Virus record (IMG/VR): IMGVR_UViG_2648501669_000011
Strand: one strand, 5' to 3'
Length of the DNA stretch: 13,928 nucleotides
From: a virus
Lineage: Duplodnaviria > Heunggongvirae > Uroviricota > Caudoviricetes
This document shows, in pieces, positions 1 to 13,928 of the stretch. The notes beneath the pieces are model-generated. The model ran no database searches and was not told the origin of the DNA. It was given only the letters and a program-made list of their open reading frames with translations. Made by a program: the position numbers and the translations under genes. Each line of letters opens with the position of its first letter. Positions within the stretch are counted from its first letter, which is position 1.

Positions 1-1
1 C

Positions 2-61
2 CTCGGTGTCTGTGACGGGAGGGATGAAATAGCCAGATGCCGCACCCAGGGCAGTAAATAA
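2..61 (+). CDS. possible 3' end of an upstream gene (partial, 5' end outside window)
   Basis: Frame open from the window start to TAA at 59-61, immediately followed by the intrinsic terminator at 68-107. Only 19 codons, so weak on its own. Confidence 0.25.
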   Translation, partial: LGVCDGRDEIARCRTQGSK

Positions 62-67
62 AAAAAC

Positions 68-107
68 AAAACCCCGGCTGCTGGAACAGTCCGGGGTTTT
101 GAGTTTT
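68..107 (+). terminator. Rho-independent terminator
   Basis: Perfect 10-bp inverted repeat AAAACCCCGG (68-77) / CCGGGGTTTT (91-100), extendable by CTG/CAG pairing, followed by TTTTGAGTTTT. An A-tract on the 5' side makes it potentially bidirectional. Confidence 0.6.
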
Positions 108-192
108 CACGTCAGAGAGGAAATTGTGAGTAGTGAGTACGGAGAAAATCCTCGTGGGAAAGTATAAAAGATTCTTTTTGAGGTTGTCCATT

Positions 193-306
193 ATGAAAGG
201 TATTGAAGTGGAAACTCCCGCGAGCCTTGATTTGACAAGGGCTGCGGCCTTTGCAATTTGCCTTGTGGCGGTCGCTGTTCTGATTTGGGCTGTGCGTTGG
301 TGGTGA
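193..306 (+). CDS. small hydrophobic peptide (37 aa from ATG 193; frame open back to GTG 154 or 133), single predicted transmembrane helix
   Basis: Translation MKGIEVETPASLDLTRAAAFAICLVAVAVLIWAVRWW has an 18-residue hydrophobic stretch and ends RWW. Its stop TGA (304-306) lies 1 nt before the ATG of the next ORF. GGAG at 141-144 could serve a GTG 154 start. Below the ORF-track size cutoff, so speculative. Confidence 0.3.
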   Translation: MKGIEVETPASLDLTRAAAFAICLVAVAVLIWAVRWW

Positions 307-307
307 T

Positions 308-484
308 ATGACGCGAAAACACTGGACACACAGAATGCCGCGAACGGCGGCGAAATGGGTAGCGATACTGGTGCCTTTTTTATTGGTGGGATGCGTCAGC
401 CTGGATAAGGCGCGCCAGCTTTTCGATACAGCTTCTCAGGTCTGCGAAATTGTTGATAGTGTCCGGCAGTGTCTGCAGAACTGA
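308..484 (+). CDS. small putative lipoprotein (58 aa precursor, about 29 aa mature)
   Basis: Translation MTRKHWTHRMPRTAAKWVAILVPFLLVGCVSLDKARQLFDTASQVCEIVDSVRQCLQN: basic n-region, hydrophobic core and an L-V-G-C lipobox (Cys codon 392-394). The mature part has two further Cys. Start is tightly coupled to the preceding ORF (TGATATG). Confidence 0.35.
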   Translation: MTRKHWTHRMPRTAAKWVAILVPFLLVGCVSLDKARQLFDTASQVCEIVDSVRQCLQN

Positions 485-658
485 TCGCCCGTAAGAGCAG
501 AATATTTTGCTGAAAAATGAGGGGTGCGTCAGCGCACGGAAAGCATGAAATTCTGCGTTTGTGGTTATTCAATAAAATAAATTCTTTCTATCGCCGCGAA
601 TACTCAAATGTTGATCAGTGCCCGGTGCGGCGACAGGCTTCGATATCAGGAGACGATG

Positions 659-1054
659 ATGGAAAAAACAGAAAACAAACCGATTGCAATTGGTGCTGAT
701 GCTGCTCCGTTTAAGTTTGAGTTGTCTCAACTGGTGGAGATGCGCATCAGTGATGAATGGGGTGAGGTTAAAGCCCGCGCGCAGTATGCGTATGGCGAAA
801 ACCAGTACTTGATCCACTACAAAGCAGCTGATGGCCGCGCCACGACGGAGTGGTTTGGTGAGTCAATGCTGGAAGCAACAGAAGATGATCGTCATCCTGG
901 TTGTCCGGTATTTGCCTGCATGAAATTGCCGGAAGGCGCAGTAGTTGAACTGCAGCCGGGTGAGATGTTCGTGATGACAGACATCATTGATGGTAAACCG
1001 CAGTATTCGCGTATTGAAATGAATGGTAAGAGTGCTCGCCTGATTCGTGAGTAA
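659..1054 (+). CDS. hypothetical protein, 131 aa, acidic, no predicted TM segment; possible accessory (moron) gene
   Basis: ORF-track frame 608-1054. AGGAG at 648-652 sits 6 nt before ATG 659 (ATG 656 is too close). Translation begins MEKTENKPIAIGADAAPFKF; stop TAA at 1052-1054. Lies between the left-edge small ORFs and the putative cos/terminase region. No family recognised. Confidence 0.6.
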   Translation: MEKTENKPIAIGADAAPFKFELSQLVEMRISDEWGEVKARAQYAYGENQYLIHYKAADGRATTEWFGESMLEATEDDRHPGCPVFACMKLPEGAVVELQPGEMFVMTDIIDGKPQYSRIEMNGKSARLIRE

Positions 1055-1194
1055 CAGGCATTACAGCAGCTCTTCAGCGAGGGGCTGCGATAATGCAGGT
1101 GTTGGAGTGTATGCAAATGATAATTGCTCCCATTTTCACGGGTCCTTCCTGGAATTTAGAACACCGAGGGGATGCGGATGCGCAGAAAACGGCT

Positions 1195-1345
1195 AGTTTT
1201 TGCATTTTCATGGCGGCGGCAGCATGTGTGATAATTTATTGATAATTAAAAGTTATTTCTGTTTTCACCTGTACAATCTTTTTTCTCTCCTGTCATTAGA
1301 CCAGTTTGTAATTATTTGAAATATATAAATAAATTTGATTTTCAC
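1195..1345. other. candidate cos region (cosN-like GC core plus AT-rich cosB-like segment with an IHF-like site)
   Basis: 310-bp non-coding gap immediately upstream of a lambda Nu1-like terminase gene. GC core CATGGCGGCGGCAGCATG (about 1209-1226) resembles the GGGCGGCGACCT core of lambda cosN and is flanked by AT-rich DNA. The minus strand at 1232-1244 reads TATCAATAAATTA, matching the IHF consensus WATCAANNNNTTR. Positional inference only. Confidence 0.35.
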
Positions 1346-1364
1346 CTGCCGGATGGAGTTGCCT

Positions 1365-1901
1365 ATGTCAAATGTGATTGGGATTGGTGATGCTTATCAC
1401 TGGAGTGTTTTTAAAATCGCCGAGGCTTTTGGGCTTCATCGGGACACAGTAAAAAAACGTCTCCTCGCCGCCAACACTCCTGTGGCTGCAACTGTCAAAG
1501 GAAACCCCGTTTATGCCCTGCAGCATGTCGGACCTGCCCTGTTTGGCCCGAAGCATGAGGTAGCAGACTCTGTTCATGATCCATCCCGGATGGAGCCGAA
1601 AGAGAGGAAGGACTGGTTCCAGTCTGAAAATGAAAGGATCAAGCTGGAAAAGGAACAGCGGAAACTCATCCCTGTCGATGAAGTGGTCATCGTCTATTCA
1701 TCTATGAGAAAGGCTGTCGTTCAGGTTCTGGAGACCATTCCGGATATTCTGGAACGCGATTGCGCCCTGACTCCTCAGGCTGTTGGTGTTGTACAGCAGG
1801 CCATTGATGACCTGCGATATACCCTTCAGGAAAAATCCTACGAGGCCTGTGCTGCTGAATTAATTTCTAATGAGGAAGGGGAGAGTCTCGAGGAGGAATA
1901 A
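1365..1901 (+). CDS. terminase small subunit (lambda Nu1-like, N-terminal helix-turn-helix)
   Basis: GGAG at 1355-1358 then ATG 1365. N-terminus MSNVIGIGDAYHWSVFKIAEAFGLHRDTVKKRLL has an HTH-like layout comparable to the lambda Nu1 N-terminus; acidic C-terminal tail (EEGESLEEE). Stop TAA overlaps the ATG of the large subunit (TAATG at 1899-1903). Confidence 0.75.
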   Translation: MSNVIGIGDAYHWSVFKIAEAFGLHRDTVKKRLLAANTPVAATVKGNPVYALQHVGPALFGPKHEVADSVHDPSRMEPKERKDWFQSENERIKLEKEQRKLIPVDEVVIVYSSMRKAVVQVLETIPDILERDCALTPQAVGVVQQAIDDLRYTLQEKSYEACAAELISNEEGESLEEE

Positions 1902-4015
1902 TGGGTTTTTCATCAGCCCGAAACCTTGGCAGGGACATATCTGCAGGATTTTCCCCACCACGTCGCATGCCGATTTCGGAGGCTGTTAAAAAATTCATGC
2001 GAGTTCCTAAGGGCGCGGGTAACTCAGTGCCATGGGATCCTGAACTGACGCCCTACATTATTGAACCTATGAACTGTTTGGCATCGCGTGAATACGATGC
2101 GGTGATTTTTGTTGGTCCTGCGCGAACAGGGAAGACCATCGGTCTGATCGATGGATGGGTTGTCTATACCATCGTCTGTGATCCTTCGGACATGCTCGTC
2201 GTGCAGATGACCGAAGATAAGGCTCGTGAGCATTCGAAAAAACGGCTCGACAGAACGTTCAGAAGCAGTACAGCGGTAAAGAAAAGAATGAGTCCACGTC
2301 GTAATGACAATAACGTCCATGATAAGACGTTCAAGGATGGCTCATTTCTTAAAATTGGTTGGCCCTCAGTCAATATTATGTCGTCGTCGGATTACCGGTT
2401 TGTTGCCTTAACCGATTACGACCGCTTTCCGGAGAATATCGACGGTGAAGGTGATGGTTTCTCCCTGGCTTCAAAACGTACCACCACATTTATGTCTGCA
2501 GGTATGACGCTGGTGGAGAGTTCCCCTGGACGTGAGATCACAAACAGCAAATGGCGCAGAACGTCACCGCATGAAGCCCCGCCCACCACGGGGATCCTTT
2601 CTCTATATAACCGTGGCGATCGTCGTCGCTGGTACTGGCCCTGCCCAGATTGTGGTGATTATTTCCAGCCATCTATGGAGGCTATGACGGGGTATCGTGA
2701 CAATCCTGATCCTGTAAAAGCCAGTGAAGCGGCTCATATATTATGCCCTCATTGTGGCAACCGAATCACCGCAGACATGAAACGTGAACTGAATGGTCGC
2801 GGCGTCTGGTTGCGTGAAGGTGAGCAGATTGACAGAGAAGGGAATGTTACCGGAACGCCACGTCATTCAAGGATAGCCAGCTTCTGGATGGAAGGCCCCG
2901 CTGCAGCCTATCAGACCTGGGCGCAACTGGTTTACAAACTACTGACTGCTGAGCAGGAATATGAAGCCACAGGCAGTGAGGAAACACTGAAGGCGGTGAT
3001 TAACACCGACTGGGGATTACCTTATTTGCCTCGTTCTGCCATGGAGTTGCGCAGTGCAGATGTCCTGATGCAGCGGGCTGAGGATTACGGTAAGCGCCTG
3101 GTACCGCCGAAAGTGCGTTTTCTTATTGCGGCTGTGGACGTGCAGGGCGGGAAGAACCGACGGTTTGTGGTGCAGATTATTGGCTATGGCGAGGATGGCG
3201 AACGCTGGCTGGTGGACCGTTATAACATCCGACAGTCATTGCGCTGCGATGAAAATGGCGAAGCATTACCTGTGCATCCCGGGGCTTATCCTGAAGACTG
3301 GCAGTTGCTGGTCACCGATGTACTGGAGAAAACGTATCCGCTCCAGTCCGATCCGGCCCGCAGAATGCCTGTACTGGCAATGGCGGTGGACAGTGGTGGT
3401 GAAGACGGGGTGACGGATAACGCCTATAAATTCTGGCGAAAATGTCGTCAGGATGGACTGGGGCGACGGGTTTTTCTGGTAAAGGGAGACAGCACGAAAC
3501 GCCAGAAAATTATCACCATCACACACCCGGATAATACCGGGCGAAGCGATCGCCGTGCGGATGCTCAGGGAAAGGTGCCGGTATATCTCCTGCAGACAGA
3601 CCTGCTGAAAGATCAACTAAGCAATAACCTGCAACGTGAAATGCCCGGACCGGGCTACATTCATTTTCCTGACTGGCTCGGGGAGTGGTTTTATGAAGAG
3701 TTGACCTATGAGGAACGCGGTGCTGACGGGAAATGGCGCAAGCCAGGAAAAGGGAATAACGAAGCATTTGACCTTTTTTGCTATGCCCATGCCGTCGCCA
3801 TTCTGCGTGGCTATGAAAAAATCCGTGACTGGAACAACCCTCCCCAGTGGGCAAGAGGGCAGAATGCTGACGCTGGGGCTTCAGCAGACGGACGTTCTTC
3901 CGGCACAGTGGACAAGAAAAACGTTGCCGGAAGAGATGAGCGGCAAAAAGCAGCATCGTCGGAAGCGTTATCCGGAAACTGGTTATCACTACCCCGAAAC
4001 GGAGGATGGTTGTGA
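1901..4015 (+). CDS. terminase large subunit (lambda gpA family)
   Basis: 704-aa ORF directly coupled to the small subunit, with GAGGAGGAA upstream. P-loop GPARTGKT (2114-2137) near residue 72-79, similar in position to the lambda gpA ATPase motif. CPDCG (2642-2656) and CPHCGN (2744-2761) form a CxxC-X29-CxxC zinc-ribbon-like motif. Size and order match gpA. Confidence 0.85.
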   Translation: MGFSSARNLGRDISAGFSPPRRMPISEAVKKFMRVPKGAGNSVPWDPELTPYIIEPMNCLASREYDAVIFVGPARTGKTIGLIDGWVVYTIVCDPSDMLVVQMTEDKAREHSKKRLDRTFRSSTAVKKRMSPRRNDNNVHDKTFKDGSFLKIGWPSVNIMSSSDYRFVALTDYDRFPENIDGEGDGFSLASKRTTTFMSAGMTLVESSPGREITNSKWRRTSPHEAPPTTGILSLYNRGDRRRWYWPCPDCGDYFQPSMEAMTGYRDNPDPVKASEAAHILCPHCGNRITADMKRELNGRGVWLREGEQIDREGNVTGTPRHSRIASFWMEGPAAAYQTWAQLVYKLLTAEQEYEATGSEETLKAVINTDWGLPYLPRSAMELRSADVLMQRAEDYGKRLVPPKVRFLIAAVDVQGGKNRRFVVQIIGYGEDGERWLVDRYNIRQSLRCDENGEALPVHPGAYPEDWQLLVTDVLEKTYPLQSDPARRMPVLAMAVDSGGEDGVTDNAYKFWRKCRQDGLGRRVFLVKGDSTKRQKIITITHPDNTGRSDRRADAQGKVPVYLLQTDLLKDQLSNNLQREMPGPGYIHFPDWLGEWFYEELTYEERGADGKWRKPGKGNNEAFDLFCYAHAVAILRGYEKIRDWNNPPQWARGQNADAGASADGRSSGTVDKKNVAGRDERQKAASSEALSGNWLSLPRNGGWL

Positions 4016-4230
4016 AAAAAGATGAGATTTTCCAGATGCTGGTTATCGTGCGTCAGGCATACAGGGATTCCCTGGATGGTAAAAGTGTGTCTTTTACCGG
4101 GGTGAATGGCAGGGCGATCACCAACCATGATCCTGTTGCATTGCGCAGGGAACTTGAATACTGGGAAAAACGCTGGGCGGCGGCCTGCCAGCCCACAAGG
4201 AAACCGTACAAACTCGCCCGTTTCTCCTGA
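4012..4230 (+). CDS. head-tail joining / head completion protein (lambda gpW-like)
   Basis: 72-aa ORF between terminase and portal, as lambda W. GGAGG at 4001-4005 sits 6 nt before GTG 4012 (ATG 4006 has no spacer). The start overlaps the terminase stop (GTGA). Similarity to gpW is by size, position and loose pattern only. Confidence 0.55.
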   Translation: MKKDEIFQMLVIVRQAYRDSLDGKSVSFTGVNGRAITNHDPVALRRELEYWEKRWAAACQPTRKPYKLARFS

Positions 4231-4238
4231 GGTTTTTT

Positions 4239-5750
4239 ATGGGTTTTTTTGATAAAGCACTTGGTGCAATTGCGCCAGGGTGGGCAGTTTCGCGCGCCAG
4301 AAACAAAATGCTGCTGAGAGCTTATGAGGCGGCGCAGCCTTCACGCCTGAATAAAGCCCGGCGTGAGAGTCGTTCTGCCGATACAGCAGTTTTTTCTGCC
4401 GGCACTTCGTTAAGGGAGCAGGCCAGGGCGCTGGATGAAGATCATGATATCGTGATTGGTCTGCTGGATAAGCTGGAAGAGCGGGTTATTGGTGCGCAGG
4501 GGATCCAGGTTGAACCACAACCACTGAGAAGCGATGGCACCCTGCATGAATTGCTGGCAGAGCAGATCTCGGCATTGTGGTCTGAATGGTCTGTTCGCCC
4601 TGAGGTCACGGGGATGTTCACTCGCCCGGAGGCCGAACGGATGGCATTGCGATCTGCTTTGCGTGATGGCGAGATGTTCGTACAACTGGTGCGTGGTCCT
4701 GTCGCCGGTCTGAATCATTCCACTGTGGTGCCATTATCACTGGAACTTCTCGAAGCAGATTTTGTTCCGGTCAGTCTGAACACGAACGCGGGTCAGCAAG
4801 TCCGCCAGGGCATTATTCTTAACAACTGGGGGCGGCCTGTAGGGTATCGGGTTTATAAATACCATCCTGCAAATATGCGTGGATTCAGCGCCGATCTCAA
4901 AACTGTTCACGCAGACAACATGCTTCATCTGGCGATGCGGAAACGGCTTCATCAGGTGAGAGGTGTCAGCCTGTTACATGGTGTGATTCGCCGGATTGCT
5001 GATCTGAAAGATTACGAAGAATCAGAGCGTGTGGCTGCCCGTATTGCTGCCGCGCTGGGTTTCTACATTAAGCGTGGTGATGCCGCCAGCTTTCCGACGG
5101 ATAACGACTGGACACCCACAGAACAAAAACCCCGGTACTTTGATATTTCGCCGGGCATGATTTTTGACGAACTGGCCCCCGGTGAAGATCTGGGGATGGT
5201 GGAGTCGAATCGTCCGAATGTTCATCTTTATGAATTCCGGAACGGACAGTTGCGTGCTGTGGCTGCCGGAACCCGTGGCAGTTATTCCAGTATTGCCCGT
5301 GACTATAACGGCTCCTACAGTTCGCAGCGTCAGGAGCTGGTGGAAGGTTACGAAGGCTACGGGGTTTTACAGCAGTGGTTTGTCGGTCAGTACAGCCGCC
5401 CGGTGTACCGGGCATGGCTGGAGCAGGCGATACCTTTTCTTGAAATTCCTCCTGATGTGGATATGTCCACGCTTTTCAATGCCACTTATCTTGGCCCGGT
5501 GATGCCGTGGATTGATCCGGTGAAGGAGGCTGCAGCATGGCGGGCCATTCTTCGCGGTGGTGCCGGGACGGAGGCCGAGTGGATACGTGCCCGTGGGCAG
5601 TCACCGCAGGAGGTCAAACGTCAGCGACTGCGTGAAACTGAATTTAACCGGGAAAACGGGCTGGTGTTCGATTCTGACGCCGCTAACGATAAAGGAGTGA
5701 TCCCTGATGCAGCAAATGATAAACCCGCGTCTTCGCGGGACGATGATTAA
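4239..5750 (+). CDS. portal protein (lambda gpB family)
   Basis: 503-aa ORF in the canonical position after terminase and W; GAGG 6 nt upstream of ATG 4239. Size and composition fit lambda-type portals; acidic C-terminus (SSRDDD). Confidence 0.8.
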   Translation: MGFFDKALGAIAPGWAVSRARNKMLLRAYEAAQPSRLNKARRESRSADTAVFSAGTSLREQARALDEDHDIVIGLLDKLEERVIGAQGIQVEPQPLRSDGTLHELLAEQISALWSEWSVRPEVTGMFTRPEAERMALRSALRDGEMFVQLVRGPVAGLNHSTVVPLSLELLEADFVPVSLNTNAGQQVRQGIILNNWGRPVGYRVYKYHPANMRGFSADLKTVHADNMLHLAMRKRLHQVRGVSLLHGVIRRIADLKDYEESERVAARIAAALGFYIKRGDAASFPTDNDWTPTEQKPRYFDISPGMIFDELAPGEDLGMVESNRPNVHLYEFRNGQLRAVAAGTRGSYSSIARDYNGSYSSQRQELVEGYEGYGVLQQWFVGQYSRPVYRAWLEQAIPFLEIPPDVDMSTLFNATYLGPVMPWIDPVKEAAAWRAILRGGAGTEAEWIRARGQSPQEVKRQRLRETEFNRENGLVFDSDAANDKGVIPDAANDKPASSRDDD

Positions 5751-7797
5751 TCCCCGCGCCAGCCTTGCGGGGGTGGATGCCGCTAATGGTCAGTGCTGGT
5801 ATGAAATCCGTGCACAGACTGCCGGGCGGGTGGAAATTTACCTCTATGACGTGATTGGCGGATGGGGCATCACCGCGCAGCAGTTTATTGCTGACTGTAA
5901 GGATGCGGGGGTGTTTGAGGCCAGCGCTATTGATCTGCATATCCACAGCCCGGGCGGTGATGTGATGCAGGGGTTTGCCATCTTTAACACGCTGTCACGG
6001 CTGAAAGCGAAGGTGGATATCTGGGTGGATGGTGTTGCAGCCAGCATGGCCTCCATGATTGTCTGCCTGCCTGGCGCCACAGTGCATATGCCTGAAAATT
6101 CCTGGCTGATGATACACAAGCCGTGGGGCGGGATCGCCGGTGATTCCGATGATATGCGTGATTATGCTGACTGGCTGGATCGCAACGAGGCGCTGATGCT
6201 GTCAGCCTACATGAATAAAACCGGACTCGGGCAGGAGGAGCTGGAAGCCATGCTGAAAGCAGAAACCTGGCTGAACGGTGCTGAAGCTGTGGAAAAAGGC
6301 TTCGCTGATACGCTTGAACCTGAATTACAGGCTGCGGCCTGTGTGAACCAAAATAAACTGAAGGATTACCATAATATGCCAGAACAGATTAACGCGCTTT
6401 TTGCTCCACGTGCAGAAACGACAAACGGACAGCCGCAGGAGCCGAAAGCAACCCCGCAAAATGCGCAACAGATCGCTGCTCAGCAGGCACCATCAACCGG
6501 AAATGTGGATATCAGCGCAATTGCTTCGCAGGTTCAGCAACAACTGATGGCAGCCAATGCGGAACGTGTGCAGGCTGTAACCGCAGTTTTTGCCTCTTTC
6601 CCGTCTTATGCCGCACTGAAAGCGGAGTGTCTGAACGACATGACCTGTACGGAAGCACAGGCCCGTGAAAAACTGTTGCAGGCGCTGGCAGCCGGAACGA
6701 CACCAAGTGCAGGCCCGGGCGCTGTTCATATTCATGCCGGGAACGGTAATCTGGTCGGCGATTCCATTCGTGCGGCTGTGATGGCACGCGCCGGATATGC
6801 CGAAGCAGAAAAAGATAATGCTTATAACGGTTTTACACTGCGCGAGCTGGCGCGTGCTTCGCTGGTTGATCGCGGTATCGGTATCTCCGGTCATTCCGCA
6901 CCGATGGCGATGGTGGGGCTGGCATTTACTCACAGCAGCAGCGATTTCGGCAATATCCTGATGGATGTGGCTCATAAAGCTGCGTTGCAGGGCTGGGATG
7001 ATGCCAGCGAAAATTTTGACAAATGGACCCGCAAGGGAACGCTGACTGATTTTAAAACCGCGCATCGTGTCGGGCTGGAAACTTTCCCGACGCTACGAAA
7101 AGTATTGCCGGGGGCTGAATATAAATATGTGACCCTGAAAGATCGTGGCGAACCGATTGCACTGGCGACTTATGGCGAATTGTTCAGCATTGATCGCCAG
7201 ACCATCATCAATGATGACCTGGATATGCTGACCCGTATTCCGATGGCAATGGGGGCGGCAGCGCGGACTACCGTGGGGGATCTGGTCTGGGCCGTGCTGA
7301 CCAGCAATCCGAAAATGTCGGATGGCAAACCGCTGTTCCATGCAGATCATGGCAACCTGGTGACTGCCGATTTGTCTATTGAGGGGCTGGATTCCGGGCG
7401 TAAAGCCATGCTGCTCCAGAAATCGGGTGACCGTCGCCTGAACATTCGTCCTGCTTTTATGTTGACGCCTGTTGCCATTGAGTCGCGTGCCAATCAGTTG
7501 ATTAAGTCTGCCAGCGTGCCTGGTGCAGATGCGAACAGCGGCATTATTAACCCGATTCAGAATTTTGCCACGGTTCTGTCAGAGGCCCGTCTTGATGACA
7601 GCAGCCCGACGGATTATTACCTGGTGGCAGCGCAGGGGCGTGACACGATTGAAGTGGCTTACCTCGACGGTATTGATACGCCGTATCTGGAGCAGCAACA
7701 GGGCTTTACGGTTGATGGTGCAGCATTCAAGGTGCGCATTGATGCCGGAGTGGCACCGCTTGACTGGCGTGGCATGGTCAAAGTGAAAAAACAATAA
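5707..7797 (+). CDS. three-part head gene: ClpP-like prohead protease, Gln/Ala-rich scaffold-like linker, C-terminal major capsid domain (Gifsy-2 type)
   Basis: 696-aa ORF. N-terminal third carries ClpP catalytic signatures: AASMAS (Ser codon 6043-6045, compare E. coli ClpP AASMG) and MIHKPWGG (His codon 6115-6117, compare MIHQPLGG). Residues about 224-330 are low-complexity Q/A/P-rich. No separate capsid gene of about 340 aa follows, so the C-terminal 370 aa is inferred to be the capsid protein. Start is ambiguous (ATG 5707 with GGAG at 5694-5697; in-frame ATGs at 5716 and 5743). Confidence 0.7.
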   Translation: MQQMINPRLRGTMINPRASLAGVDAANGQCWYEIRAQTAGRVEIYLYDVIGGWGITAQQFIADCKDAGVFEASAIDLHIHSPGGDVMQGFAIFNTLSRLKAKVDIWVDGVAASMASMIVCLPGATVHMPENSWLMIHKPWGGIAGDSDDMRDYADWLDRNEALMLSAYMNKTGLGQEELEAMLKAETWLNGAEAVEKGFADTLEPELQAAACVNQNKLKDYHNMPEQINALFAPRAETTNGQPQEPKATPQNAQQIAAQQAPSTGNVDISAIASQVQQQLMAANAERVQAVTAVFASFPSYAALKAECLNDMTCTEAQAREKLLQALAAGTTPSAGPGAVHIHAGNGNLVGDSIRAAVMARAGYAEAEKDNAYNGFTLRELARASLVDRGIGISGHSAPMAMVGLAFTHSSSDFGNILMDVAHKAALQGWDDASENFDKWTRKGTLTDFKTAHRVGLETFPTLRKVLPGAEYKYVTLKDRGEPIALATYGELFSIDRQTIINDDLDMLTRIPMAMGAAARTTVGDLVWAVLTSNPKMSDGKPLFHADHGNLVTADLSIEGLDSGRKAMLLQKSGDRRLNIRPAFMLTPVAIESRANQLIKSASVPGADANSGIINPIQNFATVLSEARLDDSSPTDYYLVAAQGRDTIEVAYLDGIDTPYLEQQQGFTVDGAAFKVRIDAGVAPLDWRGMVKVKKQ

Positions 7798-7800
7798 ATA

Positions 7801-7824
7801 ACCGCCGGACAGGGCGGTTTTTTT
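7801..7824 (+). terminator. intrinsic terminator / attenuator just downstream of the capsid gene
   Basis: ACCGCC (7801-7806) pairs with GGCGGT (7813-7818) around loop GGACAG, followed by a 7-T run (7818-7824), 4 nt after the TAA stop at 7795-7797. Confidence 0.6.
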
Positions 7825-7869
7825 ATGGCTGAAGCGGCGCACTTTGCGCCGCATTTACCGGAGAAAAAA

Positions 7870-8199
7870 ATGTCAAAAAATTTTGTTCAGGACGGAAAAA
7901 ACGTCGACTGGCTGAACGGGACCGGAAAGGCGGTGTCATCTGGCGATCTGGTTGTTCAGGATAATCTTGTTGGTGTTGCTCACGCTGATATTCCGGACGG
8001 GGATGTGGGCATTCTGCATACGGTGGGGGTTTTCTCTTTGCCTAAAGAGGCAGAGGCGCTGACGCAAGGCAGGCTGGTGTATTTCAAAGCGGATACGGCA
8101 ACACTGACTGCAACGAAATCAGGTAATACGCTGGTGGGAACAGTATGGGCATCGGCTGAAGCCGGAGATGCCTGTGTTTGTGTGCGTCTGGGGTACTGA
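7870..8199 (+). CDS. head decoration / capsid cement-like protein (DUF2190-like, about 109 aa)
   Basis: GGAG at 7860-7863 sits 6 nt before ATG 7870. Translation MSKNFVQDGKNVDW...SGDLVVQDNLVGVAHADIPDGDVGILHTVGVFSLPKEAEALTQGRLVYF...GNTLVGTVWA fits the pattern I recall for DUF2190 proteins that follow capsid genes. Size is close to lambda gpD. Confidence 0.6.
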   Translation: MSKNFVQDGKNVDWLNGTGKAVSSGDLVVQDNLVGVAHADIPDGDVGILHTVGVFSLPKEAEALTQGRLVYFKADTATLTATKSGNTLVGTVWASAEAGDACVCVRLGY

Positions 8200-8555
8200 T
8201 GCATCGATTTTATAAACGGCTGATGCGGGCAGATGCCCGCATTTCCCGGCTTTTTTCCGAGGAGTGTCCGGCGATACTGTCTATTGGCAGTGAGCGTCGC
8301 CCTGTTATGGTGATTTTTGAATCTCCGGATGCGCCGGTTCGTGTTCCGGGGGGTGGAGAAATTAACGATCAGGCTCCGGCATTCAGCGCACTGACAGAGG
8401 ATATTAAGGGGCTCAGCACAAACTGCGCAGTGGAGCTGAACCACGAATTTTACCGCGTCACGCATATTGGTGCGGATGAAATGGGGCGTACACGCGTAAC
8501 GCTCGGGCGTGGACGGGGGACGTCATTACCGACCATCGAATGGAGTAAAAAATAA
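8199..8555 (+). CDS. putative head-tail connector / head completion protein (118 aa)
   Basis: ATG 8199 overlaps the previous stop (TGATG). Position between decoration gene and tail genes. Translation begins MHRFYKRLMRADARISRLF. Function inferred from position only. Confidence 0.5.
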   Translation: MHRFYKRLMRADARISRLFSEECPAILSIGSERRPVMVIFESPDAPVRVPGGGEINDQAPAFSALTEDIKGLSTNCAVELNHEFYRVTHIGADEMGRTRVTLGRGRGTSLPTIEWSKK

Positions 8556-8576
8556 ACTTCATAAGGAGATATCGCA

Positions 8577-9260
8577 ATGGCGCGGGCATCACGCATCCGG
8601 CGAAATCTGTTGTTTGATATCGACGTCGAAGAATTGCGGGATATTGCGGCGCAGGCTGGTGCAACGCAGCACCAGTTCCGTCTGGCCTATTCCCGCGCAC
8701 TGAAGCGAACGGCATCAAAAATGCGCATGAAGGCGCTTGCGGAACTGAAAACCGGCCTGGCTCCCCGCAAAATGGACACACTGGACAGGCGGCTTTTTTC
8801 CACCCGCATTACCCGGGGTAATGCTATGGATGAAGCCCGTCTCTGGTTTGGCCTTAATGCGATCAAGATAAAAGATTTGCGCGGACGCATTCGTGGGCAA
8901 CGTGTCCGGCGTCATGATCTCCGTGATCCGGTAACCGGGCGGTTTATCAAAGAGAACCGTGTCCGGCGACGTCGCCGCAAAGCCAGCGATCCCGTTTTTG
9001 AACCCAACGGTTCGTTTTTATCTCCTGCCGCGTATGAAAACGGGCTGGTGATACGTAGTCGCAAAGAGAACCGACGAACAATCATCATCAAAAATCCTGA
9101 AACCGGGCGTGTCCGGGAGGCTGAAGCTGGTATTTATGCCAGCACGATGGATTATGTTGAAGATGTGGCTTTTGCGGAGTGCCTGGAAATTTTTATGAAA
9201 GAGTTCGAATCGGACATCCGGCGACGCGCGAAGTACGGCATTACCGTGGCCCCCCGATAA
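8577..9260 (+). CDS. Arg-rich basic virion morphogenesis protein (227 aa), function unknown
   Basis: AAGGAG at 8563-8568 sits 8 nt before ATG 8577. Highly basic, including RVRRRRRKASD. Lies between head and tail modules; no family recognised. Confidence 0.55.
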   Translation: MARASRIRRNLLFDIDVEELRDIAAQAGATQHQFRLAYSRALKRTASKMRMKALAELKTGLAPRKMDTLDRRLFSTRITRGNAMDEARLWFGLNAIKIKDLRGRIRGQRVRRHDLRDPVTGRFIKENRVRRRRRKASDPVFEPNGSFLSPAAYENGLVIRSRKENRRTIIIKNPETGRVREAEAGIYASTMDYVEDVAFAECLEIFMKEFESDIRRRAKYGITVAPR

Positions 9261-9274
9261 AATGTGAGGACGCA

Positions 9275-9844
9275 ATGGCTGAACCCTTATGCATGGCATC
9301 CTGGCACGCTGCTGTGCTGGATACCCTGAAAAAACTTAAATGGATCAATGATGCGGACACCTATCCGGAACGGGTCACGCAACTGGTCACTCCGGCGGTG
9401 TTTCTGGCGGTGGATGGCTGGGATGCGAAAAGCAATGCAGACGGGCAGATGACGGTGGTGTTGTCTGCCGCGCTGTGGGTACTGGTTGACCGTGCCGGTG
9501 AGCCGGATAAAGAAAAAAAAGAAGAACGCAGGGCGATAAAGCCGGATATTTTTATCCGTTCGGCGGCCGCCGCGTTGTCGCACTGGCTCGACGGGCAGAC
9601 GTTCGGACTGGCAAATGTGGAGCCTGCCATTTTTATATCAGCGGACGCAGATGAAACCGATCCGCGTCTGGATGATTATCTGGTCTGGCAGATTTCATTT
9701 AACCAGACGGTGACGTTTGGTATGGATCCCTTTGCCACGGATAACCTGCCGTTACAGCGGGCCTGGCTGGGCGTGGCACCGGAGATCGGGCGACAGCATG
9801 TGGATGATTATCGGCTGATTTTTGAGGGAAAGCCACGTGAATGA
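9275..9844 (+). CDS. putative tail completion / neck protein (189 aa)
   Basis: GAGG at 9266-9269 sits 5 nt before ATG 9275. Translation begins MAEPLCMASWHAAVLDTLKKLKW. Stop TGA at 9842-9844 overlaps the next gene's start. Functional call is positional. Confidence 0.5.
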   Translation: MAEPLCMASWHAAVLDTLKKLKWINDADTYPERVTQLVTPAVFLAVDGWDAKSNADGQMTVVLSAALWVLVDRAGEPDKEKKEERRAIKPDIFIRSAAAALSHWLDGQTFGLANVEPAIFISADADETDPRLDDYLVWQISFNQTVTFGMDPFATDNLPLQRAWLGVAPEIGRQHVDDYRLIFEGKPRE

Positions 9845-10457
9845 GGTTCTGGGGGATTTACAGCGTCGCCTGGCAAATATGGTCCGGCGTGGGGTGATCC
9901 ACTCGGTGCGGCTGGACGGTGGTTTTCCGGAATGCCGCGTGGATCTGGGGGATATTGTGACCACCTGGCTGCCATTGTGTCAGGGTTTTGCCGGGAAAAA
10001 CCGGGCAGATTTTGAGCCGTTTGCTGTGGGCGATGCGGTCACGGTACTGTCAGAGGCCGGGGAGCTGAATAACGGTCGTGTTTTTCCCGGCTGGAATACC
10101 GGTGAGGCACCGGCTCCGCAGGGCAGCGACAGTGAGCACATCACCCGTTACGGAGATGGCACGGAAATTTGCTATAACCGGGAGACGCACTCACTGACCA
10201 TTATTCTGGCGGAAGGGGGCACCTATGCCATTACCGGGAATGGTGTGCTGGACGGAAACGTCATGATCTCAGAAGACCTGATCGTGAACGGACGCACGAT
10301 GGTTGAAGGTGAAGTGGTGGTGAAAAGTGATTTTTATGCAAAAGGCGAGGTGACGGATAAATCCGGTAGCATGAGCCGGATCCGGGAAACGTTTAATGGA
10401 CACGACCATCCCGGAGACAGTGGGGGAACCACGAAAGTACCGAATCAGAAAATGTGA
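9837..10457 (+). CDS. baseplate central spike / assembly protein (P2 gpV / Mu gp45 family-like)
   Basis: GAGG at 9825-9828 sits 8 nt before GTG 9837. N-terminus VNEVLGDLQRRLANMVRRGVIHSV, internal TTWLP and AVGDAVTVLSEAGELNNGRVFPGW, and C-terminal HDHPGDSGGTT (10401-10433, an HxH motif) match my recollection of gpV-type spikes. Same size class as P2 gpV. Confidence 0.6.
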   Translation: MNEVLGDLQRRLANMVRRGVIHSVRLDGGFPECRVDLGDIVTTWLPLCQGFAGKNRADFEPFAVGDAVTVLSEAGELNNGRVFPGWNTGEAPAPQGSDSEHITRYGDGTEICYNRETHSLTIILAEGGTYAITGNGVLDGNVMISEDLIVNGRTMVEGEVVVKSDFYAKGEVTDKSGSMSRIRETFNGHDHPGDSGGTTKVPNQKM

Positions 10458-10495
10458 CCTGCTGCGGCAGGTTTTTTTATGTCCGGAGAATGCAA

Positions 10496-11956
10496 ATGGG
10501 GCAATTACATGGTGTGGAAACCATCGAGCTGACAGCAGGCACGGTGGCAGTAACCACAATAGAGACAGCCATTATTGGTGTGGTGGGAACCGCGCCGCAG
10601 GCTGCCGGAGCTGTGGCAGCGACACTGACAGCGGGAACGCCGCTGCTGGATAACGAGCTGACCTTTACGGCAAAAGCGGGGGGACGGAGCGGAAATACCA
10701 TTACCGTTATTGCTGAACAGGCTGTCAAAGAAAAAAGTGCGGGTGCGGTTCCCACGTCAGCAAAATGGGAAAACGGAAGCCTGTTGATTTGGCTTGGATG
10801 CAGTGAAGAGGGGGCAGGCAATGCCACCGTCAGTGATGTTGTGACGGCGGTGAATGGTGTGGCGGGGGCCGGGGTGAGTGCCACCGGCAGCGGTGACGGT
10901 ATTGTGTCGCCGTTTTCCGGCACACTGAGTGGCGGTGAAGATGAACCGTTTCCGCTGAACACGCCAGTGGCGATGGCGGGAACAACGGCGCTTTCACGTC
11001 TGGGGATCACCGGAACACTGAAGCAGGCGCTGACGGAGATTAACGACCAGCGTAACGCGCTGTCGGTGATCGTCCGGGTGGAAGAAAAAACGAAGCCGGA
11101 AGAGCAGCGTGCTGCCATTCTTGCGGGGATCAGCATGCTGTCATCGGCAAAATCCGTCACCACGTATCAGCCACGTATTGTGATTGCACCAGGATTCAGT
11201 GAAGACGATGCGGTGGGTAAGGCACTGGAAACGGTGGCCGGAAAACTGCGTGCAGTGGCGTACGTGGATTGTGCTGCGGGCGCGACACTGCAGGATGTGG
11301 TGCAGCGTCGCCAGTCTTACGGTGCCAGGACTGAATTACTGCGCCCGCGTGTGCAGGTCAGTAATGCAGAGGGGCAACTGGTGTATCGCCCGTATTCGGC
11401 CTTTGCTGCCGGACTGCGTGCCCGTATTGACTATGAAAAAGGGTGGTGGTGGAGCAAATCAAACCAGGAGGTTTACAACATCCTCGGTGTTGAGCAGGTG
11501 GATGAATTTATCCTCGGTGAGCGCAACTGTGATGCCAACCTGCTTAATATGCAGAATGTCTCCACCCTGATTCGCCGCGCCGGATTTAAACACTGGGGAA
11601 ACCGTCTGTGCTCGTCCCATCCCCAGTGGCATTTCGAGTCCGTCCGCCGTACTGCGGATGTGATTGAAGACAGTATTCAGGAGGCGATGCTGGCGTATGT
11701 TGACCGCCCGCTCGATCGCCAGAATGCGGACGATATCATCGGCACCATTAATGCGTATATGCGCCGTCTGGTGGCAGAAGGGGCCATCTTCGGGGGGCGG
11801 GCATGGCTGGATCCGGAACTGAATACCGCCGAAACACTGGCAGCCGGGGAACTGTACATCAACTATGACTTCGGTCCCAAATCGCCGACGGAACTTATCA
11901 GCATGCGGGTGAGCGTCAACAACGAATACGGCATTAAGGAGATGACGGCAACATGA
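10496..11956 (+). CDS. contractile tail sheath protein (P2 FI / Mu L family)
   Basis: GGAG at 10485-10488 sits 7 nt before ATG 10496. N-terminus MGQLHGVETIELTAGTVAVTTIETAIIGVVGTAP and C-terminal motifs GWWWSK, TLIRRAGFKHWGNRLCS, AETLAAGELYINYDF parallel P2 FI as I recall it. 486 aa. Confidence 0.8.
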   Translation: MGQLHGVETIELTAGTVAVTTIETAIIGVVGTAPQAAGAVAATLTAGTPLLDNELTFTAKAGGRSGNTITVIAEQAVKEKSAGAVPTSAKWENGSLLIWLGCSEEGAGNATVSDVVTAVNGVAGAGVSATGSGDGIVSPFSGTLSGGEDEPFPLNTPVAMAGTTALSRLGITGTLKQALTEINDQRNALSVIVRVEEKTKPEEQRAAILAGISMLSSAKSVTTYQPRIVIAPGFSEDDAVGKALETVAGKLRAVAYVDCAAGATLQDVVQRRQSYGARTELLRPRVQVSNAEGQLVYRPYSAFAAGLRARIDYEKGWWWSKSNQEVYNILGVEQVDEFILGERNCDANLLNMQNVSTLIRRAGFKHWGNRLCSSHPQWHFESVRRTADVIEDSIQEAMLAYVDRPLDRQNADDIIGTINAYMRRLVAEGAIFGGRAWLDPELNTAETLAAGELYINYDFGPKSPTELISMRVSVNNEYGIKEMTAT

Positions 11957-12459
11957 GCAGCAAAAACACATTACGCGCCTGGACTTTTTTCCGCCAGGGG
12001 ATCCGTATTCAGGGAGCGCATGAGTTCACGCCCCCCACGCTGTCCATAACCACCACTGATTTACGCACCGGGGCACAGGATGCCCCCACGCCGGTTGACG
12101 ACGGCATGGAGGCGCTGACCTGCCAGATTAAATTCTATGGTCTGGATACAGACATGCTGTCCAGTCTCGGATTTGTCAGTGGCAACCGCTCCCGCTTCAC
12201 GGCCTATCAGGGTTATCTGGCAAACGGCACCGCGCTGGGGACCACCGAAGAAATCGAAGGTTTTGTGAAAACGGTGACGCCGGATGCACGTGGAAACAGC
12301 AGCCTGTCAGAAAATGCGGTGACAGTGGAAATCGCGGTGAATTATTACCGTCAGACGCTGGAGGGGATCGAACTCATTATGATTGATACCGAGCGTTTCG
12401 AGCGTCGGATCAACGGTGTGAATGTACTTGCCGGTCTGTCGGCAAAAGTGCGTCTCTGA
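11953..12459 (+). CDS. tail tube protein (P2 FII / Mu M family)
   Basis: ATG 11953 overlaps the sheath stop (ATGA). 168 aa, immediately after the sheath gene. C-terminus YYRQTLEGIELIMIDTERFERRINGVNVL resembles the P2 FII C-terminus. Confidence 0.75.
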   Translation: MSSKNTLRAWTFFRQGIRIQGAHEFTPPTLSITTTDLRTGAQDAPTPVDDGMEALTCQIKFYGLDTDMLSSLGFVSGNRSRFTAYQGYLANGTALGTTEEIEGFVKTVTPDARGNSSLSENAVTVEIAVNYYRQTLEGIELIMIDTERFERRINGVNVLAGLSAKVRL

Positions 12460-12469
12460 TTAACACATA

Positions 12470-12492
12470 ACGGCCTGCGGGCCGTTTTTTTT
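12470..12492 (+). terminator. intrinsic terminator / attenuator between tube and chaperone genes
   Basis: CGGCC (12471-12475) pairs with GGCCG (12480-12484) around loop TGCG, followed by an 8-T run (12485-12492). AAGGAG for the next gene follows directly. Confidence 0.55.
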
Positions 12493-12504
12493 AAGGAGCA
12501 GATT

Positions 12505-12804
12505 ATGAATATTCCGGGCGAAACCCGCACCATCACACTGTACACGCCGGTCACTCTGGGAGGCGGGGCTGTGCTGGAACGCATCACCATGCGCGAACCG
12601 CTGGTGCGCGATCGCATTGCCTTCACCAAAGACCGGGGAACAGAAGAGGAAAAAGAGGCGCGTATGATTGCGCAGCTTTGTAATCTGAGTGAGCAGGATA
12701 TCTGGCTGCTGACCGCAGCGGATTATGCCCAGCTGACGGATGCCTTTAATGTTTTTATGCTGCCACCCGGGAAGCGACCGAAACCGAAATCTTCAGAGGG
12801 TTAA
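12505..12804 (+). CDS. tail assembly chaperone (P2 gpE-like), zero-frame product
   Basis: AAGGAG at 12492-12497 then ATG 12505. 99 aa (MNIPGETRTITLYTPVTLGG...MREPLVRDRIAFTKDRGTEEEKE) between tube and tape measure genes, as for P2 E. Confidence 0.7.
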   Translation: MNIPGETRTITLYTPVTLGGGAVLERITMREPLVRDRIAFTKDRGTEEEKEARMIAQLCNLSEQDIWLLTAADYAQLTDAFNVFMLPPGKRPKPKSSEG

Positions 12805-12932
12805 GGTTTCTCGGGCGGCGGCTGCATTTTCCTCTTTCCGATTATCTGTCCATGCCGTTCAGTGTGTTTACGGCATTTTTACTGGATGAAGTGGAGGCAG
12901 TAAAACGTGGGAAGCGTAAGCCAGAATCTTAA
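12505..12932 (+). CDS. predicted -1 frameshift product of the tail chaperone (gpE+E'-like, about 142 aa)
   Basis: The -1 frame is open only from 12750 (TAA at 12747-12749) to TAA at 12930-12932. A T5 run (12752-12756) sits at the start of that window, where tRNA-Phe on TTT 12754-12756 can re-pair at 12753-12755. The extension overlaps the tape measure start by 26 nt. Confidence 0.5.
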
Positions 12933-13928
12933 GGCTACCGTGTCGTTCGGGGGCAAACTGGACAGTTCGTGGTGCCGTTCGGCGACGGATCTGCGAAAAA
13001 ATTTGCAGGATGTGGAGCAGCAGGCTGCGCGTTTACGTAAGGAGCAGGCAGAGCTGGCAGCAGAAATGAAGCGGGCGGCGCTGGCAGGGAAGCGTTTTAA
13101 GTCGATGGAGGATGAATACGCCCGGCTCACTGCTGAAATTAAGAAAGCGGATGCGGCCCAGAAAAAACTGAACCGGAGCCTTGAGCGTCGCGATCGGCTC
13201 GGACGTTTTATGGGCAAAGGAAAAAGCCTGCTTGCCGGAACCGGCAAATTTGCCTGGAATGCCGGTCTGGCGATGGGAGGCGGGGCCGTGACCACGGCGC
13301 TTGGTGCGCTGATTGCTCCGGCTGCCATGAATGCGCAGACGGCTGAAACAGCGGGTAAAGCGACTGCGTATGGCGTGGATACCCGCACGTACATGAACTG
13401 GGACGCCCTGGCAAAACAGTACGATATGACCGGCGATAATATCGGGGATCTGTTTGAGGAATACCTGCATAAGGCCGGGGAATATAAACAAAATGGCAAG
13501 CAGAGTTCGCTTTCTGACGCCTTTGAAACGCTGGGATTTGAGGAAGGCGATCTTGCCGGACTGAGTGATAAGGAACAGTTCGAAAAAATTATCGACAGGG
13601 CGCTGTCACTGAAGGATGAATCAAAGGCATCGTTTGCGCTGGATGCATTGTTTGGTGGTGAAGCCAGTAAACTGCTGATGCTGATCAAACGTTCTGGAAA
13701 AAGTTTTCAGGAACTGCTGGCTGAGCAGGATAAATATAACCTGGTGACAAAAGAGGGTGTGGCTGGCGCACTCGCCGGAAACAAGGCTGTTTCTGATTTG
13801 CAGCAGGTTTTTTCTTCTGCGGTTGCAGAAATTTCCGGACAACTGGGCGCAGAGCTGGCCCCCGCCATACAAGAGACAGCGGGTGACCTGGCAGAGTGGT
13901 TTAAAGGCGGAGGCATTAAAAAGGTTGT
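12907..13928 (+). CDS. tail tape measure protein, N-terminal part (3' end beyond window)
   Basis: GGAGG at 12892-12896 sits 10 nt before GTG 12907. The frame is open for more than 340 codons to the window end, alpha-helical, Ala/Lys/Glu-rich, in the position expected after the chaperone genes. Missing from the ORF track because no stop lies in the window. Confidence 0.75.
   Translation, partial: MGSVSQNLKATVSFGGKLDSSWCRSATDLRKNLQDVEQQAARLRKEQAELAAEMKRAALAGKRFKSMEDEYARLTAEIKKADAAQKKLNRSLERRDRLGRFMGKGKSLLAGTGKFAWNAGLAMGGGAVTTALGALIAPAAMNAQTAETAGKATAYGVDTRTYMNWDALAKQYDMTGDNIGDLFEEYLHKAGEYKQNGKQSSLSDAFETLGFEEGDLAGLSDKEQFEKIIDRALSLKDESKASFALDALFGGEASKLLMLIKRSGKSFQELLAEQDKYNLVTKEGVAGALAGNKAVSDLQQVFSSAVAEISGQLGAELAPAIQETAGDLAEWFKGGGIKKV

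Follow-up and report, generated by a model that had tools for sequence, protein, structure and literature searches.

How do phages breach the outer membrane of their host when no spanin can be found among their lysis genes? In approximately 13% of the phages that infect Gram-negative hosts no spanin can be recognised, and their outer-membrane breach is unexplained (PMC6139136). The same question is raised by the left end of a 13,928-nt stretch of viral DNA (Caudoviricetes; IMG/VR record IMGVR_UViG_2648501669_000011; the whole stretch is called the window below), where two small open reading frames, one for a membrane peptide and one for a lipoprotein, follow each other on the plus strand behind a terminator. 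In RefSeq both are labelled 'hypothetical', and an internal ATG serves as the start of the lipoprotein; the record of phage phiP27 has the wrong frame annotated at the lipoprotein homologue (L32), and the lipoprotein gene is missing from the pPE4 record. Poor annotation of such small genes had been expected in the original prediction.

The second ORF (308..484, plus strand) encodes a 58-aa prelipoprotein, MTRKHWTHRMPRTAAKWVAILVPFLLVGC before and VSLDKARQLFDTASQVCEIVDSVRQCLQN after the cleavage site, and, placed in the spanin slot, closes the lysis cassette. Across 51 unique 183-nt sequences its frame shows purifying selection, with a pN/pS ratio of 0.196 vs 0.96 and 1.94 for the two alternative frames; every part of the ORF gives 0.15-0.23. 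All 65 unique sequences keep the start codon ATG 308, and codons 2-9 alone give a pN/pS of 0.21 vs 1.0 and 1.8. The alternative start at ATG 335, which yields the 51-aa RefSeq model, was rejected: ACG or ATA occupies that Met codon in 5 of the 65 unique sequences. All 87 copies examined from spanin-less cassettes are intact, and conservation of the protein extends over Escherichia, Salmonella, Citrobacter, Cronobacter, and Lelliottia and over different cassette types. The family is narrow, and a scan of genome contigs returned three loci only. The protein matches phrog_7528 over its full length (E 6.5e-35, 1-58 of a 60-position profile), a family without functional annotation. Neither Pfam (E<=1), NCBIfam, nor PADLOC returned anything for it, PADLOC thus assigning no defence family, and a sequence search of the PDB returned only designed helical repeat proteins.

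This gene is predicted to encode a lipoprotein of the outer-membrane type. The call is based on the lipobox rule (L26-V27-G28-C29, with Val and no Asp at position +2), a basic n-region, a 12-residue uncharged h-region, and the family-wide invariance of G28-C29; the n-region is unusually conserved (RKHWTHRMPR..KW). The mature part has 30 residues including the lipid-bearing Cys, or 29 after it, with further cysteines at positions 46 and 55 (+18 and +27), and the three cysteines are invariant across 31 diverse members. The lipoprotein signal with its LVGC box and the two extra cysteines, as described in the original prediction, are thus upheld by the lipobox rule and by invariance, and the gene itself lies at 308-484, 1 nt after the first ORF, exactly as had been proposed.

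Profile comparison relates the signal peptide to the LysC family (PF23793; hhalign probability 96.6%, E 4.7e-10) and indicates that it is homologous to the signal peptides of LysC/Rz1 o-spanins, and that the mature part is not. An apparent resemblance of the latter to LysC/Rz1 (SLD...AS..C...D..R) was discarded, the hhalign comparison of mature vs mature parts giving E 0.28. The hydrophobic moment of the mature part peaks at 100-110 degrees, a peak value reached by 164 of 10,000 shuffles, and the AF2 model is a single long helix (pLDDT 63, a low confidence that allows reading of secondary structure only); the mature part is accordingly modeled as an amphipathic helix. It has a net charge of -1 and a hydrophilic C-terminus (VRQCLQN). 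The Cys residues at +18 and +27 are located on opposite faces of a continuous helix, and therefore intermolecular bonds would be favoured.

The first ORF (phrog_4493, plus strand) encodes a single-pass membrane peptide and extends over 154..306 from GTG 154, or 193..306 from ATG 193; its assignment relies on pN/pS, the limits of homology, and a profile match. From ATG 193 the product has 37 aa (MKGIEVETPASLDLTRAAAFAICLVAVAVLIWAVRWW); the stop codon is TGA at 304-306. The peptide consists of a basic N-terminus (KYKRFFLRLSIMK), an acidic linker, a hydrophobic stretch AAAFAI(C)LVAVAVLIWAV, and an RWW end. It is under purifying selection as well, the last 21 codons having a pN/pS of 0.218 vs 1.11 and 2.97 in the other frames. 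Both ORFs proposed originally are thus supported as real genes by selection (pN/pS of ~0.2 vs 1-3 in other frames). The translation probably starts at GTG 154 (50 aa) rather than at ATG 193. Homology between the peptides of the window type and those found before Rz begins exactly at codon 154, which varies among GTG, ATG, and TTG only; the codon is preceded at 8-9 nt by an SD-like motif, and synonymous changes within 154-192 support the same start. The 50-aa form aligns to positions 1-54 of phrog_4493 with 81.6 bits, vs 56.5 bits for the 37-aa form, and its match is full-length (E 5.5e-23 over 1-50, 56-position profile). A still earlier start at GTG 133 (57 aa) was rejected, all variation 5' of codon 154 being non-synonymous or outside the homology. 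The original description of a 37-aa ORF at 193-306 ending in RWW is therefore right in its coordinates and in the reality of the gene, with the start more likely at GTG 154; the peptide is, as was also stated, far too short for an Rz-type i-spanin. The profile search suggested for both products found PHROG matches (phrog_7528 and, for the peptide, phrog_4493/phrog_1115, neither of the latter functionally annotated), and Pfam, NCBIfam, and PADLOC contained nothing for the peptide.

Upstream of the peptide, the window begins with the 3' end of a 93-aa hypothetical gene, hyp93 (1..60, plus strand; phrog_33497), the translation of which ends in ...EIARCRTQGSK, as in locus L001 (5761-6042). It is an optional insert between endolysin and peptide, present only in part of the related loci. 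It is followed by an intrinsic terminator hairpin (67..110, plus strand), with the stem at 67-101 (AAAACCCCGGCUGC...GUCCGGGGUUUU), UUUUGAGUUUU to about position 110 forming the U-run, and an upstream A-run. The fold has an MFE of -25.7 kcal/mol (z = -4.26), equalled by 0 of 200 shuffles, and the site is flagged by a simple terminator scan too, so the strong terminator placed at 68-107 in the original prediction is borne out with slightly wider limits. Because of the A-run on its 5' side, the terminator could work in both directions. Rfam gave only sub-threshold matches to it, and a consensus scan of the plus strand detected no own promoter for the peptide and the lipoprotein. The same hairpin stands 5' of 97 of the 106 peptide copies, and in loci where the peptide lies between lysozyme R and Rz a hairpin of different sequence occupies the same place; the terminator belongs to the peptide module.

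At the downstream end of this module, one base (T307) separates the peptide stop codon from ATG 308. The junction (296..310, plus strand; TGGTGGTGA-T-ATG) combines the stop codon with an SD-like GGTGAT directly before the lipoprotein start, and the two genes may be translationally coupled here. The same junction was found in 32 (TGGTGATATG) and 8 (TGGTGACATG) loci, and in L005, L170, and L171 it stands before Rz. The same peptide with RWW-TGA-N-ATG stands before bona fide Rz/Rz1 genes in L170, L171, phage GER2, and the E. coli strains O157:H7 ATCC 43894 and O104:H4 2009EL-2050; in the O157:H7 and O104:H4 prophages it is located, with its own terminator, between lysozyme R and Rz/Rz1. Conversely, 37 of the 81 lipoprotein loci in which an endolysin is visible lack the peptide; there the lipoprotein starts no more than 20 nt after the endolysin stop. 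In 5426 E. coli genomes the peptide was detected in 867 (~16% of complete genomes) and the lipoprotein gene in 358 (~7%). Since 37/81 cassettes have no peptide and the same peptide precedes Rz/Rz1, the two are independent modules and form no dedicated pair. The adjacency emphasized in the original prediction is real, and the lipoprotein follows in 78 of the 80 closest peptide loci, but a coupled functional pair is not supported.

The position of the lipoprotein gene is tied to the endolysin. An endolysin gene is located directly 5' of it in 81 of 83 related loci, most of the loci surveyed being closely related E. coli prophages, so that such counts do not represent independent events; the gap is at most 20 nt in 37 of them (36 with M15, one with GH108), and small TM peptides, hyp93, or other inserts lie between the two genes in the others. 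This bears out both the association with lysis and the conservation beside lysis genes that had been named as a check on it. In the tight cassettes the lipoprotein starts 14 nt after the endolysin or overlaps it and has no promoter or terminator of its own. The order is the same with either of two endolysin types and with several holin types, in lambdoid, Mu-like, and phiP27 phages alike, as exemplified by holin_8, holin_3_7, GH108, and lipoprotein with a 4-nt overlap in a Mu-like phage (P0124), by Q, holin_3_1, M15, and lipoprotein in P0134, and by GH108 and lipoprotein in P0138; in Lelliottia L009 the lipoprotein start overlaps the end of the GH108 gene. Three different holin sets were thus observed, and the tail modules of these phages are unrelated: contractile (the window and phiP27), Mu-like, and, in one locus, Dit-bearing. 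In the lineage with R, peptide, and Rz/Rz1 (GER2, L171, O104:H4) a frameshift and two stops have turned the lipoprotein gene into a pseudogene; these copies represent one lineage only (97% identical), and given this decay beside Rz/Rz1 it is possible that the lipoprotein is redundant with spanins.

Downstream of the lipoprotein, a non-coding linker (496..557, plus strand) is an 82-84% match to the sequence just 3' of the lysozyme R gene of Stx phages; in phage P13374 the similarity begins within lys, at its last 2 nt. The linker contains a small hairpin (524-537), listed in the terminator scan as a minus-strand terminator-like site (537-524). The next gene (659..1054, plus strand) encodes a 131-aa soluble hypothetical protein, phrog_1935 (the equivalent of phiP27 L33), without TM segment or signal peptide. 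Its AF2 model is unusable (pLDDT 48). It is a frequent, not constant, 3' neighbour of the lipoprotein, and probably lies outside the lysis function.

No phage-encoded partner of the lipoprotein was found. Searching the flanks of lipoprotein loci by tblastn revealed neither lambda-type nor SfII-type Rz/Rz1, and a generic scan of 39 full 14-kb loci revealed no second lipobox protein in the lysis region. A similar scan for proteins with an N-terminal TMD and 45 aa or more after it (39 loci, 3.5 kb on each side) detected holins and junk frames only. The genes 3' of the lipoprotein were, on inspection, p130, HNH, or terminase. The other reading frames of the lipoprotein gene contain stops, so no i-spanin gene overlaps it, and a type II inner-membrane partner embedded in, overlapping, or near it did not appear in any scan. 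The absence of an i-spanin within ~3.5 kb agrees with the original statement that the arrangement is no standard spanin cassette. Literature searches by protein accession, and for a lipoprotein without i-spanin, yielded nothing relevant and no paper citing the accessions.

The phiP27 homologue is already listed, in the supplements of Kongari et al. 2018, as a separated o-spanin (PMC6139136), an entry that had escaped the original prediction. The same catalogue pairs it with a 64-aa i-spanin (PMC6139136). The corresponding ORF has a TTG start and is antisense to a 90-aa ORF, which is kept at 46% identity in L055; there the plus-strand counterpart of the 64-aa ORF shrinks to 36 aa, and it is absent from all other cassettes. 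This antisense, non-conserved ORF looks like an artefact, and judged from the sequences the i-spanin call looks wrong whether or not the lipoprotein works alone. The complete phiP27 genome has no annotated spanin. The catalogue also contains 31 genomes with a lipoprotein and no linked i-spanin, unlinked partners being beyond the criteria of that study (PMC6139136).

The above analysis suggests, with a probability of about 0.55, that the locus comprises two independent late-operon modules in the lysis region of a lambdoid or Mu-type prophage, and that during lysis the lipoprotein works on the outer membrane with no i-spanin from the phage. It is the conserved terminal gene of a 'P27-type' cassette, composed of holin(s), an M15 or GH108 endolysin, and the lipoprotein, and fills the place held by Rz/Rz1 in lambda; its signal peptide descends from LysC/Rz1-type o-spanins, and its 29-residue mature helix is unrelated. 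We infer that the protein is expressed late, lipidated, and, because position +2 carries no Asp, targeted to the outer membrane, where it would sit in the inner leaflet. Since no phage i-spanin was found and the lipoprotein cannot span the periplasm, it would act on the outer membrane alone or with a host factor, after the endolysin has removed the wall; the lipid-anchored helix, probably in disulfide-linked oligomers, would destabilise that membrane. The peptide with its terminator is a portable insert at the junction of endolysin and spanin slot, carrying the ribosome-binding site of the next gene, either this lipoprotein or Rz. It would be an N-in single-pass inner-membrane peptide and no partner of the lipoprotein, most likely modulating lysis timing or membrane energisation. 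A 'lysis accessory', one of the roles proposed originally, is the closest alternative, and fits the peptide better than the lipoprotein.

Comparison with known systems places the lipoprotein between several of them. Like the o-spanins (lambda Rz1 and the P2/SfII-type LysC, PF23793), it is an outer-membrane-type lipoprotein that follows the endolysin as the last cassette element, has a signal peptide homologous to that of LysC, and shares conserved periplasmic Cys. Unlike them, it has no i-spanin, embedded, overlapping, adjacent, or within ~3.5 kb; LysC overlaps the 3' part of LysB/Rz in another frame, whereas the lipoprotein does not, and the mature o-spanins are Pro-rich with 40-75 aa, in contrast to its 29 helical, Pro-free residues. 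The unimolecular spanin T1 gp11 likewise fills the spanin slot as a single gene and carries an N-terminal lipoprotein signal, but the lipoprotein lacks a C-terminal TMD and is ~100 residues too short to bridge the periplasm. The disruptin phiKT gp28 offers the parallel of a small amphipathic helix that would replace spanins in a spanin-less coliphage cassette; it is cationic and not lipidated, whereas the lipoprotein has a net charge of -1, a lipobox, and conserved Cys (bioRxiv 10.1101/515445). Colicin lysis proteins (BRP) and entericidin B have precursors of ~45-60 aa and mature lipopeptides of ~28-32 aa, and colicin lysis genes are likewise last in a damage-induced operon. BRP and entericidins cause envelope permeabilisation or quasi-lysis, and entericidins have been proposed as lytic lipopeptide toxins (PMC9517006; PMC7296081). 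They differ in having no sequence relation to the lipoprotein, the gene of which lies in a phage late lysis cassette; no Pfam match to the colicin lysis family (Lysis_col) was obtained at E<=1, and no Pfam or NCBIfam match to entericidin. Colicin lysis proteins, which activate OMPLA, agree with the lipoprotein in size and lipoprotein nature, and entericidins share with it only the overall design of a small amphipathic helical lipoprotein. In function the lipoprotein would resemble a membrane-fusing spanin complex less than it resembles the phiKT disruptin or such small bacteriolytic lipoproteins as colicin lysis proteins and entericidin B.

Against this reading, a 29-residue helix with a net charge of -1 is no obvious membrane disruptor, the disruptin being cationic. 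Spanins are dispensable under some conditions, so a cassette that simply has no spanin is conceivable, with the lipoprotein serving another late role. Unlikely, yet deserving attention, is an envelope role of the latter kind, late or in the lysogen, such as superinfection exclusion, debris protection, serum resistance, or vesicle docking, for which the phage lipoproteins Bor, Cor, and Llp, with their exclusion- or serum-resistance-like roles, are precedents and with which the anionic mature domain agrees. A small entericidin-family lipoprotein turned out to be non-lytic and to act in OMV docking (PMC7296081). The gene, however, is placed 14 nt after or overlapping the endolysin gene, without own promoter or terminator in tight cassettes, it decays where Rz/Rz1 is present, and PADLOC assigned it to no defence family. 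Receptor-blocking proteins normally track the receptor-binding module, whereas the lipoprotein is independent of the tail type; superinfection exclusion, also among the originally proposed functions, is thus a poor fit for a gene that is tied to the endolysin, occurs with unrelated tail modules, and shows no tie to tail or receptor-binding genes.

The lipoprotein may have an unlinked or host-encoded inner-membrane partner. That it is a true o-spanin, its counterpart being an unlinked phage gene, a 'holin', or a host protein, seems rather improbable, although the LysC/Rz1-homologous signal peptide and the spanin slot agree with it, as do the invariant periplasmic Cys, similar to the disulfide-forming Cys of o-spanins, and the 31 catalogued genomes with no linked i-spanin (PMC6139136). 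No candidate appeared within ~3.5 kb in 39 loci or in the phiP27 annotation, the 29-residue mature part needs a partner spanning nearly the whole periplasm, and the lipoprotein occurs with three holin sets and two endolysin types, therefore with no constant phage membrane partner. It is very doubtful that the peptide and the lipoprotein form a minimal two-component spanin, as their 1-nt spacing and the 78/80 co-occurrence might suggest, or that the 64-aa phiP27 ORF is the i-spanin under which it is listed (PMC6139136): 37/81 cassettes have no peptide, the same peptide precedes complete Rz/Rz1, its basic N-terminus and C-terminal TM segment leave it essentially without periplasmic domain, and the phiP27 ORF is antisense, TTG-started, and not found in other cassettes. 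Hardly more credible is a functionless o-spanin relic from which i-spanin and linker were deleted; the LysC-like signal peptide, the shortness of the rest, and the pseudogene copies point in this direction, but the pN/pS of 0.15-0.23, the 87/87 intact copies in spanin-less cassettes, the three invariant Cys, and the conservation across five genera and different cassettes speak against it.

The preferred reading, in which the lipoprotein acts without a phage i-spanin, can be extended tentatively: it could be a stand-alone outer-membrane disruptor beyond the two-component spanins, u-spanins, and disruptin, and would have arisen from an o-spanin that lost its i-spanin and had its mature domain replaced. 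The cassette is a tractable E. coli case, the sole candidate outer-membrane factor being too small to span the periplasm, and it is common: ~7% of complete E. coli genomes carry it, as does the Stx2e phage phiP27. The peptide, a small membrane protein, was detected in ~16% of complete E. coli genomes and stands before Rz in O157:H7 and O104:H4 prophages. If the lipoprotein does not work alone, the label 'o-spanin' in spanin catalogues can mislead; if it does, it would represent a new way to disrupt the outer membrane, and a lytic module of very small size that might find biotechnological use.

The left edge of the window is arranged, on the plus strand, as the 3' end of a 93-aa hypothetical gene (first 60 nt), a 14-bp G+C-rich hairpin with flanking A-run and U-run (67-110; MFE -25.7 kcal/mol, z = -4.26), a small membrane peptide ORF with the C-terminus ...AVRWW-TGA (stop ending at 306), a single base (T307), and a 58-aa lipoprotein ORF running from the ATG at 308 to 484. 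The elements named in the original prediction, a terminator, two ORFs 1 nt apart, a lipobox and additional Cys residues, are all present at these positions. Comparative sequence analysis indicates that both genes are real and associated with lysis, and that they form neither a dedicated pair nor a standard spanin. An Rfam search over the terminator and leader (60-193) gave sub-threshold matches only, sar RNA (23.8 bits; gathering score 43) and the rnk leader (27.1; 55), most likely due to chance similarity to the hairpin. Downstream of the lipoprotein gene, intergenic segment 496-557 is 82-84% identical to the sequence directly after the lysozyme R stop in many Stx1a/Stx2a phages and possibly represents a recombination linker or a module boundary common to these phages; a small hairpin inside it is scored as a terminator on the minus strand.

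We compared 87 copies of the lipoprotein gene, taken from IMG/VR and phage records as well as from GTDB genomes and E. coli chromosomes; most of the loci sampled are closely related E. coli prophages. The lipoprotein frame has a pN/pS of 0.196, and the alternative frames have 0.96 and 1.94. All 65 unique sequences keep the first ATG, whereas five have ACG or ATA in place of the internal Met codon, and the eight codons preceding this Met have pN/pS of 0.21 (1.0 and 1.8 in the other frames); these substitution patterns therefore show a conserved gene with a predicted translation start at 308. RefSeq E. coli records place the start at the internal ATG, which is ruled out by the invariant first ATG and the selection upstream of it. 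Other public records are also mis-annotated: L32 of phiP27 is called in the wrong frame (L004, the phiP27 locus, 3953-4108 / 3996-4184), and the gene is not called in phage vB_Apl-pPE4 (L180, ~5080-5260).

The predicted lipoprotein has a basic n-region, an uncharged 12-residue h-region, the lipobox L-V-G-C29, and a 30-residue mature part. Its two further cysteines, at 46 and 55 (+18 and +27), are invariant and would face opposite sides of an unbroken helix. The mature part has a net charge of -1 and amphipathic helical periodicity, with a hydrophobic moment that is maximal at 100-110 degrees and was matched by 164 of 10,000 shuffles. AF2 modeled one helix with low confidence, and a PDB search retrieved designed helical repeats only. 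By established rules, the protein would be lipidated at C29 and, since there is no Asp at +2, sorted to the outer membrane in a Lol-dependent manner. In the h-region (356-361 region), the window protein lacks an Ala-Leu found in nearly all family members (KW-AL-VAILV vs KW-VAILV), a deletion common to a few database entries (P0065, P0085).

The peptide is likewise under selection: pN/pS over its last 21 codons is 0.218, versus 1.11 and 2.97 in other frames. Comparison of its copies suggests that translation probably starts at GTG 154, giving 50 aa. Homology between the window-type peptide and that from a divergent context starts exactly at this codon, which is GTG, ATG or TTG only; in either context an SD-like motif precedes it by 8-9 nt. 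Substitutions across the 13 codons leading up to ATG 193 include synonymous and conservative ones, and phrog_4493 is matched end to end by the 50-aa form, 25 bits above the 37-aa form; ATG 193 may serve as an additional start. The product has a basic N-terminus, followed by a linker of acidic character and, toward the C-terminus, a hydrophobic segment containing a nearly invariant Arg; it is most plausibly an inner-membrane peptide of N-in topology that modulates lysis. Inside the hydrophobic segment, codon 23 of the 37-aa form (259-261) is Cys (TGC) in the window and Arg (CGC) in 117 of 118 other copies (AFAIRLVAV to AFAICLVAV), a substitution that might either give a functional variant or abolish function.

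The order of the lysis cassette, whose first genes lie beyond the left edge of the window and were read from relatives in complete E. coli genomes and phages phiP27, phiSTEC1575-Stx2k and vB_Apl-pPE4, is Phage_holin_8, Phage_holin_3_7, an M15 peptidase endolysin, optional inserts, the lipoprotein, and packaging genes. The proposed lysis association holds: an endolysin gene, of M15 or GH108 type, precedes the lipoprotein in 81 of 83 loci, all found via the lipoprotein. Distant members occur in a Mu-like phage (holin_8, holin_3_7, GH108), a lambdoid phage (holin_3_1, M15) and a Lelliottia prophage (another holin, GH108), and in all three the lipoprotein gene adjoins or overlaps the endolysin gene. 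These data show that the lipoprotein belongs constantly to the lysis cassette and is tightly linked to the endolysin gene. By established rules, it would be expressed from a Q-dependent late transcript reading through the 67-110 terminator. On the 3' side, the window encodes a DUF1441 small terminase, GpA terminase, lambda-type portal, protease-capsid, sheath, and tube proteins; the prophage is a lambda-type packaging/head module joined to a myovirus-type (contractile) tail. The protease-capsid is a single 696-aa ORF (5707-7797) fusing a ClpP-type protease domain to a major capsid domain, and is followed by a cement protein, then sheath and tube. At 659-1054, a conserved 131-aa hypothetical protein (phrog_1935, phiP27 L33) with the conserved motif HPGCPVFA is restricted to Enterobacterales prophages; its AF2 model is all-beta but unusable (pLDDT 48).

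The 3' end of the peptide gene supplies the GGTGAT ribosome-binding site of the next gene. The original prediction treated the peptide and lipoprotein as a coupled pair, which comparison of loci did not support. In 37 loci the lipoprotein start follows the endolysin stop by <=20 nt, without any intervening gene; the remaining loci have one to three small single-TM peptides, the 93-aa hypothetical gene, a 90-aa gene in antisense orientation, or genes of KilA-N/Bro type in this interval. The same peptide also lies between lysozyme R and a complete Rz/Rz1, with an identical ...RWW-TGA-N-ATG junction, in two IMG/VR contigs, phages GER2 and PhiR5_1, and E. coli O157:H7 ATCC 43894 and O104:H4 2009EL-2050. 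Since the peptide precedes Rz/Rz1 and the lipoprotein often lacks it, the arrangement in the window amounts to a portable insert, made up of terminator and peptide, placed next to the gene in the spanin slot, the place right after the endolysin. The hairpin accompanies 97 of 106 peptide copies in the lipoprotein context, and in the Rz context (L170, L171) a terminator hairpin of different sequence occupies the same place. Among 5426 complete E. coli genomes, 867 have the peptide and 358 the lipoprotein gene. Two to four distinct small single-TM peptides of 28-60 aa are encoded in a row (L005 2115-2561; L018 5149-5619; L040 and L078 6660-7000) after the endolysin and before the spanin-slot gene, in Rz-type and lipoprotein-type cassettes alike; they include phrog_1115, phrog_4906 and one without a PHROG, some being paralogous to the window peptide. 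One group of loci has a minus-strand Bor-like lipoprotein gene between a GH108 endolysin and the peptide (L035 6485-6826).

Within the Stx-phage-like lineage carrying R-peptide-Rz/Rz1, a decayed, unannotated lipoprotein copy with one frameshift and two in-frame stops lies ~750 nt 3' of the intact Rz (L171 3422-3615; GER2, L172 3501-3668; O104:H4 2009EL-2050, L179 2501-2684). Decay beside Rz/Rz1 fits functional equivalence with spanins in this single lineage. The lipoprotein gene matches at only 60-80% identity in 41 E. coli records, which may likewise be decayed copies.

The view that this is not a standard spanin cassette was confirmed. Lambda-type and SfII-type Rz/Rz1 gave no tblastn match in the flanks; ORFs in which a single N-terminal TMD precedes a >=45-residue tail, when scanned for, proved to be holins and wrong-frame junk only; an all-frame lipobox scan of the lysis region in 39 full-length loci revealed no second lipoprotein, apart from opposite-strand Bor-like genes in some. 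Genes 3' of the lipoprotein encode soluble proteins, and the phiP27 genome annotation lists no spanin anywhere. Over the flanks and loci searched, the cassette is thereby shown to be without any i-spanin. The spanin catalogue of Kongari et al. 2018 (PMC6139136) describes phiP27 as having a 'separated' two-component spanin, with the o-spanin at 20706-20861 (30-aa mature part, predicted 83% helical) and a 64-aa i-spanin at 20348-20542. The former belongs to the window lipoprotein family, which has thus already been listed once as an o-spanin, with an apparently spurious partner. The 64-aa ORF has a TTG start, is found in no other cassette, and is antisense to a conserved 90-aa ORF; we regard its call as an i-spanin as an artefact. 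This minus-strand, helical 90-aa ORF, unannotated in phiP27, lies between endolysin and lipoprotein (L004 3655-3927) and is kept in another locus (L055 3042-3317; 46% identity), where the plus-strand ORF is only 36 aa. The same catalogue includes 31 genomes with a lipoprotein and without a linked i-spanin, the mechanism being left open there.

Neither protein matched Pfam, NCBIfam or PADLOC, and their PHROGs, phrog_7528 for the lipoprotein and phrog_4493 for the peptide, have no functional annotation. The lipoprotein family is small and occurs in Enterobacterales prophages only: clustering at 90% identity gives 137 clusters, and at 50% identity 1.84 billion proteins yield ~20 real representatives. 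The n-region (RKHWTHRMPR..KW), which is conserved to an unusual degree, resembles that of the SfII/SfV Rz1 signal peptide (LysC family PF23793), and hhalign aligned the two families over the signal peptide only (probability 96.6%, E 4.7e-10). This similarity shows the putative export signal to be derived from an o-spanin. Kinship of the mature domains was rejected (E 0.28). The lipoprotein is of the o-spanin kind, without a partner and with a mature domain that is novel. The nearest functional precedents, none homologous to it, are small bacteriolytic lipoproteins, namely the OMPLA-activating colicin lysis proteins (PMC9517006) and entericidin B (PMC7296081), and the phiKT disruptin, which replaces spanins (bioRxiv 10.1101/515445).

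We speculate that, once the endolysin has degraded the wall, the anchored amphipathic helix of the lipoprotein would weaken the outer membrane, either unaided or by way of a host factor, and perhaps in the form of disulfide-linked oligomers. The lipoprotein makes the question of how the outer membrane is disrupted without spanins directly testable in E. coli.

Follow-up and report, generated by a model that had tools for sequence, protein, structure and literature searches.

Four copies of the octamer GCTGGTGG, the Chi sequence, lie on the + strand in the head genes of this phage element, and the question is whether they serve recombination by RecBCD or simply follow from the codons of genes that all read rightward. 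We recounted exact matches in the whole window, by which we mean the entire 13,928-nt stretch analysed here, and found the four octamers where the original prediction had placed them (Table 1): two in the gene for the large terminase, one in the portal gene and one in the gene for the head cement protein. Its statement that the - strand carries no Chi was also borne out, as the reverse complement, CCACCAGC, had no match on the + strand. The reading frame is identical in all four cases, nnG-CTG-GTG-Gnn, with Leu-Val encoded by the two central codons, and the density is one Chi per 3.5 kb of window. All four are genuine Chi sequences set in Leu-Val codons, and RecBCD action on them is putative.

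Table 1. Chi octamers, probable cos and genes in the window
Feature	Position	Strand	Location, codons or evidence
Probable cosN, left end of virion genome	1169..1180	.	Homology to the starts of the Tritos and cdtI records
Small terminase subunit (DUF1441)	1401..1901	+	Pfam PF07278, E = 1e-44; RefSeq annotation of L001
Large terminase, lambda gpA type (ATPase and endonuclease domains), with Chi 1 and Chi 2	1901..4015	+	Pfam PF05876, E = 7e-81; PF20454, E = 1e-88
Chi 1	2509..2516	+	Large terminase; codons ACG CTG GTG GAG (T-L-V-E); Chi starts at third codon position
Chi 2	3208..3215	+	Large terminase; codons TGG CTG GTG GAC (W-L-V-D); frame as in the other three
Lambda-family portal, with Chi 3	4239..5750	+	Pfam PF05136, E = 5e-89
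Chi 3	5336..5343	+	Portal; codons GAG CTG GTG GAA (E-L-V-E); frame as in the other three
ClpP-like prohead protease fused to major capsid protein, 0 Chi	5707..7797	+	Pfam PF00574, PF25209; RefSeq annotation
Head cement/decoration protein (DUF2190), with Chi 4	7870..8199	+	Pfam PF09956, E = 8e-27
Chi 4	8130..8137	+	Head cement/decoration protein (DUF2190); codons ACG CTG GTG GGA (T-L-V-G); frame as in the other three
Head-tail joining and contractile-tail genes (baseplate V, sheath, tube, chaperone, start of tape measure)	8199..13928	+	

The window belongs to a temperate prophage of enterobacteria with cos packaging and a lambda-like organisation. Prophages in three E. coli chromosomes match 90-92% of its length at 95-97% identity; the host is thus presumably enteric, with a RecBCD that recognises GCTGGTGG. 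Cos packaging is indicated by the gpA-type large terminase. The records of the phages Tritos (linear) and cdtI both start with GGGCGGGAGCGT, their position 13 aligns to position 1181 of the window, and window positions 1169-1180 read GGGATGCGGATG. If these records start at a physical end, cos probably lies at about 1169-1180, just left of the terminase genes and close to the position near 1210 that had been proposed before. The cohesive-end sequence of lambda, GGGCGGCGACCT, was searched for as a cos marker and none was found, and cos was placed via the starts of Tritos and cdtI instead. An exact 17-base motif beside cos (start at 1191) is absent from three complete relatives, the prophages L001, L089 and L090, so the segment with cos and the small terminase differs from theirs. 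Every gene in the window reads rightward, and the GC skew is positive along its entire length; an ORF on the - strand (7983-8465) was mis-called by greedy both-strand ORF picking and is a shadow ORF. The joining and tail genes of the window contain no Chi on either strand.

How many Chi should such a stretch contain by chance? With equiprobable bases, 0.21 Chi are expected per strand, which is the figure of 0.2 used in the original prediction. The surprise drawn from it was overstated, because the codon-aware expectation for the + strand is higher and in enterobacterial DNA a Chi turns up about every 5 kb anyway. Dinucleotide shuffles gave a mean of 0.80 Chi on both strands combined, with at least four in 4 of 200 shuffles. 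Strand-specific Markov models of orders 0 to 4 predicted 0.42, 0.59, 1.20, 2.57 and 2.09 Chi on the + strand and 0.13-0.29 on the - strand. When protein sequence and codon usage were preserved, shuffles gave 1.19-1.75 Chi on the + strand, with a probability of 0.03-0.07 for four or more; on the - strand 0.01-0.11 were expected and the probability of finding none was 0.89-0.99. An analytic expectation from the amino acid sequence and codon usage came to 1.34-1.59 for the window, the lower value with + strand ORFs only, as used for all late-arm expectations below, and the similar, higher value with greedy both-strand ORF picking. The observed count is thus about 2.3-3.4 times the codon-aware expectation. 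As many as 79 octamers, Chi among them, occur at least four times on the + strand of the window, the commonest with seven copies. The count is real, yet only marginally above codon-aware expectation. The strand bias is a different matter: since every gene of the window points rightward, the exclusive + orientation is a coding-strand effect, and zero Chi on the - strand is fully expected from the 0.01-0.11 given above. The caveat about a coding-strand effect that had accompanied the prediction was right and proved decisive here. The codon-preserving shuffle proposed with it as a control reproduces the all-plus pattern but gives a lower count (1.2-1.75 versus 4).

The host chromosome provides a second baseline. 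With the same model, genes of the E. coli chromosome had observed-to-expected ratios (O/E) of 2.3 (coding strand) and 3.1 (template strand), at one Chi per 5.1 kb. The O/E of the window, about 2.5-3, is similar to that of ordinary E. coli genes, and the count is about host-like. Chromosomal Chi and the phage sites share the octamer, a comparable density, a comparable two- to threefold excess over codon-aware expectation, the predominant frame through CTG and, once the prophage is integrated, co-orientation with the leading strand. They differ in that the phage sites sit on a mobile element, in which cos cleavage and rolling-circle tails also create entry points for RecBCD, and in that the family-wide excess of the phages lies above the host control. 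Chi on one strand of a co-directional gene block is therefore no evidence by itself; the baseline is the codon-aware expectation together with the Chi density of the host.

That family-wide excess became apparent in the late arms of the relatives. Counting related loci as independent, we found 112 Chi versus 26.7 expected in 37 Enterobacterales relatives and, counted in the same way, 16 versus 3.3 in Morganellaceae, which corresponds to an O/E of 4.2-5 for the family. Bottom-strand Chi in these arms numbered 2 versus 5.5 expected. The other 15 octamers of the form XCTGGTGY had O/E values of 0.67-1.99, compared with 4.2 for Chi, and the 24 one-mismatch variants of Chi gave a pooled O/E of 1.33. 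The excess in the relatives is specific to the Chi octamer, with no near-variant above twofold. It also persisted when the three recurrent sites were taken out (roughly 70 Chi remaining versus 19 expected). A preference for the CTG-GTG codon pair was rejected as the whole cause for the family, as enrichment is not seen in the other 15 XCTGGTGY octamers; for the four sites of the window taken alone, it may still be the cause.

Conservation of the individual sites was uneven. The column of Chi 1, at TLVE of the terminase, reads as Chi in 21 sequences, that is, the window and 20 homologous loci. Among amino-acid-compatible loci it was Chi in 13 of 35 Enterobacterales (1.81 expected) and in 5 of 12 Morganellaceae (0.21 expected), and by excess codon retention TLVE ranked 2nd of 365 conserved tetrapeptide columns. 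At Chi 3 in the portal, the residues ELVE are kept in nearly all homologues; the codons formed Chi in 18 of 36 Enterobacterales (2.75 expected), in 6 of 12 Morganellaceae (0.33 expected) and in none of 17 Pasteurellales, and the column ranked 1st of 347 by observed minus expected counts. Chi 2, at WLVD of the terminase, was present in 11 of 15 amino-acid-compatible Enterobacterales loci (2.91 expected) and ranked 14th of 365 by observed minus expected and 36th by ratio; Tritos and cdtI have ATT ATT in this column and no Chi. Chi 4 was poorly conserved: 2 of 32 Enterobacterales homologues were amino-acid-compatible, one of them with Chi, and the site looks lineage-specific. Synonymous divergence is near saturation (median third-position identity, 0.34), and selection on synonymous codons seems to maintain three of the four head-gene Chi site by site. 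A further-reaching proposal is that the Chi at terminase TLVE and portal ELVE are old and position-specific, are held by synonymous-codon selection from Escherichia to Proteus, and that homologous modules retune Chi according to the RecBCD of their host lineage; we put it forward tentatively and with somewhat less than even confidence. The late arms of phages with Pasteurellaceae hosts are enriched for GTTGGTGG (pooled, 28 versus 6.1 expected), which agrees with the Chi consensus of Haemophilus, GNTGGTGG, and would mean that Chi was retuned to the RecBCD of the host lineage. Two control octamers are also raised in Pasteurellales (CTTGGTGG, 12 versus 3.5; CTTGGTGC, 8 versus 1.7). The presence of GTTGGTGG at the portal ELVE codons of Pasteurellales was considered as exceptional and discarded: it ranked 56th of 244 by observed minus expected, and many columns there are equally conserved. 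A switch to a Haemophilus-type octamer in Pasteurellaceae is possible, with the pooled 28 versus 6.1 as its one basis.

Whole-element counts came from the three complete relatives, which share about 97% identity with the window where the two align and have 12/3, 10/2 and 11/3 Chi on the top/bottom strand at a density of one Chi per 2.7-3.4 kb. Their gene order is int/xis, early-left operon, repressor and cro-like gene, replication, Q antiterminator, lysis, cos and terminase, head and tail; this is a lambdoid organisation, although the tail is contractile, unlike that of classical lambdoids. Six to eight of the 10 to 12 top-strand Chi lie in the early arm, left of cos on the prophage map. Co-oriented Chi had been expected in the rest of the element, and beyond the late arm the three relatives indeed add 6-8 top-strand versus 2-3 bottom-strand sites. 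Pooled Chi density in the relatives is highest, at 8.0 per 10 kb, in the stretch 2-4 kb upstream of the terminase gene, near the right end. Among the top-strand octamers of L001, Chi is the commonest, with 12 copies; the entire late arm of L001 has 4 versus 1.9 expected, and its whole tail module (14.8 kb) has none versus 1.34 expected. Two Chi of L001 lie outside coding strands: that at 1768 is intergenic, and that at 2357 falls within a leftward gene, on its template strand. The free phages Tritos and cdtI have 9/2 and 12/5 Chi. They are the closest sequenced free phages, yet their late arms contain only one and no Chi, respectively, and all four sites of the window are missing; the head-gene Chi are therefore not required.

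The early regions of the relatives bear on whether such an element would need host RecBCD. The early-left operon of L001 encodes Int, Xis, an 823-amino-acid protein with a DnaQ-like 3'-5' exonuclease domain, a DUF1482 protein and DicB. A Pfam scan of eight ORFs in the early-left region of L001, which divergent inhibitors could escape, detected none of the Gam, Abc2, Bet, RecT and Erf families, and the RefSeq annotation of the three relatives contains no RecBCD inhibitor of the Gam/Abc2 type. In both L001 and L089 the operon is of the Tritos type, with the nuclease only. The relatives combine the late arm of the window with two or more distinct early regions. Its own early region lies outside the window, and we infer from the relatives that the element would lack a RecBCD inhibitor.

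Chi-rich phages of this kind are known. Bobay (2013) described an Inh- class of lambdoid phages, rich in Chi and without a RecBCD inhibitor, saw phages and prophages alike, and found Chi avoided where an inhibitor is encoded. Zheng et al. (2025, PMC12315714) distinguished the Chi-rich lambdoids without inhibitor as classes A and B, with the prototypes LLS, Gifsy-1 and Tritos; class B, of which Tritos is the prototype, is defined as 'nuclease only, no anti-RecBCD' and has 7-21 top-strand Chi. Membership in class A/B or Inh- is gauged by at least 4 and typically at least 8 top-strand Chi and by at most 6 on the bottom strand; the relatives, with 12/3, 10/2 and 11/3, lie within these limits, and the share of the window is 4/0. 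Counts of 10-12 top-strand and 2-3 bottom-strand Chi are the signature of lambdoid phages and prophages without a RecBCD inhibitor. The relatives also resemble these classes in their lambda-like gene order and their cos terminase, and may do so in the higher Chi density toward the right end and in lacking Gam and Abc2, neither of which was detected; they differ in the contractile tail (sheath, tube and baseplate), where a lambda-type siphovirus tail is found in the others. With Tritos, L001 shares the layout of the early-left operon; the window, by contrast, has four head-gene Chi versus one and none in the entire late arms of Tritos and cdtI. The pattern matches the Chi-rich lambdoids without RecBCD inhibitor already described by Bobay (2013) and Zheng et al. 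(2025). Chi is absent from wild-type lambda (Zheng et al. 2025, PMC12315714), as the original prediction had said. In the chi+ mutants of lambda (red gam background), the octamer is the same and its activity is likewise tied to orientation relative to cos, but there Chi is a laboratory mutation in a phage that goes without it because of Gam and Red, whereas the sites of the window are natural, multiple and conserved in relatives. Phage P1 also has many Chi (one per 1.9 kb), with Chi as its most frequent octamer, as in L001, and depends on host RecBCD/RecA; it is unrelated, packages by headful and circularises by recombination between terminal repeats.

Top-strand 5'-GCTGGTGG-3' is active on RecBCD that enters the right end of a lambda-type genome, and Chi-stimulated RecBCD recombination has been proposed to aid the formation of packageable concatemers (Zheng et al. 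2025, PMC12315714). With cos at the left and the terminase genes reading rightward, the earlier assignment of the active orientation to RecBCD from the right end agrees with this rule: approach from the 3' side holds for entry from the right and does not hold for the nearby left end. On this basis we lean slightly towards the view that the four sites would be the left-arm share of an element-wide, co-oriented Chi set in a phage without RecBCD inhibitor, with a role in RecBCD-dependent recombination. In the steps, which are taken from published work on lambda and LLS, host RecBCD would enter a free double-strand end at the right, for example the cos end on that side once terminase has freed it, a rolling-circle tail or a break, and would move leftward, degrading DNA. 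On meeting a top-strand Chi it would switch to a RecA-loading form, and phage DNA would be spared and recombined into the concatemers required for packaging. The four head-gene Chi themselves would seldom act, because the right entry point is about 33-40 kb away and, in relatives, 6-8 other Chi in active orientation come first; they may be back-up sites, far from where RecBCD enters. In the integrated prophage, the Chi orientation would equal the leading-strand polarity of the host and might serve repair of the host fork as well.

This last point leads to the alternative that we regard as unlikely but by no means negligible, namely that an integrated prophage merely shares the selection, mutation and codon-context biases of the chromosome and thereby acquires host-like Chi density and polarity for fork repair, with no adaptation of the phage. 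The O/E and density of the window are indeed near those of the host control. The three relatives are inserted at three different sites (ompW, ydfJ and beside prfC), and in all three the top strand is, by synteny with the K-12 map, presumably the leading strand. Orientation does not separate selection at the level of the phage from that at the level of the host, since both predict the same strand and all three relatives are co-oriented with replication. Cryptic prophages should, moreover, gain Chi as the chromosome does, as noted by Zheng et al. (2025). The density in the complete relatives and the family O/E, however, both exceed the host control, and free, active phages show the same pattern (LLS and others in Zheng et al. 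2025; Tritos and cdtI with the counts given above). A purely chromosomal process would also not predict the avoidance of Chi where an inhibitor is encoded, nor does it sit well with the equality of phages and prophages (Bobay 2013).

We consider it rather improbable that the four sites are under no selection at all and reflect Leu-Val dipeptides in a fitting context, the preferred codons CTG and GTG, a G-rich coding strand and sampling chance in 14 kb. All four sites share the single frame favoured by codon usage, 3-7% of the codon-aware shuffles reach four where 1.2-1.75 are expected, Markov orders 3-4 predict 2.1-2.6, many other octamers are as frequent, the GC skew is positive throughout, and the site at 8130 is not conserved. 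Chance of this kind is hard to reconcile with the relatives, in which octamers with the CTG-GTG core and other flanks are not enriched while Chi is 4.2-fold, in which TLVE and ELVE keep their Chi-forming codons far more often than equally conserved tetrapeptides keep theirs, and in which Chi also occurs elsewhere in the element, including the intergenic and template-strand sites of L001. Chi attenuates degradation of linear DNA by RecBCD in vivo and the orientation is right for entry at the right end, but the original proposal that the four sites shield the packaged genome after injection, taken here to mean the linear form before the cos ends join, is very improbable, as they lie 1.3-7 kb from the left end, for entry at which they are inactive, and about 33-40 kb from the right end, with the 6-8 other active Chi of the relatives ahead of them, and as the literature prefers recombination toward packageable concatemers.

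As a discovery, the co-oriented Chi carry little weight: their abundance in lambda-like phages and prophages with no inhibitor of RecBCD has been on record since 2013, with an experimental test in 2025. Published work covers genome-wide counts and clustering, and conserved orthologous Chi codons and host-specific retuning do not appear in it. If these side observations survive a phylogeny-aware test, they would provide a read-out, in sequence, of the host recombination system to which a phage module has adapted.

The window is from a temperate enterobacterial phage and forms its left arm of late genes, with head and tail genes in the order listed in the table. Prophages in three E. coli chromosomes matched it with 95-97% identity over 90-92% of its length, and its terminase region was ~82% identical to that of phages Tritos and cdtI. 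The records of both phages start 12 bases ahead of the base aligned to window position 1181; judged from this alignment, the cohesive end (cos) probably lies at about 1169-1180, close to the position near 1210 that had been proposed. The segment from 1100 to 1970 with cos and the small terminase gene is Tritos/cdtI-like (~82% identity from 1181), the main 97%-identity alignment with L001, the prophage inserted at ompW, begins at 1967 and leaves this segment out, and the exact 17-base motif adjoining cos (starting at 1191) was found in none of the three prophages. These observations suggest a probable recombination junction close to the 5' end of the gene for the large terminase. At the other end of the window, the -1 frame of the tail assembly chaperone gene is open onward to a stop at 12930-12932 and overlaps the tape-measure gene where it begins (GTG, 12907). 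Tail chaperones usually have a programmed-frameshift extension, such as E/E' of P2 and G/GT of lambda, and the extended frame looks like a candidate for one; no slippery site was identified in it (12505-12932).

Features of the window and Chi sites in the DUF968 gene of related elements
Element	Feature	Coordinates	Strand	Basis
Window	Small terminase, DUF1441	1401-1901	+	Pfam
Window	Large terminase, lambda gpA-type, ATPase and endonuclease domains	1901-4015	+	Pfam
Window	Portal, lambda-family	4239-5750	+	Pfam
Window	ClpP protease fused to major capsid protein	5707-7797	+	Pfam
Window	Head cement protein	7870-8199	+	Pfam
Window	Head-tail joining, then contractile tail: baseplate V, sheath, tube, chaperone, start of tape measure	3' of cement gene		
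Window	Tail assembly chaperone gene	12505-12804		
Window	Chaperone gene together with its candidate -1 frame extension	12505-12932		
Window	Chi, read as T-L-V-E (terminase)	2509	+	
Window	Chi, read as W-L-V-D (terminase)	3208	+	
Window	Chi, read as E-L-V-E (portal)	5336	+	
Window	Chi, read as T-L-V-G (cement protein)	8130	+	
L001	Chi in DUF968 gene	13349/13882/13934		
L089	Chi in DUF968 gene	11472/11529/12068/12120		
L088 (Tritos)	Chi in DUF968 gene	38644/38702/39108/39160		

Chi (GCTGGTGG), the octamer recognised by enteric RecBCD, was found exactly four times in the 13,928 bases, and its reverse complement was absent from the + strand; the original prediction was thus exact in every coordinate. 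All four copies are read in a common frame, nnG-CTG-GTG-Gnn, encoding Leu-Val, and therefore the choice of the null model is critical. Equiprobable bases gave 0.21 copies on either strand, dinucleotide shuffles gave 0.80 with both strands pooled (at least four in 4 of 200 shuffles), and strand-specific Markov models of orders 0 to 4 gave 0.42, 0.59, 1.20, 2.57 and 2.09 on the + strand and 0.13-0.29 on the - strand. Three shuffles keeping the protein sequence and/or codon usage gave 1.19-1.75 on the + strand and 0.01-0.11 on the - strand, with a probability of 0.03-0.07 for at least four on the former and of 0.89-0.99 for none on the latter. The predicted chance level of about 0.2 per strand therefore held for equiprobable bases, but not for the + strand once codons were taken into account. 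The count is ~2.3-3.4 times the expectation of these shuffles, which is of borderline significance, and Chi is one of 79 octamers with at least four copies on the + strand. Since next to no Chi is expected on the - strand, the strand asymmetry is a plain product of coding sequence on one strand, as had been cautioned for part of the bias; codon shuffling reproduced the bias but gave a lower count. GC skew was positive in every 1 kb window from 1 to 13500 (0.04-0.22), consistent with the all-+ genes and the leading-strand orientation of the related prophages, and by arithmetic this skew alone predicts a roughly threefold + over - bias for an octamer of composition G5C1.

When the same analytic expectation model was run on 200 kb of E. 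coli chromosome, Chi was found at 2.3 times expectation on coding strands and 3.1 times on template strands, at a density of one per 5.1 kb compared to one per 3.5 kb in the window; under the model of Bobay, Touchon and Rocha (2013), the observed/expected ratio in E. coli K-12 is 2.29. Thus, the Chi content of the window is essentially host-like and only marginally significant inside the window. Selection at the level of the host could explain such a content, and orientation cannot separate it from selection on the phage: by synteny with the K-12 map, the top strand is the leading strand in all three prophages, which is the host's preferred Chi polarity. However, Chi is in greater excess across the family, free phages show the same pattern, and phages that encode the RecBCD inhibitors Gam or Abc2 have been reported to avoid Chi (Bobay et al. 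2013); these findings favour a contribution from selection on the phage.

Chance and codon usage by themselves are a tenable explanation for the four sites of the window, but not for the family. In 80 loci encoding large-terminase homologues, with Chi expected per 12 kb late arm from each locus's own protein sequences and codon usage, the + strand carried 112 Chi (26.7 expected) in Enterobacterales other than Morganellaceae, 16 (3.3) in Morganellaceae and 5 (1.8) in Pasteurellales, in pooled tests that count related sequences as independent. On the bottom strand of the non-Morganellaceae Enterobacterales, 2 were observed versus 5.5 expected. The late-arm excess is specific to the Chi octamer, the 24 one-mismatch variants pooled giving an observed/expected ratio of 1.33. 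A general preference for the codon pair CTG-GTG does not account for it, since the other 15 XCTGGTGY octamers reached only 0.67-1.99. Within 10 kb upstream of the terminase gene, 167 Chi were found on the top and 44 on the bottom strand, with density highest (8.0 per 10 kb) in the bin 2-4 kb upstream, near the virion genome's right end.

Three of the four window sites were also Chi at the matching codons of distant relatives. At the TLVE column of the terminase, Chi was present in 13 of 35 Enterobacterales loci with compatible amino acids (versus 1.81 expected) and in 5 of 12 from Morganellaceae (versus 0.21), at the WLVD column in 11 of 15 compatible loci (versus 2.91) and at the ELVE column of the portal in 18 of 36 Enterobacterales (versus 2.75) and 6 of 12 Morganellaceae (versus 0.33). 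To control for shared ancestry, these columns were ranked against every other conserved tetrapeptide column of the same alignments. TLVE ranked 2nd of 365 in the terminase, where the rank-1 column overlaps the same Chi, and ELVE ranked 1st of 347 in the portal, at a family median synonymous third-position identity of only 0.34. Site 8130 was not conserved among homologues, and none of the four is present in Tritos or cdtI. These data speak for genuine selection on Chi in the lineage of this phage, although the pooled tests count related sequences as independent.

Co-oriented Chi, looked for in the rest of the element, were indeed present in all three complete relatives, with 12 top- and 3 bottom-strand copies in L001, 10 and 2 in L089 (at ydfJ) and 11 and 3 in L090 (beside prfC); in each, 4 of the top-strand Chi fall in the late arm and the remaining 6-8 in the early one. 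Chi is the commonest top-strand octamer of L001, and some of its top-strand copies lie off the coding strands, at 1768 (intergenic) and 2357 (within a leftward gene). The whole late arm of L001 has 4 Chi (1.9 expected). The 7-kb head module has 4 versus 0.55 expected, in contrast to the tail module, in which no Chi was found on either strand in window 8200-13928 or in the 14.8 kb of L001 26500-41300 (1.34 expected; not significant alone); the tail module may have a different evolutionary origin. Nearly the same late arm (~96-97% identity) lies inside ompW, inside ydfJ and beside prfC, and has at least two kinds of early region attached to it, one Tritos-like with a 3'-5' exonuclease (L001, L089) and one cdtI-like with yfdP, yfdQ and yfdR (L090). 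By sequence comparison, this is clear modular mosaicism, with a lambda-type head and a contractile tail, and because one late arm is paired with different early regions, we can only infer the recombination genes of the window's own element from its relatives. The early-left operon of L001, laid out like that of Tritos, encodes int and xis, a protein of 823 residues that contains a DnaQ-like 3'-5' exonuclease domain, and also DUF1482 and DicB; the operon showed no match to the Gam, Abc2 or annealing-protein families. Upstream of the Q antiterminator lies a DUF968 (YdfU-like) gene, which has top-strand Chi near its 5' end and, ~500 bases further downstream, a conserved bottom-strand pair exactly 52 bases apart. 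This arrangement is common to the otherwise diverged L001, L089 and Tritos, and the pair makes up most of their Chi in the inactive orientation.

In Pasteurellales late arms (loci L044-L074), GTTGGTGG was found 28 times versus 6.1 in the codon-aware expectation (4.6-fold), whereas Enterobacterales late arms had 9 versus 12.3 (0.73-fold), that is, no enrichment. The octamer fits GNTGGTGG, the Haemophilus influenzae Chi consensus as cited in PMC8022716, and several Pasteurellaceae portals have GAG TTG GTG GAG at the ELVE codons (window 5333-5344), which contain Chi in the window. The signal is not as clean as that of enteric Chi: two control octamers were raised too, for example CTTGGTGG (12 versus 3.5), and the ELVE column was not exceptional among Pasteurellales columns. 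Host-specific retuning of the Chi octamer is possible.

The Chi pattern of the window and its relatives matches, as far as sequence can tell, a described class, the lambdoid phages without a RecBCD inhibitor. Such phages over-represent Chi ~2.5-3 fold, concentrated between replication origin and cos (Bobay et al. 2013). Zheng et al. 2025 (PMC12315714) isolated phage LLS, in which 20 of 23 Chi are in the active orientation and whose growth is enhanced by RecBCD; they classified 314 enterobacterial lambdoid genomes and found that phages lacking either a Rec module or an anti-RecBCD function usually have many top- and few bottom-strand Chi, frequently in a cluster at the right end. For their "nuclease only, no anti-RecBCD" type, which has 7-21 top-strand Chi, Tritos serves as the prototype. 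In the mechanism proposed from the literature, RecBCD would enter at a free end lying right of the Chi sites and move leftward, top-strand Chi would switch the enzyme from degrading DNA to loading RecA, and the resulting recombination would aid formation of the concatemers needed by the terminase. That + strand Chi are active for entry from the right, as originally predicted, agrees with the rule stated explicitly by Zheng et al. Protection of the genome after injection by these four sites, also proposed, is not the favoured mechanism. They are farthest from the right-hand entry, in the relatives they sit behind 6-8 other active-orientation Chi, and RecBCD entering from the left end beside them would meet them in the inactive orientation; therefore, they are back-up sites at best. 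The Chi sites are part of a real, previously described phenomenon, to which position-specific Chi conservation and possible host-specific retuning add only mildly new leads.

Follow-up and report, generated by a model that had tools for sequence, protein, structure and literature searches.

A gene that joins a maturation protease to the scaffold and the capsid protein of a phage head poses a puzzle of stoichiometry: with a protease on every subunit, about 415 protease domains would be packed and then destroyed. Such a gene lies in the 13,928-nt stretch of DNA analyzed here (the window), which comes from a tailed phage of the class Caudoviricetes (IMG/VR record IMGVR_UViG_2648501669_000011). 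The question that it raises is whether the gene is read only from its first codon, or whether a second start at the boundary between protease and scaffold also yields a product without the protease. Examining this prophage gene in the context of hundreds of relatives, we found that the gene itself belongs to a known family, and that the sequence at this boundary has been conserved in a way that points to internal initiation.

A known family of fused capsid genes

The open reading frame (ORF) at 5707..7797 on the plus strand starts with ATG, stops with TAA, and encodes a protein of 696 aa (75.0 kDa), in which a ClpP-like protease, a scaffold-like region and a major capsid protein follow one another. 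The ClpP-related head maturation protease domain spans residues 43 to 202 (5833..6312, plus strand; NF045542, E 1e-57), and Pfam CLP_protease (PF00574) matches residues 73 to 202 (E 4e-29). The Ser and His motifs recognized there in the original prediction correspond to the catalytic Ser113 (GVAASMAS) and His137 (MIHKPW), which align with the Ser and His of solved ClpP structures and are invariant across 35 relatives. By sequence, solved structures matched the protein through ClpP chains only, the capsid and middle parts remaining without a match, and hhalign aligned the protease domain with the protease of lambda gpC at a probability of 89%.

The scaffold-like middle region (residues 224 to 340; 6376..6726, plus strand) consists of a variable P/Q/A-rich stretch and then predicted helices. 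It had been described as a Q/A-rich linker, and its composition agrees, with Q and A making up 36% of residues 224 to 328 compared to 19% over the whole protein. The length of this region varies among relatives, and it has no match in Pfam. An AF2 model, used for rough secondary structure, was built from a shallow alignment (35 sequences, 76 to 96% identical) and has a mean pLDDT of 41; it predicts helices at residues 269 to 330 (nt 6511-6696) with a pLDDT of 62 to 75, being otherwise poor, and a low-confidence linker between domains at residues 203 to 268. The remaining, C-terminal part was expected to be a capsid protein from its size, and a profile search matched it to capsid families: Phage_capsid_4 (PF25209, E 1e-51), which is related to Mu gpT, covers residues 385 to 693 (major capsid protein domain, 6859..7785, plus strand), and PF10124 also matches this domain (E 8e-8).

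The protein as a whole scores 937.8 bits against NF045540 (scaf_prot_MCP1, [quoted passage not shown]; curated cutoff, 475), residues 42 to 694 lying on profile positions 2 to 651 of 652, that is, end to end. It also matches phrog_133 (E 3e-290) and shares 51% identity with the Gifsy-2 gene product over 674 aa. Among the other large ORFs of the 13.9-kb window, family profiles found no separate capsid or scaffold gene, as had been predicted. The NF045540 score, the identity to Gifsy-2 and the lack of a separate scaffold or capsid gene together mean that the fused gene is already known; judged by sequence, it is an ordinary member of the Gifsy-2-type fused protease-scaffold-capsid family. Members of NF045540 and phrog_133 are found in phages mEp460, cdtI and VT1-Sakai, in other Stx phages, and in Pseudomonas phages F10, MD8 and JBD68.

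The gene is embedded among genes for TerS, TerL, a gpW-like protein, a lambda-type portal, a cement protein, head closure, neck and sheath. The portal gene, of the lambda gpB family (4239..5750, plus strand; phrog_21, E 8e-116; PF05136 Phage_portal_2, E 5e-89), overlaps the start of the fused gene with its 3' end by 44 nt, and the Shine-Dalgarno (SD) sequence of the full-length product, AAGGAG at 5691..5696 (plus strand), stands 10 nt ahead of ATG 5707 (anti-SD duplex, -8.2 kcal/mol). Directly 3' of the stop codon is a terminator-like GC hairpin with a T7 run (7800..7826, plus strand), and phage mEp460 has an annotated terminator at the equivalent place. The capsid cement/decoration protein gene follows at 7870..8199 (plus strand; PF09956 Phage_cement_2, E 8e-27). 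Its start is probably ATG 7870 rather than 7825, with GGAG found 7 nt upstream of the former and the phrog_122 match beginning at residue 16 of the ORF from 7825. A sheath gene at 10454-11956 indicates a contractile-tail module in this element.

The tripartite capsid gene of Gifsy-2 was reportedly described by Effantin and colleagues in 2010 (Virology 402:355). Gifsy-2 has the same domain order in one ORF (ClpP-like protease, scaffold-like middle and HK97-fold capsid protein, the fold being a prediction for the present gene) and the same neighbours, with a lambda-type terminase and portal upstream and a cement/decoration protein downstream, bearing out the Gifsy-2-type arrangement recognized in the original prediction. 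A conserved internal SD with ATG (Met221) is likewise present, whereas the tail of Gifsy-2 is lambda-like and non-contractile, in contrast to the contractile-tail module found here. A protein of this type would be expected to mature by proteolysis to a capsid protein of ~35-40 kDa in a T=7 shell. A second family, NF045541 (scaf_prot_MCP2), matches the C-terminal 455 residues of the protein with 381 bits, under its cutoff of 525. This family and the protease-capsid fusions of actinophages, e.g., of Arthrobacter clusters AM/AU (PMC5513430), likewise have protease and capsid protein in one gene, but many carry an HK97-gp4-type protease ("PAD" motif), and they have no Met at the column equivalent to residue 224 of the protein studied here.

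Conservation of the proposed internal start region

At the end of the protease part, a putative internal ribosome-binding region occupies 6349..6365 (plus strand; codons 215 to 220), with the SD core AAGGA at 6361-6365. It is separated by 10 nt from an in-frame ATG at 6376..6378 (plus strand; Met224), and motif, codon and spacing are exactly as first proposed. From this codon, the putative nested gene would run to 7797 (6376..7797, plus strand) and encode 473 aa (50.6 kDa), comprising the scaffold-like domain and the major capsid protein. The internal SD is short, weaker than that of the 5707 start (-5.5 kcal/mol compared to -8.2), and at a longish spacing. Moreover, the motif alone is not significant, since 4 of the 24 in-frame ATGs of this gene are preceded, at -17..-6, by an SD-like 4-mer (the background rate among codons is 4.9%). 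As 4 of 24 is not beyond chance, it is the comparative data that make the internal site significant. Met164, Met182 and Met312 are further in-frame ATGs that have SD-like motifs, and they were rejected as starts because codon and motif are not conserved jointly. CATAAT at 6370-6375 was likewise rejected as an internal promoter for lack of conservation, and no promoter-like site was found near 6376 on the plus strand.

Of 259 distinct gene versions, 250 retain Met224, among them relatives with as little as ~41% identity and Gifsy-2 itself, which reads GAG GAG TTT GAG CAT ATG, the ATG being Met221. Among the 23 in-frame Met codons from residue 20 onward, it is the sole one to combine conservation (89%) with a preceding SD (in 91%). 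In more distant ClpP-type fusions, the Met224 column holds A, V, I or T and the adjoining Pro is conserved (106 of 115), and thus Met224 is not structurally required.

Conservation of the SD core extends across changes in the encoded amino acids. Of the 31 ATG lineages, 29 have the triplet GGA at -13..-11, which is kept across nine amino acid pairs, including K-D, K-E, Q-E, Q-D, E-E, E-D and G-D, as well as R-E and L-E in two truncated contigs. On the tree, codons have a median of 22 synonymous changes each; codon 217 has 3, and codon 219, whose third base (G) is a synonymous position, has 1. These are the two lowest values of the gene and the only 2 of 613 columns with three or fewer synonymous changes, and the gene-wide minimum among 5-codon windows falls at codons 215 to 219. 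The constrained stretch is ~6-10 nt long and differs by clade (AAGGAT, CAGGAG or GAGGAA), and its constrained bases coincide exactly with those able to pair with the 3' end of 16S rRNA. Among 60 clade representatives, an SD-like 4-mer is present in 30 of 31 ATG lineages versus 1 of 21 non-ATG lineages, an association that possibly reflects few independent events, since the ATG lineages may form one clade, and whose Fisher p-value takes no account of phylogeny.

The mRNA around the codon is open as well. The 61-nt window at ATG 6376 has a folding energy of -2.1 kcal/mol, compared to a gene mean of -15.3, and is the least structured of all (rank 1 of 679), and in the clades of Citrobacter, Hafnia, Pseudomonas and the Stx phages the corresponding window likewise falls within the top ~1% least structured. 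Lineages that have the ATG show a median structure rank of 0.7%, compared to 14% for those that lack it. Amino acid composition accounts for part of this openness, since in 3 of 11 lineages synonymous recoding gives an mRNA just as open as the native one. Taken together, these comparative data indicate that selection acts on the putative internal initiation region, namely, on its SD and ATG and on the openness of the mRNA.

Initiation or another constraint

The strongest alternative, which we consider unlikely, is a single polyprotein: all translation would start at 5707, each subunit's own protease would digest itself and the scaffold, Met224 and the charged residues next to it would be kept for protein reasons, and the SD-like sequence would be a by-product of codons. 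Such a reading agrees with annotation, as a single CDS is annotated in all public records examined (PGAP and phage records), and with the fact that [KQE]-[DE] pairs by nature favour GGA-containing codons. It also agrees with what is seen where the site is lacking. The SD is gone from the Aeromonas clade, 7 versions of which also have an Ile codon instead of the ATG; more distant fusions have neither. Both keep the fused gene, and thus the nested start is dispensable for the fused architecture. However, a codon by-product does not account for the third base of codon 219, the least changed in the gene at synonymous positions, and recoding with gene-typical codon usage lets the SD-like motif survive in only 14-57% of trials outside the GC-rich Pseudomonas. 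The Aeromonas sequences with a K-D pair spell it AAA GAC, and no other clade loses the ATG as well. Nor do protein reasons fit well with the replacement of Met by A, V, I or T in relatives, or with an mRNA that is selectively unstructured at the site in ATG lineages only.

A further alternative reads the SD-like sequence as a translational pause, or another RNA-level signal, at the domain boundary, which would, for example, let the protease fold before the scaffold is made and would involve no initiation. The focus of nucleotide constraint on bases complementary to the anti-SD is what it would expect, and the site does fall in the predicted low-confidence linker (residues 203 to 268). A pause, however, needs neither an ATG at a fixed 10-nt distance nor an unstructured flank, and would give no reason to expect a joint loss of ATG and SD; SD-driven pausing is moreover disputed in E. 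coli itself. We regard this reading as improbable. Least credible of all, and very improbable, is a recombination or module-boundary sequence of mosaic phages, or a constraint from an overlapping gene: phage head genes are mosaic and the site falls where the protease module meets the scaffold-capsid module, but homologous exchange would need a longer and more uniform sequence than these ~6-10 nt, which differ between clades, the constrained bases match the complement of the 16S rRNA 3' end exactly, and no ORF of at least 60 aa overlaps 6350-6380 on either strand.

Internal initiation is thus the reading that we prefer. Literature searches for an internal start in the Gifsy-2-type family returned nothing relevant, and a term search of the phage MD8 paper (PMC8508860), which describes the fusion, turned up no reference to nested initiation. 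Several database proteins that begin with "MP..." and are 443-473 aa long were considered as stand-alone scaffold-capsid genes and rejected as evidence: L422, L424 and L514 lie on contigs that end just upstream of the Met224 equivalent, and L423 carries a frameshift and comes from a fragmented region.

Two proposed nested products compared with lambda and HK97

We consider it likely that the gene specifies a pair of nested products, namely, a protease-scaffold-capsid protein of 75 kDa and a scaffold-capsid protein of 50.6 kDa. Ribosomes that start at ATG 5707 would make the former, and ribosomes that bind the conserved, unstructured AAGGA and start at ATG 6376 would make the latter, which is free of the protease. 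Both products may co-assemble via their common scaffold and capsid parts, and by this route the protease would enter the procapsid attached to some of the subunits. There it would remove both the scaffold and the protease parts until only the capsid domain is left, and the adjoining cement protein may stabilize the mature capsid. Initiation at 6376, the ratio of the products, their co-assembly and the cleavage sites are what we infer. The possibility of a nested, protease-free product, raised in the original prediction, is supported but not proven by four independent comparative lines, namely, the ATG, the SD core, the low mRNA structure, and the co-occurrence of ATG and SD.

In lambda, nu3 is annotated as nested in frame within C, and Mu I/Z is a similar nested case. 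The nesting of the lambda scaffold gene in the protease gene goes back to Shaw and Murialdo (1980), as cited in PMC8508860. The analogy with C/Nu3 that had been drawn for the present gene holds for the position of the SD and start: in both, a start codon lying in frame shortly past a ClpP-clan protease domain would give a protease-free scaffold product with a common C terminus. Lambda Met309, which has AGGAGG ahead of it, lies 20 residues past the aligned end of the protease domain compared to 16 for Met224, although RefSeq places the nu3 start at Met239 and not at Met309. The analogy does not extend to the content of the nested product, which in lambda is scaffold only, with capsid protein E encoded separately, whereas here the nested ORF includes the capsid domain and ends with the stop at 7797. 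The proteases also differ, lambda gpC being an S49-family peptidase and the protein studied here ClpP/S14-like. Between the two proteins, hhalign aligned the protease domains alone, and BLASTP of the middle region against the Nu3 part of gpC was not significant (best E, 0.08).

In what it contains, the proposed 473-aa product resembles HK97 gp5 in predicted layout, with a putatively removable N-terminal domain of ~117 aa, predicted to be partly helical, followed by a capsid domain of putative HK97 fold. The delta domain of HK97 has 102 aa (PMC8508860). This is a likeness of layout and not of sequence, with the helices here coming from a poor AF2 model. In HK97, moreover, the protease, gp4, belongs to a different protease family and is encoded by a separate upstream gene.

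The fused gene without a nested start is ordinary, and the probable internal start is its less ordinary part. For the large gammaproteobacterial branch, which includes Gifsy-2, the Stx-converting phages and the Pseudomonas F10/MD8 group, we lean slightly toward the view, on comparative grounds, that the "tripartite capsid gene" is two nested genes, one for an HK97-like scaffold-capsid protein and one for the full-length protein, in which capsid and scaffold would serve as an address tag for the protease. If this is true, the dosage of the protease would be set by the relative use of two initiation sites on a single mRNA, and the strategies of lambda (C/Nu3) and HK97 (delta domain) would be merged in one reading frame. 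A conserved internal start would resolve the stoichiometry puzzle in a simple way and alter the annotation of a common gene, whose relatives include those of Gifsy-2 and the Shiga-toxin phages.

Protease, scaffold-like and capsid regions in one gene

The window carries a + strand module of phage head and tail genes, in which ORFs with family matches encode a small terminase (1335-1901), a large terminase (1901-4015), a gpW-like adaptor (4006-4230) and a lambda-family portal (4239-5750), followed by the fused capsid gene (5707-7797, a 696-aa ORF), a cement/decoration protein, head-closure and neck proteins, and a tail sheath (10454-11956, phrog_23). Translation of the fused ORF is uninterrupted and, as the original prediction held, joins a protease (Pfam CLP_protease, residues 73-202, E 4e-29), a Q/A-rich middle and a capsid domain, the last borne out by the capsid-family profile comparison proposed for it (Phage_capsid_4, residues 385-693, E 1e-51). 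Ser113 and His137 correspond to the catalytic Ser and His of ClpP and do not vary among 35 relatives. Residues 224-328 have no Pfam family match and contain 36% Gln+Ala, compared with 19% overall, and the AlphaFold model, which is poor (pLDDT 41), shows helices at 269-330 after a low-confidence linker at 203-268. Elsewhere in the 13,928-nt window no ORF has a match to capsid or scaffold families, in keeping with the predicted lack of separate genes for these proteins.

The predicted Gifsy-2-like arrangement was also found, with 51% identity over 674 residues to the Gifsy-2 gene product (NC_010393, 22471-24561). The fused protein scores 937.8 bits (cutoff 475) against NCBIfam NF045540 ('scaf_prot_MCP1', ClpP-like prohead protease/major capsid protein fusion protein), and a phrog_133 match spans it entirely (E 3e-290). 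Full-length relatives occur in 80 phage records, including mEp460, cdtI, VT1-Sakai and other Stx phages and the Pseudomonas F10/MD8/JBD68/LES group, and copies with 78-98.6% nucleotide identity, five of them at least 93%, are present in six complete E. coli genomes; PGAP annotates the five listed E. coli copies as a single fusion CDS. This three-in-one gene also appears in the MD8 paper (PMC8508860), and a 2025 paper gives Gifsy-2 as a case of fused protease and coat genes (PMC12315714). The fused gene is a new member of an already known family.

The head genes, from the lambda-family portal through the fused capsid gene to the cement protein, are of Gifsy-2/lambda type and are joined to a contractile-tail module with the phrog_23 sheath and a baseplate-like protein (9822-10457). 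Since the Gifsy-2 tail is lambda-like and non-contractile, head and tail types are combined here as a mosaic. Upstream of the terminase, a 148-aa ORF (608-1054, +) has its only matches among families without a known function (phrog_1935), and a 268-aa ORF on the - strand (12879-13688), where the run of tail genes ends, is without a PHROG match. Three nucleotides past the fused-gene stop and before the cement-protein gene lies a GC-rich hairpin followed by T7 (7800-7826, AACCGCC-GGACAG-GGCGGTT), at a position matching an annotated rho-independent terminator in phage mEp460; it could lower downstream transcription or stabilise the 3' end of the capsid mRNA. The cement/decoration protein belongs to PF09956 (Phage_cement_2), with no Pfam match to a lambda gpD family. 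Its longest ORF (7825-8199) begins at an ATG directly after the T-run and without a Shine-Dalgarno (SD) motif; because the match to the family profiles begins at residue 16 and GGAG lies 7 nt upstream of ATG 7870, 7870 is probably the true start.

Comparative evidence for a probable internal start at Met224

The in-frame ATG at 6376-6378 (Met224) and the AAGGA at 6361-6365 lie exactly where the original prediction placed them. This SD is short (-5.5 kcal/mol) and its spacing rather long, and the -35 to +35 region is much more open at ATG 6376 (-5.7 kcal/mol) than at ATG 5707 (-15.8). Neither an overlapping ORF of at least 60 aa nor a promoter-like site on the + strand was found at or near the internal start. 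In the window alone, however, SD-like 4-mers at -17 to -6 precede 4 of 24 in-frame ATGs (Met164, 182, 224 and 312) against a background of 4.9% of codons, so that the Met224 motif is within chance in one sequence and comparative data are needed.

We therefore compared about 500 loci, which came from GTDB genomes, IMG/VR, phage records and metagenome assemblies. The Met224 column, read in 259 distinct nucleotide versions, holds Met in 250, Ile in 7 (all one Aeromonas clade), Ala in 1 and Pro in 1, and the following Pro is kept in 258; Met224 is retained down to about 41% identity, and its Gifsy-2 equivalent is Met221 (GTT GAG GAG TTT GAG CAT ATG). Among more distant fusions of the ClpP type, taken as representatives of 50%-identity clusters, 106 of 115 keep the Pro but have T/A/V/I/E or other residues before it, so the Met is not a structural requirement. 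The codons at -15 to -10 in ATG lineages vary, namely AAG GAT/GAC (K-D), AAG GAG/GAA (K-E), CAG GAG (Q-E), CAG GAC (Q-D), GAG GAA/GAG (E-E), GAG GAT/GAC (E-D) and ACA GGA GAT (G-D), with CGG GAG (R-E) and CTG GAG (L-E) on two truncated contigs, but all pairs found place GGA 10-11 nt before the ATG, so the SD core is kept despite amino-acid changes.

Synonymous changes, counted by parsimony on a UPGMA tree, have a median of 22 per codon, and only codons 219 (1 change) and 217 (3) of 613 usable columns have three or fewer. Codon 219 is the AAG of the SD, and no other 5-codon window in the gene is as low as codons 215-219. The sole change at codon 219, AAG to AAA, is in Aeromonas, the only clade without the SD and the only one losing the ATG.

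The 61-nt window at ATG 6376 ranks first of 679 for openness (-2.1 kcal/mol; gene mean -15.3), with a GC content of 0.36 compared with 0.55 for the gene. Openness at the internal ATG is likewise within the top ~1% for the Citrobacter, Hafnia, Pseudomonas and Stx clades and for four other distant ATG lineages, with Rhodobacter (Ala in this column) outside it. In 8 of 11 lineages, synonymous recodings are more structured than the native site, whereas amino-acid composition alone accounts for the openness in the other three. Across 60 representatives below 80% identity, an SD-like 4-mer accompanies the ATG in 30 of 31 cases and another codon in 1 of 21 (Fisher p = 3e-12, ignoring phylogeny), and the median structure rank is 0.7% with the ATG compared with 14% in the other lineages. 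From residue 20 on, the sequence has 23 in-frame Met codons, of which Met224 alone combines conservation (89% of clade representatives) with a preceding motif (91%). A strong SD-like AGGAGG (6241-6252), 11 nt before Met182 inside the protease domain, looks fortuitous, since neither that Met (54%) nor its motif (35%) is conserved. The ATG lineages may be a single clade; gain of the start may then be one event, and the evidence concerns its maintenance.

Relatives without the proposed start, and broken copies

The Aeromonas clade and the distant fusions have the fused architecture without a Met224-type start, and thus the architecture can exist without it. The Aeromonas-type loci (L006, L262-L272) carry AAC GAC or AAA GAC in place of the SD, with Ile (ATC/ATT) in seven versions; all have an ATG 18 nt upstream of the Met224 column, after an invariant GAG, and their least-structured window is shifted upstream to match. 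Speculatively, the Aeromonas internal start may have moved, and this upstream ATG might substitute for Met224.

Database proteins of 443-473 aa starting at the same Met were rejected as evidence for a nested gene, being contig-end truncations or a frameshift. The frameshifted locus (L423, 2940-3010; GCA_000755365.1, BBMQ01000056.1) loses the frame some 40 nt before the internal ATG, leaving a protease ORF of 206 aa and a scaffold-capsid ORF of 443 aa that starts at the same Met with AAGGA upstream. Since its surroundings are fragmented, the split probably reflects prophage decay or errors in sequencing; in a viable phage it would put the internal start to a natural test.

Predicted products and likeness to lambda C/Nu3

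ATG 5707 has a stronger SD (AAGGAG, -8.2 kcal/mol) and would yield a 75.0-kDa protease-scaffold-capsid protein, and ATG 6376 a 50.6-kDa scaffold-capsid protein in the same frame; the two would co-assemble at some ratio and then be cleaved. At the 5' end, MINPR (residues 4-8) recurs at 13-17, a near-duplication within the first 17 codons. Candidate full-length starts are 5707, 5716 and 5743. A perfect 6-bp GC hairpin (5724-5739, CCCGCG-TCTT-CGCGGG), 17 nt past ATG 5707 and within the portal-gene overlap, might reduce translation of the full-length product.

The proposed nested product shares its layout with HK97 gp5, and the nesting itself is of the lambda C/Nu3 type, nu3 being annotated in-frame inside C. 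Alignment of the two protease domains by hhalign (probability 89%) extends to lambda residue 289, about residue 208 here. Lambda Met309, which follows AGGAGG and which we take to be the accepted Nu3 start, lies 20 residues past this end and Met224 16 past; the RefSeq lambda record used starts nu3 at Met239. None of the database records examined annotates a nested start in the fused gene. Conservation of Met224 and its SD, low synonymous change, open mRNA and the co-occurrence of ATG and SD argue for the nested start originally predicted at 6376, and a conserved nested start of this kind is plausible as a variant of the lambda C/Nu3 principle.

What the first reader, a model, noticed from the sequence alone, without database searches (positions are those of the whole stretch)
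9837..12459. Mosaic virion: lambda/Gifsy-type head joined to a P2-type contractile tail, with the spike gene ahead of the sheath
Terminase, W-like, portal and the three-part capsid gene are lambda/Gifsy-like, lineages usually paired with non-contractile tails. The following genes are P2-like (gpV-type spike, sheath, tube, E/E' chaperone, tape measure). The gpV-like spike gene (9837-10457, C-terminal HDHPGDSGGTT) sits directly upstream of the sheath, whereas in P2 and Mu the spike is grouped with baseplate genes away from the sheath-tube pair. The mosaic junction falls in 8199-9844, where three proteins of unrecognised family lie.
Basis: partly seen in the sequence, partly recalled or inferred. 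Interest (0 to 1): 0.45.

Follow-up and report, generated by a model that had tools for sequence, protein, structure and literature searches.

The report
Lambdoid prophage with P2-type contractile tail
This is the virion-gene operon of a rare E. coli prophage that joins a Gifsy-2-type head to a P2/R-pyocin-type contractile tail; the spike gene sits before the sheath because two tail-gene blocks swapped places, which is an ordinary, already-sequenced kind of phage mosaic.

Summary
The 206-aa protein (9837-10457) is a full-length homologue of the P2 spike gpV, with the HxH apex motif. It lies 38 nt upstream of a P2-type sheath (10496-11956) and tube (11953-12459). The head genes are of the Gifsy-2/cdtI type.

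The interpretation needs three corrections.

1. The three "unrecognised" proteins are recognisable. They are a lambda FII-like head closure protein, a lambda gpZ-like tail completion protein, and a tail terminator of the R-pyocin collar (PA0615) family.

2. The head/tail module boundary is at about 8541, the 3' end of the FII-like gene. A viral contig carries the same tail (97% nt identity) behind a different, lambda B/C/D/E-type head.

3. The spike gene did not move. The order terminator-V is also found in Wolbachia phage WO and in P2-order relatives. What differs is a swap of the blocks [W-J-I-H-G] and [sheath...D].

A conserved terminator-like hairpin follows V. P2-order relatives carry two such hairpins, so the V|sheath junction looks like a product of recombination between them.

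The architecture is not new. Citrobacter phage Chris1, Hafnia phage yong2, about 14 Enterobacterales species and 13 of 5426 complete E. coli genomes share it. Interest is low.

The parts
1365..1901 (+). Small terminase subunit (DUF1441)
   Evidence: PF07278 E=1e-44. phrog_141. 95% aa identity to phage cdtI.
1901..4015 (+). Large terminase, lambda gpA type
   Evidence: PF05876 and PF20454. 73-75% aa identity to Gifsy-2 and cdtI.
4006..4230 (+). Head-tail adaptor, in the position of lambda W
   Evidence: phrog_118, head-tail adaptor, E=5e-18. No Pfam match.
4239..5750 (+). Portal protein, lambda family
   Evidence: PF05136 E=5e-89.
5707..7797 (+). ClpP-like protease / scaffold / major capsid protein fusion
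   Evidence: PF00574 and PF25209. phrog_133. 48-53% aa identity to Gifsy-2 and cdtI.
7800..7826 (+). Terminator-like hairpin plus T-run after the capsid gene
   Evidence: Present in the same position in relatives, with differing stems.
7870..8199 (+). Head decoration / cement protein (DUF2190)
   Evidence: PF09956 E=1e-26. phrog_122. This is the last gene with homology to Gifsy-2 and cdtI.
8199..8555 (+). Lambda FII-like head closure / tail attachment protein
   Evidence: PF05354 at 27 bits against a cut-off of 26. phrog_82, the family of lambda FII. Weak match to PDB 1k0h, E=0.06.
8537..8576 (.). Head-module / tail-module recombination boundary
   Evidence: L031 (97% nt) and L034 (84% nt) match the window only from 8541 and 8537 to the end. 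Both carry a different, lambda B/C/D/E-type head upstream.
8577..9260 (+). Lambda gpZ-like tail completion (Neck1) protein with an Arg-rich insert
   Evidence: phrog_27 E=3e-24, the family of lambda Z. It is found with the tail in the 705R4-type, Erwinia and L031 loci.
9275..9844 (+). Tail terminator (collar), R-pyocin PA0615 family
   Evidence: Family profile against PDB 6u5f_A 'Collar PA0615', E=4e-32. AF2 model pLDDT 92. Foldseek top hits are 6u5f and 6u5j, then the Mu terminator and lambda gpU.
9837..10457 (+). Baseplate central spike, P2 gpV family
   Evidence: PF04717. PDB 3qr8 E=2e-22, full length. The HxH residues H189 and H191 are invariant in alignment A1. There is one V gene per genome.
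10456..10480 (+). Conserved terminator-like hairpin plus T7 run between the V stop codon and the sheath ribosome-binding site
   Evidence: In 18 sequences 94% of cells are paired, 3 pairs show changes on both sides, and 0 of 500 shuffles reach the covariation score.
10496..11956 (+). Tail sheath, P2 FI type, with an extra N-proximal domain
   Evidence: PF04984 and PF17482. 36% aa identity to P2 FI, E=3e-62.
11953..12459 (+). Tail tube, P2 FII type
   Evidence: PF04985 E=8e-20. P2 FII E=2e-7.
12469..12494 (+). Terminator-like hairpin plus T-run after the tube gene
   Evidence: Conserved in relatives.
12505..12932 (+). Tail assembly chaperone E (12505-12804) with a -1 frame extension E' open to 12932
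   Evidence: PF10109 E=2e-13. The -1 frame is open from 12750, and a T5 run lies at 12752-12756. No canonical slippery heptamer is present.
12907..13928 (+). Tape measure protein, N-terminal part; it runs off the window
   Evidence: 340 codons without a stop. Homologous to the tape measure gene in L001-L003.

Best explanation
The window is the late (virion) operon of a temperate lambdoid myovirus. It belongs to the group represented by Citrobacter phage Chris1 and Hafnia phage yong2, and is integrated in E. coli.

Two modules (shown). The operon is built from two exchangeable modules.
- Head module (1365 to about 8540): small and large terminase, W-like adaptor, lambda-family portal, ClpP-scaffold-capsid fusion, cement protein and FII-like head closure protein. 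This module is of the Gifsy-2/cdtI type.
- Tail module (about 8540 onward): gpZ-like completion protein, tail terminator of the R-pyocin collar family, gpV spike, sheath, tube, E/E' chaperone and tape measure. In complete relatives U, X, D, W, J, I, H and G follow. This is a P2/R-pyocin-type contractile tail.

How heads and tails join (inferred). Heads and tails assemble separately. They most likely join through the FII-like protein on the head and the terminator hexamer on the tail, as FII and gpU do in lambda. That would explain why the module boundary lies exactly there.

Why V sits before the sheath (shown for the order, inferred for the direction). The spike gene has not moved. Terminator-V is a fixed pair in relatives of both gene orders. 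The lineage differs from the P2 order (V | W-J-I-H-G | FI-FII-E-T-U-X-D) by a swap of the two downstream blocks.

How the V|sheath junction arose (inferred). P2-order relatives carry two near-identical elements of the form 'stop codon, GC hairpin, T7, ATG', one after V and one before the sheath. Recombination between them would produce the single V-hairpin-sheath junction seen in the window.

Expression (inferred). The whole operon is probably read from a Q-antiterminated late promoter. Gene order would then have little regulatory consequence, and the internal hairpins would act as read-through attenuators or RNA stabilisers.
For: Gene identities.

Same layout in sequenced phages and prophages:
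- Chris1 and yong2.
- An E. coli RefSeq prophage 98.8% identical to the window.
- 14 of 16 species-representative loci in Enterobacterales.
- 39 of the 41 informative IMG/VR loci whose V is at least 57% identical.

Module boundary:
- Head homology to Gifsy-2 and cdtI ends after the cement gene.
- The tail is 97% identical from 8541 onward in a contig with a different head.
- An Erwinia locus has the same tail behind a different head.

Block swap:
- Serratia L023 has the same head type but the order V-W-J-I...sheath...D.
- L064/L110 and L071 show the same P2 order.
- The outgroups 705R4-type, WO and P2 all have V next to W or PAAR-W.

Hairpins:
- The hairpin after V shows covariation.
- P2-order relatives have two copies sharing the flank TTTTTTTATG.

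Late control: a Q antiterminator gene lies upstream in the 98.8%-identical prophage.
Against: - I could reach no electron micrograph or induction data for this prophage or for Chris1 and yong2. The Chris1 paper is not held.
- The hairpin-recombination model explains only the V|sheath junction. The D|W junction is a 2-nt gap with no hairpin, and no hairpin follows D in P2-order relatives. How the W-G block reached its new place is therefore unknown.
- Serratia L023 has fragmented ORFs. It may be decayed or poorly sequenced.
- The direction of the swap rests on outgroup parsimony only.
- Terminator activity of the hairpins and the FII-terminator contact were not tested.
Confidence: 0.82

Rival explanations
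1. The spike gene alone was transposed from the baseplate cluster (V-W-J-I) to a position upstream of the sheath.
For: In P2 and Mu the spike gene lies with the baseplate genes. In the window lineage V is separated from W by about 6 kb.
Against: V directly follows the terminator gene in every relative, whichever order follows it: the window type, Serratia L023, L064, L071, the 705R4 type and WO. The hairpin after V is also present in P2-order relatives. A swap of the two downstream blocks needs no movement of V.
Confidence: 0.07
2. The locus is a defective prophage remnant or a domesticated tailocin, not a functional phage, so the head-tail combination never forms a virion.
For: - Some E. coli copies are clearly decayed. 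STEC306-308 keep only sheath, tube and chaperone fused to a truncated replication gene.
- One copy carries an IS3 insertion.
- L002 has a tail-fibre pseudogene.
Against: - All 13 virion ORFs that lie wholly within the window are intact, and the tape measure ORF is open to the window's end.
- Head, neck and tail genes are all present and conserved across at least 14 species, with many substitutions but no disruption.
- Chris1 and yong2 are deposited as complete phage genomes.
- A paper title cited reports that Chris1 transmits a resistance determinant.
Confidence: 0.1
3. The head-tail juxtaposition is an assembly chimera in the source contig.
For: Mosaic joints can arise from misassembly of related prophages.
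Against: The same joint at the same position is present in complete, independently assembled genomes of E. coli, Citrobacter, Hafnia, Pantoea, Tatumella and others.
Confidence: 0.01

Closest known systems
Citrobacter phage Chris1 (ON041214) and Hafnia phage yong2 (MZ516527)
   Same: The gene order is identical from small terminase through V-sheath-tube-E-T-U-X-D-W-J-I-H. Amino-acid identity to the window is 45-84% for Chris1 and 43-74% for yong2. The hairpin after V is the same.
   Different: They have different hosts and different early and accessory genes; Chris1 carries an ars operon. Their tail-fibre regions are divergent.
Bacteriophage P2 (Peduoviridae)
   Same: V, FI, FII, E, U, X, D, W, J, I, H and G are all homologous at 24-43% aa identity. 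The spike keeps the HxH apex motif. There is an E/E' -1 frame arrangement.
   Different: - P2 has its own head genes (Q, P, O, N, M, L) and the completion proteins R and S. These belong to phrog_65 and phrog_26, not to the families found here.
- P2 gene order is V-W-J-I-H-G then FI...D, in separate operons with their own activator-dependent promoters.
R-type pyocin of Pseudomonas aeruginosa (PA0615-PA0628)
   Same: The terminator here belongs to the PA0615 collar family. The spike also matches PDB 4s37, which from memory is the pyocin spike PA0616. From memory of the locus-tag order, the collar gene directly precedes the spike gene, as it does here.
   Different: The pyocin has no head, no FII and no Z. 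From memory, its gene order after V is the P2 order.
Gifsy-2 and phage cdtI (lambdoid siphoviruses)
   Same: The head module is homologous from small terminase to the cement protein. Both also have the ClpP-capsid fusion.
   Different: Their FII, Z and U counterparts and their lambda-type non-contractile tails (V, G, T, H, M, L, K, I, J) are unrelated to this tail at the BLAST level.
Wolbachia phage WO, and the E. coli vB_EcoM-705R4-type prophages
   Same: Both join a lambda-type head (A, W, B, C, D, E) to a P2-type tail through the same trio of Z-like protein, PA0615-family terminator and V.
   Different: - Both have separate C, D and E head genes, not the ClpP fusion.
- V is followed by W (by PAAR-W in WO).
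- No hairpin follows V in the closely related 705R4-type locus L024.
- In WO the sheath cluster lies elsewhere in the genome.
Phage Mu (and, from memory, SfV-type lambdoid myoviruses)
   Same: Contractile tail. The Mu terminator is the third-best structural match to the terminator here.
   Different: The Mu order is sheath, tube..., P, gp45 (spike), gp46. Its tail proteins are not the closest relatives of those here.

Membership tests
P2 gpV / baseplate central spike family | N-terminal OB-fold domain (Pfam Phage_base_V) | tested here: met
   PF04717 at 31.3 bits against a cut-off of 23.8.
P2 gpV / baseplate central spike family | Full-length collinear similarity to a solved spike | tested here: met
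   PDB 3qr8 (P2 gpV) E=2e-22, residues 6-202 aligned to 8-210. PDB 4s37 E=8e-10.
P2 gpV / baseplate central spike family | C-terminal apex HxH motif, which coordinates iron in P2 gpV (role recalled from memory; an iron site in the P2 spike is noted in the preprint read) | tested here: met
   HDHPGDSGGTT aligns with HKHPGDSGGTT of P2. H189 and H191 are invariant in six diverse homologues.
P2 gpV / baseplate central spike family | Trimeric beta-helix needle located under the gpD hub | not tested
   No structure was predicted for this protein. A gpD hub gene exists in complete relatives.
P2/R-pyocin-type contractile tail module | Sheath, tube and E-type chaperone of the P2 families | tested here: met
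   PF04984, PF17482, PF04985 and PF10109. The best BLAST partners are P2 FI and FII.
P2/R-pyocin-type contractile tail module | Programmed -1 frameshift producing E+E' | tested here: inconclusive
   The -1 frame is open from 12750 to 12932 and overlaps the end of E, and a T5 run is present. There is no canonical X XXY YYZ heptamer.
P2/R-pyocin-type contractile tail module | U, X, D, W, J and I baseplate genes | tested here: met
   These lie outside the window. They are present in the 98.8%-identical prophage L002 and best match the P2 homologues.
Peduoviridae (P2-like phages proper) | P2-type head and packaging genes (Q, P, O, N, M, L) | tested here: not met
   The head genes are of the lambda/Gifsy type. 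There are no significant matches to P2 O, N, M or L. P2 Q and P were not included in the comparison set.
Peduoviridae (P2-like phages proper) | gpR and gpS tail completion proteins | tested here: not met
   P2 R belongs to phrog_65 and P2 S to phrog_26. The proteins here belong to phrog_1072 and phrog_27. BLAST finds no similarity.
Peduoviridae (P2-like phages proper) | Gene order V-W-J-I-H-G then FI-FII-E-T-U-D | tested here: not met
   The order here is V-FI-FII-E-T-U-X-D-W-J-I-H-G.
Lambda-type head / neck | gpA terminase, lambda-family portal, W-type adaptor and FII head closure protein | tested here: met
   PF05876 and PF20454, PF05136, phrog_118, and phrog_82 with PF05354.
Lambda-type head / neck | Separate C/Nu3 protease-scaffold and E capsid genes | tested here: not met
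   Here there is a single ClpP-scaffold-capsid fusion gene, as in Gifsy-2 and cdtI.
Tail terminator, pyocin R2 collar (PA0615) family | Sequence-profile and fold match to a solved terminator or collar | tested here: met
   Profile E=4e-32 to 6u5f_A. AF2 model pLDDT 92. Foldseek to 6u5f_A: E=3e-9, TM 0.65/0.72. The Mu terminator and lambda gpU follow in the list.
Intrinsic (rho-independent) terminator | GC-rich hairpin followed by a U-run, with pairing conserved | tested here: met
   Covariation is shown: 94% of cells paired, 3 pairs with changes on both sides, 0 of 500 shuffles.
Intrinsic (rho-independent) terminator | Actually terminates or attenuates transcription | not testable with these tools
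   This needs transcript 3'-end mapping or a reporter assay.

The most novel reading that the evidence does not exclude
The conserved 'stop codon, GC hairpin, T7, ATG' elements flank tail sub-modules: after V, before the sheath, after the tube and after the capsid gene. They may be more than attenuators. They could act as short portable homology 'linkers' at which sub-modules of the tail operon are permuted or exchanged between lambdoid myoviruses. The V-sheath order would then be a caught example of recombination at such a linker.
Probability: 0.2. Interest if true: 0.4.

Novelty: new member of a known kind. Interest (0 to 1): 0.2.

Why it matters
It matters little beyond annotation.

- It corrects the functional assignment of three neck and tail-completion genes in this prophage group. 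RefSeq and GenBank call two of them 'hypothetical'.
- It identifies the PA0615-type terminator as the tail-side partner that lets P2/R-pyocin-type tails be combined with several lambda-type heads.
- It gives a clean natural example of two levels of modular exchange in one family: head swapping at the 3' end of the FII gene, and a block swap within the tail operon.
- It does not reveal a new kind of virion or a new mechanism.

Tried and rejected
- BLASTP of the FII-like, 227-aa and 189-aa proteins against P2 R, S and L, lambda FII, Z and U, and Mu G, gp35, gp36 and gp37 gave nothing significant.
- Pfam at E up to 10 gave only a sub-threshold Mu_Gp37 hint for the 189-aa protein.
- The first AF2 model of the 189-aa protein, built from 17 close homologues, was unusable at pLDDT 47. 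A 122-sequence alignment from the representative search fixed this.
- PDB sequence search for the 227-aa protein gave only a chance-level RNase M5 hit.
- Literature:
  - The phrase pair 'P2-like tail' and 'lambda-like head' found no paper.
  - The Chris1 paper is not held.
  - The one hit for 'yong2' was a patent citation for an unrelated Vibrio phage.
  - Virion morphology therefore could not be confirmed from publications.
- I looked for a third hairpin after gene D in P2-order relatives, which would support a three-repeat unequal-crossover model. None is there; another fibre gene follows instead.
- The STEC306-308 partial matches were checked as a possible alternative junction. They are deletion remnants.
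- Rfam found nothing in the window, and the direct-repeat scan found nothing meaningful.


Full report
**What is in the window**

All substantial genes lie on the + strand and form one tightly packed late operon. In order they are:

- small terminase, 1365-1901: DUF1441, phrog_141
- gpA-type large terminase, 1901-4015
- 74-aa head-tail adaptor, 4006-4230: phrog_118
- lambda-family portal, 4239-5750
- 696-aa ClpP-scaffold-capsid fusion, 5707-7797
- DUF2190 cement protein, 7870-8199
- three short genes in 8199-9844, discussed below
- the 206-aa protein, 9837-10457
- sheath, 10496-11956
- tube, 11953-12459
- E-type chaperone, 12505-12804
- the start of a tape measure gene, from 12907

**The spike**

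The 206-aa protein matches Pfam Phage_base_V above its curated cut-off. It aligns over its whole length with the crystal structure sequence of P2 gpV, PDB 3qr8, at E=2e-22. Its C-terminal HDHPGDSGGTT aligns with HKHPGDSGGTT of P2. The two histidines are invariant in six diverse homologues.

There is only one V-like gene per genome in the complete relatives. In those relatives D is followed directly by W, with no second spike gene.

**Lineage of the tail**

BLASTP was run against P2, lambda and Mu proteins, using the window proteins plus the downstream proteins of a 98.8%-identical E. coli prophage. V, FI, FII, U, X, D, W, J, I, H and G each have the P2 protein as their only significant partner, at 24-43% identity.

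**Lineage of the head**

The head genes are close to those of Gifsy-2 and phage cdtI:

| Protein | Identity to Gifsy-2 / cdtI |
|---|---|
| small terminase | 95% (cdtI) |
| large terminase | 73-75% |
| portal | 51-55% |
| capsid fusion | 48-53% |
| cement | 39-43% |

Both of those phages continue with lambda-type Z, U, V, G, T, H, M, L, K, I and J genes, so they have non-contractile tails. The 'mosaic' description is correct.

**The three 'unrecognised' proteins**

All three can be assigned.

- 8199-8555 belongs to Pfam Phage_attach and to phrog_82, which is also the family of lambda FII.
- 8577-9260 belongs to phrog_27, the family of lambda gpZ.
- 9275-9844 (189 aa) had no family name, so I pursued it.
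  - An exhaustive profile search found 323 representatives.
  - A 122-sequence profile matched PDB 6u5f chain A, the 'collar' PA0615 of pyocin R2, at E=4e-32 over the whole length.
  - An AlphaFold model built on that alignment reached pLDDT 92.
  - Its best structural matches were the pyocin collar (TM 0.65/0.72), then the Mu tail terminator, then lambda gpU.
  - It is therefore the tail terminator.

The neck is thus made of a W-like adaptor and an FII-like closure protein on the head side, and a Z-like protein and a terminator on the tail side. By analogy with lambda FII and gpU, head and tail would join at the FII-terminator interface. That step is inferred, not tested.

**Where the modules meet**

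Homology to Gifsy-2 and cdtI ends after the cement gene. Homology to phages with other heads begins at the Z-like gene. This holds for the E. coli 705R4 type (Z-like 30%, terminator 28%, V 34%, sheath 54%), for an Erwinia locus (51-73%), and for Wolbachia phage WO (terminator and V).

The sharpest evidence comes from an IMG/VR contig, L031. It is 97% identical in nucleotides to the window from 8541 to the end. Upstream of that point it carries lambda B, C, D, E and FII homologues and has no similarity to the window. L034 behaves the same way from 8537.

The boundary therefore lies within the last 15-20 nt of the FII-like gene. The two FII types share their C-terminal codons.

**Why V is next to the sheath**

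A fusion query of V plus sheath against 50,697 phage records found V directly before the sheath only in Chris1 and yong2. A few other phages (Mae-JY29, Zymomonas records, Smp131) have V-W-sheath.

I collected relatives through the terminator (16 species-representative genomes) and through V (80 viral contigs). The results were as follows.

- In every case V immediately follows the terminator gene.
- Fourteen of the 16 genome loci have the window order, V-FI-FII-E-T-U-X-D-W-J-I-H. One of these, the 2.1-kb Providencia contig L009, shows only the Z-like gene to the start of the sheath.
- Thirty-nine of the 41 informative viral loci whose V is at least 57% identical show the same order.
- Serratia rubidaea L023 has the same head type but the order V-W-J-I-...-FI-FII-E-T-U-X-D.
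- L064/L110 and L071 have lambda-type heads and also show that P2 order.
- The more distant 705R4 type, WO and P2 also have V next to W, or next to PAAR-W.

The simplest reading is that V never moved. The blocks [W-J-I-H-G] and [FI...D] exchanged places in the ancestor of the window lineage. The direction rests on outgroup parsimony only.

**A conserved hairpin at the junction**

Directly after the V stop codon lies a GC hairpin followed by T7 (10456-10480). The sheath ribosome-binding site follows it. Across 18 sequences 94% of cells are paired, three pairs show changes on both sides, and none of 500 shuffles reaches the observed covariation score.

P2-order relatives carry two such elements. 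One follows V and precedes W. The other follows the fibre-assembly gene and precedes the sheath. Both end in TTTTTTTATG. In L064 the hairpin after V is identical to the V-sheath hairpin of yong2 and L067, and only the 3' leader differs.

Recombination between the two copies would generate exactly the V-hairpin-sheath junction seen in the window. This is inference, and it explains one junction only. The D|W junction is a 2-nt gap without a hairpin, and no hairpin follows D in P2-order relatives.

Similar conserved hairpins follow the capsid gene and the tube gene. A Q antiterminator gene lies upstream in the near-identical prophage. These elements are therefore probably read through during late transcription. 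They may act as attenuators or RNA stabilisers, but this was not tested.

**How common and how new**

- The region occurs in 13 of 5426 complete E. coli genomes, and some copies are decayed.
- The same architecture is present in two deposited phage genomes, Chris1 and yong2, and in prophages of Citrobacter, Enterobacter, Scandinavium, Pantoea, Erwinia, Rosenbergiella, Tatumella and Providencia.
- Joining a lambda-type head to a P2-type tail through the Z-like/terminator/V trio is also seen in Wolbachia phage WO and in the 705R4-type prophages.
- I found no paper that discusses this gene order, and I could reach no morphology data.

The finding is real but ordinary. It is a further member of an already sequenced group of lambdoid myoviruses, and its gene order is a lineage-specific permutation of the P2 tail cluster.

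**Verdict**

Novelty is 'new member of a known kind', and interest is about 0.2. The most novel reading still open is that the repeated terminator-like hairpins serve as recombination linkers for shuffling tail sub-modules. I put its probability at about 0.2.

Noticed in passing
window 8537-8576; L031 4700-4740; L034 4700-4740: The same tail module is joined to a different head in IMG/VR contigs: L031 (97% nt identity from 8541 to the end of the window) and L034 (84%) both carry a lambda B/C/D/E/FII-type head. The breakpoint lies inside the last ~15-20 nt of the FII gene, and the two FII types share their C-terminal codons (...LP.I..WSKK). This hints that the FII C-terminus co-varies with the tail terminator.
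   Followed up: partly
window 7800-7826 and 12469-12494: Terminator-like GC hairpins with T-runs lie directly after the major capsid gene and after the tube gene. They are conserved in position across the family, with differing stem sequences. A second hairpin follows the capsid one in most relatives.
   Followed up: partly
window 10496-11956 (sheath residues ~1-143): The sheath is 486 aa against 396 aa in P2 FI. Its Ala/Gly/Thr-rich N-proximal ~140 residues align only weakly with P2 FI (29% against 36% for the rest) and are not matched by tblastn in 705R4-type sheaths. The region is probably an extra surface domain.
   Followed up: no
window 8577-9260 (residues ~100-140): The gpZ-like protein is 227 aa against 192 aa in lambda Z. 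It carries a strongly basic Arg-rich stretch (RGRIRGQRVRRHDLRDPVTGRFIKENRVRRRRRK) of unknown role.
   Followed up: no
window 12750-12932: The E' extension frame (-1) is open and overlaps the tape measure start at 12907. The only slippery candidate is a T5 run at 12752-12756 (GTT TTT ATG), not the canonical heptamer and not the T-rich site I recall for P2.
   Followed up: partly
window 1-1100: Small ORFs at 133-306, 308-484 (lipobox-like LLVGC) and 608-1054 match families of unknown function (phrog_4493, phrog_7528, phrog_1935). At the nucleotide level they are 93-95% identical to Stx phages phiP27 and phiSTEC1575-Stx2k and 89% identical to an Actinobacillus phage. This is a separate mosaic patch upstream of the packaging genes.
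   Followed up: no
window ~1170-1350: An AT-rich stretch (GC 0.43) with a 40-nt imperfect direct repeat (1232-1271 and 1309-1348) lies just upstream of the small terminase gene. The genomes of phages Tritos and cdtI begin at about window position 1170, so the cos site probably lies here.
   Followed up: no
L029 (E. coli STEC308) 13151-16259: This is a prophage remnant. A truncated replication-type 'ATP-binding protein' gene is fused about 50 nt into the sheath gene. Only sheath, tube and chaperone are retained, followed by a truncated host transporter gene.
   Followed up: yes
L023 (Serratia rubidaea NCTC12971) 9330-18900: The P2-order relative has its Z-like, sheath, tube and tape measure genes split into several ORFs. 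Either the prophage is decaying or the long-read assembly has indel errors.
   Followed up: no
L110 11142-11570; L112 10198-10630: In P2-order relatives a further fibre-like gene follows D directly. In L112 it has collagen-like G-x-x repeats. The end of the tail operon is therefore variable.
   Followed up: no
L030 (IMGVR_UViG_3300026224_000019): This contig is 99.0% identical to window 3838-13928 over 10.1 kb. It is the closest sequence found and possibly the same prophage type as the source of the window.
   Followed up: no

Follow-up and report, generated by a model that had tools for sequence, protein, structure and literature searches.

The window analysed here, a stretch of 13,928 nucleotides of viral DNA (IMGVR_UViG_2648501669_000011), carries head and tail genes among which a gpE-like tail assembly chaperone lies directly between the tail tube gene and the tape measure gene. 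The genes of the window and the Shine-Dalgarno (SD) sequences at the locus are the following.

1901-4015, gpA-type large terminase (Pfam)
4239-5750, lambda-family portal (Pfam)
5707-7797, ClpP protease-capsid fusion (Pfam)
7825-8199, cement protein (Pfam)
9822-10457, baseplate V-like protein (Pfam)
10454-11956, tail sheath (Pfam)
11953-12459, tail tube FII, PF04985 (Pfam)
12493-12498, plus strand, SD of the chaperone gene, AAGGAG
12505-12804, plus strand, tail assembly chaperone, gpE-like, 99 aa (ORF, PF10109, PHROG 166, PGAP)
12893-12897, plus strand, SD of the tape measure gene, GGAGG
12907-13928, plus strand, tape measure gene from its GTG start at 12907, running off the window end (translation, PGAP)

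The chaperone reading frame extends from ATG 12505 to TAA 12802-12804 and encodes a protein of 99 aa that matches PF10109 (Phage_TAC_7, 'E, or 41 or 14'; E = 2e-13, 50.6 bits against a cut-off of 25, residues 9-85) as well as PHROG 166 'tail protein' (E = 1e-24). PGAP names the gene 'phage tail assembly protein' in E. coli RM10740, and this label is found on 13/13 E. coli matches. The order of PF04985 tube, PF10109 chaperone and tape measure is the same in the PGAP annotation of loci L001 and L002, where homologues of gpU, gpX and gpD follow the tape measure gene. The PGAP start of the tape measure falls at the position of the window's GTG 12907 in E. coli RM10740, with ATG used in L002; since the same PGAP start is found in two E. 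coli prophage copies and is followed there by the gpU, gpX and gpD homologues, the long reading frame from GTG 12907 is taken to be the tape measure gene. The 102 nt that separate chaperone from tape measure carry no PGAP annotation in two E. coli prophage copies.

Several other features of the window deserve mention. It joins a lambda-like head module to a P2-like contractile tail module. Its 696-aa reading frame at 5707-7797 shares 44 nt with the end of the lambda-family portal gene and has two domains, one a ClpP-type protease (residues 73-202) and the other a capsid domain (PF25209, residues 385-693). Between the tube stop (12459) and the chaperone SD lies a terminator-like hairpin, AACGGCC TGCG GGCCGTT followed by T8 (12469-12494), the sole terminator-like site within 11900-13200, which may hold transcription of the chaperone, tape measure and baseplate genes below that of sheath and tube. 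In E. coli RM10740 the tube-chaperone spacer differs by a 7-nt indel.

Across the end of the chaperone gene and the gap that follows it, the -1 frame is open. The features that bear on its use are listed below.

12747-12749, plus strand, TAA of the -1 frame, the upstream limit for a shift in the window
12751-12759, plus strand, invariant block GTTTTTATG, holding the proposed slip site U_UUU (12753-12756) and the T5 run (12752-12756)
12756-12932, plus strand, putatively E'-like -1 frame extension of 58 codons, YAATREATETEIFRGLRFLGRRLHFPLSDYLSMPFSVFTAFLLDEVEAVKRGKRKPES, plus TAA (translation, conservation, pN/pS)
12759-12822, plus strand, candidate stimulatory hairpin with arms 12759-12772 and 12809-12822, enclosing the 0-frame stop (folding)

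Opening at 12750, the -1 frame runs to the TAA at 12930-12932. The original prediction had these limits right, although the count of 59 codons given there has to be corrected to 60 sense codons plus the stop; the overlap that it had described with the tape measure start is likewise present and amounts to 26 nt past GTG 12907. The TAA at 12747-12749 is not itself a functional element, since some relatives do without it, TTC AAC replacing TTT AAT. By our own arithmetic the chance of 60 open codons is (61/64)^60, or about 0.06, and an open alternative frame is in itself weak evidence here because the +1 frame of the window is open too, for 50 codons (12737-12889). This second open frame is also a caution against ranking overlapping ORFs by length only.

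What takes the -1 frame beyond chance is its conservation among relatives. The region is carried by 13/5,426 complete E. coli genomes at 78-98% identity (megablast), and a scan of IMG/VR gave 80 loci with chaperones 74-100% identical; together the E. coli and IMG/VR sequences provided a comparison set of 81 usable loci, comprising 57 distinct sequences. A megablast search of the phage collection with 11953-13928 gave no match. The -1 frame is open over the same 180 nt, and thus at the same length, in 81/81 loci and all 57 distinct sequences, so that no homologue in the set has a closed frame of the kind that the original prediction had named as evidence against itself. Its end is fixed relative to the tape measure start in all relatives, unlike the 0-frame stop, whose place differs by 12 nt from clade to clade; the +1 frame has eight different end points and encodes a peptide that is not conserved. 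The -1 peptide has the consensus YAPAREATE..L.RAIRFLGRRLHFPM.DYLDMPFS.FSDFLTDE.EA.NRGR.KPEP, within which the pattern LRFLGRRLHFP..YL.MPF..F is conserved, and 17 invariant residues are common to the 21 aligned extension peptides.

The pattern of nucleotide variation points the same way. Upstream of 12750 the variation falls at third positions of 0-frame codons (0-frame pN/pS over 12691-12750, 0.11), and past the 0-frame stop it falls at third positions of -1-frame codons. Within 12805-12906, which begins after the 0-frame stop and closes before GTG 12907, the -1 frame has a pN/pS of 0.24, compared with 1.32 for the 0 frame and 2.61 for the +1 frame. Where the two reading frames overlap, over 12757-12789, the 0 frame is the more constrained (0.46 versus 1.02 for the -1 frame), and consequently the first 15 or so residues after a shift carry little signal of their own. 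No conserved ATG, GTG or TTG was found among the 57 relatives in the -1 frame upstream of the RFLGRRLHF block; the commonest start in that frame, ATG 12834 (46/57 relatives), lies past the block and is CTT in the window. The -1 frame is shown here, at the level of sequence comparison, to be protein-coding and to have no start of its own. Frameshifting of the G/GT type is recognised by just such a frame, coding but startless and lying over the 3' end of a tail chaperone gene.

The 0-frame tail past the proposed slip site, MLPP.(K/E)RPK (12757-12783), is more conserved than expected of an unstructured C-terminal tail (pN/pS 0.46), and the CCNCCC that encodes its Pro-Pro doubles as the 5' arm of the candidate hairpin; the constraint on 12757-12783 may act on RNA rather than on protein.

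The T5 run to which slippage had originally been assigned is present at 12752-12756 and is phased in the 0 frame as AAT GTT TTT ATG, in which GTT encodes V83, TTT F84 and ATG M85. The surrounding block GTTTTTATG is 100% identical in the 57 distinct relatives. Among the 14 four-fold codons that can be compared within 12583-12759 (first two bases fixed), GTT of Val83 alone keeps its third base (55/55 T) while the other 13 vary, and TTT of Phe84 is the only invariant codon among eight NNY codons. Judged from the alignment, the T-run is shown here to be under synonymous-site constraint, and as coding in neither frame explains T12753, this base is best read as a part of the slip site. Of the in-phase motifs, U_UUU at 12753-12756 is the sole one common to all relatives (57/57); the other frequent motif, C_CCG (12762-12765), occurs in 46/57 relatives and not in the window. 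The shift has to fall within 12750-12801 in the window, and family-wide before the earliest 0-frame stop, equivalent to 12790. An in-phase X_XXY_YYZ heptamer is missing from the overlap of the window and from that of 55/57 relatives. The alignment of homologues that had been suggested as a check thus finds both the T-run and the open -1 frame kept in 57/57, agrees with the T-run as the slip point, the only slip-prone motif present throughout and one invariant at synonymous sites, and bears out the earlier remark that the site is not a canonical heptamer, GTT TTT ATG providing the tetramer U_UUU.

We infer that the slip site is a Z_ZZN tetramer on which a single tRNA-Phe slips, since the neighbouring codons cannot re-pair (GUU would need YGU, and AUG would need UAU); tRNA-Phe itself re-pairs one base back with a perfect match. 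All 16 Z_ZZN tetramers have been measured in E. coli, where alone they barely shift and a strong stimulator is needed (Sharma et al., 2014, PMC4066793). With the IS3 pseudoknot as stimulator their order is A_AA.G >> U_UU.C > U_UU.U > C_CC.Y > A_AA.A, at frequencies of 0.26-5.6%, U_UU.U being the third most shift-prone tetramer, and IS elements use A_AA.G and U_UU.Y tetramers (PMC4066793). Five identical bases in a row are included by PRFect among the motifs at annotated tail-chaperone frameshifts (PMC10885494).

A stimulator may be provided downstream. The candidate hairpin at 12759-12822 has a minimum free energy of -33.8 kcal/mol (z = -1.77 versus shuffles) and ranks among the most stable 1% of 75-nt windows within 1.5 kb, the median over 39 distinct relatives being the 10th percentile. 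In the wider family the helix takes the register 12763-12776 with 12804-12818 and starts 6 nt past the T-run; in the window clade the first hairpin pairs lie only 2 nt past it. The family helix pairs in 84.5% of cells, versus 32-57% with the partner slid, with zero compensatory changes. A proximal GCCCG/CGGGC hairpin is found in 37/42 sequences and is absent from the window clade. No real covariation was found in three explicit helices (the window register, the proximal GCCCG/CGGGC hairpin and the family register), and RNAalifold on 42 sequences gave trivial helices only and no compensatory pairs. Since each arm also codes for conserved residues, 0-frame LPP in one case and -1-frame LGRR in the other, conservation of pairing is inseparable here from that of coding. 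The downstream hairpin may help slipping. Upstream of the T-run no SD-like stimulator was visible on inspection of the aligned relatives. The conserved 0-frame Pro-Pro was considered as a stalling stimulator and set aside on reasoning, as it is still untranslated while the ribosome is on the slip site and a queued ribosome would stand some 10 codons upstream.

More distant homologues extend the comparison. A tblastn search with the predicted fusion recovered Citrobacter phage Chris1 and Hafnia phage yong2, in two pieces each that cover 96-99% of the fusion, and further PF10109 chaperones at greater distance; related 0-frame chaperones carry names from Pantoea, Erwinia, Klebsiella, Citrobacter, Serratia and Providencia. 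In these homologues the slip motif is located at the C-terminal end of the PF10109 domain, on or beside a Phe codon (Lys in the 569R10 family), as follows.

P2: GGT TTT TTG, T_TTT_TTG; annotated 'site of -1 translational frameshift' (NC_001895)
Acidithiobacillus phage AcaML1: T_TTT_TTG
IMG/VR locus L105, 50% identical to the 569R10 chaperone: T_TTT_TTG
Burkholderia phage Mica: A_AAT_TTT; joined 'frameshift product' CDS annotated
Acinetobacter phage Alexa: A_AAT_TTT
Achromobacter phage Mano: G_GGT_TTT; joined 'frameshift product' CDS annotated
Wolbachia WO: T8 run
Pseudomonas phage ZRG1: TCT TTT TCG; tetramer only
Escherichia phage vB_EcoM-569R10 family: GTA AAG, A_AAG tetramer; kept down to 72% identity

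The window chaperone is 44% identical to that of the 569R10 sister family. As far as the aligned sequences tell, the position of the slip site is ancient and the motif at it has repeatedly been exchanged; tetramers serve in the window family as well as in its E. coli sister family. The claim that the arrangement is conserved as in P2 E/E' is strengthened by these homologues, P2, Mica and Mano included, whose slip sites lie at the same aligned Phe or, in the 569R10 family, Lys.

Some records deserve separate comment. The record of Hafnia phage yong2 (L086 897-1016) makes the 3' portion of the extension a 'hypothetical protein' of 39 aa in its own right, and in the record of Citrobacter phage Chris1 (L085) the gap between chaperone and tape measure is empty; both are likely mis-annotations of the same frameshift. 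The 569R10 family (L089 722-727, L094-L104) has an unannotated -1 extension too, with a gap of 109 nt before the tape measure gene.

The sequence evidence makes it highly probable that the locus is expressed by a programmed -1 ribosomal frameshift of the lambda G/GT and P2 E/E+E' type at the T-run, and the original prediction, which had read the chaperone gene in this way, gains support from the PF10109 assignment, the coding -1 frame, the invariant T-run and the homologues. Most ribosomes would read the chaperone to its stop at 12802-12804 and produce the 99-aa protein. A minority would slip back by one base with tRNA-Phe on UUU 12754-12756, re-pairing on UUU 12753-12755, and would take UAU 12756-12758 as the next codon and read the -1 frame on to 12930-12932; the product would be the same whether tRNA-Phe slips while in the A site or later, in the P site, ahead of the next tRNA. 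That product would be a predicted fusion of 142 aa with the junction ...DAFNVF-YAATREATE..., in line with the length of about 142 aa first proposed, as a slip at F84 gives 84 + 58 = 142. Its C-terminal, putatively E'-like domain would be encoded across the gap between chaperone and tape measure. By analogy with lambda and P2, both proteins would be expected to bind the tape measure protein and the rarer fusion to recruit the tube protein, and neither chaperone form would be expected in the virion. We infer likewise the efficiency of the shift and the part that the fusion plays in assembly.

Other readings of the locus were weighed against a shift at the T-run. A -1 shift might instead occur elsewhere in the overlap (12757-12801), on C_CCG or on an unrecognised motif near CGA CCG AAA, and the phasing of C_CCG in 46/57 relatives would suit this, as would a -1-frame pN/pS of about 1 over 12756-12788, where the early residues are not visibly selected. 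Against such a site, which is considered unlikely, the window reads G CCA where others have C_CCG, a tetramer that is weak in E. coli at only 1.8-3.6 times background (PMC4066793). No other motif is common to all members, the distant homologues have theirs at the Phe codon, and the synonymous invariance of GTT TTT would be left unexplained. That the -1 ORF might be a separate small gene with its own, possibly non-canonical, start and no frameshift is suggested by the 39-aa 'hypothetical protein' annotated inside the extension of Hafnia phage yong2, by ATG 12834 and, in some clades, by a TTG or ATG at 12789-12801. The window, however, has no ATG, GTG or TTG in its -1 frame before 12852, the RFLGRRLHF block lies upstream of the common ATG and there is no family-wide start codon, and P2, Mica and Mano show the same arrangement and have annotated fusions, that of P2 reportedly proven; a separate gene is thus judged very improbable.

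Transcriptional slippage on the T5/A5 run, by which some mRNAs would have one U extra or missing, would fit a homopolymer lying exactly at the site, and with the T8 run of Wolbachia WO the mechanism is conceivable there. Efficient transcriptional slippage needs runs of about 7-9 or more, so that five T's are too short, and Mica, Mano and the 569R10 family do not have such a homopolymer at the same place; there is little to recommend this mechanism for the window, and its probability is put very low. A +1-frame extension is given hardly any credence: although that frame stays open for 50 codons here, its eight different ends, its unconserved peptide and its pN/pS of 2.6 refute it as far as comparative data allow. 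The reading preferred is therefore a -1 ribosomal shift on the T-run.

The extension itself has few counterparts in databases. Neither the -1 peptide, the +1 peptide nor the fusion gave a match for the extension in Pfam, PHROG or NCBIfam; PF06528 (Phage_P2_GpE) did not match the extension, the fusion or 21 relatives at E-value limits up to 1 and 10, and the fusion found none among PDB sequences at E <= 10. In a search of 5.8 billion clusters 0/74 matches were protein counterparts of the fusion, and the only sequences reaching into the extension were the metagenomic P0068 and P0072, which thread all three frames, the +1 stretch included. These two were rejected as natural fusions, the +1-frame stretch inside them indicating apparent indel errors. 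Two further metagenomic sequences, P0065 and P0073, have the chaperone C-terminus joined to unrelated N-termini and look chimeric or indel-containing. Profile comparison of the extension with P2 E' alone gave an hhalign probability of 1.6%; against seven P2-type extensions the result was weak (P = 0.0012-0.0016, probability 16-19%), with a constant register that sets LHFPLSDYLSMPF against FHWPPSELYPMSL and with LHFPLSDYLSMPFSVF aligned to FHWPPSELYPMSLTEL as well. Homology of the extension to P2 E' is plausible on these alignments.

Among known systems P2 is close to the window in many respects. The 0-frame protein belongs to PF10109 in both, the gene order is FII tube, E and T tape measure followed by U, X and D, the -1 shift, predicted for the window, falls on a TTT Phe codon where the PF10109 domain reaches its C-terminal end, the fusion, likewise predicted for the window, has 142 aa in both, the extension overlaps the tape measure start in both, and the extension motif H-(W/F)-P-x-S-(E/D)..M is similar. 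The two differ in the slip site, which in P2 is the canonical heptamer T_TTT_TTG, its P-site and A-site codons being those of Phe and Leu, and in the window is the tetramer U_UUU, and in the head genes, which in the window are lambda-like (gpA terminase, lambda-family portal and ClpP-capsid fusion). The frameshift that yields P2 E and E+E' is reported to have been established experimentally (Christie et al., 2002). Burkholderia phage Mica and Achromobacter phage Mano are likewise similar, having PF10109 chaperones with 31-40% identity over the matching part of the query, a slip codon TTT that aligns with F84, an annotated 'tape measure chaperone frameshift product' and a -1 extension that ends near the tape measure start; they differ in their heptamers (A_AAT_TTT and G_GGT_TTT) and in extensions of the HTGW..EI..M..FLWW type.

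With lambda G/GT the window would share the making of two chaperones at a fixed ratio from one gene upstream of the tape measure by a low-level -1 shift, although there is no sequence similarity and lambda has the slip site G_GGA_AAG and a non-contractile tail. That frameshifting in tail chaperones has been textbook knowledge since 1993-2004, and a further case is no surprise to specialists. In lambda, gpG and gpGT are made at about 30:1 and both bind the tape measure protein, the T part binding the tube protein, and P2-like phages shift 2- to 3-fold more efficiently (Atkins et al., 2016, PMC5009743; for the lambda work, Levin, Hendrix & Casjens, 1993, and Xu, Hendrix & Duda, 2004, 2013, 2014, as summarised in PMC5009743). 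IS3-family elements resemble the window in their minimal Z_ZZN site and single re-pairing tRNA (PMC4066793), and differ in having a defined downstream pseudoknot where the window has a candidate hairpin and in encoding a transposase rather than a tail chaperone.

It may be suggested, though only tentatively and with some doubt, that a tetramer (U_UUU here, A_AAG in the sister family) replaced an ancestral heptamer in a widespread enterobacterial prophage lineage and that the ratio of products depends on the hairpin 12759-12822. If true, this would be a natural phage case of IS3-style tetramer frameshifting driven by a long hairpin over the 0-frame stop, and would offer a handy system for asking how far structure alone drives single-tRNA slippage. 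Non-heptamer motifs have already been noted at annotated sites. The locus is an unannotated member of the well-known class of lambda G/GT and P2 E/E+E', mildly unusual only in its tetramer, and its predicted fusion, which is probably essential for tail assembly, is absent from protein databases. To that class it adds a conserved U_UUU tetramer as the putative slip site in a phage structural gene, backed by comparison among relatives.
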